Source: Sphyrna mokarran
Lineage: Eukaryota
Assembly (NCBI GenBank): GCA_024679065.1
Contig: JAGIQG010000004.1
Location: forward strand, 62,496,001 to 62,560,000
Length of the DNA: 64,000 bases
Reading direction: 5' to 3'
This document shows, in pieces, positions 1-64,000 of the stretch (position 1 is its first letter; each line of letters opens with the position of its first letter). The notes beneath the pieces were generated by a model. That model had not been told where the DNA came from. It was given only the letters and a program-made list of their open reading frames with translations, and did not search any database. Made by a program: the position numbers and the translations under genes.

Positions 1-260
1 CACTATCGACACATTCCTTCCTTTCCTCCACCTCTCTGTCTCTATTTCCCATGATGAACAGACAACCAATATTCGCTAAAACCCACCGACTCCCACAGAT
101 TGTTTGACTACAGATTCTTTCACCTTGATTCTTGTAAGTCTTTCTTATTCTCCCAATTCCTCTGCATCTATCATATCTGTTCCGATTATGCCAAATGTTC
201 AAAAATGACGATTTTGTGATGCCTGCTTTTTTTCATTAACCGAGGTTCACCATGCATATT
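1..260 (+). mobile_element. Penelope-like element RT C-terminal remnant
   Basis: Degenerate KPTDSH..LDY...H..SCK....SQFL...IC motif, typical of Penelope RT. Confidence 0.6.
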
Positions 261-759
261 GCACCCTTGTTGCTGACAAAACAAAGATCAGTACAGCACA
301 AAAACAAACCTTCGACTCACCAAATCTGTGCCGACACAGTTTCCTCCCTAATCTCGTATTGTCTTACCTCTACGCGTTCCATATCCCTCTATTTCCTGCC
401 TATTCGTGTGTCTATCCAGATGCCTCTTGAATGTTGTATAGAACTTGCTTCCACTAACTCTCCTGACAGCATGTTCCAGGCGTTCGTCACCCTCTTTGTG
501 AAAAACTCGTCCCTTATATATTTTTCTTCCTCTCACAGTCAACCTATGACCCTTCTATTCTGGGAAGAAAACTTTGATGATCCATTCTTTCCAAACCTGT
601 CACAGTCTTGAAAATCTCTATCTGTAACCAACCCCGCTCCCCCACGACCTTCATCATCCGATGCTCCAATGAAAACAATCCATACGCCTTGTTAAGTACC
701 TTGTCCACTAGACGTGCCAACTACAGGGAACTGTGGACCTGCATGGAATCACATCAAAT

Positions 760-1570
760 ACGATTTGTCTGGATTAAATTTCACCTGCCATATTTTGGCC
801 CAGTTCTCTAGGTGATTTATATACTGTTATATTCTCTGACAATCCTCTAACCTATTGGCTACTCTATTTTTATATCACCTGCAAATTTACTAAACAGGCC
901 ACCCACATTTACCTCTAAAACTTTTATGTGTATTACATCAAAAAAGGCCTCAGCACTGATCCTTGTGGAACATGGCTTGTCACAGACTTCCAGCAGAAAA
1001 AAATACCTTCTACTGCTACCATTTGCTTTCTATGCCAAGCCAGTTTTGTATCTATCTTACCCACTCACCTCGGATCCCATATGACTTCATCTTCTGTATT
1101 AGCCTGCCATGAGGAACCTTATTGAAGGTTTTACTGAAATCCATGTATGCAACATCAACTGCCCTGCCCTTCATTCTCTGTCACTTCCTCAAAAAACTCA
1201 TTCAAGATTGTGAGACATGACCTCCCCTTCACAAAACCATGATTCCTACCTTTATAAGCCCATTCTGTTCCAGATCTGATGCATCCTGCCCTGAAGAGCC
1301 TTCTCCAAAAATTTCCTCACTACTGTCATAAGGCTCACAGGCCTTTAAATTCCCTGACTTTCTCTTTTGCAATTTTTAAACAGAGGAACATTGTTAGCTA
1401 TACTCAAACCCTCTGGTATCTCGTCCGTGGTTAAAAAACATACAAAAATTTTGGACCAAGCCCTCAGCAATTCTCCCCCTGCCTCCCTCAGTATTCTGGG
1501 ATAGCCACCATCTGGCCCTGAGAAGTTGTACACCTTAATGTTTTTCAAAACCTCCAATACCCCATTCTTT
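760..1570 (-). mobile_element. Old CR1 ORF2 (RT) remnant
   Basis: Reverse strand reads degenerate GPDG.YPRILREA, VPLFK, VPQGSVL and KFA motifs, with many stops. Confidence 0.75.
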
Positions 1571-1729
1571 TGTATCTCTATTGATAGAGCATTCAACCAT
1601 GTTCGATCCTTTGCCCCATATTTACCCTCACCTTTCCCCTTCCCTTGCCTCCGAGAGCTCTGATCGGGTCTCCTTGTCCTCACCGTATCAGCCCAGCAGA
1701 TTTTAATCTCTCAATTAGTTATGTTACAG

Positions 1730-2610
1730 TTCTCAACATTAGTTTAGGGAAATTCAGATTGTGATCTGTCTCCTCTATCGTGTATCCCTTTTTTATACCT
1801 CTGTTATATGTCTCAAAGCAAATGCTCCCTTCTACTCCCCCTCCAGTGGCTCAAGAGCCATTAGTCTCTTGTTCTTAGCTTTTCTATATTTTTGTTGTAA
1901 TCTATTCCAGATGCATTATAATAATGCATTATTCCCATTTCTTGTTCACCAACTCAAGCAAAATCCAACCAGAAAACACATCTTCCTCTCATCCGCCAGC
2001 TCCAATTCCTACCATGTCACCCCTAACTCTGAAAGCATTTTGTAGTATGCATTTTTTATTGTGAAACCTGTTCCACTCCTCCTTCGCGTCCAAATCTTTA
2101 TTCACTTATTTTGGCATCTCACAGAAGGTTCAACACGTACGCTTTTTATTTCCTGCCTCCTCTCCATTCAAGCCCCAAACATATTTTTTTAAGTTAAGCG
2201 TTCAATTTTGTGTGCTTTCTTCGCTGCTCCCAATACAGTCCCCTCTACATTGGGCGACTAAATTCAGACAGTGTGACTGCTTTGTGAAACATCTTCACTC
2301 AGTGCACAAGCAGAAACCCGGCCGAATCTAATCTTTCCAAAATCATGTTACGGCCTGAACATTAATTTAAACAACTTCTGATTGTGATTTTTCTCCTCGA
2401 TTGTGAATCTCTTTTTTATATCCCTGTCACGTTTTGTCTCAATGGAAACGCCCTTTTCCAAATCCCGCCCACTCTTCGACATTGAGCCATCAGTCTCTCG
2501 TTCTTAGCTTTGCTACATTTCTGTTGCAATCTGTTCCAGATTAATTATAAAATCAAACACACATTCCTTCTCTTTAGTTCCGAATCAGAATCAAACCAAC
2601 TTTGAACATT
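1730..2610 (+). repeat. Penelope-type remnant with diverged direct repeats (~1730-1980 and ~2350-2610) around a GIY-YIG-like fragment
   Basis: gagccattagtctcttgttcttagctttt..aatctattccagat recurs as gagccatcagtctctcgttcttagctttg..aatctgttccagat. Between them lies a LYIG....F.(E/K)HL.SV-like remnant. Confidence 0.5.
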
Positions 2611-3605
2611 AACTCTGTTTGCTTTTCCTCCAGAGGCTAGCAGACTTGCTTAACTTTCGCTGTTTTGATTTGGATCCCAGCATCCGCACCATTTTATTTG
2701 TCTTTGAACGTATCGTAAGGGGGTCCGAACTGCAGAGAGTGTTGTCTTGCAGAGAGGCAATGCGAAAGGCTGACATATGCATACTCATGGAAACGAAGCT
2801 TACTGATGAAATTCCAAACGTTAACATCATCATATTGATTAACCAACAGGACAGCCTCTGCAGACGTCGCAGCACAGTGATATGAAGGTGGGCGAGAGGG
2901 GAAAGGGGGGGGGGGGGCGGGGAGCGTTATGTTAAGAAGTCCTCACCAATCGGCATTATACGCTAAGCGATCTCACGGATTCAGGTAGAAAATTGACCAC
3001 AAAACCTCTGACCTATTACCATGTGCTGCAACACCTTCACCAACTCAATCTAACTTCCACTATACCACCTCGTCTGATGAATTAGTACTCTACTATGTTA
3101 ATACCTTTTATCAAGAGGACTAATGTTGACTAGGGCACTGAACCTAATCTGGTGGAGGATTTCAATGTTCGTCACGAACAGTGTCTCTATAGCAGTGTCG
3201 CAGCCCAAGCTGTTTCAGTCAGTCTGCAGCTATTGTTGACGTAGCTAAAAAAACGAAAACATACTTGATTCCATCCTCACCAACCTGTCTGTTGCACGTG
3301 CATTTGTCAAAAATATTTGTGGGTATGATAACGAAATGATACTTGTATCTACGAAGTCCAGTCCTCACACTGAAGCCATCCTCTGTCGTGTTGTTTGATA
3401 TGATTACCATGGTTAATGGCCGACGTTTTAAACTCAAGCTGGCGCATTCATGTGCGCCATTCGCAACAACAGAATTGTACTCAACCAGAATCTGCAATCT
3501 TATGGCTAACATAACGCCCACTCTATCATTGTTACCAAGCTAAGAGATCATCATGATTCGACGAAGCGAGCAAGAGGCATGCCATTAACAACAAGTATAT
3601 GGTGT

Positions 3606-4234
3606 TGTTATCGGATAACAAATTTTATGAAATTGGGCACACAATATGAAAGCAGGCTAAAACCACACTCAGAACCCCTCCATCAAAAATCACAAAATCA
3701 CAGACGCAGGCTAGCAGATAAGAGCACGCTTTTGGAATGCAAATGAGGGCTAGCACACAGGGGAAGCTGGTCGCAAAGGCACCCCCAGGGGCTAAATTAA
3801 AAAGTACACCTCCCCACCCCACTAAATCAGCACCTTCATTTTAGTATAGCTAAAGAAGAATCCCTGGCCTCTCAAACTTCCTGCGAATAATTGTACACCT
3901 ATTGTTCAAGCCCCGGAGATTCCAGACCGTTGATAACCAATCAGACAAAAACGATTAACACACACTTAAAACAATTACTCACACACTTGAAAACATCAAG
4001 ACAGGATAGTCAAAATCAAATACTCTAAATAAAGCATTAACATTTGGATCGCATACTACACCGAAGTTTGGGTATAAATGTAGCCCGTTTTGGCGGGTCT
4101 TTCGTGTGCTTTGGGGACAGTTCGATTGTATGTCCTGACTACACCTTCGTCGACGTAAAAGAAAATAAAGCTGTATTGTTATTGAACTACATCCTGGGTC
4201 CGTATTGGTTGTTTCACCCACTCGCGCTAATAAC
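3606..4234 (+). repeat. ERV 5' LTR
   Basis: Starts tgttat and ends ataac (inverted termini). TATAAA at ~4074, AATAAA at ~4164, directly followed by the PBS. Confidence 0.7.
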
Positions 4235-4252
4235 TGGGGGCTGGTTCGGGAT
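4235..4252 (+). promoter_or_regulatory. Primer binding site, tRNA-Pro
   Basis: TGGGGGCTGGTTCGGGAT matches the canonical PBS-Pro TGGGGGCTCGTCCGGGAT at 16/18. A candidate major splice donor gg|gtgagt lies at ~4289. Confidence 0.88.
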
Positions 4253-5299
4253 CGCGACCGTCGCTGGAACTCTGTCTCCTGGCACTGGGTGAGTATCTTT
4301 ACTCATGTCATCAAATCCGAGGAATACTAGTGTCCCAATGTCAGAGCGGTGTTTCACGGCTGCAGTGATCTGAACTTGTGAACAGGATCCGATCAATCGC
4401 TGTACAGCGGCAATGTGGATTTAAGTTTCTTTTTGGGCGGGCGACTGGGATCGCGAACTGTGATTCATTGTGTTATTTTTACATTCTGCTGACCCCCCAC
4501 AAGCCCGACAATAGATTGACTGTCCACTGAGGGACCCAACAGAACAAAGTTTGAAGGTACGGGGCAGGGACATTGCCTTCGGATACAAGGTTAAAAGGTA
4601 CAGAAGTTAAAAGGCAGATGGCAGGGACATTACCCTGAGTTTCAAGATTAAAAGTTATACGGCAGGGACAGCACCCTGGGAATCAAGGTTAAAGAGGGCG
4701 TCCAAGGTTTCGGGCCGCTGAGGTCGGGCTCTCGGAGTTCGGCACAAGTCCGTGCGCCAGAAGTCGGTAAGGACTTCTGCAAGTGCAAAAAATCTGTCCA
4801 CGGGGGACAAAATCCACGAGGCGTTCGCTACATGTCCGGGCGCTACTAAGTCTGGAGCCTCTATGAGTGCCTCAACCACTACCAGCAGGAGACCTCTGAT
4901 AGCGTGAGAAGACAACTACACATTGGGGGACTCCAACCCACAGTCGGCTACATGCCAGTCTGCATCCAGGCCAGGGAGACTCCCAAGGAGATAGGGAAAC
5001 GGTTGACCTCTGAGAGTCAATTTAGCGATAGTTTGGGTAGGAGCTAGTTACCCCGGTCACTGCTGTCGGTAGTCTCTCCGTATGTTGCGGCCCCTGCAGA
5101 GAGGCTGTACAGAGCTCATCTGCCTCTGAGAGCGATAATCTTCCCGATACATGCAGGTCGGGTCTGCGGGTTGCTACTGAAGTTACAAACATACCGACAG
5201 TGGAACACAAGACCTTAACCTAATCAGAGATACACACACGATACCTCTGAAAGTATTAGAGCCAGGGTTCGTACGCTGCTGACCCTAGCAAGGGAAACT

Positions 5300-6720
5300 A
5301 ACATGGATAGCAATAGTGCCACCTCTGAGCGGGGACCAGAAGGGTCCCTCAACCGCTTTCTAGCGGACAAAACAAGGACCTAATTAAAAGTATGATGAAG
5401 GCAAAGTATAAGCCCCACGACCCGCTTGAAACACAGCGGGAGTGAGAAGGAAAGGAGCATGGATAACAAAGCTTGGATCCTAATATTAACGGATCATGTC
5501 ACCCTTGCAGAACGAGTTCACAAGAATGTACAAGGAAAGCAGGAGCAAGCTGCACAGCGGCAACACGCCACTGTGATGGCCACTAACCCTGTGCTGCCAG
5601 CACTGTCTGACTTCTCACCTGAACCTCCCAGTGAGGACTGTCCCGACTGGGAATGTTTAGTGAATGAAACGGGTCCACTATGCCCGACAGGGGAGAGCAT
5701 TCCATCTACCACCGACCCTTCATTCCAGAGCGTTATGGCAGCCCCGTTAAATTTGAGTGTGTCTCCGGGAGGTAAGGGGGAGACGGGCGAGGGCGATCTG
5801 CCCAGGCTCAGGTAAAGATAACTTCTGTATCCCTTACCCTGGGGGACACAATGAAACTGCTGGACAAATCCTGACCCTCCAGCCCAGACACAGTAACGCG
5901 ATCTTCTAGCAAAAACTTAAGGAGATGCAAATGTGTTACAATCTGCACGATCAGGATAAAGCAGGTATCCTGAGAGCCATAAGGCCGGAGAATTATTGGG
6001 CCCGGCTTCAGGCAGAACACCAGAACATGATACGGTGCGCTAACCTGAACGAGAGTCGCGGAGCGCAAGACCAAGCTCTGGCGGATTTTAAAGATGATAT
6101 TACCCAAACCTTGGGGAGAGTCCCGGTGAGTTCAAATGCAGTGCAGGGGAAGGAAGATGAAGCCCAGGAATATGAGCGACGGAAATTTGACGCCTTTGTG
6201 GCCCATGGGGGGATGCCCGATGCCGACAGACAGAATCCCACATTCCTCCAGCTATATAAGGACGGGCTGAGCCCAGCGCACCAAGCAATCTTAAAAAAAC
6301 AGGCTGGTAAACTTTAACACTTTCGATGAGTTAGAGAACTGGGCTATTACTGTAGACAGCTAACAGAGAAAGATCCAAAGCGCCAGGGCAGCGGTATCTT
6401 CTCTGGGAACTGACAGAGGGGGCTGCTACAGGTGTGGGAAACCTGGTCGTTATAAAAAGGACGGCCGAGTCCAGGCGCCCCAATCCTCCCACAAATGCCG
6501 CAAATGCGGCAGGATTAGACACAACGAATTAGTCTGCCTAGCAGGAAGTTCGCAAGGAAAGAGAGGCAGCCACCTCCCCCCCCCCACCCCCGACACAACC
6601 CAACCCCCAGCAGAGCCCCTGACTTAAAGGAGAATGAAGTCACCTCCGATACTGCGCACATCAGCCAACAGCAGCTGCTGGATGTTATACAGACTTTGAC
6701 GGCACAAAAGACCTGAATTG
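5300..6720 (+). pseudogene. gag: ERV gag (disrupted)
   Basis: ORF pieces 5426-5815 and 5925-6317 (MHR-like QGKEDEAQEYERR), plus knuckle CYRCGKPG(R)YKKD(G). Confidence 0.75.
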
Positions 6721-9700
6721 CGTCGGCGCCCACCCCGGGAGTCGACCACTGTATCTGGGTTAACGCATTGTTAGGGGGCCGGTGATGCAAAATATTAATA
6801 GATAGTGGTCCGTGATATCCCTCACCAACATGGCTTTTCCTTCAACCCATCATTCCATCATAGTACTGCGGGTAGAGGGAAATAGGACTACAGCTTATCA
6901 GAGCGAGGCAGTCCTACTTGAGATCGAGGACATTTTACTCCCAGTACATTCCTGGGTATGCCCGAACTAAGAGGGAACGATCTTGGGGATAGACCCCCTG
7001 GGGGGGTTAGGGGTGGTGGTGGACGCTTTTAACAAGCGCCTGCTGTGGACCGCGAGGAAGGAACACAAAAGTGGGATTCAGGGATACTGGGTCCCCAATA
7101 AAAATGTAAAGGTTCGCCTTTACCTAACGGAAGGAAACAGTGCACATGGACACGCCTCCCCCAAAAGTTCCACAACAGCCCCAACATTTTCCACCAAGTT
7201 ATGAGTGAGGCCTTCGAGGAATGCGATCTGTCCCCATATGGAAGTACCTTCCTCCAATACGTGGACGGCATCCTTATCAACTCCACCAACCTCAGGGGAC
7301 ATATAGGAGCCCTGTTCACAATCCTATGGGCCTTGCAGGTTGCGGGGTTTAAAATCAACCCAACCAAAGCACAGATTGCATAACCTGAGGTCTGGTATTT
7401 AGGGCATAAGTCAGGGAAAGAAAGCCCTCCTCTCCGATCGGAAGACCGCAGTTGTAAATATGCCCCGTCCAATCATAGTCCAAGGGGTGCGCAGAGTTAT
7501 GGGACTCTTTAACTACTGCCAGAATTTCATTGACCAATTCGCATCCCTGGCCGAATTCAGCGGCTGGTCAAAGGGGGGAAAGCCAGGAACAATCGAGTGG
7601 AGACCCGAGCAGGAGGTAGCACACACCTGTCTAAAATCAAAGTTATTAGCAGCCCCAGCCCTATGCCTACCCACGATAATTAAACCCTTCCACCTCTTTT
7701 ATGACTCAGAAGAAGGATTTTATAGCTCCGTGGTAACCCAAGAATATGGGGGCACCATGCAGCCGGTGGTACATTACTCTACTCGGCGGTCCCCGATAGC
7801 CAAGAGACTGCACAAATGTGTGGCGGCGCTAGATTGCGCCGCCTGGGCAGTCAGGGGATGCGAACCAATCACTATGTCAGGACAAATCATTCTACATATA
7901 AAACGCACTATTGTCGAGCTCCTGAATACCGACCGGCACCGGACTGTGTCGGACCCCCGGCGGGCCAATTTGGAAGCGGTTACTCCTCCCCCGGGACAGT
8001 CAGTCCAGAAAGCGTGGGATACCGGGAAAAACCCCGCAAAGGGGCTCCTATCAGCGGGAAGTCCGCACTGCTGCTGGATTAACCCAGACACTGAAACAGA
8101 GGAAGGGGTTAATGACCAACCCCTAAATAATCCAGGCATCACACTGTATGTAGACGGGTCCCGAAGATAAGGAGAGAGACAATACTGTACAAGCTGGGTA
8201 ATAGTAGATCAAGAGGGGACACGGATGGTAAAATGTATCATGAGTGGCGAAACCTCCGCCCAAGTGGCCGAACTCATAGCCCTCACAGAAGCCTTAAAGA
8301 TGGGAAGGGAAAAGCGAGCAAATGTGTATCTTGATAGCCAAATGCGTTTGGGGTGGTCCACGATTACATGATGGCCTGGAAAAGGTTTATCACCACAGGG
8401 GAGGGTCGCCTAAAGCATGAAAACATAATTCGAGATCTGGTAGCTGCAGCCAGGCTGCCTTTAGAAGCAGCCGTAATTAAGATAAAAGCCCACCAGCGGG
8501 TAAAGACAACAGAACAGAAGGGAAACCAATTAGCAGACGCTGCAGGCAAGGGTGCAGCGGGGGAAGCCCACCCGCACATAGCCGCTACCACAACAGCACC
8601 CTCTGAGGAAGTGGATATTTATAAGCTGCAGGGTAATGCAAGCCTAGATGAGGTGACACAGTGGGAACAGGCAGGGGCATCCAGGGACAAAGACTGAGTG
8701 TAGAGCAAAGGGCACCAAGTAGCTGCCCCCTCGTTTATATGCACTGACCTCCTCTGGCTCCACCACGAGCTGGACCACTTCAGCCGGGATGGGACTCTGG
8801 CCCGACTGTCAGCCGATTGATGGTGGCCAGGGATGGGAAGGGATGTAGCCGAACACTGCCAGCGCTGTATCATATGCGTCCAGCACAACCCCGGCCGATC
8901 CCTGAGAATCAAACTGGCTCACCAACCTCCACCAAAGGGACCCGGGGAAAAGCTCCAAGTCGACTTCATAGGCCCTCTGCCCACTAGCCGAGGGAAGAAA
9001 TATTGTTTAGCCTTAACTGATCAATTCACCCGCTGGGTAGAAGCATTCCCAACTGCGGATTGCGAAGCCGCCACTATAGCCTGCATTTCAGCGTACGAGA
9101 TCATCCCGAGGTGGGTAGTGCCACTACAACTGGACTCCGACCAAGGGACAAACTTCACAGGCAAGATAATGAAACAGACTTGTAAAACCCTGGGAATTCG
9201 ACAGCGATTCCATATCCTGTACCACCTTCAGAGCTTTGGGATGGTCGAGCGAATGAACCGCACACTTAAAAATGCGATCGCCGAGACAGGTCAGGGGTGG
9301 GTAGACGTCCTACCCTGTATTTTAATGCGCCTACGAGCCATCGCAGGCCGCACCATAGGACTCACACCATTTGAATTAATGACGGGGATGGCAATGAGAC
9401 TCCCAGAAAACATAGCAGGAAGAGGAGAAGAATTGGCACCCCTTCGAGATAAGTTGAGGAGATATGTTCAAGAGTTAGACCATCAACTCAGAGAGCTATA
9501 CCACGCAACCAGAGACCAACAGGCTATAAGAAACCAGGATAAGAAACATGATATCTGTCACACCACTACACTTCCCTGAGTAATGGATAACGTTTTAATC
9601 CGAATGGCTCCCGACAAACAGGGTTCTCTCTGAAATGGATAGGATGCCATGAGATTATCCTCACTAGCAACACGTGCCTGTGTCGATATCAAAGTGAAAG

Positions 9701-9740
9701 TCCGCTGGAAACACTAGTCACAGTTAAAGGCATATCACCC
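6720..9740 (+). pseudogene. pol: ERV pro-pol (disrupted; RT N-terminal part deleted)
   Basis: ORFs 7201-7383, 7460-8170, 8353-8697 and 8833-9579 carry RT, tether, RNase H and integrase motifs. Only ~95 codons separate protease DSG from the RT YW..FAFT block. Confidence 0.9.
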
Positions 9741-9950
9741 CGGGGGGAGGGGGAGGGGTGGTGGGAGGGTAGAGACAGGACAGACCGACTGCATGGACGA
9801 GAATAGACCGTCGACATAAATGGGCCACGTATGGACCCCTAATTAACTATCTCTATCCACACAGCGGAAATCGAATTAACCATCTTCATTTCTAGGACGG
9901 AGGGGGACGACATGTCAGCCATGGGTCTAATATATGTATATATGTATATA

Positions 9951-12900
9951 CAAAGAACAAAGAACAAAACGGCACGGGAAAGAGGCCCTTCGGCCCAACG
10001 AGCCCGCGCCGCCACCCCGATGCTCCCACTTCCACCCGCGATCCCTGTCCATGTTTATAGATATATGGATCAAAATGCAAATTTGAGACAATTTAGGGAG
10101 AATTTGTTTTGCCAATTAGCCTAAGAGCACATCTTTGGGATGTGCGATGAAACCGTAGCACCCGGAGAAAACCCACGCAAGCACGGGGAAAATGCACAAA
10201 CTCCTACAGACGCAGGCCCAAATCCATGTGTCTGCACAGCACAGCGATAGTCACTGAGCTGTCGTGTTGCCCATCAAATGGTCCAGGTCAAGGGTACACT
10301 AACGACGTGAAGCACTAGGATACTCTCGAAAAAAAATCCAAGAGCAGCCCTCTCACGACCCACCGCGTATATGCCCCTCATTAGACAACAAGGTGGACCA
10401 AAGCACCTGTAGGATAAAAACAAGTACATCAATATTATCATCTATTTACACATTTCCTAGGAACTCCCAAGGCTCATGATCCCTATTTTAAATCAGTTTT
10501 CTATACCCCTCCATTCCCATTCTGTTCATGTGCCCATCTAAGTATTTCTTGAATAACTCCAGAGTACCTGTCTCCACCACTTTACTTGGCAGCGCATTCT
10601 ATACCCATATCACCCTCTGTGTGAAAAAACTCTCTCTAGCATCCAAATTATACATTACCCCCCTCACCCTAAGCCCGTGACCCTTCGTGCTATTCGAGTC
10701 CATCCTAGGAAAAAGCTTAAGCCTGTTTACTTTATCTATACCCCTCATAATCTTGTACACCTCTATTAGATCTCCTCTAAGTCTATGTCTTAGTAAGGAA
10801 AACAGTCCCAATTTGCCTAACCTCTCCTCGTAACTCAGACCTTCCATACCAGGTAGCATCCTGGTAAACCTTCCCTGCACTCTCTCCAGAGTCTCCACAT
10901 CCTTCTGGTAGTAGGGAGACCAGAACTGGATGCAGTATAGAACATAGAACATAGAACAATACAGCACAGAACAGGCCCCTCGGCCCCCGATGTTGCGCCG
11001 ACCAAAATAAAAAGCAATGCCCCTCCTAACTAAACCATTCCCTTCTCATCCATATACTCATCAACCAACCTCTTAAACGCCACCAAACTTGGCGCATCCA
11101 CAACAGCTGCAGGCAGGGCATTCCACTCCCTAATCACTCTTTGAGTAAAGAACCTACCTCTGATATCCGTCCTATAACTCATACCCCTTAATTTAAAGTT
11201 GTGTCCCCTCGTGCTAGCTTTCTCCATCCTAGGAAAAAGGCTATCACTGTCCACCCTATCTAAACCTCTAATCATCTTATATGCTTCAATAAGATCCCCT
11301 CTTAGCCGCCTCCTTTCTAACGAAAACAACCTCAAATCCTTCAACCTCTCTTCATAGGACCTGCCCTCCATACCAGGCAACATCCTGGTAAACCTCCTCT
11401 GTACCCTCTCCAATGCCTCCACATCTTTCTTATAATGTGGCGACCAGAACTGCACACAATACTCCAAGTGCGGCCGCACTAGAGTTTTGTACAGCTGCAA
11501 CATGATGCTGCGGCTCCTAAATTCAATCCCCCTACCAATAAAAGCTAAGACTCCATATGCCTTCTTAACAACTTTATCCACTTGACTGCCTACTTTCAGG
11601 GATCTATTGACACATACACCAAGATCCTTCTGTTCCTCAACACTATTAAGAGCCCTACCATTAGCCCTATACTCTACACATTTATTGTTCCTGCCAAAGT
11701 GCATTCCAAATGTATTCCAAGTGTATTCCAAATGAGGTCTAACCAACGTTTTATACAACTGCAAAATTAAAGGCCAGCACTTGTACTCTGTACCCCTTCC
11801 TATAAAAGCTAACATACTATATGCTTTCTTCACAACCTTCTCCACATGCTCTGTCACCTTCAGAGACTTGTTCACCTGCACCCTCAGACCCCTCTGCATT
11901 TCTATACTCTTAATAGCTCTATCCTTTATCATATACTCCCCCCAAAATTCTTTCTCCCGAAATGCATCATCTCACATTTATCAGGATTGAATTCCATCTG
12001 CCATCTGTCTGCCCAAGCTACCAGCCTATCTATGTCCTGCTGCATCACCTGATAATGCTCCTCACTATCTGCAAGTCCAGCCATCTTTGTATCGTCTGCA
12101 AACTTGCTGATCACTCCCTCGTCCAATTCATTGATATATATTACAAATAGAAAGGGTCCCAGTACCGAGCTCTGCGGCACACCACTAGTGACCGACCTCC
12201 AGCTAGAGAAACACCCTTCCACTATTACTCTCTGTCTCCTATTACCAAGCCAGTTACTTATTCATCTAGCTACCTGTCTTTGTATCCCATTAGCCTTGAC
12301 CTTCTCAAATAACCTCCCATGAGGGACTTTGTCAAAGCCTTACTAAAATCCATATAGACAACATTAACGGCTTGCCCTTCGTCCACCGTTTTCGTCACCT
12401 CCTCAAAAAATCCTACCAGATTCGTAAGGCACGACCTCCCCTTAACAAATCCATGCTGCGTATCACTAATCAGATCGCAACACTCTAAGTGCCTATATAT
12501 CCTATCTCTAAGAATCCCCTCCACCAGCTACCCTACCTGTGATGTCAAACTCACTGGCCTATAATTCCCAGAGATATCCCTACTACGCTTTTTAAACAAC
12601 GGTACTACATTATCTATTCTCCAGTTCTCTCGACCTCACTTGTGTCCAAGGAAGAGACAAAGATTTGCGTCGGAGGGCCAGCAATTTCACCTCGCACCTC
12701 CCTAAGCAGCCTGCGATAAATAGCATCAAACCCCGGAGATTTATCACTTTTAATGCTCTAACACTTTCTCCCTCAGTATGGATATTTCCCTCAACTGGTC
12801 CACAGCTCCCTCAGAGACAGGAGCTGTCAACAAGTCCCTCTCCTTAGTGAATGTCGACGCAAAGTATTCATTCAGGATCTCCGCCATTCCCTCGGGCTCT

Positions 12901-13045
12901 GAGCACAGTTCCCCTCCTCTGTCCCTAAGAGGCCCGATTTTTCCTCTAACTACCCTTTTATTCCCAACATAGGGGTAAAAAGCCTTTGGATTTCCCTTAA
13001 TCCTATCCGCCAAAATCATTTCTTGCCCCCTTTTTGCCCTACTCA
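9951..13045 (-). mobile_element. CR1-B LINE, 5'-truncated, long 3'UTR, interrupted by a CR1-A copy
   Basis: RT fragments ([28 protein letters not shown]), ORF2 end near 10495, and a 3'UTR with V-SINE core and (gttcttt)n tail. Confidence 0.92.
10938..11705 (-). mobile_element. CR1-A LINE 3' fragment nested in CR1-B
   Basis: Near-identical to 22180-22945, with a (gttctat)n tail. Host sequence gcagtat|tccaaatgagg resumes after it. Confidence 0.95.
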
Positions 13046-14429
13046 GGATAGAACAAATTTCTGGCAATGCCACGATGACAGATAAGTTGAGCTGGTAGTT
13101 GCAAATCTCATTTGATCGGTATTGACTTAGGCGCTTGCCATTATCTCTTTAAATCTTTTGAATCTCTTCAAAGTGTGCACACCATCCGGGAAACAGCAAT
13201 GTTTCTCGTAGGCAAACGCAGCGCTCGTCAGGCTCCCTTCAGTCTATGCTAATTGTGGAGAACACCTCTCTCTCTCCATGTCGCTTACATTCCGGTCCCA
13301 GCGGCGCCTGGTTCGCTGTTGTCGGGAATAAGCGCTCAGATCAAATAAGAGGCAACACCATTTTAAGCCCGTCCATCGGCGCCCAACATAATTTCAGCAA
13401 GCACCAGTTTTCTTTTCGGGAGAGCTGCCCCAAGTTTCTTGGATGATGTTCGACACTGTGGAGGAGAAGAGCGCTACCCTCTTTGCAAATGTCGTGCCAT
13501 GACTAGTTCATGTTCTAGCATAAGCCTGTGACAACAAGGCAGAAGAATTAAGCTACATTAACAGGCGGACCTTACAAATGCCACAGGTAGACGAATGCCC
13601 TACTCCGACTATGGTTAGTCCTGCCTGCTGTAAGCCTCACTCACATCGGTAACCTCTGACATTTCACCTTAAATACTTAAAAACATCAAATATACGCACT
13701 CCATTCCTCTTTTTCAGGCTCCTGTCAAGAAATCCCCATCAAAATACCCTAAAGGTTCGGCGCAGTGCTCACACGTGTATGCCATCATCTGCCTACCTTA
13801 CTATCCTTGCCATACCGCAATATGATAATACCGTTGTTGTCTCTCCATCAGCTAAGGTTGCCGCAGCTTCAAGGAACAGAGGAACGGGTCTGTGCTTCGC
13901 GTCTCCACTCCCTTTGAGGAAAGGGGCCTGGGAATAGTGGGGTAGGGCCCAACGAGAGATGTGGTAAGACGTTAGTTCGGAATGGCCCGCTCAATTTTAG
14001 ACCTTTATTCACTGTCTGAAGTGAATGTATCATTTCCCAGAAACTTGATATTCGCCAATGGTAACACCATGTCTTTACTTTTCCAGGATCTCCATCAGTG
14101 ACAAGAACCATCTGATGTTTTTGTCCCGTTAAACCCGTGCTATGGCTATCTGGTGATCGAACTCTAGACTCCGGATTTTGAAGAATTTGAAGTTAATGGG
14201 CGTTTAAACTAAGCACGGCTATGGTGATACTTAACAATAGAAAGCTGTGATGTCAGATTTTGATCCATTAAAATAGAGGCAAAATATCCAGGAGGGCGTT
14301 GGAGGTGAACTGTGCTTGTAGAAGGACAGTGTGAACAATGGCGATATAAGATGCTGAGATAGGCAGATTGAATGAGCCAAAAACTATAAGACTCGGCATT
14401 TAGCTTGGCTGGCAATCAAATTAAATTGT

Positions 14430-15792
14430 CGGAAAAAATGTTTGAATCTGTTATCAAAGCAGAAATAACGAGGCACCTGAATACAACTGTTTGATCAATC
14501 AGACGCAGTACGGATTCGTTAAGGGAAAGTCGTGCTTGACGAATTTATTGAAGTTATATGACGAAGTGATTAGTGCGGTAGATAGAGCGGAACCGGTGGA
14601 TATGGTGTTTTTGGATTTTCAAAAGGCATTTGATAAGTTGCCTCCCAAAAGATTGCTGCAGAAGGCTAGGGTGCAGGCAGTTGGGGGTAGGGTGTTAGAC
14701 TGGATAGAGGATTGGTTGTCGAAAAGGAAGCAGAGGGTAGGTATGAATGGGTACTATTCTGATTGGCAGCTGGTGACTAGTGGAGTGCCCCTGGAATCGG
14801 TGCTGGGGCCTCAACTATTAACCATTTACATAGACGATGTAGGAAGGGGCTGAGTGCAGGGTGACGAAATTTGTTGATGGCACGAAGATGAGTGGAAAAG
14901 CAAATTGCGTGGAGGGTATAGAAAGCCTGCAGAGGGATCTGGATAGGTTGAGAGAATGGACGAGGACCTGGTAGATGGAGTATAATGTTAGCAAGTGTGA
15001 GGTTATCTACTTTGGAGGAATAATGGTAGGAAGGAGTACTATTTAAATGGTGAAAAGCTGCAGCATGCGACGGTGCAGAGGGACCTTGGGGGTCCTTGCG
15101 CACGAATCGCAAAAACACAGTTTGTAGGTGCAGCAGGTGATCAAAAAGTCAATGATGGCCTTCATAGCTGAGGGGATAGAATCTAGAAGTAGGGAGATAC
15201 TTTTGAAGCTGTATAGGGTATTGAGGCTGCAGCTGGAGTACTGTGTGCAGTTTTGGTCGCCGCATTCGAGGAAGAATATATTGGCCTTGGAGGGGGTTCA
15301 GAGAAGGTCCACTAGGCTGATGCCGGAGATGAGGGCGTTGGATTATGAGGAGAGACTAAATAGGCTAGGTTTGTACTCTTTGGAGTTTAGAAGGCTGAGA
15401 AGGGATCTTATAGAGACGTATGAGATAATGAAGGGGATGGATAGGGTAGAGGTTGAGAGATTCTTCCCCCTTAACAAAGATAGAGGACTAGAGGGCACAG
15501 CCTCAAGATTAGGTGGGGTGGCAGTTCAGTTTAGAGTTGAGGAGGAATTTTTTCATGCAAAGAATGGTGAATCTTTGGAATTGTCTGCCTGTTGAAGTGG
15601 TGGAGGCTTCCTCGCTGAATATATTTAAGTCAAGAGTGGATAGGTTTTTGATTGATAAGGAAATTAAGGGTTACGGGGTGAAAGCAGAAAAGTGGTACTG
15701 AATCACTGCAGATCAGCCATGATCTTACTGAATGGCGGGGCAGACTTGAGGAGTTGGATGGCCTACTCCTGATCCTATTTCTTATGTTCTTA
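14430..15792 (+). mobile_element. CR1-D (HER1-type tail) LINE 3' fragment
   Basis: RT motifs in ORFs 14491-14853 and 15128-15595. Tail gatcagccatgatcttactgaatggcgg..cctactcctg..cctatttcttatgttctt. Confidence 0.9.
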
Positions 15793-16094
15793 AAAGTTGG
15801 ATATTTCTAGATGATTACTTGTACGAGCATAAAATTGAAACAATATCTGGATGCAGAAAAGGTATACGGAAATAAGTATTTCTGACAAATTAGCAGATTA
15901 CTGATTCGCCATTTGAGAATATCCAAAATGAATGACCCGCTTTGGAAGAAATCATTTGGCTCAATCGTGAAATGATGTGGCACCTGCCCCCTACGTGCTA
16001 AATCGTTTCGTAACGATATCGCAAGCTGAGTATGAGAAAGGTCAAGGATGGAAAACCGATAACAAAACAAAACTGTGAGGGCAGGAGGCGACTA

Positions 16095-16100
16095 TTTATT
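16095..16100 (-). promoter_or_regulatory. Candidate polyadenylation signal of the receptor gene
   Basis: AATAAA on the minus strand about 550 nt downstream of the stop codon. Confidence 0.4.
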
Positions 16101-16645
16101 GAAAATATTGTAATTTGAAAAATGAAACATTCATGGATATGTTCACATCACATATCAAAGGAGGAGATGGGAGAGGTGGGTGTTGATGACAATGATAGCA
16201 CGTATATAGATTTAAACTATTCCTGGAATGATAATCGAGCGAATTCAAATTCATATGAGAAAATACAATGAAACATTAGTAAATTAAGGAGCGAATCAAG
16301 CGTATCACGTCTGGATATTGCATAGAGCAAAGATTAGCCAATCTAATGAAATTAAATGTCAATAAATGTAGACAATGGCGCAGAGAATTGTTTTCCTTTC
16401 ATGTTATCAATAAATGTGGAATGACAAGAACCCGAAAATCCGACGACGGAGGAGCATGGTCAAAAGCAATGGAGAGCCATGCGTGGAGTGAGTTTCAAGG
16501 CAAACAGAAAATCCACAATTAATATTTGTAGAAAAATCCACCTGCACTTTTCGAAAATGTCAAAGGCTTGACCGAGGAAAAGATAAACACAAGATGAATA
16601 CATCGATTATGCACTCATCGCGCAACACTTCCTTGTTTGCCTAAT

Positions 16646-16774
16646 TTAATCATTCGCTTTCACCGCTGCGTACGTTAATCCTGTTTCTCGGAATGTTGTT
16701 TTCGACGATGACCTGGAACCTATCAGATTCAGAGCAACGTAAGTCAGTTTGCTCTCAGCGGTGTTCTGTATGGC
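16646..16774 (-). CDS. Exon 7, terminal coding exon with two ITIMs
   Basis: Acceptor ttgatttacag, phase 0. AIQNTAESKLTYVALNLIGSRSSSKTTFRETGLTYAAVKAND* contains ITIMs LTYVAL and LTYAAV. Total CDS is 1041 nt with no internal stop. Confidence 0.85.
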   Translation of the reverse strand, partial: AIQNTAESKLTYVALNLIGSRSSSKTTFRETGLTYAAVKAND

Positions 16775-16915
16775 CTGTAAATCAACGACAGGGAGTAACT
16801 TACAATTTATTAAACTAAATTGTATTGAAATTGCATCAAATTGATTTTCAATATAATTTCAAAAACAAATTATAACAGAGAAGGTTAACGTTTCTATTTG
16901 CGAGCTGAGAATTAC

Positions 16916-17026
16916 CTCTGCATATACCGTCTGTTCTCTGTTTTGTTTCGGCATTTCGCCTCGCTTGGAATCGGTCAGATTAAGAGCAGCATACATCAAC
17001 TTGCTTTCGGCTGAATTTAGCTCCTT
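16916..17026 (-). CDS. Exon 6, cytoplasmic ITIM exon
   Basis: Acceptor aatccctag, donor GAG|gtaatt, 111 nt, phase 0-0. KELNSAESKLMYAALNLTDSKRGEMPKQNREQTVYAE contains ITIM LMYAAL. Confidence 0.85.
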
Positions 17027-17392
17027 CTAGGGATTCAATGTTTACTATTCAGTAAGTTTCATCTTTCGGACACAAGATCTTGCATACATACATACAAATT
17101 AGAAGCAGAAATCGGTCTCTCAATCTCTAAAACCATTTTGCTATTCCATAAAACATGATTGGTCTCCGTGTGACCTTAAGTACACTGTCCTTTCTACGCC
17201 CTGAATCTTCAAGCTTTGTAAACTGCCCTAATTAATTAAACTCCACAAGCATTTACAAATATCCCTCTAATCTCCTACAGTTCCTTGGCCTTTATTCACA
17301 GTAGTTCTTTACTTTGAAAAAAAAGCAAATCAGCATTAGTGTTTTTTTTTCAGTTTTCTCCTTTGTCAATCAGATAAAAATCAATCTTGAAC

Positions 17393-20300
17393 TACAAAGA
17401 GCAAAGAAGAACAAAGAACAAAACAGCACGGGAAACAGGCCCGTTGGCCTCACGAACCCGCGCCGCCACCTCGATGCTCCCCCTTCTACCCATAATCCCT
17501 GTCTATGTTTATAGATCTATGCATTGGAACCAAATTTGCGACAATTTAGAGAGAATTTGTTCTGCCAATGAGCCTAAGAACGCATCTTTGGGATGTGGAG
17601 GAAATCGGAGTGCCCAGAGAAAACCCACGCAAGCAAACTCCCACAGACATGGGCACAAATCCATGTATCTGCACAGCACAGCGATAGTCACTGAGCTGCC
17701 GTGTTGCCCATCAAATGGTCAAGCGTACACTAACGACGTGAAGCACTAGGATATTCTTGATAAATTCAAGAGCAGCCCTCTCACAACCCATCGCGTGTAT
17801 GCCCCTTGTTAGACAACAAGGCGGACCGAAGTACCTGGAGGATAACACAAACACATCATTGGCAATTTACACAATTCTTAGGGAAATCCCAAGTCTCCTG
17901 ATCCCCATTTTAAATCAGTCTGCTATATCCCTCCATTCCCATTCTGTTCATGTGCCCATCTAAGTACCTCTTAAATAAATCCAGAGTGCCTGCCTCCACC
18001 ACTTTACTTGGCAGCACGTTCCATACCCCCACCGCCCTCTGTGTGAAAAAACTCCCTCTAGCATCCAAATTATACCTTACCCCCCTCACCCTAAGCCCGT
18101 GATACTTCTCACTATTTGAGTCCATCCTAGGAAAAAGCTGAACCCTGTACTCTACCTATACCCCTCATAATCTTGTACACCTCTATTAGATCTCCTCTGA
18201 GTCTATGTTTTCTAAGGAAAACAGCCCCAATTTGCCTAACCTCTCCCCGTAACTCAAACCTTCCATACCAGGCAGCATCCTAGTAAACTTCCTCTGCACT
18301 CTCTCCACAGTCTCCACGCCCTTCCGTTAGTAAGGCGACCAGAACGGGATGCAGTATTCCAAATGAGGTCTAACCAACGTTTTATACAACTGCAACATTA
18401 AAGGCCAGCTCTTGTACTCCATACTCCTTCCTATAAAGGTTAACATGCCATATGCTTTCTTCACAACCTTCTCCACCTTCTCTGCCACCTTCAGAGATTT
18501 GTGCGCCTGCAACCCCAGATCCCTCTGCGTTTCTATACTCTTAATATGTCTATCCTTTATCATATACCTCCCCCTTACATTCTTTCTCCTGAAATGCATC
18601 ACCTCACATTTATCAGGATTGAATTCCATCTGCCATCTATCTGCCCAAGCTACCAGCCTATCTATGTCTTGCTGTATCGCCTGACAATGCTGCTCACTAT
18701 CTGCAAGTCCAGCCATCTTTGTATCGTCTGCAAATTTGATGATCACTCCACTTACTCCCTCTTCCAAGTCATTTATATATATTACAAATAGAGGAGGTCC
18801 CAGTACCGAGCCCTGCGACACACCACTAGTGACCAACTTCCAGCTAGAAAAACACCCTTCCACTATTACTCTCTGTCTCCTATTACAAAGCCAGATACTT
18901 CTCCATCTAGCTACCTGAAATCCATTAGCCTTGACCTTTTCAACTAACCTCCCGTGAGGGACTTTGTCAAACGCCTTACTGAAATCCATATAGACGACAT
19001 CAATGGCTCGCCCTTCGTCCACCGTTTTCGTCACCTCCTCAAAAAATTCTATCAGATTTGTAAGGCACGACCTCCCCTTAACAAAGCCATGCTGTGTATC
19101 TGTAATCAGATCGCAACGTTCTTAGATCCTATACGTCCTGTCTCTAACAATCCCCTCGAACAGCTTCGCTACCACTGATGTCAAACTCACCGGCCTATAA
19201 TTACCAGGGTTATCCCTACTACCCTTTTTAAACAACGGTACAACATTAGCTATTCTCCAGTCCTCTCGACCTCACCTGTGTCCAAAGAAGAGACAAAGAT
19301 TTGCGTCAGCGAGCCAGCAATTTCACCTCGCGCCTCCCTAAGCAGCCTGGGATAAATGCCATCAGGCCCCAGAGATTTATCACTTTTAATGTTACCTAGA
19401 AGCTCTAACACTTCCTCCCTCGGTATGGATATTTCCCTCAACTGGTCTACATCTCCCTCAGTGACAGGGCCGGTCTACAAGCCCTTCTCGTTCGCAAATA
19501 CTGACGCAAAATATTCATTCAGGATCTCTCCCACTCCCTCGGGCTCTAAGCACAGTTCTCCTCCTCTGTCCCTAAGAGGTCCTATTTTTCCTCTCACCAC
19601 CCTTTTATTCCTAACATAGGAGTAAAACGCCTTTGGATTTTCCTTAATTCTATCTGCTAAAGCCATTTCATGCCCCCTTTTTGTCCACCTAACTCCCCGT
19701 TTGACCTCACTCCTACTCTCTCTATATTCCCCCAACGCTCTCTCCGTTCCCAGCGGCGTTGACTTCACATAAGCCTCTCTGTTCTTCCGAACCAAGTCCT
19801 CAATATCCCTAGTAATGCACGGCTCTCTAATCCTACCTTTGCCATCTTTCCTCTCAGCTCGCACGTATCTTTCTTGCAACATTTTCAGTATTCCCTTGTA
19901 AGAATCCCACACTCCAAGCATGGATTTACCCTCGAACAACCGTTCCCAATCAGTTTCCAAATGTTCCTGCCTAATCCGACTGTAGCTTAGCCTTCCTCCA
20001 ATTCAGCACCCTCTCCCTCTGGGAATAATATCCTTTTCCAACTGTATCCTAAAATAGGCAGAATTGTGGTCACTGTTAGCCACATGTACCCCTACTACAA
20101 CTTCAACCACCTGCCCTGGCTCATTACTCAGAACTAAATCCAATAAAGCCTCCTCTCTAGTTGGACTAGCTACATACTGCTCCAATGATCCTTCCAGTAC
20201 ACAAATTCCTCCCCGTTCGAATCTCCAGCTCTAGGTACCTTCCAATCCACCCCAGTGAGATTAAAATCTCCCAGTATAACAACTTTGTTCTTTCTGCACC

Positions 20301-20830
20301 TGTCCAAAATGTCTTTACGTATGCGTTCTTGCACTGCCCGTGGGCTGTTGAGTAGCCTATAATACACCCCTAGCATAGTTATTGCTCCCTTCCTATTCCT
20401 CAACACTACCCACAGTGACTGAAATCCTAACTCCTCTGTATTGTCTTCTGTCTGCACTGCTGTGATACTCTCTCCAACTAACAACGACATTCCCCCATCT
20501 CTTCTGGATCTTCTTCTGTCAGGCCTGAAAGATTTATACCCAGAAATATTCAGCTGCCACTGCTCGCCTTCCTTTAACCACGTCTCCGTTACTGCAAACG
20601 CATCTAAGTTCCTTGCAAACATTAAGGCCCTAAGTTCATCTGTTTTTCCTGTTATGCTCCTCGCATTGAAACAGACTCACTCCAGACGTCCAAGCACCCT
20701 CGGAACCTCCTTCTTCCTGGTGTATTTCCTCTCATCCAAGCTTACACAGTCTCCCATCTCGCTCCCTACCGAGCTATCGGTGTCATCCCCCCACCCCCAC
20801 CCTTGCCCCCTCCATATAAATTAAATAAAC
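17393..20830 (-). mobile_element. CR1-B-type LINE with near-complete degenerate ORF2, in receptor intron 5
   Basis: APE endonuclease (FNARSI, AVTETWL, LGDFN, SDHN) and RT ORFs 18327-19034 etc., plus the long 3'UTR module. Confidence 0.92.
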
Positions 20831-20929
20831 ATGCCTTCACCGCTCTCTGATTAAATCAGTTCTACAGATGCATGGCCCGCTGAGACAGAAACAAATCAAA
20901 TCTCCTCATCAACATCATAAATGGTAAAT

Positions 20930-21830
20930 TTTGTTTTTTATTAAACAGCATCACCCAATTTCATCTTTTATTACAAAGTATCACATTCTTGGAACGTCTG
21001 TCCTGTCAAGACAACTCAGCATTTTTTTACTTTTCAAAAGATTACTTAGTCTTCTAAAGTGAAGAGTGTATCGACCCAATCTGTTAAAAATGTCCTCATT
21101 AAGTAACACGTTCATCTCAGCAATCAATGTGGTGAACATGTGCACTACAACTGACACTACATTTTTTTCAACAAAATAAAAGGCCAAAATGAGCCTACTC
21201 CAAGTTTCCTGATAGTTAGGTAGTCTTTGATAAATGCTATCACCTATGTCATGTGATCTTCCTATGTGTAACCTTTGATGTGGAGCATTATCTAATGCCT
21301 TTTTGAAATCCAGATACAGGAACTCTACAGGTTCGGTTTTATTTGCGTTGCTTGTTACTTTCTCAAATAACTCACACATTACGTAATGTAAAAAAAAATC
21401 CAGGCTACAACCCCATATTTACTCTGCTAATCTCCACCAGATTTTCCAAGTGCCCTATTAAAAATCCTTTATTAATAGATTACAGCATTTCCCCAAAGGC
21501 AGATGTTAAGCTAATTGTCCTGTCGTTCTGGAATTCTGCTTCCCTACGTTCTTGAACAAAAGAGCTACATTGGCTGTTTTATTCACTGCCAGAAACAAGG
21601 ACATTTTGAAAATTTAAATTCAAGTCATCCATTATCTCAGCAGTTATTTATTGAAGGACACTCGCAATAGTTGCCTCACGCTTTGGAATTTTCAGATCTT
21701 TCGTTGTGTTTTTTTTTCTCAGCAACATCATCCTGCTGAAAATAATAATTTTACGTTCTTGATTCCGTTTTGCATCGAGAGATCCAATTATTTCTGGTAT
21801 GTCTTTTGAATCCTCTACAGTGATACCTGT
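20930..21830 (-). mobile_element. Old CR1 remnant
   Basis: ORF 20981-21379 has a degenerate YLDFKKALDNAPHQRL motif. Confidence 0.65.
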
Positions 21831-22170
21831 TTCATTGATTCTGCTTTCGCTTGATTGACATTATTAATTCGTCAGACTCGCTCTTTGAACGAACAGCACT
21901 TTATAAGTAATTGTTTTTACAACACCTGCGGAAACTCTTCCAATGTGTGCTGCATGTTCATAGCTAATACTCGGTCCTGCTCTGTTGTTTCATTTCATTT
22001 TTACCATTAATCGCTGTAATTTATGTAACTTGTTCGTCTAATCTGCCAGTAATCTTAAGGGAATTGATTTTGTTTAGTTCAATTTGATCCTAACTTCCTT
22101 AGTTAGCCTCGGATGATATATCCATCTCCTCGAGATTTCTTTTCTTTCTAACTCAAATGACTGAGAATTA

Positions 22171-24745
22171 GAGAACTTAGAACATAGAACATAGAACAAT
22201 ACAGCACAGAACAGGCCCTTCGGCCTTCGATGTTGTGCCGACCAAAATAAAAAGCAATGCCCCTCCTAACTAAACCATTCCCTTCTCATCCATATACTTA
22301 TCAACTAACCTCTTAAACGCCACCAAACTTGGCGCATCTACAACAGCTGCAGGCAGGGCATTCCACTCCCTAATCACTCTTTGAGTAAAGAACCTACCTC
22401 TGATATCCGTCCTATAACTCATACCCCTTAATTTAAAGCTGTGTCCCCTCGTGCTAGCTTTCTCCATCCTAGGAAAAAGGCTATCACTGTCCACCCTATC
22501 TAAACCTCTAATCATCTTATATGCTTCAATAAGATCCCCCTTAGCCGCCTCCTTTCTAACGAAAACAACCTCAAATCCTTCAACCTCTCTTCATAGGACC
22601 TGCCCTCCATACCAGGCAACATCCTGGTAAACCTCCTCTGTACCCTCTCCAATGCCTCCACATCTTTCTTATAATGTGGCGACCAGAACTGCACACAATA
22701 CTCCAAGTGCGGCCGCACTAGAGTTTTGTACAGCTGCAACATGATGCTGCGGCTCCTAAATTCAATCCCCCTACCAATAAAAGCTAAGACTCCATATGCC
22801 TTCTTAACAACTTTATCCACTTGACTGCCTACTTTCAGGGATCTATTGACACATACACCAAGATCCTTCTGTTCCTCAACACTATTAAGAGCCCTACCAT
22901 TAGCCCTATACTCTACACATTTATTGTTCCTGCCAAAGTGCATTACCTCACACTTTTCCACATTAAACTCCATTTGCCACCTCTCGGCCCAGCTCTGCAA
23001 CTTGTCCAAGTCACTCTGTAAACTAAAACACCCCTCTTCACTATCTACCACACCACCAACTTTAGTATCATCTGCAAATTTACTGATCCATCCCTCAATA
23101 CCCTCATCCAGATCATTTATAAAAATTACAAACAGCAGGGGCCCCAAAACAGACCCCTGAGGCACACCACTCGTCACCGAACTCCACGATGAATATCTCC
23201 CATCAACCACCACCCTCTGTCTTCTATCTGCCAGCCAATTCCTAATCCAATTAGCTAAATCACCCTCTATTCCACACATCTGCATTTTCTGTAGAAGTCT
23301 TCCATGGGCCACCTTATCAAACGCCTTACTAAAGTCCATATATACTACATCAACCGCCTTACCCCCATCCACCTCTCTGGTCACTTTCTCAAAAAACTCA
23401 ATGAGGTTAGTAAGGCATGACCTACCCTTCACGAAACCATGCTGACTATCCCCAATCAATTCATTTCTCTCTAAATAACTATAAATCCTATCCCTAATAA
23501 TTCTCTCCAATACCTTGCCCACCACAGAAGTAAGACTCACTGGCCTATAATTCCCAGGAAGGTCTCTCTTCCCCTTCTTAAACAATGGGACCACATTCGC
23601 CATCCTCCAGTCCTCCGGAACCACACCCGTAACCAACGAGGACCTGAAGATCAGAGCCAGAGGCTCTGCAATCTCCTCTCTTGCCTCCCAGAGAATCCTA
23701 GGGTAAATCCCGTCCGGCCCAGGGGACTTATCCAACTTCAAACCCTCGAGAATTTCTAACACATCCTCCCTATCTACTACAATACTCCCCAATTTGCAAC
23801 CCTGTACCTCAGTGCTCTCCACAGCTACATTTCCAGCACTCTGCGTGAATACCGAAGAGAAATATTTATTCAGTGCCTCACCAATCTCTTCAGGCTCCAC
23901 GCACAACTTCCCACTGCTGTCTATGACTGGCCCTAATCTTGCCCTAACCAATCTTCTATTCTTAACATATCGAAAGAAAGCTTTAGGATTCTCCTTAATC
24001 CTATCAGCCAACATCTTCTCGTGTCCCCTCTTAGCTCTCCTCAATTCACTTTTTACCTCCTTCCTAGCTAATCTATAGCTATCCATTGCACTACCTGAGC
24101 CTTCAAGCCTCATCCTGACATAAGCCTCCTTTTTCTTCTTAACCAGCAAATCAACTCTTTTCGTACACCAAGGCTCTCTTACTCGTCCATTTCCTCCCTG
24201 CCTGACAGGGACATACTTATCAAGGACTCGCAGCAGCTGCTCCTTGAATAAGCACCACATTCCAGATGTTCCCAGTCCCTGTAGTTCCCTAGTCCAATCT
24301 ATGCACCCTAATTCTCTCCTGATGGCCTCATAATTACCCTTCCCCCAGCTATAACTACAGCCCCCAGCTTCATGCCTATCCCTGTCCATCACTAAGGTGA
24401 ACGTAACCGAATTGTGGTCACTATCACCAAAATGTTCACTAACTTCCAAGCCTAACACCTGGTCTGGCTCATTGCCCAGCACCAAATCCAATGTAGCCTC
24501 ACCTCTAGTTGGCCTATCTACATACTGAGTCAAAAAACCTTCCTGCACACTCTGTACGAAAACTGACCCCTCTAACGAGCTAGAGCTATAGCTATTCCAA
24601 TCAATATTAGCAAAGTTAAAGTCCCCATCACAATTACCCTACTACTTTCACTCCTAATCAGAATTGACTTCGCAATCCTTTCCTCAACCTCTCTAGAACT
24701 ATTAGGAGGTCTGTAAAAGACTCCCAACAGGGTGACCTCTCCTCC
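22171..24745 (-). mobile_element. Young CR1-A LINE, 5'-truncated within the endonuclease
   Basis: 678-aa ORF 22512-24548 with intact RT motifs (FADD). Flanking ORF pieces are offset by single frameshifts. (gttctat)n tail. Confidence 0.97.
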
Positions 24746-25574
24746 TATTAGACATTCTCCTTGAATGTCTAATAATAGCACAACAGCTGTGGATGCTGGA
24801 ATAACAACAGAAAATGCTGGAACATCTGAGCAGATTGACAGCATTCGTAGAGAGAAAATGGAACCAAGTCTGGATCACCCTTCGTCAGAAGCTCTGACCC
24901 CTTGTCAGCCATGCAACCGCAGCATATTGCACTAACAAAATATCGAGTATGGAAATAGCAAAGATCAGAGACTATTACAGCACAGAAACAGGTCCTTCCG
25001 CCCTGCAAGCTGACATGTCAGCTTGTGAAAGAGAAATCAAAGGGCTGCCTGAACAGTGTAAATAGTCTTTTTTTTCTGAATCGTCCAGAGGATAAAAAAA
25101 GTTCTTAAGCAAAGAATAACGGGTGATCTGATTTTAAACCGTGTAAGGCGGAAAGGCAAAAATACTGCTCTCTACTCTCGTTACCGATTCTACGCTGAGA
25201 TTAGAAATTTGAATTTTATTTGAAATATATTTTAAATAAAGTATTTTTCAGCATGCTGCAGCTTGGTTTACACGACAAGAAATGCAAATCTGCGAATCTT
25301 ATCCGAACTATCTTTTGTAGCCGAAAAGACATGTCATATTACCTAATATAGATGAAAAGTTAAAACTGCATTGAAAAATTGAAATAGCTGGCAGTGTTTG
25401 CAAACGCTTTTCCCATTTTTGTAATTTTACTTGTTTTTGCATAAAGTTGTGTTTTTACAGAAAAGAGAAGTCAAGTCCAATGTCCCACGTGTTTAAAAGA
25501 GATTTATTTAATGTGATGTATCAATCATTCATCTGAACTTGAGAAGTTCACGACTGATAATAAAATGTTCTTAC

Positions 25575-25618
25575 CTCATCTGTATGCTGTGTAGTATTTA
25601 TTGATTTTTTCTTTGCAC
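25575..25618 (-). CDS. Exon 5, juxtamembrane cytoplasmic exon
   Basis: Acceptor ttttcactag, donor GAG|gtaag, 44 nt, phase 1-0. Encodes (G)AKKKSINTTQHTDE and bridges the phases of exons 4 and 6. Confidence 0.8.
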
Positions 25619-26041
25619 CTAGTGAAAATCAAAAAGGACAACGTAAAAATACGGGGCATATTTGTATTTGACTCTAACAAGTCATGGTGATACGCTAATT
25701 TCGTAATTTATATCAAAGTATTCAAACCAAACGAATTTGTTTCGCCCCCGTTTCTTTATTAAAGTTACGCAAACACCATTGAACTATTCAATTTACATTT
25801 TTATGGTTACATCTTTATAATGAGGTTCGGAAAATGAAGCTAAGAGAATTATAATGTCAGATGTTTACGTAATACATGAGTTGAAGCAACATATAAATGT
25901 GATGGTATTTTTCCGTCCGTTAATTATACCAATTATACAAATAAGCAGCTTTGCTCCCGCTTATAGTTACTCGAATCGGATATTTTAAGATTTTGCTTGG
26001 GAGTAAGTTAGTTCTTTCAGTGTGAAAATTCTCATTCATAC

Positions 26042-26149
26042 CTTTGCACTTTATGACTCCTATCAGTATCATTAGGGTCAACAATAGAATTGCAAGCGCA
26101 CCACCGGACCATCCACCGATCATAAGAATATTGATTTTAAAGGGATTAG
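26042..26149 (-). CDS. Exon 4, transmembrane segment
   Basis: Acceptor ttttctcattttgatag, donor AAG|gtatga, 108 nt, phase 1-1. ILMIGGWSGGALAILLLTLMILIGVI is followed by KCK; the TM is uncharged and has GxxxG. Confidence 0.9.
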
Positions 26150-26337
26150 CTATCAAAATGAGAAAATTTCTTGTAAGCCACATGCACATAGTTTTCAATA
26201 TCAAATGCATAATTTTCAATTGCACTGTGAATCGAACATCATTATATGAAATATAAAACTTCAGTATATCATTTAATTATCGATATTTATGCAGCTGTTT
26301 TGTGTATCGTTCAAAAAAGCGCAATTGAAACATATAG

Positions 26338-26640
26338 CTCATAGAATGCTACAGTCGTAGAATCCCTACAGTACAGAAGGAAGCCATGGAGCCTGCGTAG
26401 ACAAAATTCGCACGCAGGCTCTATCCCCACAACTCCACGTATTTACGCTTCTAAGGCCCCCGACACCAAGGCATAACTTAGCATGATTCACCTTACACAC
26501 ACACCTTTAGAGTATAGGAGGGGACCGGAGAACGATGAGGAAACCCGCTTTTTCGGAAGCAGAATGTGCAAACATTCATCCAAAGCCCGAATTGAACTCC
26601 GTCCCTCGTACTATAAGACAGTAGTACTAACCCCTGAGCA
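26338..26640 (-). mobile_element. Free V-SINE (HE1-like), degenerate
   Basis: Minus strand shows a tRNA head (gctcaggggttagtactactg; B-box ggagttcaattc), V core (tttgcacattct..gcgggtttcctc..ctccggtcccctcc) and CR1-type tail. Confidence 0.7.
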
Positions 26641-27151
26641 AGCTTATTGGAGAAACATCAGGAATGTTGAATAAGATGTCCATTGAATGGGCACATTCAC
26701 ATTCATGACTATACAAAACGCAATCGTTTCAAACTTATTGTGTCAACCAAAAAGCAATTAAAATGTCGTTCCAAGTTTCATTGCACCACACGCAGAATAT
26801 GTCCAAAAATCGCTTGAGCTTATCTTTCAAGGAAAGATTTATTACCGTCTGTTCACTCATCTTATCGCAATTATCTTTGATTCTACTTTTATAGCATTAC
26901 TAATGAGCAACAACGTTATAAATAAGGAATCAAGTTGTTCTAGTTTGTATCTGCAACTATATGAAAAGACTCAATTGTTTGATTCCACAGTTCAGGGATC
27001 CATCATTTTTCAGTGCCTCAATTGAACATCAATTCTGTATTATATTCTGAGTTGCCAAATTATGCGGCTAATCTGATTTATGGGAGCAATACTGAAGATT
27101 CAAACCCGTTAGTGATAAGGTTGCATGATGCAGTCTACTGCATATCCTATT

Positions 27152-27910
27152 TTAGAATAGAATAACAAATGTGTAGAGAATAGGGCTAATGGTAGGACAC
27201 TTAATAGTGTTGACGAACAGAGGGATCCAGGTGTATATGTGCATAGATCCCTGAAAGTTGGCAATCAAGTCGATAAGATTGTTAAGAAGGCATACGGAGT
27301 CTTGGCTTTTATTGGTAGGGGGATTGAATTTCGGAGCCGCAACGTCATGTTGAAACTGTACAAAACTCTGGTGCGGCCGTACTTGGAGTATTGTGTGCAG
27401 TTCTGGCCGCCACATTATAAGAAAAATGTGGAGACATTGGAGAGGGTGCAGAGGAGGTTTACCAGGATGTTGCCTGGTATGGAGGGCAGGTCTTATGAGG
27501 AGAGGCTGAGGGATTTGAGGTTGTTTTCATTAGAAAGCAGGCGGCTAAGAGGAGACCTTATTGAAACATATAAGATGATCAGAGGTTTAGATAGGGTGGA
27601 TAGTGATAGCCTTTTTCCTCGCATGGAGAAAGCTAGCACGAGGGGACATAGCTTTAAATTAAGGGGTGGTAGTTATAGGACGGATGTCAGAGGTAGGTTC
27701 TTTACCCAGAGGGTGGTGAGGGTATGGAATGCCCTGCCTGCAGCAGTTGTAGATGCGCCAAGTTTGGGGGCGTTTAAGTGGTCAGTGGATAGGTTTATGG
27801 ATGAAAAGGGAATGGTTTAGATTAGAGGGTCATTGCTTTTTTCTTAACTGGTCAGCGCAACATCGAGGGCCGAAGGGCCTGTTCTGCGCTGTAATGTTCT
27901 ATGTTCTATT
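27152..27910 (+). mobile_element. CR1-A-related 3' fragment in receptor intron 3
   Basis: ORF 27239-27820 (ORF2 C-terminus), gttctat tail, ctattt on both flanks. Confidence 0.93.
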
Positions 27911-28062
27911 TAAAACCAACAAATTTGGAAGCCTTCAACCAAATAGATTGATCAATATATGAGCATCAAGCTTCTCTAATAATAATTTCCGATGCATTAT
28001 CGTTTTTCATGCATTTTTGTGAAAGGCGAAAGGCTAAACAATCATCGTTCATATAAGATTAC

Positions 28063-28365
28063 CTTCATCAAAAAAGGTATAGCTGGTATTTGCTGGTATT
28101 GAGCTGGAAACGTGGTATATTTGACAGATATAAACTGTGCCTTGTTTGATCGCCTGCTGTTTCAGGGTGCTGACAACTTCAAAAAGCCCCTCGAAATTCG
28201 CTTGTCGTTCATTTTGAAATCCGCTGACAATTTGAGCACCGTTTTTGTACCAAGTGAGGTTAAATCCTTTAGGGTAAAAAGCCGCAGTTTTGCACTGGAG
28301 ACTAATAGTAGCAGATGATATCTCTTCAGATGATATGGACATAATTTTGAGGGGAATCGGTGGAG
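28063..28365 (-). CDS. Exon 3, C1-set Ig domain
   Basis: Acceptor ttgaatttag, donor G|gtaatc, 303 nt, phase 1-1. LQCKTAAFYPKGFNLTWYKNG...YICQIYH matches the C1 signatures CxxxxFYP, WxxNG and YxCxV/IxH. Confidence 0.93.
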
Positions 28366-30745
28366 CTAAATTCAAGATAACAATACACATAAATTGTGAA
28401 ATTAAGCTTCTGCTCAAAAAAATGTAACTTTATCAATTATGCACAGCTACTTCACGGCAGCAAATTGATGCAATAGTCAGTATTTTCATACTGTTGCGTG
28501 GTGTTTTTCATAGAAGAAACAACAAAACAGCACGGGAAACAGGCCCTTCGGCCCAACGAGCCCGCATCACCACCCCGATGTTCCCACCTCTACCCGCGAT
28601 CCCTGTCCATGCTTATAGATCTATGGATTAAAAACCAACTTTGAGACAATTTAGGGAGAATTTGTTTTGACAATTAGCCTAAGAACACATCTTTGGAATG
28701 TTGGAGGAAACCGGAGCACCCGGAGAAAACCCACGCAAGCACGGGAGAATGCGCAAACTCCCGCAGATACAGGCCCAAATCCATGTATCTGCACAGCACA
28801 GCGATAGTCACTGAGCTGTCGTGTTGCCCATCAAATGGTCCAGGTCAAGCGTACACTAACGTCGTGAAGCACTAGGATACTCTTGAAAAAAAAATCCAAG
28901 AGCAACCCTCTCATGACCCATCGCGTGTATGCCCCTCGTTAGACGACAAGGTAGACCAAAGCACTGCAGGATAAAAACAAGTCCATCAATATCATCATCT
29001 ATTTACACTTCCCAGGAACTCCCAAGGCTCATGATCCCTATTTTAAATCAGTTTTATATACCCTTCATTCCCATTCCTTTCACGTTCCCATCTAAGTATC
29101 CCTTAAATAATTCCAAAGTGTCTGCTTCCACCATCTTACTTGGCAGCGCATTCCACACCCCCACCACCCTCTATGTGAGAAAACTCCCTCTAGCATCGAA
29201 ATTATACCTTACCAACCTCACCCTAAGCCCGTGACCTCTCGTGCTATTCGAGCCCACCCTAGGAAAAAGCTTAACCCTGTTTACTTTATCTATACCCCTC
29301 ATAATCTTGTACACCTCTACTAGATCTCCTCTAAGTCTACGTCTTTCTATGGAAAAGAGTCCCAATTTGCCTAACCTCTCTTCGTAACTCAGACCTTCCA
29401 TACCAGGCAGCATCCTAGTAAACCTCCTCTGCACTCTCTCCAGAGTCTCCATGTCCTTCCGGTAGTAGGGCGACCAAACTGGACGCAGTATTCCAAATGA
29501 GGTCAAACCAACGTTTTATACAACTGCAACATTAAAGGCCAGCTTTTGTACTCTATTCCCCTTCTTATAAAGGCTAGCGTACTCTATGCTTTCTTCACAA
29601 CCTTCTCCACTTGCTCTGCCACCTTCAGAGACTTGTTCACCTGCACCACGAGGTCCCTCTGCGTTTCTATACTCTTAAAGGGTTTACCCTTTATCATATA
29701 CTTCCCCGGACATTGTTTCTCCCGAAATGCATCACCTCACATTTATCAGGATTGAATTCCATCTGCCATCTACCTGCCCAAGCTACCAGCCTATCTATGT
29801 CCTGCTGCATCACCTTACAATGCTCCTCACTATCCGCAAGTCCAGCCATCTTTGTATTGTCTGCAAACTTGCTGATCACTCCGCTTACTCCCTCTTCCAA
29901 GTCATTTATATGTATTACAAGTAGAAGAGGTCCCAGTACCGAGCCCTGCAGCACACCACTAGTGACCAACCTCCAGCTAGAAAAACACCCTTCCACTATT
30001 ACTCTCTGTCTCCTATTACCAAGCCAGTTACTTATTCATCTAGCTACCTGTCCTTGTACCCCATTAGCCTTGATCTTTTCAACTACACTCCCATGACGGA
30101 ATTTGGCAAACGCCTTACTAAAATCGACATAGACGACATCAACGGCTCACCCTTCGTCCACCGTTTTCGTCACTTACTCAAAAAATTCTACCAGATTCGT
30201 AAGGCATGACCTCCACTTAACAAATCCATGCTGTGTATACCTAATCAGATTGCAACGCTGTAAGTGCATATACATCCTATCTCTAAGAATCCCCTCCAAA
30301 AACTTCCTTACCACTGACGTCAAACTCACTGGCCTATAATTCCCAGGGTTATCCCTATTACCCTTTTTAAACAACAGTACAACATTAGTTATTCTCCAAT
30401 CCTCTGGGACCTCACCTGTGTCCAAGGAAGAGACAAAGATTTGCGTCAGAGAGCCAGCAATTTCACCTCGCGCCTTCCTAAGCAACCTGGGATAAATGCC
30501 ACCAGGCCCCGGAGATTTATCACTTTTAATGCTACCCAGAAGCTCTAACACTTCCTCCCTCGGTATGGATATTTACCTCAACTGTTCCACAGCTCCCTCA
30601 GAGACAGAAGCTGTCAACAAGCCCCTCTCCTTCGTGAATACCGACGCAAAGTATTCCTTCAGGATCTCCACCATTCCCTCGGGCTCTAAGCACAGATTCC
30701 CTCCTCTGTCCCTAAGAGGTCCGATTATTCCTCTAACCACCTTTT

Positions 30746-31640
30746 AGAACATAGAACATAGAACATTACAGCGCAGAACAGGCCCTTCGGCCCTCGATGT
30801 TGCGCCGACCAATTAAGAAAAAACAATGACCCTCTAACCTAAATCATTCCCTTTTCATCCATAAACTTATGTACTGACCTCTTAAACGCTCCCAAACTTG
30901 GCGCATCTACAACTGCAGCAGGCAAGGCATTCCATACCTTTACCACCCTCTGGGTAAAGAACGGACGGATATCAGAGGTAGGTTCTTTACCCAGAGGGTG
31001 GTAAGGGTATGGAATGCCCTGCCTGCGGCAGTTGTAGATGCGCCAAGTTTGGTGGCGTTTAAGAGGTTAGTAGATAAGTTTATGGACGAAAAGGGAAATG
31101 GTTTAGGTTAGAGGGTCATTGCTTTTTCCTAATTGGTCGGCGCAACAGGCCGAAGGGGCTGTTCTGCGCTGTAATGTTCTATGTTTTTACCAGGATGTTG
31201 CCTGGTATGGAGGGCAGGTCCTATGAAGAGAGGTTGAAGGATTTGAGGTTGTTTTCGTTGGAAAGGAGGCGGCTAAGAGGGGATCTTATTGAAGCATATA
31301 AGATGATTAGAGGTTTAGATAGGGTGGACAGTGATAGCCTTTTTCCTAGGATGGAGAAAGCTAGCACGAGGGGACACAGCTTTAAATTAAGGGGTATGAG
31401 TTATAGGACGGATATCAGAGGTAGGTTCTTTACTCAAAGAGTGATTAGGGAGTGGAATGCCCTGCCTGCAGCTGTTGTAGATGCGCCAAGTTTGGTGGCG
31501 TTTAAGAGGTTAATTGATAAGTATATGGAAGAGAAGGGAATGGTTTAGTTTGGAGGGGCATTGCTTTTTATTTTGGCCGGCACAACATCGAAGGCCGAAG
31601 GGCCTGTTCTGTGCTGTAATGTTCTATGTTCTGTGTTCTA
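30746..31640. mobile_element. Three abutting CR1-A-type 3' fragments (- 30746-30962, + 30963-31183, + 31184-31640)
   Basis: Each fragment ends in the CR1-A stem-loop and gttctat tail. Confidence 0.9.
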
Positions 31641-32230
31641 CGTGAATAATCACATCCGCCTGGATCCCCTCACCCTTCAAAATGCCCTGTACCCTGACAG
31701 ACACATCTTGCACCCCTGCTCCAGTGAGGTAAACTACCATCTGGAGTCCCGCCTTGGACCACAGAAGTGCCTATCTATTACTTTAACCCTCCCATCCCCC
31801 ACCACTATCTCCCTTTTAGCCTCTTTTCTCCCCTTTGAGGTACTCTGGTCCTCGTGCTTTGCCTTTTTTACCCCTCCGCCCTCGATATTTTGGGGGGCTG
31901 CCACTGGGGAAGTCTTTGGACTGTCTCCCTCTCCTTTTTCCCCTTCCTGACAGTAATCCACCTGTAAGTGTCAGGTTCCCCCCCACCCCGGCCCCTTAGC
32001 TCCTGCTCCGCCACGTTATTCTGCCTCCCTTCCACGATTGCTTCATTCTTCCTGACTAAAAATGCATCTTCTAATTGCCGAAGTAGTTGCTTGACCCGAG
32101 CCCTCAGACTCTGCAGCTCCAAACACTTGACGCATACGTGGACGTTCGGCAGAGGTCTTGCCTCCAGGAACTCCCACATATGACACCGTACACAGGTGAG
32201 GCGCCTTCCGTTAATCCCTGCCATGTTCAT
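31641..32230 (-). pseudogene. CR1 ORF1 N-terminal part (zinc finger, leucine zipper, SGNH esterase start)
   Basis: CVRC..CVKC followed by Leu heptads, then IVVGD(S/G) and GAGVQDVS..DVIIHV esterase blocks. Confidence 0.85.
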
Positions 32231-32927
32231 GAACACCTTTGGAGGTGCGAACTTCAATGGAAAACTCAGGCACACTGTGCCTGAGCCTGCTCTCCCCTAA
32301 GCCCCGCGAGCCAAAGCCCTTACATCTCTCTCTCTGCTTCCCTACTCACTCCCCTGCCCGCTCCCGACGCTACCCGCTGTCTACTGCCACTTTTTGTTTT
32401 ACACTCGCCGGTTTCCTTCCCAGCTCGCCCCAGGCCTAACTACAGCAGCAAAAAGCTCTCAAAGAGAGAGAGAAAAAAGCAAATTGAAAAATTCACACTC
32501 AGCCACCAGCACTTCCAAACACTCTGTCCCAGAGAACAATGAGCAATAGGTTTTCATAAGCTTCCAAAAGTTTGAACTGTGAGCTCCGCTCTCTTATAAT
32601 TAGCGAAAGGGCATTGAAAAATTAAACATTGCCAGCGACTATAAGATTATTCATCCAGTTACAATGTTCCCATATTGAAAACGAGTTTTAATTATTAGTT
32701 TTGCCTGTACTTTGCATGGCAAGCTTCGATTCAAGTTGCATTTTTTAAAACATAGGGAGTTGAGAAACTTTGCAGTTTCTCTGCAACTGCAAGTTTTCCT
32801 CTTTGTAGAACATCTGGCCTTCCAATCAAGTGAAAGTGTTTTCTGCGTTCTGCATTTATTTATTTTAATGATCTATTAACCGTCTTTGATTGACTCCATT
32901 GACTAAACATGACATATTTCAACTCAC

Positions 32928-33224
32928 CATATACGACAACTTGCACAGCAATATCGTTCACAATCGTCCGAAGCTGAATTTTGACTGCACAGTGATATAT
33001 TCCAGCATCCGGTATGTCGACATTCAGGAGATGAAGGTACGCTCCACCTTTCATTTTCTGGAAGCGTTTTCCACTGTCCTCCTGTAAAAATCCCTTATGA
33101 CCATCTTTCCACCAGAACGCCATTGCGTTTATAACGTCGGTATGGAAAGGGAAAGGACATCGCAAGGTTACGTTTGTGAATCTGAGCGCCTTTATGGGTT
33201 CCATATCCGACGTGCCCATAGCAA
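32928..33224 (-). CDS. Exon 2, V-type Ig domain
   Basis: Acceptor ttttcttttgatag, donor G|gtgagt, 297 nt, phase 1-1. Encodes NVTLRC..FWWKDG..AYLHLLNVDIPDAGIYHCAV (B-strand Cys, C-strand Trp, DxGxYxC). Confidence 0.92.
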
Positions 33225-33369
33225 CTATCAAAAGAAAAATGAACACACACATGCTAAATCATGCATTTGCAATAAAAGTTGATATGTACTATAAAAATGA
33301 AATCACCCATTCAGTCCACGCGTACCGTAACTGCTAGAGTTACTTTCGAGTTCCAGCATTTGTATCTAC

Positions 33370-33418
33370 CTGGAAGGAAAATCACGAAAAAACATTTGCC
33401 CCAAAGCGACCAACCCAT
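33370..33418 (-). CDS. Exon 1 (signal peptide) of V-C1-TM-ITIM SIRP-like receptor
   Basis: ATG at 33418-33416 gives MGWSLWGKCFFVIFLP, then a CAG|gtagat donor. Phase 1 joins in frame to the V exon (..LPVAMGTSDM..), forming a hydrophobic leader. Confidence 0.8.
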
Positions 33419-34777
33419 GAGTATATATGGACGCAGAGACAATACGCTGGGATTATATATCGAACAGACGGAAATGCGTCGAATGGGCGACTCCTACTTG
33501 ATTATGAACGACTACTGATGCATGGTATCAGAAAGCAAATGACAAGATGGTGCTGAATGAAACAAATGCATATCTTTTCGAACAAGATATTCCGGCATGT
33601 TAATGAGCTGAAATAGTAATTGGAAACAGAACGCAATTACATCAAAACAGACTGGTGAGTGTGGGGCGTGGTGAATGGTATGGATGAGTATATGGTATTT
33701 GACACATCAAGTCCATGAATCGCCATTTTGTTAGCCACCATGGGGGAATAATATTTTATGTCTTCATAATATAGGTCCCCCAAATATATGTGATGGATTC
33801 ACTGTAGGACTGTGTTGATCGTTTAAAGTTCCAAAGCTTCGAAGCTTCTGGTTCATTCAGGCAGCAAACAATGCACAGAGCCTGTCGGATAAATATTACT
33901 TTCATTGCTCGATACACACTCAGATTGTGGGAGATGAGGTAATTTCCCGATAATGGTATATCTGTGGAAATTTCCGAATTTGACTTCTAGTGGTTTTTGA
34001 TATTTTTTCTGAGCAGGGTGTAGACTAGAGGTTTATTGAATTATGCCCACAGTTGGAGCTCGTGCCCAGCTTGTTTTACGCCTCGCCAGTTATCATTTAA
34101 GCTATCTTCATTTCCAACTGTAGATCTGCAGCGTCAGTTTAAAATACTTCTCCAAGTATCCTATGAATAAGAATAAATTCTGAACAATTTACAAATTGCT
34201 GAGTTAAAAACGAGATATACACTTGTCACAAATCAATTAATTTAATATATTTTGCTAATACGTTATATTTCCTCTAGAAAATTTGAACACCATCAGGAAC
34301 AAGAAATTGACCTTAACGTTGACTATAGATATGAAAATCAGGTGTCAAGTGAAAGTCGCAACCAACGACATCAATGTAGCATTTGACCGAGTTTCAAGGA
34401 GCTCTAACTTAACTGGCGTCAACGGGAATAAGATGAAAAACGCTCCGCTGACTGAAAGCATACCGCAAACCTGAGACAACAAAGGGTTCTTTTTGTGAAT
34501 TTATGTCAATTATCTCAGATCCAGGACAGCAATGCAAGAGTTATTCGGTGTGATGTCCTAGACCCAAACATATTCAGCTGCTTCTTCAATGACCTTACTT
34601 TCATCATAACGCCGGAAGTGTGGAATTGTTTTCACGTGACTGCTGAATATTGACAAGAATTTGCGAGTCATCAGACACTGAAGCAGTCTATAGAGGGAGA
34701 AAAAAAAAGGCCTGTACAATATCCAAGCATTAGCTGAAAACAATAAAAAAAATCACGCCACACAAGCGCCAAGCATC

Positions 34778-35993
34778 TGAAAAAGTGACCAAAGAGGTGG
34801 ATGGGGGTAAGGCGGTTGATGTGGTATATATGGACTTTAGTAAGGCGTTTGATAAAGTGGCCCATGGAAGACTTCTGCAGAAAATGCAGATGTATGGGAT
34901 AGAGGGTGATTTAGCTAATTGGGTTAGGAATTGGCTAGCAGATAGCAGACAGAGGGTGGTGGTTGATGGGAGATATTCATCGTGGAGTTCGGTGACAAGT
35001 GGTGTACCTCAGGGGTCTGTTTTGAGGCCCCTGCTGTTTGTAATTTTTATAAATGATCTGGATGAGGGTATTGAAGGATGGATTAGTAAATTTGCAGATG
35101 ACACTAAAGTCGGTGGAGTGGTAGATAGTGAAGAGGGGTGTTATAGTTTGCAGAGGGACTTGGACAAGTTGCAGAGCTGGGCCGAGAGGTGGCAAATGGA
35201 GTTTAATGTGGAAAAGTGTGAGGTAATGCACTTTGGCAGGAATAATAAATGTGTAGAGTATAGGGCGAATGGTAGGATTCTTAATAGTGTTGATGAACAG
35301 AGGGATCTTGGTGTATATGTGCATAGATCCCTGAAAGTAGGCAGTCAAGTCGATAAGGTTGTTAAGAAGGCATATGGAGTCTTAGCTTTTATTGGTAGGG
35401 GGATTGAATTTCGGAGCCGCAACGTCATGTTGCAACTGTACAAAACTCTAGTGCGGCCGCACTTGGAGTATTGTGTGCAGTTCTGGTCCCCACATTATAA
35501 GAAAGATGTGGAGGCATTGGAGAGGGTACAGAGGAGGTTTACCAGGATGTTGCCTGGTATGGAGGGCAGGTCTTATGAAGAGAGGCTGAGGGATTTGAGG
35601 TTGTTCTCGTTAGAAAGGAGGCGGCTAAGAGGGGACCTTATTGAAACATATAAGATGATTAGAGGTTTAGATAGGGTGGACAGTGATAGCCTTTTTCCTA
35701 GGATGGAGAAAGCTAGCACGAGGGGACACAGCTTTAAATTAAGGGGTGATAGTTATAGGACGGATATCAGAGGCAGGTTCTTTACCCAAAGGGTGGTTCG
35801 GGAGTGGAATGCCCTGCCTGCAGCGGTTGTAGATGCGCCAAGTTTGGTGGCGTTTAAGAGGTTAGTTGATAAGTATATGGAAGAGAAGGGAATGGTTTAG
35901 TTTGGAGGGGCATTGCTTTTTATATTGGTCGGCGCAACATCGAAGGCCGAAGGGCCTGTCCTGTGCTGTAATGCTCTGTGTTCTATGTTCTAT
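34778..35993 (+). mobile_element. Young CR1-A 3' part with uninterrupted 371-aa ORF2 C-terminus
   Basis: ORF 34785-35900, ~90-nt 3'UTR, tgaaa shared at both junctions. Confidence 0.96.
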
Positions 35994-37361
35994 GAAAGAG
36001 ATTACCGTGCTGTTAACGGTGCATGATGCTCACATCACTGAGTCCTTCATTGTCAACGTTCTGGGGGTTTCCATAGAATGGAATTTAAACTGGTCTAGCC
36101 ACATACAAGTGTGGCTTACGCCACAATTCAAAGGCTAGGAATCCTGTGGTGAGAATCTATCTTTTTGGTTCCTCAGTGCTTGCCTGTCATTTATAAGGCG
36201 CAGATGTGGACTTTAATGGGAGACACACCGTTTGTTTGGAAGACTGCATTCGCAACAACATTCAGTAAGTTGCACACTATTGAGAACAAAACAGCTCGCT
36301 TGATTGCTCACCCTTCGCATCATTTAATCCAATTACTACCAACAAATGCTTGCAGCCTTGTGCAGTAAATATAAAATGTACTGCACTACAAAATAAAAAA
36401 TGTGCCTGACGTTGTAGCGTCATTGAGAAGACAACAGTTGCAGATACATGCTGGAACAGAAAATGGCCAATTGACTTTGACAACACACAAGAACGAAACA
36501 ATGATCATCTACAATGCAAAATAATCCAACCGTTGATTTTTGACATTCAATGTCATTCTCCTCGCTGAAAATCACAATACCAACATCCAAAGGGTTATCA
36601 TTTACGTGATACGTAACTAAATCATCCATACAAATACGTTGGCATGTACGTGAAATCTGTAAAATAAAGGGTTCATAATTTGAAGTCATACCATGCACAA
36701 ATCAATATGGTTGTGATTGCACGAGGCAAATAATAAACCTCTTGGATATCACTGCAGCAATTCCACAGGGCAATATTCCCCGATTAATGAAGCAATGTGA
36801 TGGAATATCCTCTATGATCTAGATGAATGAAGTTCAGCACGTTCATAACCACACCCTGGATGTTCCCCTCATCAGTCATCATGCAGGCTTGGAAACATAT
36901 TGCCATTCGATCAAAATTCTGGAACTTTCATCTTCCCCGGTCCCCAACGGCGCTGTTGGTATACTTGTAATTTAGAAAATTGCCAAGTCAGTTTGAAAGG
37001 CAACTAGGAATGGTCAGTAAATGTCGGCCTAACTATCAATGTCCACAAAATATAAGTTAAGTTACAAACTGACATGTTTTTCACTGCAGCACGAAATGTT
37101 GATGGATGTTTGCTTCTCGACAACGTACACCGAACCTCGGTCGTTGTATACTTGAAACAATATTAACTGAAAATGTCCCAAATTGCATTGTTTATTGTTT
37201 ACCAGTTCCATCAGCTCACCATCATTTTGACATCAGTTAGTTCAGAAAATCTTTGTACAAGGCTCAATTATGTGTTATAACATAGGCAGTTGCATGAAAA
37301 TCTGGAAACTAAAAGTGTTCATTATTTGCAGTAATACCCAACACAAAGTACCCAAAGGTAC

Positions 37362-37574
37362 TCTTTACCCAAAGGGTGGTTCGGGAGTGGAATGCCCTGC
37401 CTGCAGCAGTTGTGTATGCGCCAAGTTTGGTGGCGTTTAAGAGGTTAGTTGATAAGTATATGGAAGAGAAGGGAATGGTTTAGTTTGGAGGGGCATTGCT
37501 TTTTATATTGGTCGGCGCAACATCGAAGGCCGAAGGGCCTGTTCTGTGCTGTAGTGTTCTATGTTCTATGTTCT
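37362..37574 (+). mobile_element. Short CR1-A 3' fragment with 6-bp TSD aaagta
   Basis: aaagta at 37345-37350 and 37575-37580; CR1-A tail. Confidence 0.93.
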
Positions 37575-38939
37575 AAAGTAACATGGGTGCGGTTGAATAG
37601 GTCAGTCATCTAATTTCCAGAACGTCACCGCAGGAATTTCGCAGGGCCGCCTTCACAGGTGAACTGCTTCATCACTGTCTGTCTTCCGTCATAGGATAAG
37701 AAATGGGAAGTTTTTTGATGTTTCCAAAAGATTCAAAATTACTTGTACTTGACTTTGAAGCATCTAATATTTCAACGGAATAGGCACTGGACAATACCCA
37801 AGCTTGAACAGAGAAGTGCCAGCTGACGTTGACAATACCCAAGTGTGAAACAATGACCGTCTACAAGAAGAAGGAATCTAACTATTGTGACTTCACATGC
37901 AGAGTAGTTTCATTAATGAGTCTCACACTATCGATATCCTATAGGGTTACGATTTAATGGAAATTTACGCAAACCAGCCATATAAGTTTGTTGGCTAAAT
38001 AACAATTCAGAGGCCAGGTATGCTGCAGCGAGTTACTCGTCCGCTAAGTTCAGAACACCTATCTGCCATTAAAAAGGCATGTGATGGGGTATCTTCTATG
38101 GTCTGTATGGATGTAGCTCAGATATTGCTAAATAAGCTCATCCGATTCAGATATGGACTGCCGCTTAATTTGCATCACGTTCACAAATGTTCCACCCTTC
38201 TAACATGGACGAACAACGCAGCAATCTACATGCAAAAGATGCACTGCTGTAAATTTCTAGAATCTCTGAGACAGCACGTTCCAAGCTAATCACTGCTCCG
38301 ATTTGGAAGGACAAGAGAAGCAGGAATATGGAAACATTACCATCGAACAGTTTCCCTTCAAGTCACTCACCATCCTGACGTGGGACTACATCACTGTTTC
38401 TTCACGGTCGCTGGGTCAAAATCCAAGAACTCCCTCCATAACAGTACCGTGCCTGTAAATGCACTACATGGACTACAGCAGTTCAATCAAGACATTAAGT
38501 CCCATATTCTGAAGGGCAATAACCATTGACAATAAACACTGAACTTGCCAAATATTCCTGCATGGTGTAAACTTATAAAAAAGATTCATGAAGTTCAAAG
38601 AGCTTTTGAATAACTGGCAGATATAGCAAATTTAAACTTGACAATAGTTACCCCCAATTTTGGACCAATATCCTCGAGGCTAAAATAAAGTAGAATTTGT
38701 ATTAATCGTCACTGGTGACGTTGTTTGTTGAAGTAATGTCGGAGAAAATCTGGTTATTGAACGATTTTGGTAGTCAATTGCCCAAGTGGCATGGTGGCGG
38801 TCCTTCCATTCTTCCGTCTTAATCCTTAACATTTCATGCACACATGAATTTATCAATATTGCAACATCAGACAGCCTTACAAAACGTAAAACAATGTTAT
38901 TGTTAATTGCATTAATCTTCAGTCTGACTCAGCAGTTTA

Positions 38940-39750
38940 TTTGATTCAGTTTGACTTGATTGGTTGTTGTCATTTGAACCGGCGTACAGTGAAGGGTTTT
39001 GTTCCTTGTGTCCTGTTTTGGCAGAACATACCATTCATAAAATACATAGCAGGAAAAGAAATAATAGAGGACAGAATATATTGTTGTGTTGCAGGTAGGG
39101 TGAAGAGAAAGATCATCTTAATAAATGATTCGCCATTTAACAGTTGATGATTCTGTTCGTATGTGCTTTCAGACATTTGTAGCCTTTGTTTCCGACGGAG
39201 AAAGATAAAAAAAAAATTATTGCGCGACTTCTTTCCCAAGGCAGAGCGAAGTATACAGGGAATCAATGGGCAGGGAAATAATTGGCGTTGTTGGCTCGGC
39301 TAGGTTCACCATCCTCTGTAGTTCCTTATGATCTTGGGCAGAGCAGAAGCAATAACAAGCTAAGAAACAACCGTGAAAAAACACTTTCTATGTTGTATCT
39401 GTAAAAATTGGTAAACGTCGTAGTGGAGTTACAAATTTTCTTAAGCGTATGAGAAAGTTGCTGAGCTTCCTTACATATATCGTTGGCTGAGGGACCAGGT
39501 CAGATTGTTAATGATCAGACCACCTCGAGACCTGAAGTTCTCGACTATCACTGCTTCGTCATCGCTGATGTACGCAGGAGTATATCTTCCACTATTTTCC
39601 AGAAGTCGATGACTTGCTCCTTCGTTTTTTTGACAGTGATGGGAAGCGGAGAACAGCAAAGAGATATAGAATTTGTGAAATGGTGCAACGACCATCATCT
39701 CACTCTTAATAGCATTAAAGCGGTGGTAATCGACTTCAGAAAAAGATAAT
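38940..39750. mobile_element. Rex1/Babar LINE remnants (minus 3' part plus inverted piece)
   Basis: KKTKEQVIDF on the minus strand and WCNDHHLTLN....VVIDFRK on the plus strand; similar to 63003-64000. Confidence 0.6.
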
Positions 39751-41707
39751 ATCTACGAAACCGACATGAAGCAGTGACTTGAAAAGAGTAACATATCCAA
39801 CTAAGTGAATATCAGAAGTATATAGTGTTCGCAAAATAAATTTACTTGGTTTAAATGTCGCGTGTTAAAATTATCTGGGCCATTTTGAGGTCTTCTTGAG
39901 ATTGCATGATTAACGTGGCAATGTATTTTTTTTTCGCTGTGATGTCTGTCGCATTCGCTACTTTCAGGCATTTGCTTCATTATTTCACGTCATTTGGGCA
40001 CCATTGGCTGGTCTGAGTTAGGTTATCATCTCTGATTGTCCTTTCAAACATGATAATGACCTATTTTCTTATAATGCCACAGTACATGTCCTGCAGGTGC
40101 ACCTATAGCACTGGCAGAGAGAGACTTCCAGATTGGCAATGTAATGTTCCATGATAGCATGACTTGCGGTTACAGGGAAAGTTCAAGTACAACGTTGTTG
40201 GAACTGAACTCATTCAGATATGCTAACGGTATTCCATCGCATCACATTCCTGCATTAGCTGATGCTGGTTTTGGACAACATTTACAGAATGCCAAGGTGA
40301 GTTACTGGCGAAGTATCCCAGCGTCTGATCTGCAACTGTAACCATAGTATTTATATGGCTTCTTTTGCTAGTTTGCGGTAAATTATATCTGTTTGGATGT
40401 TGGTAGTGGGGAACAGTCAGGCTGTTGTAAGTGAAGGTGAGACTGTTGGATTTATTTTTGTCGGAGATGGACATTGCCTGGAACTGCTATAGTGCTCAAA
40501 TTCCTTGCCAGTAATCAAACTTAATCTAAAAGTTACCCCATAAATTTTGCGCATGGACGTGAATAGCTTCAGTATCCGAATAGTTGATGAGGTGGGAATA
40601 GTGCTGAGCTGCTGCAATCAGCGAAGAAATCTTGAACTGCTCACTTAAATTGGAGGAAACGTCATTAATGAAACATCTGAAGATGGTTGGTCCCAGAACA
40701 GAACACTGCCACCTCCCGCAACTCAGCCAGCTAACGTTCTGTTGGATGTGAGTGTGGCAATGAATCCCACCCCCAACTCTTAACCTCTCAATTCCTCTTA
40801 ACTCAGTTTCGGTAGAGCTATTGATAACACGCTCGCAGAAATGTTGCCTTGATGTCAAAGGCATTCACTTTCATGGCGTGTCTCGAATGTATCTATTATA
40901 TCCATATGTACAGCAAGCGTGGAATGAAGTTAAGATATGAATGTTTCTAGTGGGAAAAAATAGATAGTTATTGCCATCAAAATGCTGCTTGATCGCATTG
41001 TCGACTATGTCTCCCATTTATTTGTTGACGATGTGGACTAGAACAATATGCGAATAGTTATTTTCTGAGAAACGACGTGAATCACATGCCTTAGAATAAC
41101 AAGGATCCGACCTGTTTTGAAAAGACCTCTCGTGATTCTGCAGTTCAACCATAATATATGCAGATAGATTAGAAGGAAATGCTTCCAATACCGGCTTGGA
41201 AAATAATGAAAAAAATCTGCATAGCAGTAAAATTATAAAAGTTAGATCCAAACAAAAATGAATGTCATTGCCATATGTCAGCTCGAAAAACTATTTGCCG
41301 AAATGTGCGGCTGAAAGGGCGTGTTTCGCAATAAACCGACATTCTGATATTCCTGTGGTTACCTTATGTCAGTAGAACCAGAAGCTCATCCGGTGTACTT
41401 CTTTTTTTTGCCGAGAAAAAAATACAAAAGCGCAGTTACATTTGAAGAAATCACAAATGTATTGTATTTAATCATATTGCTGATGTAAAAAAAAATATTG
41501 CTTTTGTCTCCATTTGTTTTCAGTTTATCTGGCAAAATCAACTTTGAATACAGAGATTCATTCATGATTTTGAGATTATGATTGTGCTCTTGATTCGGAG
41601 CACATTTTGTAGATTAAGATGAGTACACAACTTGAAACCCAAGAAATAAAGTATGTCATTAAAGTAAACAGACAGGAATTGTGTGTTATTCATTGACAAA
41701 CTAAATA

Positions 41708-43185
41708 TGGAGGTTGGTCACTAGTGGTGTGCCGCAGGGCTCGGTACTGGGACTTCTTCTATTTGTAATATATATAAATGACTTGGAAGAGGGAGTACGT
41801 GGAGTGATCAGCAAATTTGCAGATGATACAAAGATGGCTGGATTTGCGGATAGTGAGGAGCATTGTCACTATCTGGTGACGCAGCAGGACACAGATAGGC
41901 TGATAGCTTGGGCAGACAGGTGGCAGATAGAATTCAATCCTGAAAAACGTGAGGTGATGCATTTCGGGAGAAACAATGTACGGGGGAGGTATATGATAAA
42001 GGGTAGACCTATTAAGAGTATAGAAACGCAGAGGGGCCTGGGAGTGCAGGCGAACAAGTCTCTGAAGGTGGCAGAGCAAGTGGAGAAAGTCGTGAAGAAA
42101 GCATATAGTATGTCAGCCTTTATAGGAAGGGGAATAGAATGACCTTTAATGTTGCATTTGTAGAAAACGTTGGTTAGACCTCATTTGGAATACTGCGTCC
42201 AGTTCTGGTTGCCTTACTACCGGAAGGGCGTGGAGACTCTGGAGAGAGTGCAAAGGAGGTTTACCAGGATGCTGCCTGGTATGGAAGGTCTGAGTTACGA
42301 AGACAGGTTAGGCAAATTGGGACTGTTTTCCTTAGAAAGACGTAGACTTAGGGGATATCTAATAGAGGTGTACAAGATTATGAGGGGTATAGACAGAGTA
42401 AACAGGGTTAAGCTCTTTCCTAGGATGGACTCGAATAGCATGAGAGGTCACGGGCTTACGGTGAGGGTGGTAAGGTATAATTTGGATGCTAGAGGGAGTT
42501 TTTTCACGCAGAGGGTGGTAGGGGTATGGCATGATCTGCCAAGTAAAGTGGTGGATGCAGGTACTCTGGAGTTGTTTAGGAAATACTTAGATGGGCACAT
42601 GGACAGAATGGGAATGGAGGGGTATATAAAACTGATTTAAAATAGGGATCATGAGCCTTGGGAGTTCCTGGGAAGTTTCTAAATAGATGATGATATTGAT
42701 GTACTTGTTTTTATCCTACAGGTGCTTTGGTCCACCTTGTTGTCTAACGAGGGGCATATACGTGATAGGTCGTGAGAAGGCTGCTCTTGGATTTTTTTTT
42801 CGAGAATATCCTAGTGCTTCACGTCATTAGTGTACGTTTGACCTGGACTATTTGATGGGCAATACTACAGCTCAATGATTATAGCTGTGCTGTGCAGATA
42901 CATGGATTTGGGCCTGTGTCTGTGGGAGTTTGCACATTCTCCCCATGCTTGCGTGGGTTTTCTCCGGGTGCTCCGGTTCCCTCCCATATCCCAAAGATGT
43001 GCTCTTAGGCTAACTGGCAAAACAAATTCTCCCTAAATTGCCTCAAATTTGTTTTTTAATCCATAGATGTATAAACATACACAGGGATCGCGGGTAGAGG
43101 TGGGAACATCAGGGTGGTGGCGCGGGCTCGTTGGGCCGAAGGGCCTGTTTCCCGTGCTGTTTTGTTCTTTGTTCTTTGTTCTTTA
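41708..43185 (+). mobile_element. CR1-B 3' part with complete long 3'UTR
   Basis: ORFs 41714-42142 and 42170-42640. 3'UTR 42641-43185 has an acceptor, hairpins, V-SINE and (gttcttt)n tail. Confidence 0.95.
42857..43185 (+). mobile_element. V-SINE-derived segment embedded as the terminal part of the CR1-B 3'UTR
   Basis: Decayed tRNA head (family consensus gggcaacacgacagctcagtgactatcgctg), V core tgtctgtgggagtttgcacattctcccc..gcgtgggttttctccgggtgctccggtt..ctccca..tcccaaagatgtgc..taggctaa, and tail stem-loop tgggccgaagggcctg. Confidence 0.85.
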
Positions 43186-44594
43186 TGCACATTACCTGAT
43201 GAAAATCCTGGAAGTTCCTCCTTTACTGCATTGTGGGTCAAACCACATCACATGGAATGCAGCGATCCAAGAAGGCAGCGAACCGCAATCTTTTCAAGAG
43301 CAATTAGGTACGGTCAATTAATACTAGCCAGTCAGCGACGCCCATGTCCCACGAATAAATAAAAATAAGCGACTGCATTAATGAATTGAGTCATATTTGG
43401 TGCTACGCAGGCCAGTCCGGCTAACCAATTACGCGCCGTACATTCATGTCGTTACGGAATGCATTGGAGTATTGTGAAGAATAAAAATAGTGATCCATTC
43501 AGCTGGACTGTACTTCTTGTGGAACATAAAATACTAATGAAGTACTAATGAGGTACTAATGAAGTCTTTAATTTTTTAAAACTTCTTTGCTAATGACATT
43601 AAGTAAGAGGGTCTTTCATTTTATACGTTGGAGAAAGGTTTTGTAATTGTCATTAAAAGAACACGGATACCGAATTCGGACAGTGTTTTAAGGCCTATTC
43701 GTATCATCAGTCTAATATGTTAAGGAAAGCGATTAATAATTTGAGACGACTAGTAAAATGGAGACACCTGTGCGGAAATAGATGTTTTGAAAATAAAAGA
43801 TTCGCAATTGATAAATCAGAAACTTAATTTGAATTAATCCTCAGGGTGCACACGAGCGTGGTGACGAAAGATCCTTTGTGCTGAACTGAGCACACTATCT
43901 AAATATGGGCATTATAAGTGTCGAGTTTTAAAGCAGATGGCCCAAGTTTTATCAGTGTTAAAATTCTTTGTTGCCTCCTGTGTGTTTTTCGTTAGTTAAT
44001 ATCTCATTTATGCAGTCGAACTGCGTGAATATTGACATCTACCACGCAGAGTCACCACTATGGGCAGACATCCATCTGTTATCATTTCCAGATGAACGCT
44101 GTTGCCAACTGTTAAACCTTGTCATTTACACTCAACTTTGCAGAATACGTTGATAAAGGTACTTCTTCTTCACTCTGTTAGTTGTGTAATCGTCCTCAAC
44201 AAAGCAGGACAGAGAAAGAATGACAGTTGCAGCGTGCAGTATGCAGTTGCATAATGTAAAATACACCGCCAAAACGTTTGTATTGTGGTGGTAATTCTCA
44301 GATATGCAAAGAAAGCTCTATAATCTATGCACCTCATGCAGATATTATGGTTCAGATTAGAAACTCTGAACGTGTTTTGTGAGGCTCTCCTGAGTCTTGT
44401 TTTGCATCTTTAACATACAGGGATTATCACGAGATGTTTCATTCTGGGTATTATGCAAGTGAGGCACGAGAGAGCTCTTATCAAACAAAATACGTTTAAT
44501 AATTTAATCAAAATGTGCAGCAAGAAAATTATCAAGAACATCTATCAATTACAAATAAGAGCAAAACAGCCAGTATTTAATCATCGTGCTTATA

Positions 44595-46118
44595 AGAACA
44601 GAGAAGAACAAAACAGCACGGGAAACAGGCCCTTGGTCCCAACAAGCCCGCGCCGCCACCCCGATGTTCCTATCTCTACCCGTGATCCCTGTCTATGTTT
44701 ATAGATCTATGGATTAAAAACCAAATTTGAGACAATTTAGGGAGAATTTGTTTTGCCAATTAGCCTAAGAGCACATCTTTGGGATGTGAGAGGAAACCGG
44801 AGCACCCGGAGAAAACCCACGCAAGCACGGGGAGAATGTGCAAACTCCCACAGACACAGGCCCAAATCCATGTATCTGCACAGCACAGCGATAGTCACTG
44901 AGCTGTCGTATTGACCATCAAGTGGTCCAGGTCAAGCATACACTAACGACAAAGCACTAGGATACTCTAGAAAAAAAATCCAAGAGCAGCCCTTTCACGA
45001 CCCATCGCGTGTATGCCCCTTGTTAGACAACAAGGTGGACCAAAGCACCTGTAGGATAAAAACAAATACATCAATATTATCATCTATTTACACACTTCCC
45101 AGGGACTCCCAAGGCTCATGATCCCCATTTTAAATCAGTTTTATATACCCCTCCATTCCCATTCTGTTCATGTGCCCATCTAAGTAATTCTTGAGTAACT
45201 CTAGAGTGCCTGCCTCCACCACTTTACTTGGCAGCGCATTCCATTCCCCCTCCACCCTCTGCGTGAAAAAAACTCCCTCTAGCATCCAAATTACACCTCA
45301 CTCCCCTCACTCTGAGCCCGTGACCCCTCGTGTTATTCGAGTCCATCCTGGGAAAAAGCTTAACTCTGTTTACTCTATGTATACCCCTCATAATCTTGTA
45401 CTCCTCTATTAGATCTCCTCTAAGTCTACGTCTTTCTAAGGAAAACAGTCCCAATTTGCCTAACGTCTCCTCGTAACTCAAACCTTCCATACCAGGACAG
45501 CATCCTGGTAAACATCCTCTGCACTCTCTCCAGAGTCTCCACGTCCTTCCGGTAGTAAGGCGACCAGAACTGGATGCAGTATTCCAAATGAGGTCTAACC
45601 AACGTTTTATACAACTGCAACATTAAAGACTAGCTCTTCTACTCTATACCCCTTCCTATAAAGGCTAGCATACGATATGTTTTCTTCACAATCTTCTGCC
45701 ACCTTCAAAGACTTGTGCACCTGCAGCTCCAGCTCCCTCTGCGTTTCTATACTCTTAATAGGTCTATATTTATCATATACTACCCCTCTTCATTCTTTCT
45801 CCCAAAATGCATCACCTCACATTTATCAGCATTGAATTCCATCTGCCATCTATCTGCCCAAGCTATCAGCCTATCTGTGTCCTGCTGCATCGTCTGACAA
45901 TGCTCCTCACGATCTGCAAGTCCAGCCACCTTTGTATCATCTGCAAACTTGCTGATCACTCCACTTGCTCCCTCTTCCAAGTCATTTATATATATTATAA
46001 ATAGAAGAGGTCCCAGTATCGAGCCCTGAAGCACACCACTAGTGACCGACCTCCAGCTAGAGAAACACCCTCCCACTATTACTCTCTGTTTCCTATTACC
46101 AAGCCAGTTTCTTATCAT
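44595..46118 (-). mobile_element. CR1-B 3' part
   Basis: RT C-terminal ORFs 45224-46118 and the same 3'UTR module; cttata on both flanks. Confidence 0.94.
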
Positions 46119-47514
46119 TATTACTTATCATTATTACTTATATGTAATAATGTTCCAATCAAAACCAAAATCCAATTAAATCCTTCGAACAGAATCTCAC
46201 GTGATACTAGAATCCAGTTCCCTGGGTTGAATTTTAATGTCAAATAACCTTGAAAACTCAGAGCAACCTGCTTTCGCATTAGCTCCGCAAAACACCAAAC
46301 CCCAGATTAATTACTGCAACATAACTACAAACCTTTCTTTCATCAAACTGGTAAAATTTCCAAAGCAAAACAGAGAGAGAAAGAAACTCCTTTTCCAGAG
46401 TGCTTCTAAGACTGCTTCTAACACTGCAATCAGGCCCACCCATAGTTTTTTTTTCCCACCAAACTATAAAATCACCTAAGGCCGTGAGCAAGAAATCATT
46501 AAAAAAACTCTTAAAGACAGACTAACCTCACACAGTAAAAATGTAAATGTTCTTGCCATTGCAAAAACAGGGCAATATTCGCTTAGCCATTCTGTAATAG
46601 TAACTACTGATCGAATATCCCGTCATCAACCTTCTGTTATGGCTGATCATTAGGACCTTGGGCAGAAAAGTTACAATGTAATAAAAAAAACAGTACAATC
46701 ACTGAACACGTTATTCACGCTGGCATACCTTTCGCTTTTTTTTCAAACTTTGCTGCACTTTTTTTTTTCTAAATTGATTATATAAGTTGCTTTCTTAATT
46801 GGAGAGCTGATAGCGCAGTGGGAATCCAACTCGCATCGATTATTCAGAGATTTGGGGTAATGGTTTGGGAACATTTGTTAAATGTCATTGTGGGAACTAC
46901 TGGAAATTTAATTAACTCAAAATGATTTGCAATTGAAGGCTAGTCTTATTAACGTTGATCATAATTTTAAAAAAAAATGTTTTGCACACACTCCCTGGAT
47001 CACGAAAGGTTTCCGGGAAGTCGTTCTGCCATTTTTGCATTGTCTAACATACACTGGGAGAAATATTATTAGTCACTAATTGCCTTCTCGAATACCAAAC
47101 TAAAGCACTTGAGGCATGCGGAGTACAGTTTTATAACGTACAACACGCTGCCAAAATATCTGTGTGGTAGCGTTAAGTCTCAGTAATGCGAATTCAGTTC
47201 AAGAAGAATTACGGAGAGGTATGGGTTTTCGACAATGTAAACCACATCACAACCCCATGAATTAAGATAAATAAAAAAACTGTTGGCGTACTGATTCGAC
47301 ACCACTAAATAATAAAAAAATGAATTCGTATCAGGTCCATCATCTTGTCGTTCTGATACAAGTGCCATCCATATTATGTTTTCCATTGGTGATTGCATAT
47401 ATCCACTTTAAAGACAGGTAAATACAGTAGGCGGATTTTAATTTCTGGTAGTAAATAAATCGCATTTCAAACCCACATGCTAATTACACAGAAAGAAACT
47501 CGTAAAGCATTTTC

Positions 47515-50500
47515 TGGGGGAATGGTAATTATGAGGCCATCAGGAGAGAATTAGGGTGCATAGATTGGACTAGGGAACTACAGGGACTGGGAACATCTGG
47601 AATGTGGTGCTTATTCAAGGAGCAGCTGCTGCGAGTCCTTGATAAGTATGTCCCTGTCAGGCAAGGAGGAAATGGTCGAGTAAGAGAACCTTGGTGTACG
47701 AAAAAAGTTGATTTGCTGGTTAAAAGGAAAAAGGAGGCTTATGTCAGGATGAGGCTTGATGGCTCGGTTAGTGCAATGGATAGCTTTAGATTAGCCAGGA
47801 GGGAGCTAAAGAGTGAATTGAGGAGAGCTAAGAGAGGACACGAGAAGACTTTGGCTGATAGGATTAAGGAGAATCCTAAAGCTTTCTTTAGATATGTTAA
47901 GAATAGAAGATTGGTTAGGACAAGATTGGGGCCAGTCATAGACAGCAGTGGGAAGTTGTGCGTGGAGCCTGAAGAGATTGGAGAGGCGCTGAATAAATAT
48001 TTCTCTTCGGTATTCACGCAGGGTGATGTAAATGTAGTTATGGAGAACACTGAGGTACAGGGTAGCAAACTGGAAAGTAGTGAAGTAGATAGGGAGGATG
48101 TGCTAGATATTCTCGAGGGTTTGAAGTTGGATAAGTCCCCTGGGACGGACGGGATTTACCCTAGGATTCTCTGGGAGGCAAGAGAGGAGATTGCAGAGCC
48201 TCTGGCTCTGATCTTCAGGTCCTCGTTGGTTACGGGTGTGGTTCCGGAGGACTGGAGGATCGCGAATGTGGTCCCATTGTTTAAGAAGGGGAAGAGAGAC
48301 CTTCCTGGGAATTATAGGCCAGTGAGTCTTACTTATGTGGTGGGCAAGGTATTGGAGAGAATTATTAGGGATAGGATTTATAGTTATTTAGAGAGAAATG
48401 AATTGATTGGGGAGAGTCAGCATGGTTTTGTGAAGGGTAGGTCGTTCCTTACTAACCTCATTGAGTTTTTTGAAAAAGTGACCAAAGAGGTGGATGGGGG
48501 TAAGGCGGTTGATGTGGTATAGAACATAGAACATAGAACATAGAACATAGAACATAGAACAATACAGCACAGAACAGGCCCTTCGGCCTTCGATGTTGTG
48601 CCGACCAAAATAAAAAGCAATGCCCCTCCTACTAAACCATTCCCTTCTCATCCATATACTTATCAACTAACCTCTTAAACGCCACCAAACTTGGCGCATC
48701 TACAACAGCTGCAGGCAGGGCATTCCAATCCCTAATCACTCTTTGAGTAAAGAACCTACCTCTGATATCCGTCCTATAACTCATACCCCTTAATTTAAAG
48801 TTGTGTCCACTCGTGCTAGCTTTTTCCATCCTAGGAAAAAGGCTATCACTGTCCACCCTATCCAAACCTCTAATTATCTTATATGTTTCAATAAGATCCC
48901 CCCTTAGCCGCCTCCTTTCTAACGAAAAACAACCTCAAATCCTTCAACCTCTCTTCATAGGACCTGCCCTCCCTACCAGGCAACATCCTGGTAAACCTCC
49001 TCTGTACCCTCTCCAATGCCTCCACATCTTTCTTATAATGTGGCGACCAGAACTGCACACAATACTCCAAGTGCTGCCGCACTAGAGTTTTGTACAGTTG
49101 CAACATGATGCTGCGGCTCCGAAATTCAATCCCCCTACCAATAAAAGCTAAGACTCCATATGCCTTCTTAACAACTTTATCCACTTGACTGCCTACTTTT
49201 AGGGATCTATTGACACATACACCAAGATCCTTCTGTTCCTCAACACTATTAAGAGCCCTACCATTAGCCCTATACTCTACACATTTATTGTTCCTGCCAA
49301 AGTGCATTACCTCACACTTTTCCACATTAAACTCCATGTGGACTTATATATGGACTTTAGTAAGGCGTTTGATAAGGTGGACCATGGAAGACTTCTGCAG
49401 AAAATGCAGGTATATGGGATAGAGGGTGATTTAGCTAATTGGATAAGGAATTGGCTAGCAGATAGAAGACAGAGGGTGGTGGTTGATGGGAGATATTCAT
49501 CGTGGAGTTCAGTGACAAGTGGTGTACCTCAGGGGTCTGTTTTGGGGCCCCTGCTGTTTGTAATTTTTATAAATGATCTGGATGAGGGTATTGAAGGATG
49601 GATTAGTAAACTTGCAGATGACACTAAAGTCGGTGGAGTGGTAGATAGTGAAGAGGGTGTTATAGTTTGCAGAGGGACTTGGACAAGTTGCAGAGCTGGG
49701 CCGAGAGGTGGCAAATGGAGTTTAATGTGGAAAAGTGGGAGGTAATGCACTATGGCAGAAATAATAAATGTGTAGAGTATAGGGCAAATGGTAGGATTCT
49801 TAGCAGTCTAGATGAACAGAGGGATCTTGGTGTGTATGTGCATAGATCCCTGAAAGTAGGCAGTCAAGTCGAGAAGGTTGTTAAGTAGGCATATGGAGTC
49901 TTAGCTTTTATTGGTAGGGGGTTTGAATTTCGGGGCCACAACGTCATGTTGCAAATGTACAAAACTCTAGTGCGGCCGCACTTGGAGTATTGTGTGCAGT
50001 TCTGGTCCCCACATTATAAGAAAGATGTGGAGGCATTGGAGAGGATACAGAGGAGGTTTACCAGGATGTTGCCTGGTATGGAGGGCAGGTCTTATGAGGA
50101 GAGGCTGAGGGATTTGAGGTGTTTTCGTTAGAAAGGAGGCGGCTAAGAGGGGACCTGATCGAAACATATAAGATGATTAGAGGTTTAGATAGGGTGGACA
50201 GTGATAGCCTTTTTCCTAGGATGGAAAAAGCTAGCACGAGGGGACACAGCTTTAAATTAAGGGTGATAGTTATAGGACGGATATCAGAGGTAGGTTCTTT
50301 ACCCAGAGGGTGGTTAGGGAGTGGAATGCTCTGCCTGCGGCAGTTGTAGATGCGCCAAGTTTGGTGGCGTTTAAGAGGTTAGTTGATAAGTATATGGAAG
50401 AGAAGGAATGGTTTAGTTTGGAGGGGCATTGCTTTTTATATTGGTCGGCGCAACATCGAAGGCCGAAGGGCCTGTTCTGTGCTGTAATGTTCTATGTTCT

Positions 50501-50515
50501 ATGTTCTATGTTCTA
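47515..50515 (+). mobile_element. CR1-A (5'-truncated) interrupted by an antisense CR1-A
   Basis: ORF 47602-48522 stops at AVDVV and resumes as [11 protein letters not shown] at ~49347. Confidence 0.95.
48519..49337 (-). mobile_element. CR1-A 3' fragment nested antisense in CR1-A
   Basis: (atagaac)n array at 48519 and ORF2 C-terminus on the minus strand. Confidence 0.95.
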
Positions 50516-51005
50516 TTCCTGAGTAGCAACGCAGTAAAGCAAAAATCTTTGCAAAACGTTTGTAGTGAAATATGGGAGAAGATGCCATAACGTCACTGTT
50601 GTCCATTCATATCTCCTTTTGAAAAGGTCGCCGGTGTCGCCTCTTGGATGCTATAATAATTCTGCTGCAAGTAAGCCCGTTTTATTATGTGGAAAATAAT
50701 TTCAAGGTATTCATCATGTTCGGCAGAAGGCTTCTTTAGCTTCTTCTGCCAATGTGCCAACGTCGATAAATGATTCTTTCAAAGTTCATACAAAGGACTA
50801 GTAAAACATTACAATCCATAAGCCACTGCCGCAAAAATGGACAACATTAGTGTTTTATGTATCAAATATTAATATTGCCACGAATGGATATCCAAATCTT
50901 TGGCAGCTGATGTGCACCTGCCCTTTCATTGACAACAATCTAGTCAACACAGCATTAGGATGTTACATCAATCTCTAAATGTTACGCATCAGGATTCGAC
51001 TTATG

Positions 51006-53160
51006 GGGTCCGATTTTACCATTGCGTCGCGCCCATCTCCGGACGCAAAAACGTGATAAATTCGGGCGTGAGGCATGAACGCGATCCGCGTCTGGGCAGA
51101 TGCCCACTTTAACAAGGCCAGAAAATGGCCGATCCAGTCGTGCCTGCAACGGGCACAGTAGCGACTTAAAAGAATTTGCATGCATTTAAATTGAATTAAT
51201 GGGCTGCCCTCCCAATGTTTATGAAATATTTGTTTTCTCATTTACCGACGCGTTCTGAAGTCCAGATAAGGCCCGAAACAGGCATGCCCAGCAAAGGTCT
51301 GTTTCGGGAGCTCCAGCTTCTGAAGAGGTAAGTTCAGATCTTCCAACGTCTTATTTCAGTGCTGGTTTGGGGTGGGGGCGGGGTAGGCGGGCGTGGGGGA
51401 GGGAAGGTGTAGAGAGGCGAACAGATTATTCTCTGGTTCGGGGGAGAGGAGGGAGGGCAGATCATTCTTTGGCGGATGGAGAGAGGAAAAAGGCCCCATC
51501 GTGTCTGGTTGGGAGGTGGGGAGAGAGAGGCAGAGGGAGGGCTCATTGTTGCCTATGGGAAGGGGGTGGAAAGACACAGAGAGGTCAGATTGTTATCTGG
51601 TATTTGGGGAGGGGAAGGCAGAGGGAGGACAGATTGCTGTCTGTTGGGGGGAGGAGGGAGACCCAATCATTCTCTGTTGGGCGGGGGGTGAGATGAAGCT
51701 ATGTGGGATTGGGCGTTGGCGGGCTGAACATAGAACATAGAACATAGAACAATACAGCACAGAACAGGCCCTTCGGCCTTCGATGTTGTGCCGACCAAAA
51801 TAAAAAGCAAATGCCCCTCCTAACTAAACCATTCCCTTCTCATCCATATACTTATCAACTAACCTCTTAAACGCCACCAAACTTGGCGCATCTACAACAG
51901 CTGCCGGCAGGGCATTCCACTCCCTAATCACTCTTTGAGTAAAGAACCTACCTCTGATATCCGTCCTATAACTCATACCCCTTATTTAAAGCTGTGTCCC
52001 CTCGTGCTAGCTTTCTCCATCCTAGGAAAAAGGCTATCACTGTCCACCCTATCCAAACCTCTAATTATCTTATATGCTTCAATAAGATCCCCCATTAGCC
52101 GCCTCCTTTCTAACGAAAACAACCTCAAATCCTTCAACCTCTCTTCATAGGACCTGCCCTCCATACCAGGCAACATCCTGGTAAACCTCCTCTGTACCCT
52201 CTCCAATGCCTCCACATCTTTTTATAATGTGGGGACCAGAACTGCACACAATACTCCAAGTGCGGCCGCACTAGAGTTTTGTACAGCTGCAACATGATGC
52301 TGCGGCTCCTAAATTCAATCCCCCTACCAATAAAAGCTAAGACTCCATAAGCCTTCTTAACAACTTTATCCACTTGACTGCCTTGGCTGGAGGTTCCTCT
52401 GCTACTCTGCGGGCGATCAGTTGGGGGAAGTGGGACAGAGGGTCGCCATCGGCCAGTTTGGGAGGGAGATGGGTAGATAACGGAGACAGTTATGTTGTTG
52501 GGTTTAGGGTGATTTCTGTGGGCGCCCACTTTCCACTACTGGGCTGCATTGTCCGCTTTTTGCGGCGTGGGAGCGATGTGACAGGACGTGTATTTATACT
52601 TATTTTTGGAACTGCGCGTGCGCATTTAAAATCTCCGGTCCTTGCAACGGCGTTTCTGGTGTATCCCGCTCGCGATTCAAGCTTTTTTTTCTCTCGGGCT
52701 AAGTGCTAAGGGGCGCCTGGGATTTCCTACGGGGCCTATTTTTACCATTTTGATTCGACGTGCTGAATGTGGGTGCAATTCGGATCGGTACTGTTAAAGT
52801 GTTCTCAGGTGCCCCGATGAACACTTACCCTGAAAGAAAGTCGTGAGTCTTAATTGTGCTGTGGATGGCGCTTATTGCTCCTAAACGCTGCAGCTGGGAT
52901 GGGAACTTCGAATTACGCATGCACAATGAGAAAACAATTTGAAAAATATGTCCCTATCACATCTGTCCCAGGTTGCAAAAAGCGGATAAAGCAGCCGGGG
53001 ATCGAAAGCGCGAAAGATGGCCTCCACAAAGATCACCCCAACCTCACAACATGGCTGTCTCACAAATTCACCCCGCCCCCCCTCTACTACCCGATCGACC
53101 GTGACCCCTGCCGGCCTTCCACCACCACCTATTGCTCAATGAATGTCAACAGACACCTCC
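51006..53160. mobile_element. Harbinger-related non-autonomous ends and remnants
   Basis: 51006 (gggtccgattttaccattgcgtcgcgccc) matches the reverse complement of the 60480 end. 52732 (gggcctatttttaccattttgattc) matches the 54073 end. Confidence 0.65.
51727..52383 (-). mobile_element. CR1-A 3' fragment
   Basis: Near-identical to the other CR1-A copies; gttctat tail. Confidence 0.95.
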
Positions 53161-53164
53161 CAAC

Positions 53165-53885
53165 AAACAAAGAGAAAAGAACAATACAGCACAGGAAACA
53201 GGCCCTTCGGCTCAAGGATCCCGCGCCGCCATTTTAACATTATGAGTGCCCTCCTCTACTTATGAACTTTGTCTATACTGTTAGGGAAGAGTGAGGGAAG
53301 ACTACTTTAGGGACAATTTGTTACATCAATCAGCTTAAGAGCATCTTTTTGGGATGTGGAAAGAAACCGCGTCACCCGGAGAAAACCCATGTAATCATGG
53401 AAAGAATACACAAACTCCCGCAGACACCGGCCCAAATCCATTTATCTGCACAGCAAACAGTGATAGTCACTGAGCTGTCGTGTTGCCCGTCAGCTGTGGT
53501 CCAGTTTAAGCACACACTAACAATGTGAAGCACCAGGCATATCTCGAAGCAACATTCAAGAGCAGCCCTCGCACGACCCACCGCGTGTGTCCCTTGTTGG
53601 TCAACAAGGCGAACCGAATCAACTGTGAAGTGAAAGAAAAGACATCAGTAAACATGCTACCTGACACCCCCTCCTCCCTCCCACAGAGAACTATCTGGCC
53701 TCCCTCACACAAGAGAATGATCAGCCATCGCCATCACCACAGAATGTTTGTGCCTCCCCCCACCAGATGATTTGGCTTCCCCACATCAAAACATTCTGAT
53801 GTGGATATATGCCCCTTTCTTCCATCATTTTACGTAAGATTCTTGGAAAACACTGTCATCAAGTGTTTCAGATGCTATATGCAGC
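53165..53885 (-). mobile_element. Diverged CR1 (CR1-C) 3' end carrying the same acceptor/hairpin/V-SINE module
   Basis: 53330-53645 aligns with the CR1-B module. ~53800-53880 resembles an ORF2 end (..MMEEKG). Sequence on both sides of the module differs from CR1-B. Confidence 0.75.
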
Positions 53886-54765
53886 GCAGCAGCTCAAAGA
53901 CATTTTCTGCACCGTATTAAGTTCAGTTAAGGATGATCATCAAAGTTTGCTTTTGCCAGCGACATTATTTTGCCATTAAAGTCGTGCACTTTAATAATGC
54001 CCTTGGATATAAACATAGGCACACACAAACAAATCAACTTCACGAAGAAAGGGAGACGCAGGTAGACATATAGGGTCTGATTTTACTATTTTCATTCTAA
54101 ATGCCGAATCTGGGCATAATACAAATCCAACTGCCCCTTGTACACTCTCAGCCATCTCCAGTATCAATCACAATGGGGGCGTGGCGTAGCGTGGCCGAAA
54201 CAATCAGAGCTCTGAACTGCACGTGCACACTTGGAAAAACATTGAAAAAGCGTACCTATACACATCAATCCCGAGATGGATAATGCCTTCCCTTAGCCCC
54301 ACAAACATTGTCCCACCCAAACAGCATTACAGACCCACTTATGCCCCCAGCCTCCACCACCCAGAACAATCGAGAATCCCTCCCACCTCTCCCCACCTAT
54401 CTCAGGAAGAGTGGCGTCAGACCCTCCCCCTTCCTTCACTAATCTGAGGCAGAGAGATACCCCCAACCCTGCAGATATCAGGCATAGTGACCCCCTTACT
54501 ACCTGCTCGGAGCCTCCTGCAAAAGGCCCCATCCCACCTACACTCCGATGGCTGTGTGACACCTCACTTTCCTCTCTTGTAACTAATCATTGAGGTGTTC
54601 ATCCACCACCCCCTCGCCCCGACCTCCCCAGCCACACATCTGCAGAGTGCCCACTTTCTTCCCCCTTATACTAATAAACAAACTGCATAGAACTTGCTGG
54701 GATGTTCTGTCAAATTGCCTGCAGCTGATCTTTCCTAAGGAAAAGCAGCTCCAAAAAATCTCCAG

Positions 54766-56790
54766 AATGGACAGGCAGTCAGTACAGGACAATGTGCGCA
54801 TGACCAGCCCACCCAATTTAATGAGGACGACTTGAGGAGATTTTTTGGTGCTGCTAAATTGAGGTGCATCACCGTCTTACTCCCAGGAGGATATAGACCC
54901 GCGGCGAGGGTGGGGGGGGGGGGGGGGGGGGCGATGGTGGTGGGTGCAGTGGGGCTGCTGATGGCCATGCGCCTTAGGAGGCAGTTACCGCCCGGTCGGT
55001 GCAGGGCACTGGCCCCTGGAACCGCAAGGCTGTGTTGGAAAAAAAAAAATCAGTGACCTCATTCACATGCTCCCTCATATCCCCCCAGATCCTTCTGTTC
55101 TCAGCACCCTGTATGCTTCTGAGCTCCAAGCGCCTCCTTCCATTCTCCCCAATAAGCCCCACTGTATTTGCTCTCTGAGGGTCACCATCTCATTCTCTGC
55201 CACTATTTGTTTCATCGTTCCTTCTGTCTCCACAGAAGAAGATTGAACACAACACCCATGAGAGGGTGAAGACAGGGCATGGTGAGTAAGAGTCCAGGTC
55301 CTCATCCGGTCTGAGTAGCGGGCGCTGGAGCTCACAGGAAAAAGGGAGACAAGGGCTGTCAAGGTCGTTCTGCTGTCCACTTGTTGGCACGTGTCATTCC
55401 TACACTCTGAGGCAATTTTTTAGAGGGACGAGTTTCGGGTGCAAAGGGCAATGTGTAAAGGCGACGTATGGGGCATTTTATTTGCGTTCAGAGGATAGTG
55501 GTTGCCTGGAACTCACTGTCCTAGGAGTCGTGAAAGCAGAAACTATAGGGACAGTTAAAGGACATCTCTGCAGCTACCTGAATGGGATGGGAACAGAGGC
55601 AGATGGGAACAAACAAATCAGATGGGGAGCCTACTCACTACAGGGTTGGAGGGCTATAGGCCTTTTCCTGTGATGTAATTGTCTGGTTTCAGTGTTCAAT
55701 GTTCAAAGGGGCCATGTGATACACGTATTTGGCATCCCAGATTACTCTCCTTGCACATAACATTATGTCCTCTGTTTCAGTGACACATCCTGATACTCCA
55801 GAGCCTTCGGGACCACAGGACCTGGTTCCAGGTCTCATCCATCCTAGGAACAATGGCGGGGCTGTGTTCTCAGAGGATATGGGTAAGGTGACTGCTGAGA
55901 ATGGCACCGTTTATCCGTCAGATTCTACCACATGGCGTCTGCAATGGACAGCAGAACGACCTTGACAGCCCTTGTCTCCCTTTTTCCTGTGAGCTCCAGC
56001 GCCGCTACTCAGACCGGATGAGGACCTGGACTCTTACTCACCATGCCCTGTCTTCACCCTCTCATGGGTGTTGTGTTCAATCTTCTTCTGTGGAGACAGA
56101 AGGAACGATGAAACAAATAGTGGCAGAGAATGAGATGGTGACCCTCAGAGAGCAAATACAGTGGGGCTTATTGGGGAGAAAGGGAAGGAGGCGCTTGGAG
56201 CTCAGAAGCATACAGGGTGCTGAGAACAGAAGGATCTGGGGGGATATGAGGGAGCATGTGAATGAGGTCACTGATTTTTTTTTGGGGCAGGGTATCCACA
56301 CCATGGATGACAGGCTCCAAGAAATGGCCAAGTCTCAGCAGGTCACAGCAGAGAGATTGAGCAGGTTTCCTGAGAGTCTGCGGCCTATGGCTGAGAGTCT
56401 TGACACCTTGCAGCAGACCCAGAGGGACAGCGGTGAGACATAGCAGGCAATGTCAGCAACCCTTGAGAAGATGACCCAGTCTCAGAGTGCCACCGCTGAG
56501 GGCTTGCAAAGCATGGCCTAGTTTCAGAGGGTTATGGCAGAGGGCTTGCAGAACATGGCCCAGTCTCAAAGGGCACTTGTTGCAGCCATTGAGAAATGCC
56601 CCAAGACTCCACTGGCCACTGCAGAGGAGTCGACCACCATAAGTAGGACACAAGTGGTCCTACAGAATTGCCAGTCCCTGGCGCTCACTGCAAAAGCACC
56701 AATGTCCCACGGAATGACCCAGGGGCCAAAAGGGACCCCCAACGGAGGAAGAAAGGCGCAAGGCCATGCTGGGGCCTTCCAGCCTTGAGA
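54766..56790 (+). pseudogene. Harbinger Myb/SANT-like protein, disrupted
   Basis: PTQFNEDDLRRFFGAAKLR...RP at 54800-54960 and a coiled-coil C-terminus at 55900-56790. Confidence 0.65.
55039..56283. repeat. ~340-bp near-perfect inverted repeat (55039-55379 / 55945-56283)
   Basis: Direct reverse-complement match with only a few differences; the same peptide appears in ORFs 55075-55380(-) and 55901-56443(+). Confidence 0.95.
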
Positions 56791-56796
56791 CTGTGG

Positions 56797-57515
56797 CTAG
56801 GATCCTTAGTAGCCTTGATGAACAGAGGGATCTTGGTGTGTATGTGCATAGATCCCTGAAAGTAGGCAGTCAAGTCGAGAAGGTTGTTAAGAAGGCATAT
56901 GGAGTCTTAGCTTTTATTGGTAGGGGGATTGAATTTAGGAGCCGCAGCATCATGTTGCAACTGTACAAACCTCTAGTGCGGCCGCACTTGGAGTATTGTG
57001 TGCAGTTCTGGTCCCCACATTATAAGAAAGATGTGGAGGCATTGGAGAGGATACAGAGGAGGTTTACCAGGATGTTACCTGGTATGGAGGGCAGGTCTTA
57101 TGAAGAGAGGCTGAGGGATTTGAGGTTGTTTTCGTTAGAAAGGAGGCGGCTAAGAGGAGACCTTATTGAAACCTATAAGATGATTAGAGGTTTAGATAGG
57201 GTGGACAGTGATAGCCTTTTTCCTAGGATGGAGAAAGCTCGCACGAGGGGACACAGCTTTAAATTAAGGGGTGATAGTTATAGGACGGATATCAGAGGTA
57301 GGTTCTTTACCCAAAGGGTGGTTCGGGAGTGGAATGCCCTGCCTGCAGCAGTGTAGATGCGCCAAGTTTGGTGGCGTTTAAGAGGTTAGTTGATAAGTAG
57401 ATGGAAGAGAAGGGAATGGTTTAGTATGGAGGGGCATTGCTTTTTATATTGGTCGGCGCAACATCGAAGGCCGAAGGGCCTGTTCTGTGCTGTAATGTTC
57501 TATGTTCTATGTTCT
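56797..57515 (+). mobile_element. CR1-A 3' fragment inserted in the Harbinger
   Basis: ORF 56766-57356 C-terminal part; gttctat tail. Confidence 0.95.
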
Positions 57516-58399
57516 GATGCCCCCCTTCCTGACACTGGGTCATCTCGGGGCTAGTGGGATGAAGAGGATGCCATGGAAACATCCAAAACATCCTCAAGGT
57601 CCAGGGTCTCCAGAGGACACCAGCCACATGCATCACAGGCGATGGAGTAAGGTCGGCAACTGACCCCCCGCCTCCACTTCTGATATATATTCTGCAGAGT
57701 CACTGAGGCATAGTATGTGGCAGCTTAAGGTTAGGAGGTAGTAGTTGCAATGAGATGGCACGGGTGAAGGGCTGCAATAGTTTGAAAGGACTGTAGGCAC
57801 TTTAGTGTTTTGTTTTCACAAGTTTCTGTGTTTCATCTGCTAAATGTCTTTATTGCAAATAAATGTTTTTCTCTCTCCCCCACAACGACCTGCAAATAAA
57901 TTGTTTTGAATAGGATTCCTGTCCCATTGATGGTCACCCGTTGGACATTTCATGGGGGTGACGCCTCAAAGCGGTGTTGCTGAAAAAAGGAAGCCATTGG
58001 TCTATCAAACTCAATGAGTGATCACCTGCCACCCCCAAACCTCCCACACCAATATCCTTTTTGGGGTGTTTCGGAGTCCTTACCCACTAGACAGGTGTGG
58101 GCCCAGATTCTAGTGTGCATGTGGATCTCAGGCTGCAGACAGACTGGTTTGCACCAGGGCATCATCAGAATTGTGGTTTGTCAGTCGTCATCACCCTCCT
58201 GCCTGAAAAAAAGAGAATCACAGTCATAGAGTACCCAGGCCCAACACTCTGGTGTGACAATGTGCAGGATAAATAGATGGCATTTTTGGGGGAGGGGAGG
58301 GAGGGAATGGAACCCACAATCACTATCCCCAAGTAACTGAATTGCCTGGTTATCTGAGCCTCCCTAGCCACCCTTACATGCCTCGGCTGAGGTGCCAGC

Positions 58400-59560
58400 C
58401 CTCCACCACTTGGCTGGTGTTCGAAGGTATTCTCATCCTCCTTTCCCTCCTTCTCCTTATCTTCTCATCCTGCTGGTCATCCTCTCCAGTGACATCCAGC
58501 TGGTCATCCTTTACATCCTCTTCCTCTCCAAGAGGTCACTTGCTGCAGAGTCAGATTGTGCAAGGCACAGCATACCACTACTATGTGGGAGATCAGGGGG
58601 CTGTACTGGCGGTCCACTCCAGATAAGTCCAGGCACCAGAATCGCATCTTGAGGAGCCCAGTGCACCTCTCTACTGTCGGTTGAAGGCTACATGGATCTC
58701 ATTGTAGTGAATCTCCGCCTCAGTTACTTGCCTCTGCACAGGTATCACAACTATGTGAGAAGTGAATAACCATATCACCCAGGTGCAACCCATGCAGACT
58801 GGACTCCTCCTCAAATACTTCCAGGATGTCCGAGCTCCTTACAATGAAGCTGTCATGCATCCTGACTGGATGTCTGGTGTCGATGAGCATGATGGTCATG
58901 TTGTGGTCACACACGATTCGCATATTCAGGGACTGGAACCCCTTACTATTAACAAAACATTGTGGATTCAATAGAGGGGCTGGGAGGGTGACATGCGTGC
59001 AGTCGACCAGGCCTTGCACATTCAGCATCCACACAATTGCAACAAACTCCACAGTGTGGGCTTCCTGATGAACCTGGTTTAGATTGAATTTGATGTACTG
59101 CCCAGCCTGGCATACAGGATTTCAGTGATCTGCTTGACACAGGTGTGAACTGAAGATTGGGAGATGCCACAGATGTCTCTGCTCCCGTACTGGAAGGAGC
59201 TAATTGCATTGATGTTCAGAGCAGCGTTAATCTGACCACCACCAAGAGTGGGTGCCCCCCAATCCCTTGGTGCCAGGTCCTGTAGCAGGTTGCACAGGTG
59301 TTGCACGGTATTCTTTTCGGAATCAGAGACATCGGCGGCATAAGGTGTCTGATCGCGCCTCAAAGGACACTCATGCATGGAACTGCCGGGGTTTCTGCTT
59401 CCTCCTTCTCCTACGACCCCTGGGTGAATGGGCGGCTACCTCCTGCCTCGGACAGTCGTCTCCGTCTGATCCTGCAGGTGGAACAGCCTGCGACTCCGGG
59501 TCCCGCAAATTTTTCTACAAGTCCTCCTCCATGGCTCCAGCAACAACTAAGAGAACAGCA
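58400..59560 (-). pseudogene. Harbinger (HARBI1-like) DDE transposase, disrupted
   Basis: DICGISQSSVHTCVKQITEIL (HTH), VQGLVDCTHV, FVNSKGFQSLN..IVCDH, HDSFI, LGD. Confidence 0.9.
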
Positions 59561-60525
59561 AGTTTGGTTGCATTGCAAATGGCATCTCCTCACTCTGAAC
59601 GGCGTGTGTTAGGGGGGTGGTAGGTTGGGGGGAGGTGGACGTGAACAAATGTGAACGCTGTTTGTCCCTCACATGTCAAAAATCTCAGCCCTCCCTGCCC
59701 TTCACTCTCCTCAGCCACATGCTCTACACAATCACAGCACCACATGCCCCTCACTCCCCACAGCCACATGCGCCACACAATCACAGCTCCAGCCCCGCTG
59801 CCACCACCCCCCCCCGCCCATGCCCTGCAATCCCCACAGCCTCATGGTTCACACAATAACCGCCCCTGGTAAATTTGGGGGGCCGTAGCTGTGATATCTG
59901 CAAGAGCATTGTGCACATCCTTCAGCCTGAAGCGTGCTGTGGTGCAAGGATCCAACAGCAGTGCAAGACCCCAAGTGTTTGCTGAGACCCGGGTCGGTGA
60001 TGCAAAACAAACATTGGAGATTGTGCACAAAAACAGTTCGCTCCACCTCCCTCCAAACACTAGCAAAGCCACCACCGACCTGGGACAGTGAAATGGTCGC
60101 AAGAACAGGAAACCCGCGAGTCATACGCTTTCATCCTCGTCTACCCTGATTGATGAAGTGCCTGATTCAGACTTCTATTCAGTAGTCGATTACGGAGCGG
60201 CTCCCGATTGATAAACACGGCGGTAAAGGGGTGAGGGGTGGGGGGTGGAATAATGGTAAAGTTCGGTGGCAGTTCATTAATTCAATTGAAGTACATGTAA
60301 ATGCATTTAAATCGCCATTGTGTCCGTTTTGGCCATGAGATACATCGCCACCATTTCCGGGTTTCAGTAAAGTGGCAATCTGCGAGGGCTTGGGTACAGA
60401 TTGTGATAAGGGCCTCTCATTCAAATTTACCATATTTTCGCGCCAGATAACGGGCGCGAGGAAATAATAAAATAGGGCCCATAGATTAACAGATATGCTG
60501 TAGGATAGATGCAAAGGCAAATAAA

Positions 60526-60663
60526 ACAGCGATAGTCACTGAGCTGTCGTGTTGCCCATCAAATGGTCCAGGTCAAGCGTACACTAACGACGTAAAGCAC
60601 TAGGATACTCTCGAAAAATCCAAGAGCAGCCCTCTCACGACCCATCGCGTGTCGACAACAAGG
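60526..60663 (-). repeat. Solo internal fragment of the CR1-B 3'UTR module
   Basis: Near-identical to 10241-10393 but lacks the V core, tail and ORF2. Confidence 0.9.
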
Positions 60664-60997
60664 ATCAGCTTCCCACATTGATACAAAACTCACAATTCAT
60701 TTTATTCTCCCTCTTTTTAGATCTCAATTATTTTTTTATTTAAGCATTTACATTAATCCAATCGTAATTAGTCAAGTTTCTACTGAAAATAACTTTGCGC
60801 TTGAAGATATGAAATGCTTTGAACTTGTCTTGGGGAAAAGTATGGACAAATTGGCTTGGATTTTCAAAATCTTCCGAACTGTCCTGGCTTGAGACAACTC
60901 ACACCCCTTTAATCTATGACTATCCCTCTCTCCACTCGCATTATCTGCACCTATGATGGCTTGATTACCCAAGTGTCCGTCTATATGTATTCATATA

Positions 60998-62212
60998 TAG
61001 TGACTAGCGTAGTAGATAGAGGGGAACAGGAGAATGTGGTGTTTTTGGATTTCCAAAAAGCGTTTGATAGGGTGCCTCACAAAAGATTGCTGCAGAATGT
61101 TAGGGTGCAGGGAGTCGGAGGGAGGGCGTTAGAATGGATAGAGGATTGGTTGTCTAATAGGAAGCAGAGGGTAGATATTAATGGGTGCTATTCTGATTGG
61201 CAGCTGGTGACTAGTGGAGTGCCCCAAGGTTCGGTGCTGGAGCCTCAACTATTTACCATTTACATAGATGATCTGGAGGAAGGGGTAGAGTGCAGGGTGA
61301 CGAAATTTGCTAATGACACGAAGATGAGTGGAAAAGCAAATTGCATGGAGGGTATGGAAAGACTGCAGAGGGGTCTGGATAGGTTGAGTGAGTGGGCGAG
61401 GGCCTGGCAGATGGAGTATAATGTTAGCAAGTATGACGCTACCACTTTGAGAAGAATAATGGTAGGAAGGACTACTATTTAAATGGAGAAAAGCTGCAGC
61501 ATGCGACAATGCAGAAGGACCTGGGGGTCCTTGTGCACGAATCGCAAAAAACAGAGTATGCAGGGGCAGCAGGTGATTAAGAAGGCGAATGCAATGTTGG
61601 CCTTTATAACTAGGGGGATAAAATATAGAAGTAGGGAGGTTCTGTTGCAGCTGTATAGGGTGCTGGTGAGACTGCAGCTGGAGTACTGGGTGCAGTTCTG
61701 GTCTCCGTATTCGAGGAAGGATATATTGGCCTTGGAGAGGGTGCAGAGAAGGTTTACTAGGCTGATACGAGAAATGAGGGCGTTGGATTATAAGGAGAGA
61801 CTGAATAGGCTGGGTTTGTACTCTGTGGAGTTCAGAAGACTGAGAGGGGATCATATAGAATAGTATAAAATAATGAAGGGGATGGATAAGGTAGAGGTTG
61901 AGAGATTCTTCTCACTTAACAAAGGTAGCAGGACTAGAGGGCACACTCTCAAGATTGGGGGGGGGGAACGGTTCAGATTGGAGTTGCAGAGGGGTTTCTT
62001 CACGCAGAGGGTGGTGAATATTTGGAATTCTCTGCCTGATGTGGTGGTGGAGGCTTCCTCGCTGAATATGTTCAAGTCAAGGGTGGATAGGTTTTTAATT
62101 GACAAGGGAATTAATGGTTATGGGGAGATCAGCCATGATCTTACTGAATGACGGAGCAGGCTCGAGGGGCTGTATGGCCTACTCCTGCTCCTATTTCTTA
62201 TGTTCTTATATG
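60998..62212 (+). mobile_element. CR1-D (HER1-type tail) 3' fragment
   Basis: ORFs 60916-62151 with RT motifs; same family as 14430-15792. Confidence 0.9.
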
Positions 62213-62363
62213 TTGTATTTCTGAACCCAACTCTCCACTTAACTGGTGATGGAGCAGCGTTCCAAAAGTTCACACTACCCAATAAATCTGTTGAACTTTA
62301 ATCTGGTAATTCTTATTTTGCCCATCTCAGTCCAATGCCAGCACGTCCACATCATTTTAACCA

Positions 62364-62975
62364 TGTGGTATTGGTTTAGGGGGGGGTTAATGGACTTTTG
62401 TTTATAAAACAAAAAAGTCTCCTGAGATTTTTGATTAAAGGAAGGAAGGTGATGTTATGTATACATGGCCATGTATTAATAAGATTAATGGGAAGAGCTA
62501 AGTTTCTGGAAGAGACAAAAGAAGCTTTCAGTTTAGTTTCAGGCTGGAATATTTGAAGGCAGAAGTCTGCAAACTGCTCTGAAAATCAAAACCTCTCTGA
62601 AGAAGTGAAGGCTATTACCCCAATTTATGGCAGGTATTCCTTGGGCTGCTAACTGTATTTGAAGTATTTTTTTGACTCCATAAGAAAAACGTTGATTATT
62701 TGGAACTGAAAGTGATAAGGTAGAATTTAGAGTTCTTTCTTTCATGCTTTATTATTAAAACTGGTAGTAATCAAACTACTAATTTTATCAAAGTTATACT
62801 TAAACTGTGTTATGAAGTAAAACATGATTTACAACACAAATGCTGAATTTGTCAGTGGAATTACTCCTGGCATGAAGCATCCCATCCTTAATTTGTGCCA
62901 AAACAAAAAAAAAACACGTTGTTATATATTCTGGATTGCTAATGTAACTTGGCATTCTGCTCCAGAGTCCTAACG
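62364..62975 (+). repeat. Possible solo LTR
   Basis: Starts tgt and ends ..gtcctaac with LTR-like composition; no clear TSD. Confidence 0.3.
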
Positions 62976-63002
62976 GCAAAACATAATGGAAAAATCACCA
63001 GA

Positions 63003-64000
63003 CTTGATTTGGTGTGATTTATTGTTGTCACATATATTAACATACAATGAAAAGTATTGTTTCTTGCATGCTATGCAGGCAAAACATACCATTCATAGAG
63101 AAGAAAACGAAAGAGTGCAGAATGTAATATGACAGTCGTATCTAGGGTGTACAGAAAGATCAACTTAATGCAAAGTAAGTCCATTCAGACGTCTGACAGC
63201 AGCAGGAAAGAAGCTGATCTTGAGTTCATTGGTACACGACCTTAGAATTTTGTGTCTTTATCCCAATGGAAGAAGATGGAAGAGAGAATGTCTAGGATGC
63301 ACGGAGTCCTTAATTATGCTGGCTGCTTTGCCGAGCCAGCAGGAAGTATAAACAGAGTCAATGGATGGGAGGCTGGTTTGCTTGATGGATCGTTCCTTGT
63401 GGTCTTGGGCAGAGCATGACTCATAAATGCGATGCAACCAGAAATAATGCTTTCTATGGTGCATCTACAAAAGTTGGTGAGAGTTGTAGTTGACATGCAA
63501 AATTTCCAAGTCTTCTGAGAAAATAGAGGCGTTGATGGGCTTTCTTAACTACAGTGTCGGCATGGGGCGGGGTGGCTGGGTGGGGGGGTGGGGGGAACCA
63601 GGACAGTTCGTTGGTGATCTGGACATCTGGAAACTTGAAGTTCTTGAACCTTGCTACTTCATCCCATTTATGTAGGCATATTCGCCTTTACACTTCCTGA
63701 AGTTGATAACAATCTCCTTCATTGTGTTGATATTGAGAGAAAGATAATTATTGCTGTGCCAATTCACCAGATTGTCTATCTCATTCCTGTCCTCCGTCTC
63801 ATCATTGTTGGACATCCGATCCATTACGGAGGTGTTGTCAGCAAACTTGAAAATCGCTTTGGTGGGGAATTTGCCACATAGTCGTAGGTATATAAGAGGT
63901 TCAATATGTGGCTGAGAACACAGCATTGTGGGACACCAGTATTGAGGATGTTTTAGAGGAGATGTTGTTCCCTATCCTGACTGATTGTGGTCTGTGAGTT
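63003..64000 (-). mobile_element. Rex1/Babar LINE 3' part
   Basis: KFADNTSVMDRMSNNDETE....W...N.LSLN....KEIVINFRK and FCRCTIESIISGCI motifs. Confidence 0.85.

Follow-up and report, generated by a model that had tools for sequence, protein, structure and literature searches.

The window (the whole 64,000-nucleotide stretch of the Sphyrna mokarran genome analyzed here) contains, on its minus strand, a gene whose seven exons (16646..33418) join in phase into a 346-amino-acid open reading frame with one terminal stop, with GT..AG borders at 6/6 introns. The predicted product comprises a leader, a V-like domain, a C1 domain, an uncharged transmembrane (TM) helix, and a four-tyrosine tail. Exon 1 (33370..33418, 49 nt) encodes the leader, has its ATG at 33418 and a phase-1 end, and is 93% conserved in two paralogs. 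The short V-like immunoglobulin (Ig) domain occupies the single exon 2 (32928..33224), with Cys39-Cys95, a WW motif, and no J-like GxG, and is followed by the C1-set domain of exon 3 (28063..28365; Cys140-Cys196). Exon 4 (26042..26149) provides a stalk and the uncharged TM helix with a GxxxG motif, alignable to the horn shark TM, and exon 5 (25575..25618, 44 nt, phase 1 to 0) a cytoplasmic spacer that is 89-93% identical in three paralogs and matched in the horn shark model. The tail is completed by two two-tyrosine modules: exon 6 (16916..17026) encodes the ITIM LMYAAL (Y279) and the non-consensus TVYAE/A (Y302; the slash marks the exon junction), and exon 7 (16646..16774) the ITIMs LTYVAL (Y316) and LTYAAV (Y339) and the stop codon. 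The exons, the uncharged helix, and the tyrosine spacing of 23/14/23 are as a previous sequence-only reading had assembled them.

The gene is real and its exon structure goes beyond chance, because the same exon order recurs in three neighboring paralogs and the horn shark RefSeq model XP_067905931.1 aligns end to end, with 183/346 identities (53%) and colinearity over six junctions. Splicing in S. mokarran is read here from the sequence and not from reads; a search of RNA runs gave three rows with shares of 0.06-0.15, too low to count as evidence. One of the three paralogs is intact across all seven exons, one has a 1-nt deletion in C1, and one is truncated and broken. With two of the three closest paralogs broken, the subfamily of this gene therefore turns over. 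Compared with the intact paralog, dN/dS is weakly below 1 in V (0.061/0.076), with few changes.

Of the two Ig domains, C1 is readily recognized, with a Pfam C1-set match (E 1.8e-10) that passes the cut-off. The match of the V exon to V-set (E 0.0017) does not, scoring 19 bits where 26 are required, and I-set scores about equally. Its cysteines are 56 residues apart (antigen-receptor V domains have 65-75 residues between theirs), and the predicted V structures show no C'/C'' strands. The J-like GxG is absent from this gene and its closest paralogs, while a strict GxG strand motif occurs in 76/108 family V domains, with no Phe or Trp ahead of it in the family G-strand. Judged from these features, the V of this gene is a short, atypical domain by antigen-receptor standards, having lost a GxG that most relatives keep. 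A V-only fold search left I-set and V-set domains tied (Z 10.7-12.1), and the absence of SIRP and NKp30 from its 50 listed rows carries no weight; Foldseek on the V-C1 model gave only antibody light chains at ~20% identity, profile searches of solved structures were dominated by multi-domain proteins, and an Atlas search found generic Ig clusters only. The earlier description as antigen-receptor-shaped is thus half right: a V followed by one C1 stands, and the character of this V does not fit. Likewise, relevance to VJ-C1 ancestry belongs rather to the family, of which this gene is a derived member. Since a single exon, spliced to C1, holds both V and its G-strand, a rearranging locus can be rejected. 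The earlier proposal of a cartilaginous-fish V-C1-TM receptor that is germline-encoded and does not rearrange is supported.

The four tyrosines had been called a SIRP-alpha-like tail, a description that the family evidence does not support as given. Exons 6 and 7 are homologous to each other (score 57, reached by 0/2000 shuffles), and relatives' tails carry one to three two-tyrosine modules. Across 40 family tails, 47 such modules were matched and 45 of them are spaced 22-23, counts that include near-duplicate proteins and one double count. A hydrophobic residue at +3 after the second tyrosine is found in 22/24 last modules versus 6/23 internal ones. The four-tyrosine tail is two copies of the family's two-tyrosine exon module, a lineage-internal duplication in which a single terminal exon was copied in tandem. 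Splicing out of an internal copy occurs just ahead of the second tyrosine's +3 residue, and this degrades the motif. In this gene, three tyrosines lie in ITIM consensus and one, in TVYAEA, is degraded, lacking the +3 hydrophobic residue. The horn shark counterpart has the same YAE/A junction and keeps the exon-7 pair (Y316/Y339), without the first tyrosine (Y279). The acceptor of exon 6 has few pyrimidines, and another possible AG lies 3 nt beyond it. Retention of the 141-nt intron 6 would give an ITSM consensus, TVYAEV, followed by a stop 19 codons past the donor, and the same read-through outcome is encoded in the intact paralog.

The suspected multigene family is large. A V search scored 44 candidates and gave 38 matches, all on the contig of this gene: 21 at 54.19-55.03 Mb, 16 at 62.40-63.31 Mb (the cluster to which the window belongs), and 1 at 50.24 Mb. 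That contig also has 39/50 C1 matches, usually a single one for each V, which makes about 38 V-C1 genes, arranged in two clusters. Sharks, rays, and Callorhinchus supply named relatives; where record length is given, the members of a species share one long record. These database relatives are gene models, and mis-splicing or fusion is visible in some. All C1-profile matches at E<1e-17 are chondrichthyan (35/35), with no bony-vertebrate V-C1 protein among the close matches. A C1 tree of 99 rows unites the 89 that belong to the family in a single clade (98/97) and leaves the 10 other C1 domains outside it; the tree has 101 columns, long outgroup branches, and no rows for SIRP, PRARP, NKp30, or verified B7-H6. 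Within it, the gene groups with uncharged-TM proteins of horn shark and whale shark (94/91), and the enclosing clade (98/93) also holds Arg-TM proteins, including the gene at 62.96 Mb.

These Arg-TM proteins reveal a side of the family that the sequence-only reading had missed. Seven of the 27 TM exons in the fetched loci (read by eye) have an Arg in their first turns, and in 4/7 of these genes a stop lies inside the TM exon. Uncharged-TM, ITIM-tailed genes adjoin Arg-TM, tail-less ones, and some of their V exons are 96-98% identical; for example, the V exon of one uncharged-TM gene matches those of two opposite-strand Arg-TM genes at 243/254 and 248/254 positions. Structurally, paired Ig-like receptors are marked by clustering of genes whose ectodomains are alike and whose TM/tail types are opposed, and in this sense the family is paired, with activating-type twins.

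We consider it probable that the gene is an inhibitory member of a large chondrichthyan germline paired-IgSF family built as short V(J)-C1-TM-tail. This reading best explains what was observed of the gene's exons, of the size of the family and its grouping into clusters, of its two classes of TM and tail, of the modular tail, and of the neighborhood; what the protein does is deduced from ITIM and paired-receptor biology. It would be a type I membrane receptor on leukocytes, clustering when its V domain binds ligand, upon which Src-family kinases would phosphorylate the tail tyrosines. A tyrosine pair 23 residues apart, most likely the conserved distal Y316/Y339, could then dock both SH2 domains of SHP-1 or SHP-2, damping activation signals. 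The Arg-TM, tail-less siblings may associate with an FcR-gamma/CD3-zeta-type ITAM adaptor and activate through a near-identical ectodomain. Such an arrangement usually marks an inhibitory receptor that senses self and has twins serving as pathogen decoys. The earlier proposal of an inhibitory receptor is in keeping with the tail motifs. Set against the paired-receptor reading are the missing Y279 in horn shark and the non-consensus Y302, the broken paralogs and the weak dN/dS signal in V, and the best structural match of a family V-C1 model, B7-H6, which is a ligand.

Although automatically annotated, the family seems undescribed in searchable papers: queries of the searchable literature, including by accession numbers and locus id, gave no description of it (other papers may mention shark VJ-C1 or SIRP-like genes), and the elephant shark genome supplement nowhere mentions SIRP, NKp30, or CD47. 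Its members bear the automatic names SIRP-alpha-like (NCBI's most frequent), Ig lambda-like, tapasin-related, NCR3LG1-like, and H-2 class II-like, misleading labels that scatter them in databases and hide the family. No lineage that has Ig, TCR, and MHC is older than the cartilaginous fishes. The mechanism class is a familiar one, and the VJ-C1 family bears on the origins of SIRP-like and antigen-receptor-shaped receptors. The ~38-gene cluster offers a defined locus for testing SIRP descent from a V-C1 ancestor, for asking which receptors shark NK-like and myeloid cells use to tell self from pathogen, and for studying ITIM tails assembled from repeated exons. Single-exon VJ genes are actively sought as antigen-receptor-precursor relics, as stated in PMC12227049.

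Among the competing explanations, the one to be taken most seriously, unlikely as we hold it to be, is that the family is the chondrichthyan SIRP branch: a stem SIRP with one C1, reading a CD47-like ligand as a 'don't eat me' signal, from which V-C1-C1 arose by C1 duplication and whose amniote cluster later moved beside NSFL1C. Both systems join a V exon to C1, have an inhibitory member with two tyrosine pairs, and cluster it with activating siblings. A bamboo shark family model is already V-C1-C1 with near-identical C1 copies, SIRP-alpha-like is the commonest of NCBI's automatic names, and SIRP-alpha and -gamma supply 2/6 matches to the family profile at E<=1e-20. Human SIRP-alpha is also the top solved-structure match of a chimaera member (52.5 bits), but UrIg2 (51.1) and an Ig light chain (48.5) follow with no real margin, and the horn shark counterpart ranks SIRP-alpha 40th (54.9 bits versus 63.5 for a light chain). 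SIRP-gamma fits the predicted structure worse than B7-H6 (Z 14.2, rmsd 5.2). SIRP, UrIg2, and Ig light chains seem, by these rankings, about equally distant from the family. Two tyrosine pairs are a weak mark of kinship because they are exon-duplicated and their number varies. The origins of SIRPs are stated as unknown in PMC9652883.

Architecture and linkage differ as well. In this gene, as in its horn shark counterpart, a single C1 exon separates V from the TM, where SIRP-alpha has two C1 domains; the V is short and without GxG, and the activating-type siblings carry an Arg near the outer TM end where SIRP-beta has a TM Lys for DAP12. The SIRP cluster adjoins NSFL1C (human 20p13). The shark 54-55 Mb cluster and the 50.24 Mb gene instead neighbor AMFR and an ADGRG-type gene, a 16q-type setting; AMFR was identified by a unique G2BR match and recognition of an exon, its first exon having no match in solved structures or Atlas. 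An exon hunt reaching 100 kb outward from both ends of the 62.4-63.3 Mb cluster gave no identifiable conserved neighbor. Both SEP-domain genes are on other contigs, and in 180 kb around the NSFL1C-type gene no V/C1 profile match was better than E 0.33, although a translocation in amniotes could account for the difference. Family searches for opioid precursors and for CD47 had no matches anywhere, their controls being silent too, and are hence uninformative. Because of the single C1, the Arg-type partners, and the AMFR/ADGRG neighborhood, the gene is not a demonstrable SIRP.

A bolder extension of the paired-receptor reading, which we regard as doubtful, would make the cluster the chief complex of germline paired receptors of NK/myeloid type in cartilaginous fishes, and a radiation that survives from an ancestral membrane receptor with single-exon VJ and C1. 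From it, SIRPs would have come by C1 duplication (compare the bamboo shark model) and the tandem-VJ paired receptors of turtles by loss of the C1, while the number of tail exons and intron retention would tune signal strength. If true, the locus would hold antigen-receptor-shaped genes that lie apart from the MHC-linked set.

PRARP has a single-exon VJ, one C1, a TM, and ITIM/ITSM motifs, a layout found in most family members, with this gene lacking the J-like part. It is nevertheless rather improbable that the family is the chondrichthyan counterpart of these PRARP/VJC1-type non-rearranging lymphocyte receptors, co-inhibitory and co-activating relics of antigen-receptor precursors. The GxG-bearing single-exon V, the following C1, and the ITIM plus ITSM-like pair agree with it; the shorter V, the missing Phe/Trp before GxG, the ~38 genes with activating-type twins, and the confinement of close matches to cartilaginous fishes do not. 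Published work groups PRARP, SIRP, NITR, and NKp30 as joined-VJ genes (PMC11599192) and ties PRARP to the MHC (PMC10751288), unlike the 16q-type linkage of the shark cluster. UrIg and UrIg2 of sharks similarly have a non-rearranging single-exon V followed by C1, and UrIg2 scores at SIRP level. According to PMC12227049, UrIg is a secreted, MHC-linked VJ-C1-C1-C1 homodimer and UrIg2 lies in the antigen-receptor complex, whereas the gene studied here would encode a membrane receptor with one C1 and a signaling tail. The NITRs of ray-finned fishes are likewise paired and germline-encoded, have their VJ domains in single exons, and lie in a large cluster, but their second domain is I-type and not C1-set, and holostean NITRs lie by runx1/donson, as described in bioRxiv 2021.06.11.448072, which also cites a lack of evidence for cartilaginous-fish homologs. 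NITR orthology is rejected on domain type and synteny.

B7-H6/tapasin-related proteins act as ligands or chaperones and are not known to come in paired ITIM and Arg-TM forms. That the family consists of such V-C1 ligands with reverse-signaling tails, not ligand-sensing receptors, is very unlikely. Besides the shared V-C1-TM layout and the names of some members, B7-H6 (NCR3LG1) is the top fold match of the family V-C1 model (Z 16.7, rmsd 2.9, 188 aligned), yet identity is only 22%, many IgSF folds lie within 2 Z units, and V domains of a lungfish multi-V-C1 protein reach only 18-22 bits on the family V profile. The pairing of ITIM with Arg-TM forms and the homogenized ectodomains are receptor traits. 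The idea that the cluster lies at the B7-H6/KCNJ11 locus was dropped because Kir-channel and PAX searches had 0/18 and 0/16 matches on the contig.

Finally, the broken paralogs, the weak exon-6 acceptor, and the intron-6 read-through would suit a recent, silent, or decaying duplicate, or one making only a two-tyrosine protein through retention of that intron, which is highly improbable with all frames and splice sites intact and a horn shark model that joins the same exons.

The gene under study is a predicted inhibitory member of a pan-chondrichthyan cluster of paired V(J)-C1 receptors, which we provisionally regard as undescribed. Seven exons on the minus strand make up the joined prediction, namely exon 1 (33418-33370), exon 2 encoding the V domain (33224-32928), exon 3 encoding the C1 domain (28365-28063), exon 4 (26149-26042), exon 5 (25618-25575), and the tail exons 6 (17026-16916) and 7 (16774-16646). 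Together, these give 346 codons with GT-AG introns and place the predicted tail tyrosines at residues 279, 302, 316, and 339. The same exon order is repeated in three adjacent paralogues, one intact and two broken (the first of these has lost 1 nt from C1, the second is truncated and its C1 disrupted). The top-scoring match among the collected database proteins, the horn shark (Heterodontus) RefSeq model XP_067905931.1, shares 183/346 identities in a full-length alignment with every exon junction colinear, including the joint between YAE and A of exons 6 and 7. In-phase joining, paralogues, and horn shark model thus bear out the seven-exon V-C1-TM gene of 346 amino acids proposed in the sequence-only reading.

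Two near paralogues at 62.58 and 62.447 Mb of C993, the contig carrying the window (L003, L023, L025, L027), are both broken; their lesions are a 1-nt C1 deletion, which could be an assembly error, and a C1 insertion with V and leader not found nearby. Introns 3 and 5 of the gene are filled by LINE fragments; such fragments, with endonuclease and RT domains, lie at 22512-24638 (minus strand) and in many other intronic places, and their short tandem tails appear CR1-like. Elsewhere in the window, a fragmented LTR-retroelement or endogenous-retrovirus-like region (~5400-9600, plus strand) has its RT, RNase H, and integrase domains spread over separate, disrupted ORFs, and a DDE_Tnp_4 (Harbinger-type) transposase fragment is found at 58720-59435 (minus strand).

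Exon 3 encodes a clear C1-set domain (E 1.8e-10). The V-set match of exon 2 is weak (19 bits, cut-off 26) and about equalled by its I-set fit; the horn shark protein, like two of the paralogues, does exceed the V-set cut-off. The V cysteines lie 56 residues apart, a spacing that is 54-60 in 102 of the 108 matched V domains and longer in the remaining six. AlphaFold models of this V domain and of a horn shark paralogue leave the C-D interval without any strand of at least 3 residues, and a fold search with the V model ties I-set domains, NKp44, IgNAR V, and TCR V at Z 11-12. By a strict pattern, a J-like GxG strand closes the V exon in 76/108 V domains; it is absent from the V exon of the window gene and its nearest kin. 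The window-gene V is a shortened, single-exon VJ-type domain, degenerated further within its subfamily.

Exon 6 and exon 7, which encode the tail, are homologues: their local alignment scores 57, a value that 0/2000 shuffles reach. Across 40 family tails we find 47 modules of an ITIM and a second Tyr, spaced by 22-23 residues in 45/47; a protein carries one to three copies, and chimaera also has them. The +3 residue after the second Tyr is hydrophobic in 22/24 last modules versus 6/23 internal ones, counts that take in near-duplicates and one double count. As the internal +3 is degraded and the first tail Tyr is missing from the horn shark counterpart, the conserved core is the distal Tyr pair. 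The four tyrosines noted in the sequence-only reading are indeed present, but because they arose as duplicated exon modules with the distal pair as conserved core, their likeness to SIRP-alpha is poor evidence of kinship. The exon 6 donor sits immediately ahead of the +3 residue of the second Tyr, giving TVYAEA when spliced and TVYAEV on intron read-through. Retention of intron 6 (16775-16915, 141 nt) would thus create the ITSM consensus TVYAEV and end the protein early, in the window gene and the intact paralogue alike, and splicing might in this way switch the type of signalling.

A TM profile run over the fetched loci found 27 TM exons, the window gene and its three nearest paralogues escaping it. 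Read by eye, seven of the 27 carry Arg in the first helix turns, four of these seven with a stop codon inside the TM exon; four with Arg at the outer boundary were left unclassed, and the rest have no charge and in many cases a GxxxG. With order and strand used to assign V, C1, and TM exons to their genes, the V exon of one uncharged-TM gene is identical to those of two opposite-strand Arg-TM genes at 243/254 and 248/254 positions, and the C1 exons at 261/282. An Arg-TM relative of the window gene itself lies at 62.96 Mb (V identity 57%), and both types recur in further species inside one 98/93 clade. The arrangement is that of a paired-receptor family. On C993, minus-strand uncharged-TM genes at 54.19-54.52 Mb oppose plus-strand Arg-TM genes at 54.87-55.04 Mb (L097-L111); their exons are 93-98% identical, which suggests inverted duplication and gene conversion.

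Alongside the observed anatomy, family, pairing, and tail modules, analogy makes the following course probable. The receptor would sit at the leukocyte surface, Src-family kinases would phosphorylate its tail tyrosines, and SHP-1/2 would dock on the Tyr pair 23 residues apart and inhibit, whereas the Arg-TM twins would couple to an FcR-gamma/CD3-zeta-type adaptor under pathogen-driven turnover.

The multigene family that had been suspected is large. A V-exon search gave 38 matches among 44 candidates, every one on C993 (21 between 54.19 and 55.03 Mb, 16 in the cluster containing the window, 62.40-63.31 Mb, and 1 at 50.24 Mb), and a C1-exon search placed 39/50 matches there; both counts are minimum figures, pseudogenes included. 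Relatives with a database name are known from Heterodontus, Heptranchias, Scyliorhinus, Mustelus, Chiloscyllium, Hemiscyllium, Rhincodon, and Cetorhinus, and also from Pristis, Hypanus, Mobula, and Callorhinchus, under automatic names such as SIRP-alpha-like, tapasin-related, NCR3LG1-like, Ig lambda-like, and H-2 class II-like. The 35 C1-profile matches with E<1e-17 all belong to cartilaginous fishes. A C1 tree of 99 rows and 101 columns, from which all but three of the database proteins lacking a species label were omitted, gathers the 89 family rows into a single clade (support 98/97). In this tree several Sphyrna mokarran genes join Mustelus proteins on short branches, a placement that points to a ground shark. 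Subfamilies are common to different shark orders and to rays, which makes the radiation an old one. No description of the family was found in the literature searched, whose coverage was incomplete (PMC12227049, PMC10751288, PMC11599192, PMC9652883, bioRxiv 2021.06.11.448072, and, by term, the supplement of PMC3964593). One Chiloscyllium plagiosum model (P0010) reads V-C1-C1 and ends in an ITIM tail, its two C1 copies differing very little; this is either a SIRP-like architecture by exon duplication inside the family or a model artefact.

Neither sequence ranks nor fold matches single out an orthologue. In searches of solved structures, SIRP-alpha is the best hit for a chimaera member (52.5 bits; UrIg2 51.1, light chain 48.5), the horn shark counterpart has light chains and UrIg2 on top with SIRP-alpha 40th, and the family profile returns titin, UrIg2, IgA, SIRP-alpha, an antibody, and SIRP-gamma. 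In a fold comparison of a family V-C1 model, B7-H6 leads (Z 16.7, rmsd 2.9, 188 aligned), followed by SIRP-gamma (Z 14.2, rmsd 5.2). SIRPs are marked by a second C1, an NSFL1C neighbourhood (human SIRPs adjoin this gene), and Lys-type activating partners. The window gene has one C1, another neighbourhood, and Arg-TM partners, and is for these reasons not classed as a SIRP; what stands of the earlier reading is a germline V-C1 receptor, inhibitory by its motifs, of a large family. It would work like SIRP-alpha, or like ITIM-pair receptors in general.

C993 carries five classical cadherin tails (0.9-24.5 Mb), a forkhead trio (14.8-14.95 Mb) and a TALE-homeobox trio (39.8-41.3 Mb), both named by arrangement alone, an adhesion-GPCR GPS exon nearest ADGRG1/G3, 30 kb from the 50.24-Mb family gene, and the genome's sole AMFR G2BR match (54.095 Mb, ~0.1 Mb from the first cluster), a set we take to be human 16q genes. 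Directly beside the cluster that contains the window (62.40-63.31 Mb), no gene could be identified. An NSFL1C-type gene lies within 45.10-45.28 Mb of another contig (C668; L079-L096), flanked by FAM110-like and MFSD2-like genes recognised by eye; no V or C1 exon was found in the 180 kb around it, and in Sphyrna mokarran the place that SIRPs hold in amniotes looks empty.

Outside the cartilaginous fishes, the collected database proteins that best match the family V profile are tandem-VJ proteins of turtles (up to 53 bits, compared with 18-27 bits for the V domains in two unrelated, longer Ig proteins), their putative kinship being a lead only. Like the family they have ITIM and Arg-TM forms, but they lack C1. 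Three of them (P0130, P0117, P0055), misnamed titin-, pIgR-, FcRL5-, or NCAM2-like, consist of 4-7 tandem single VJ-like domains with an ITIM-type tail or an Arg-bearing TM, and may represent another undescribed paired family.

What the first reader, a model, noticed from the sequence alone, without database searches (positions are those of the whole stretch)
42695..42725. Invariant 3' splice acceptor downstream of ORF2 in all module-bearing CR1s
Seen (element sense): attgatgtacttgtttttatcctacag|g (AG 42720-21; similar at 10408-07 and 45050-49), gtgtttgtgttatcctccag|g (17836-35), acttgtttttatcctgcag|t (28965-64) and actgatgtcttttctttcacttcacag|t (53624-23). Neighbouring bases vary (ctacag/ctccag/ctgcag/tcacag), but a TGAT branch-like motif, a pyrimidine-rich tract and CAG persist. 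Similarity between CR1-B and the diverged 53-kb element begins at about this point. Inference: master elements were selected to keep an acceptor. It could produce a spliced sub-genomic non-coding RNA (5'UTR joined to the module, a self-made SINE-like RNA) or trap host transcripts.
Basis: partly seen in the sequence, partly recalled or inferred. Interest (0 to 1): 0.75.

Follow-up and report, generated by a model that had tools for sequence, protein, structure and literature searches.

The report
Conserved splice acceptor in CR1 tail
A family of CR1 jumping genes in this fish-like genome keeps a strong splice-acceptor signal just after its last gene, ahead of a folded RNA domain and a captured SINE, but whether the cell really splices there is untested.

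Summary
The motif is real at all six cited places. The window's B copies descend from closely related masters. The 53-kb element is a 5'-truncated copy of a sister subfamily.

The genome gives better evidence. Six subfamily lineages keep pyrimidine tract + YAG|G, although the gap to the ORF2 stop ranges from 20 to 169 nt and the tract is only 50-62% identical between lineages. It is the best acceptor among 503 sense-strand AGs of the element. None of 54 short-tailed CR1 ends has one. Neutral retention of a strong site is unlikely (P 0.0005-0.03); retention of the AG alone is not (P about 0.24).

Downstream lie a conserved 120-nt RNA fold and a captured tRNA-derived SINE without its B box.

No spliced retrocopy family was found against 14,879 intact copies: one ambiguous junction, none from the 5'UTR or ORF1. 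A self-made SINE is therefore not supported. Best reading: a constrained 3' splice site, probably used to splice ORF2 out. No RNA evidence was obtained.

The parts
41708..42640 (+). 3' part of ORF2 of a 5'-truncated CR1-B copy; stop TAA at 42638-42640
   Evidence: ORF 42164-42640; 85-90% identity to other B copies; full-length relatives carry esterase ORF1 and APE/RT ORF2
42641..42694 (+). Variable spacer. ORF2 stop to AG is 81 nt in B, about 160-169 in C/C2, 20-21 in D/E
   Evidence: lengths from a common ORF2 anchor, minus 13 nt to the stop
42695..42722 (+). Acceptor-type motif: branch-like TTGAT (A at -23), pyrimidine tract, CAG|G with AG at 42720-21
42729..42849 (+). Conserved non-coding RNA fold: closing stem, short hairpin, long interrupted stem; no Rfam match; no shared reading frame
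   Evidence: z -2.1 to -6.0 for subfamily majorities; 95% of cells paired, 4 of 37 pairs with changes on both sides; this decayed copy alone z -1.5; Rfam
42857..43184 (+). Captured tRNA-derived SINE (V-SINE/HE1-like by recall): degenerate A box, B box lost, central domain kept; ends in the CR1 terminal motif and (TTCTTTG)n
   Evidence: alignment to the majority of 49 free SINE copies begins at the SINE 5' end
9950..13045 (-). CR1-B copy, AG 10408-07, interrupted by a CR1-A insertion at 10937-11705
17407..20760 (-). CR1-B/B2 copy reaching the endonuclease start, AG 17836-35
28509..30745 (-). CR1-B copy, AG 28965-64, one G lost at the junction
44594..46116 (-). CR1-B copy, AG 45050-49
53165..53657 (-). 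5'-truncated copy of sister subfamily C, AG 53624-23
60526..60652 (-). Internal fragment of the module without the acceptor

Best explanation
The motif is a U2-type 3' splice site that the master elements of one CR1 lineage have kept directly after the ORF2 stop. Shown: its sequence, strength, persistence through spacer and tract turnover, and restriction to module-bearing families. Inferred: a fraction of full-length transcripts is spliced from a donor in the element to this AG, removing ORF2. The best candidate donor is AGR|GTAAG, 59 nt after the ORF1 stop in B and also present in C. The product would be 5'UTR + ORF1 + folded domain + SINE-derived tail. It would act as an ORF1-only or attenuating RNA, not as a mobile element, because it has left no family of copies. 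Unspliced RNA is the transposition template, so genomic copies keep the site.
For: Strong site (10.4-15.4 bits) in 6 of 6 lineages; rank 1 of 503 sense AGs. Tract 75-94% pyrimidine although only 50-62% identical between B, C, D and E, with spacer 20-169 nt. Position -3 toggles C/T while AG|G is fixed. 0 of 54 short-tailed CR1 ends reach 8 bits. Neutral simulation: P(all four lineages at 12 bits or more) = 0.0005-0.03. GT at the candidate donor in 8 of 8 aligned sequences (GTAAG in 7) despite flanking codon changes. Precedent for a spliced structural-protein RNA in Ty1/Copia (PMC5580714, abstract).
Against: No RNA evidence. No retrocopy with a junction from the candidate donor or from the strongest donors, against 14,879 intact copies. 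The only precise GT-AG join (L173) has 6 nt of microhomology. AG retention alone has P about 0.24. The simulation has no slippage and a post-hoc threshold. The antisense strand also has a 13.9-bit AG. The donor is seen in only two lineages about 80% alike and lies in coding sequence. At 59 nt after the stop the product may be an NMD target (rule recalled), which fits attenuation better than ORF1 supply.
Confidence: 0.38

Rival explanations
1. The tract is constrained but not for productive splicing. It binds U2AF/PTB-type or element proteins and aids 3'-end definition, stability, export or folding of the adjacent domain. CAG|G simply rides along.
For: Constraint is shown for pyrimidine content, not for AG. 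Module-less CR1-A ends also have a U-rich run before the terminal motif, without AG. The -4 A, which splicing does not require, is also invariant. Junction retrocopies are absent.
Against: U-rich CR1-A ends never score as strong acceptors (max 7.3 bits in 20), whereas all six module lineages do. A C/T toggle at -3 is what an acceptor allows.
Confidence: 0.3
2. Neutral relic. An ancestral acceptor-like sequence came in with the module; T runs persist by slippage and the AG survived by chance.
For: Only 8 of 16 four-fold sites changed across B/C/D/E, so a dinucleotide survives with P about 0.24. T/C run slippage is visible in D (71 of 82 matches are tract variants).
Against: Whole-site strength kept in four lineages has P 0.03 or less. 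Large spacer indels all fall upstream of the tract, never between tract and AG.
Confidence: 0.2
3. One reading: splicing makes a 5'UTR+module SINE-like RNA that retroposes, or the site was selected to trap host transcripts.
For: The downstream exon is non-coding, folded and ends in the tail that CR1 RT should recognise. One precise GT-AG join exists (L173).
Against: 0 of 110 distinct loci with altered upstream sequence join 5'UTR or ORF1 precisely to the AG, and no host exon recurs. All 4 module copies in 200 kb of unselected DNA were ordinary CR1 ends. A trapped RNA loses the acceptor, so it cannot select for it.
Confidence: 0.08

Closest known systems
CR1-clade LINEs with esterase ORF1 (PMC13343379, passages); HER1 LINE of sharks and rays (PMC3747384, table passage)
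   Same: 5'UTR, esterase ORF1, APE-RT ORF2, terminal motif and microsatellite end, heavy 5' truncation
   Different: About 540-nt composite 3'UTR instead of about 60-100 nt; that survey has 0 hits for 'splic'
V-SINE HE1 (PMC4824008 and PMC3747384, passages); MER6 carrying a headless V-SINE (PMC6887750, abstract and passages)
   Same: tRNA-derived SINE with central domain carried as a passenger in another element after losing its promoter
   Different: Carrier is an autonomous LINE, and the SINE-derived end now serves as its tail; identity with HE1 is recalled, not tested against a reference
L1 SpIREs (PMC5860796, abstract)
   Same: Splice signals inside a LINE RNA
   Different: SpIRE sites lie in the 5'UTR/ORF1 and leave retrocopy families; this site lies after ORF2 and no family was found
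Ty1/Copia spliced subgenomic GAG RNA (PMC5580714, abstract)
   Same: Works-like model: splicing yields an RNA for the structural protein only
   Different: LTR element, splicing coupled to premature termination and shown experimentally; here a LINE, only inferred
Bipartite non-autonomous LINEs, 5'+3' ends (PMC5786205, passages)
   Different: Not found here

Membership tests
CR1-clade LINE | ORF2 with APE endonuclease and RT | tested here: met
   APE Pfam hit for the 17-20 kb copy; RT motifs in the L136 translation; the RT Pfam hit itself was on CR1-A, about 67% alike in DNA
CR1-clade LINE | Esterase ORF1 | tested here: met
   GDSL/OSK hits in L136
CR1-clade LINE | 3' terminal motif with microsatellite end | tested here: met
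CR1-clade LINE | RT phylogeny inside CR1 | not tested
   no reference sequences held
U2-type 3' splice site | YAG|G and pyrimidine tract | tested here: met
U2-type 3' splice site | Branch point 20-40 nt upstream | tested here: inconclusive
   yTnAy-like at -23 (B, C) and -21 (D), poor in E; motif is common
U2-type 3' splice site | Used by the spliceosome (junction reads) | not tested
   no RNA was laid on the element
V-SINE (HE1-like) | tRNA head with A and B boxes | tested here: not met
   present in free copies (box motifs recalled); B box lost in the embedded copy
V-SINE (HE1-like) | V-domain homology to reference V-SINEs | not testable with these tools
   label recalled; no reference sequence obtained
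V-SINE (HE1-like) | Homology to the genome's free SINE from its 5' end to its CR1-type tail | tested here: met
SpIRE / bipartite non-autonomous LINE | Recurrent retrocopies with a precise donor-acceptor join | tested here: not met
   1 ambiguous case in 110 distinct loci

The most novel reading that the evidence does not exclude
A vertebrate LINE with a programmed intron spanning ORF2: donor just after the ORF1 stop, acceptor just after the ORF2 stop. It would give a subgenomic ORF1 or attenuator RNA whose last exon is a dedicated 120-nt RNA fold plus a domesticated SINE, a Copia/retrovirus-like expression strategy in a non-LTR element.
Probability: 0.25. Interest if true: 0.78.

Novelty: new variant of a known kind. 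Interest (0 to 1): 0.5.

Why it matters
LINEs are thought to depend on unspliced RNA, and L1 splicing is described as inhibitory. A lineage that keeps a strong acceptor right after ORF2 through repeated spacer turnover would point to regulated splicing in a LINE. With at least 14,879 exact copies it would also be a large source of cryptic acceptors in host introns. Independent of splicing, the composite tail is solid: a LINE that adopted its own SINE as 3' end and conserves an unknown RNA fold. I did not find it described in the searches. Repbase and Dfam entries and the original HE1/V-SINE papers could not be seen.

Tried and rejected
1. Self-made SINE. Pattern 1 gave 77 matches, 74 inspected: 66 scored as foreign upstream sequence, 6 local indels, 2 with ORF2 upstream. 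Pattern 2 gave 101 matches (100 listed), 46 inspected, 10 of them duplicates; of the other 36, 24 were scored foreign (3 are intact C-type acceptors), 10 local, 2 with ORF2 upstream. Of the four ORF2 joins: L197 is an insertion into another copy, L229 keeps the acceptor-side CAG, L177 has no GT, and L173 is precise but has microhomology. The two patterns cover 209 of 279 GT positions. The single hit for one uncovered ORF1 donor was an ordinary truncation. The D pattern (82 matches) and C pattern (131 matches, 100 listed) showed no recurring foreign sequence; these were judged on the matched letters only.

2. 'The domain is a decayed older CR1 tail': 223-471 of 500 shuffles scored as well; rejected.

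3. A coding exon, or a 13-codon antisense frame ending at the site, seen in B and C: D carries a 2-nt deletion there; rejected.

4. Known RNA family: none at gathering score, two chance matches; no tRNA gene.

5. RNA runs: 20 listed, best share 0.27; none was laid, so they are no evidence.

6. Earlier findings: none.

7. One search was mis-specified and is not used.

Full report
Setting. The window lies in a 2.77-Gb genome dense in CR1 LINEs. A cartilaginous fish is my inference from recalled resemblance of its SINE and CR1 ends; it was not tested. Full-length copies of the family at 42.7 kb (B) are about 4.7 kb long, with a 5'UTR, esterase ORF1, APE-RT ORF2 and a 3'UTR of about 540 nt. An exact 34-mer across the acceptor occurs 14,879 times.

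Observation. All six AG positions are as stated. The window alone does not show selection. Its B copies come from closely related masters, and inserted copies lose the AG at the same rate as neighbouring bases (2 of 60 letters against 3.4%). The 53-kb element is a copy of sister subfamily C truncated about 34 nt before the exon. In 22 of 30 C loci, homology to B continues upstream into ORF2. So 'similarity begins here' is an effect of truncation plus a C-specific spacer.

Cross-subfamily evidence. I recovered six lineages: B, B2 (3 copies), C (30), C2 (1 locus plus pattern rows), D (4 full, 6 short) and E (7 short, 1 full). All end the spacer in pyrimidine tract + YAG|G and score 10.4-15.4 bits on an approximate matrix with recalled frequencies. 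The B site ranks first among 503 sense AGs; 56 of 26,546 background AGs reach 12 bits; one antisense AG of the element scores 13.9. The distance from the ORF2 stop is 20-21 nt in D/E, 81 in B and about 160-169 in C/C2. The tract is 50-62% identical between B, C, D and E, against 74-91% for the downstream domain, yet stays 75-94% pyrimidine. None of 54 short-tailed CR1 ends in the held loci reaches 8 bits, although CR1-A has a U-rich run there. A neutral simulation on a tree from 52 ORF2 third positions gave P = 0.0005-0.03 for all four lineages keeping 12 bits, but about 0.24 for keeping the AG. It ignores slippage and its threshold was chosen afterwards. Constraint on the tract is therefore supported; constraint on the AG itself is not shown.

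What follows the AG. Positions 42729-42849 fold alike in all lineages: closing stem, short hairpin, long interrupted stem (z -2.1 to -6.0 for majorities; -5.6 for single D and E copies but only -1.5 and -1.8 for two decayed window copies). On 10 real copies 95% of cells pair and 4 of 37 pairs change on both sides. The shuffle control is mixed (0/500 for cells, 81/500 for pairs), and the structure was derived from the same alignment. Rfam has no match and no reading frame is shared. From 42857 the sequence aligns to the majority of 49 free tRNA-type SINE copies, starting at the SINE's 5' end, with the B box lost. The V-SINE/HE1 label is recalled. The idea that the fold is a decayed older CR1 tail failed its test.

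Is the site spliced? No RNA was examined, so this stays open. The genomic proxy was negative. Two patterns for copies with altered sequence before the AG gave 77 and 101 matches; 74 and 46 were inspected, 110 distinct. None joined 5'UTR or ORF1 precisely to the AG, and no foreign exon recurred beyond pairs with near-identical flanks. Four had ORF2 upstream; only L173 is a precise GT-AG join, and it has 6 nt of microhomology. The patterns cover 209 of 279 GT positions, including the strongest donors. Searches in D, in C and for one uncovered donor were also negative. This argues against a self-made SINE. It does not exclude a spliced mRNA, because LINE proteins favour their own RNA (recalled for L1).

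Mechanism. The acceptor sits just after the ORF2 stop. A donor-like AGR|GTAAG lies 59 nt after the ORF1 stop in B, and its GT is kept in all 8 aligned B- and C-type sequences. Splicing between them would excise ORF2, as the Copia subgenomic GAG RNA separates structural from catalytic products (PMC5580714, abstract). The donor evidence is thin: two lineages, coding sequence, no D/E 5' halves. The product may be an NMD target (rule recalled), which would make it an attenuator, in line with splicing inhibiting L1 (PMC5860796, abstract).

Literature. What I saw: PMC4824008, PMC3747384, PMC2734521, PMC13343379 and PMC5786205 as passages; PMC6887750 as abstract and passages; PMC5860796 and PMC5580714 as abstracts. 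Searches showed no description of this composite CR1 tail or of its acceptor. The original V-SINE paper was not held. Repbase, Dfam and supplements were not seen, so the family may already be catalogued.

Verdict. The feature is real and better supported than the window suggests, inside a known kind of element with an unusual composite tail. Function as a splice site is plausible and cheap to test, but unproven. Interest 0.5.

Noticed in passing
window 7403-9579 (+): LTR-retrotransposon remnant with RNase H-like and integrase domains
   Followed up: no
window 55041-55379 and 55945-56283: 340-bp inverted duplication, 99% identical
   Followed up: no
L136 about 640-705; L254 5' part: The 5'UTR of full-length B and C also holds a long pyrimidine tract ending in TAG (7.6 bits in B), upstream of a TATA-like motif
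   Followed up: partly
L254, just before ORF1: One C copy shows a donor, a pyrimidine tract and AAG|G about 66 nt apart before the ORF1 start, like a short 5'UTR intron; single copy
   Followed up: no
D copies L143, L238, L245, L249: Subfamily D appears to end in an oligo(A) run instead of a microsatellite; D and E top hits are 96-98% alike, so these look young
   Followed up: no
L021, short-tailed CR1 end: A module-less CR1 end has TTTCACAG|G shortly before its terminal motif, without a full pyrimidine tract; may hint at the origin of the CAG
   Followed up: partly
L197; window 10937-11705: CR1 copies inserted inside other CR1 copies; L197 sits at a short microhomology and mimics a spliced element until the downstream flank is read
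   Followed up: yes
window 60526-60652 (-): Isolated internal fragment of the module lacking both acceptor and tail
   Followed up: no

What the first reader, a model, noticed from the sequence alone, without database searches (positions are those of the whole stretch)
42641..43185. A CR1 LINE family that has absorbed a V-SINE as its 3' end
Seen: five CR1-B copies (9951, 17393, 28513, 43185, 44595 ends) share a ~545-nt 3'UTR, versus ~90 nt in CR1-A. Its last ~330 nt are a tRNA-like head, a V-SINE core and a CR1-type stem-loop tail, at the same position in every copy. The unit therefore amplified as one element. The head's A box has decayed (cagctcagtga) and no B box is visible, whereas the free V-SINE at 26338-26640 keeps one. 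A possible relic of the old LINE stem-loop (cgatgggtcgtgagagggctg) lies upstream. Established: V-SINEs normally borrow tails from CR1/L2 LINEs. Inference: here the flow ran the other way, and the conserved V domain has been retained in an autonomous LINE mRNA, which may point to its RNA-level function.
Basis: partly seen in the sequence, partly recalled or inferred. Interest (0 to 1): 0.8.

Follow-up and report, generated by a model that had tools for sequence, protein, structure and literature searches.

The report
LINE family that swallowed a SINE
A self-copying fish retrotransposon (a CR1 LINE) has taken a piece of its own parasite, a V-SINE, into its untranslated end and multiplied with it, which offers a way to test what the long-conserved 'V' sequence does.

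Summary
The core observation holds. Five CR1-B copies carry ORF2 joined collinearly to the same 503-545-nt 3' UTR, with unrelated 3' flanks, different 5' truncations and equal decay in ORF2 and UTR, so the unit retrotransposed as one RNA. The V domain is real (by eye 79/93 and 80/87 identical to published V domains). A tRNA-type head remnant lacking A and B boxes lies just 5' of it, so the flow was most likely SINE to LINE.

Corrections: the 'relic stem-loop' scores no better than shuffles, and the terminal tail matches sister family CR1-A rather than the free V-SINE, so whether the tail came with the SINE is undecided.

New here: an ORF-less sister copy (53166-53660) conserves the refolded head (54/57) better than V (97/121), which weakens 'V is kept for its function'. 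Most likely V rides as a passenger ahead of the obligatory tail; a cis-acting RNA role stays open.

Nine literature searches found no such family, and a 2016 paper says these domains had not been found in LINEs. Repbase and Dfam could not be checked. Verdict: new variant of a known kind.

The parts
41708..43185 (+). CR1-B copy B4: 5'-truncated ORF2 (RT region and C-terminus) plus the long 3' UTR
42638..42640 (+). ORF2 stop codon; the C-terminus has the same length as in the nearest database relative P0001, so the ORF end is probably not the fusion junction
42641..42858 (+).
42860..42915 (+). Remnant of a tRNA-type V-SINE head: A box altered, about 20 nt including the B box missing; refolds as an 11-bp hairpin (42867-42893) and a second hairpin (42896-42921)
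   Evidence: by eye vs Racla (15/27; 10 of 12 differences are transitions)
42916..43036 (+). V domain (core about 42925-43017)
   Evidence: by eye 79/93 vs Racla and 80/87 vs MER6 V for copy B5; profile hit to the free V-SINE E=5.9e-6
43037..43110 (+). Spacer; the least conserved segment (33/64 in copy C)
43111..43185 (+). CR1-type tail: two-helix stem-loop (43118-43159, GAAG loop shared with CR1-A) and a 7-nt microsatellite
9950..13073 (-). CR1-B copy B1 (UTR 9950-10487), interrupted by a CR1-A copy at 10938-11705
17407..20676 (-). CR1-B copy B2, the longest; endonuclease and RT domains in broken frames; the most diverged copy
28509..30745 (-). CR1-B copy B3; lies in sense in the intron between two Ig-domain exons; CR1-A pieces abut its 5' end
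44594..46116 (-). CR1-B copy B5
53166..53660 (-). Copy C: diverged sister (about 74%) with leader, head, V, a different spacer and tail but no ORF2; inserted in a GA-rich host repeat; possible 9-bp target duplication (8/9)
60526..60664 (-). Fragment D: leader and first half of the head only (136/143 identical to the B consensus); no V, no tail
26338..26645 (-). Free, old V-SINE with a B-box match and a different tail; the only free copy found in the window
22178..24638 (-). CR1-A reference copy (708-aa open EN-RT frame, about 90-nt UTR), used as the unfused comparison

Best explanation
CR1-B is a CR1-type LINE lineage whose source element once gained a V-SINE-derived module (tRNA-type head, V domain, spacer) plus about 200 nt of other sequence between the ORF2 stop and the terminal CR1 stem-loop. 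ORF2p binds the terminal stem-loop and reverse-transcribes from it, so everything 5' of the tail is copied first and every copy carries the module at the same place. Inside a Pol II LINE transcript the Pol III boxes were no longer needed and were lost, and the head refolded into hairpins. The V domain is most likely carried as a passenger, obligatorily linked to the tail. SHOWN: fixed junction, equal age of ORF2 and UTR in each copy, V identity, loss of the boxes, a tail like CR1-A's. ESTABLISHED: tail recognition by ORF2p in stringent LINEs (abstract of PMC4176376, on zebrafish L2-clade LINEs; transfer to CR1 is inference). INFERRED: the direction, the route of capture (read-through from a source copy that lost its short tail into downstream intronic DNA holding a V-SINE with a compatible tail, or insertion of the cassette ahead of the LINE's own tail), and passenger status.
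For: Collinear junctions in 5 of 5 copies. No BLAST similarity among the six 3' flanks and different 5' ends rule out segmental duplication. Divergence from consensus is 94.3% identity in ORF2 and 92.4-96.1% in seven UTR segments, none different from ORF2 (Fisher p 0.19-1.0). The head remnant sits at the expected side of V, 20 nt closer than in Racla (by eye), with transition-biased differences (p about 5e-4). The two other CR1 families examined in the window have short UTRs without V, and V occurs in SINEs from cnidarians to vertebrates (PMC4824008 passages), so gain by one LINE is the parsimonious reading. The tail stem-loop pairs in 94% of cells across 12 A/B/C copies, with one A-U/G-C swap between families (4/500 shuffles). 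For passenger status: V shows no unusual fold and is more decayed than the head in C.
Against: V in B stays 85-92% identical to distant V domains while the head has changed much more (15/27 vs Racla, plus a deletion), which could mean V is under constraint. The architecture persisted across two lineages (B and C) about 25% apart. No target duplication was found for B1, B4 or B5 (B2 and B3 not tested). The co-phylogeny test was uninformative (29 informative sites with no consistent grouping). All of this rests on seven copies in one window.
Confidence: 0.65

Rival explanations
1. Same fusion, but the module is kept by selection as a cis-acting RNA element of the LINE mRNA (stability, export, RNP assembly or presentation of the tail). 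This is the first reader's reading for V; the data here point at least as much to the refolded head.
For: V is 79/93 and 80/87 identical to published V domains (by eye) while the head was remodelled. The head region folds better than shuffles (z -3.6, 1/300). Its first hairpin is the most stable 30-mer among the top-ranked windows of the B consensus (-15.2 kcal/mol) and ranks first in C. C's G-to-A change keeps a pair and its 2-nt insertion falls in the internal loop. By eye the hairpin extends an 8-bp hairpin that can be drawn in the Racla head to 11 bp, with four two-sided changes.
Against: No two-sided change among the 7 window copies (0 pairs; 435/500 shuffles). Two controls fold nearly as well: antisense ORF2 (2/300) and the CR1-A ORF2 end (3/300), among 26 tests. 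The whole B4 UTR is not unusual in a global fold (46/100). C is a single copy and could be a mosaic. Racla is a frog SINE, not the donor.
Confidence: 0.25
2. The donor was not a plain V-SINE but a pre-existing ORF-less composite element of the C type (leader, refolded head, V, tail) that moved in trans, and CR1-B captured the whole 500-nt unit. This is a different route and is compatible with either reading of function.
For: C has no ORF2, begins about 40 nt downstream of the position of B's stop codon, is bounded by host-repeat sequence on both sides and has its own spacer (33/64). All five B copies are longer than 1.4 kb.
Against: One copy only; 5' truncation of an older CR1-B relative explains it equally well. 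C has no A or B box in its head and no Rfam match, so no promoter is apparent.
Confidence: 0.25
3. The flow ran LINE to SINE: V is native to this LINE's 3' UTR and V-SINEs took it from there, in the spirit of Kojima's proposal that SINE bodies derive from LINEs.
For: Kojima 2018 shows that RTE and Vingi 5' regions gave rise to SINE bodies.
Against: A tRNA-type head remnant precedes V inside the LINE. V-SINEs reach back to cnidarians, while CR1-A and the third family in the same window lack V.
Confidence: 0.03
4. Independent SINE insertions next to LINE copies, segmental duplication, or an assembly artefact.
For: No target duplications were found for the three B copies tested.
Against: Identical junction in 5 of 5 copies, unrelated flanks, copies about 10% apart on both strands.
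Confidence: 0.01

Closest known systems
HE1 V-SINE and HER1 CR1 LINE pair of sharks and rays (Ogiwara 1999, 2002; seen only as table rows and citations in PMC3747384 and PMC4824008)
   Same: V-SINE with tRNA head and V body that shares a CR1-type tail with a partner LINE.
   Different: There the SINE is a separate Pol III element sharing only the tail; here head, V and spacer lie inside the LINE's own 3' UTR and the Pol III boxes are lost.
MER6/MER6A MITE (PMC6887750)
   Same: A V domain captured by another class of mobile element and amplified with it; its V is 80/87 identical to the one here by eye.
   Different: MER6 is a non-autonomous Mariner-type DNA element; here the carrier is a protein-coding non-LTR retrotransposon, so V is part of the RNA template.
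Ingi-3_AC and R4-1_ADi with Ceph/RTE-like segments, and RTE-1_DAn with a tRNA-like segment (Kojima 2018, PMC5786205)
   Same: LINEs holding SINE-like or tRNA-like sequence; Kojima raises LINE-SINE recombination for Ingi-3_AC.
   Different: The Ingi-3_AC and R4-1_ADi segments are short pieces in 5' UTRs that trace to RTE LINEs (the place of the RTE-1_DAn segment is not stated in what I read); none is a whole head-plus-conserved-domain module in a 3' UTR.
Alu/L1 and other RNA/L1 chimeric insertions (PMC13174262); L1 3' transduction (recalled)
   Same: SINE and LINE RNA joined by template switch, ligation or read-through.
   Different: Those are described as individual insertions; here the chimera became the source of a multi-copy family covering about 17% of this window.
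CR1-A family of the same window
   Same: EN-RT ORF2 (48-71% nucleotide identity per full 200-column block), same GAAG-loop tail fold, 7-nt microsatellite end.
   Different: About 90-nt UTR with no head or V; appears younger, since a CR1-A copy interrupts B1.

Membership tests
CR1-clade LINE | ORF2 with APE endonuclease and reverse transcriptase | tested here: met
   Pfam Exo_endo_phos (3e-10) and RVT_1 (1.8e-22) in copy B2, in broken frames
CR1-clade LINE | 3' stem-loop plus microsatellite instead of poly(A) | tested here: met
CR1-clade LINE | Frequent 5' truncation of copies | tested here: met
   B1, B3, B4 and B5 end at different points within ORF2
CR1-clade LINE | RT phylogeny places it among named CR1 references | tested here: inconclusive
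   Tree of C-terminal regions (22 rows) includes bird and bamboo-shark ORFs named only 'hypothetical' or 'reverse transcriptase'; the CR1 label for them is my knowledge; no Repbase references were available
CR1-clade LINE | ORF1 and 5' UTR promoter, current activity | not testable with these tools
   No full-length copy identified in the window; the ORF upstream of B2 had no Pfam match
V-SINE | About 80-120-bp V domain | tested here: met
   79/93 vs Racla and 80/87 vs MER6 V, counted by eye on copy B5
V-SINE | tRNA-derived head 5' of V | tested here: met
   As a remnant only: 15/27 vs Racla by eye, transition bias p about 5e-4; no ARAGORN or Rfam hit; not significant against the free SINE head alone
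V-SINE | Intact Pol III A and B boxes | tested here: not met
   No match at up to 1 mismatch in any B or C head
V-SINE | Short, non-coding, independent retroposition unit | tested here: not met
   5 of the 7 V-bearing elements are contiguous with ORF2; C is ORF-less; one is a free SINE. The module is V-SINE-derived, not a V-SINE
HE1 SINE / HER1 LINE | Sequence identity to the HE1 and HER1 consensuses | not testable with these tools

The most novel reading that the evidence does not exclude
CR1-B is the first autonomous LINE family to carry a SINE highly conserved domain, and the captured module (V and the head refolded into hairpins) works as a cis-acting RNA element that promotes retrotransposition of the LINE mRNA. 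That would show that the conserved SINE body acts at the RNA/RNP level, independent of Pol III, and would give an autonomous reporter in which to map it.
Probability: 0.25. Interest if true: 0.8.

Novelty: new variant of a known kind. Interest (0 to 1): 0.56.

Why it matters
Why SINE 'highly conserved domains' such as V persist for hundreds of millions of years is an open question. [quoted passage not shown] A multi-copy CR1 family with V in its 3' UTR is a counter-example. It shows module flow from SINE to LINE, and it gives a natural autonomous construct in which V can be deleted without touching a Pol III promoter. In practice, repeat annotators would split such copies into a LINE plus a SINE and overcount V-SINEs: in this window 5 of 7 V-bearing elements are LINE-borne.

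Tried and rejected
Relic stem-loop in the leader: not above shuffles with four tail queries.

A long-range hairpin spanning fragment D, pairing the 'relic' with the head: the fold of D is not unusual (31/200) and the alignment fold shows only 2 of 59 pairs with a two-sided change. Rejected.

The leader as a known RNA (snRNA, snoRNA, 5S, ribozyme): no credible Rfam match for B4/B5, C or B3 (best E 0.59, outside the UTRs), none at gathering score in the window, no tRNA.

Homology of the first 20 nt after the stop between CR1-A and CR1-B, which would favour insertion into the native UTR: significant in only 1 of 11 CR1-A copies. Inconclusive.

Splice-acceptor-like site at 42721: my crude score ranks C's site among 3 of 8475 AGs and B's among 30, but about 0.1 such sites are expected per UTR by chance, B2's is weak, and B3 sits in sense inside an intron of an apparently open Ig-domain gene. 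Kept as a lead only.

ORF2-UTR co-phylogeny: star-like, uninformative. Target-site duplications: none convincing for B1, B4, B5, D or the free SINE; 8/9 for C.

A weak V-profile hit at 58753-58799 (E 0.13) lies in a DDE transposase frame; treated as chance.

Looking for the cassette elsewhere: a translated frame of C found nothing, and a head motif had 0 matches in bacterial and archaeal genomes, as expected. Metagenome and viral contigs stayed unchecked, so the UTRs of the nearest ORF2 relatives are unknown.

Full report
SETTING. The window is repeat-rich vertebrate DNA. CR1-A and CR1-B each cover about 17% of it, and two Ig-domain exons lie on the minus strand. A cartilaginous-fish origin is my inference, from recall of shark repeat types and from a bamboo-shark ORF (57% identity) among the named hits to ORF2; it is not demonstrated.

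THE OBSERVATION. Five CR1-B copies align without rearrangement from the ORF2 C-terminus to a microsatellite end. Their UTRs measure 538, 503, 534, 545 and 536 nt, against about 90 nt in CR1-A. Mean pairwise identity is 86-93% in all 8 segments. Identity to the consensus is 2074/2200 in ORF2 and does not differ in any of seven UTR segments (Fisher p 0.19-1.0), so ORF2 and UTR are of equal age in these copies. The six 3' flanks (B1-B5, C) share no BLAST similarity, 5' ends differ, and copies lie on both strands. This is the pattern of independent retrotransposition of one RNA, not of duplication or repeated SINE insertion. B2 carries endonuclease and RT domains. Against this, no target duplication was found for B1, B4 or B5, and 29 informative sites gave no consistent grouping with which to test ORF2-UTR co-phylogeny.

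THE V DOMAIN AND HEAD. I compared published consensuses by eye only. Copy B5 matches the frog V-SINE Racla (printed) at 79 of 93 ungapped positions and the V domain of MER6 (printed) at 80 of 87 columns. Upstream, 15 of 27 positions match the Racla head, 10 of the 12 differences are transitions (p about 5e-4; about 0.03 for the match count after allowing 40 offsets), and the head-to-V distance is 20 nt shorter. No A- or B-box match exists in any B or C head, while the free SINE has a B-box match (patterns recalled). The free V-SINE at 26338-26645 aligns along its length to the B consensus (0/500 shuffles), but its head alone (828/2000) and its 3' part alone (329/2000) do not. ARAGORN and Rfam see nothing. 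Census: 7 V-bearing elements, of which 5 are ORF2-linked, 1 is ORF-less (C) and 1 is a free SINE.

THE TAIL AND THE 'RELIC'. The B tail profile hits all CR1-A tails but not the free SINE's tail, and the CR1-A UTR aligns to B's end far above shuffles (0/2000). Across 12 A, B and C copies the two-helix stem-loop pairs in 94% of cells, with an A-U to G-C swap between families (4/500; relatedness inflates this control). The tail may therefore be the LINE's own, or may come from a V-SINE subfamily with this tail type that the window does not show. The proposed relic near 42764 is not above chance (1403-1437 of 2000 shuffles reach its score) and lies about 125 nt from the stop, whereas the CR1-A stem starts 29-33 nt after the stop in 11 of 11 copies. 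In its favour, three of four tail queries align best at that spot, and one 30-nt window there is 93% conserved in C. The ORF2 C-terminus has the same length as in its nearest database relative (96/96 support; 19 of 120 listed hits used), so the junction probably lies after the stop. A hint that the first 20 nt after the stop are native UTR holds for 1 of 11 CR1-A copies only.

Copy C (53166-53660, minus) has leader, head, V, a different spacer and the tail, no ORF2, and sits inside a host repeat whose second copy aligns to both flanks. Against the B consensus it keeps 54/57 of the head, 97/121 of V, 33/64 of the spacer and 47/56 of the tail. Head versus V gives p=0.013, and p=0.02 after a scan correction. 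Fragment D holds only leader and half the head (136/143). The head region folds into two hairpins (z -3.6, 1/300), whereas V does not stand out (51/300). However, an antisense ORF2 control (2/300) and the CR1-A ORF2 end (3/300) fold nearly as well among 26 tests, and the window copies show no two-sided change. A splice-acceptor-like site is kept in B and C despite low identity around it; it is a post-hoc lead.

MECHANISM. Established: in stringent LINEs ORF2p binds the cognate 3' stem-loop (PMC4176376, abstract; zebrafish LINEs). Inference: anything between the stop and that stem-loop is copied first and so is present in every copy. A source CR1 copy gained the SINE module either by read-through into downstream DNA holding a V-SINE with a compatible tail, or by insertion or template switching ahead of its own tail. 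The 218-nt leader, which a Pol III SINE RNA would not contain, favours a genomic or Pol II donor. The Pol III boxes then decayed. I put the passenger reading at 0.65 and a selected cis-RNA role at 0.25; a C-type composite donor (0.25) is a question of route and compatible with either.

KNOWN AND NEW. PMC5804259 (abstract and introduction read; supplement read whole) states that no such domains had been found in LINEs. PMC5786205 (abstract and parts 1, 3, 4 of 5 read) compared all Repbase LINEs and SINEs; it reports RTE/Vingi contributions to SINE bodies, Ceph-like pieces in two LINE 5' UTRs and a tRNA-like piece in RTE-1_DAn, and in the parts I read no V in a CR1. PMC6887750 (part 1 of 5; supplement passages) describes V captured by the DNA element MER6. 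Passages only: PMC13343379 (2026 vertebrate CR1 survey; its single 'UTR' mention is a 5' UTR; supplement listed but not opened; consensuses on Zenodo not seen), PMC5499810, PMC3747384, PMC4824008 (supplement file 1 not searchable), PMC6036668, PMC13174262, PMC11481361, PMC8303610. Ogiwara 1999 and 2002 were not seen. Nine searches listed no paper describing a CR1 family with a V-SINE module in its 3' UTR. Most subscription papers, bioRxiv supplements, Repbase and Dfam were out of reach, so an existing unremarked consensus entry is quite possible.

VERDICT. Real, and more than chance: a CR1-type family with a V-SINE-derived module in its 3' UTR. It is a new variant of a known kind. Its interest lies in being a counter-example to 'no conserved SINE domain in LINEs' and a ready test system. 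The functional claim for V is unproven and partly contradicted by copy C. Interest 0.56.

Noticed in passing
window 28062-28364 and about 32926-33222, minus strand: Two open Ig-domain exons (V-type upstream, C1-set downstream) of a host gene; a V+C1 layout as in B7H6-like or SIRP-like genes (recalled). Copy B3 lies in sense in the intron between them, about 145 nt from the C1 exon's acceptor.
   Followed up: partly
window 42720-42721 (+), 53623 (-), 60498 (-): A 3' splice-acceptor-like site in the CR1-B leader, stronger in copy C; fragment D is followed by a similar pyrimidine tract sharing 10 nt with B's site although in B that site lies upstream.
   Followed up: partly
window 7403-9579, plus strand: LTR-type pol remnant with RNase H-like and integrase domains in separate frames.
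   Followed up: no
window 55041-55379 and 55945-56283: Inverted 340-bp duplication at 99% identity, within a region that may belong to a Harbinger-like DNA transposon; a DDE_Tnp_4 transposase piece lies at 58723-59121.
   Followed up: no
window 10938-11705 and 30745-31640: CR1-A copies inserted into B1 and clustered, partly inverted, at the 5' end of B3, suggesting CR1-A is the younger family.
   Followed up: partly
window 34778-35993 and 47506-50514: Rearranged CR1-A copies with internal inversions or head-to-head joins at 49340-49345 and 48521-48540.
   Followed up: no
window 14425-15808 and 60999-62222, plus strand: A third CR1 family with a short UTR and a different tail, about 66% identical to CR1-A.
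   Followed up: partly
window 42860-42879: Five of the head's differences from the published Racla V-SINE head in its first 20 nt are G-to-A changes (by eye); deaminase-type editing of the founder copy is one unexplored explanation.
   Followed up: no
window 51400-52650 and 52900-53900: Two copies of a GA-rich host repeat, one interrupted by a CR1-A copy and the other by copy C at about the same place, hinting at a favoured insertion target.
   Followed up: partly
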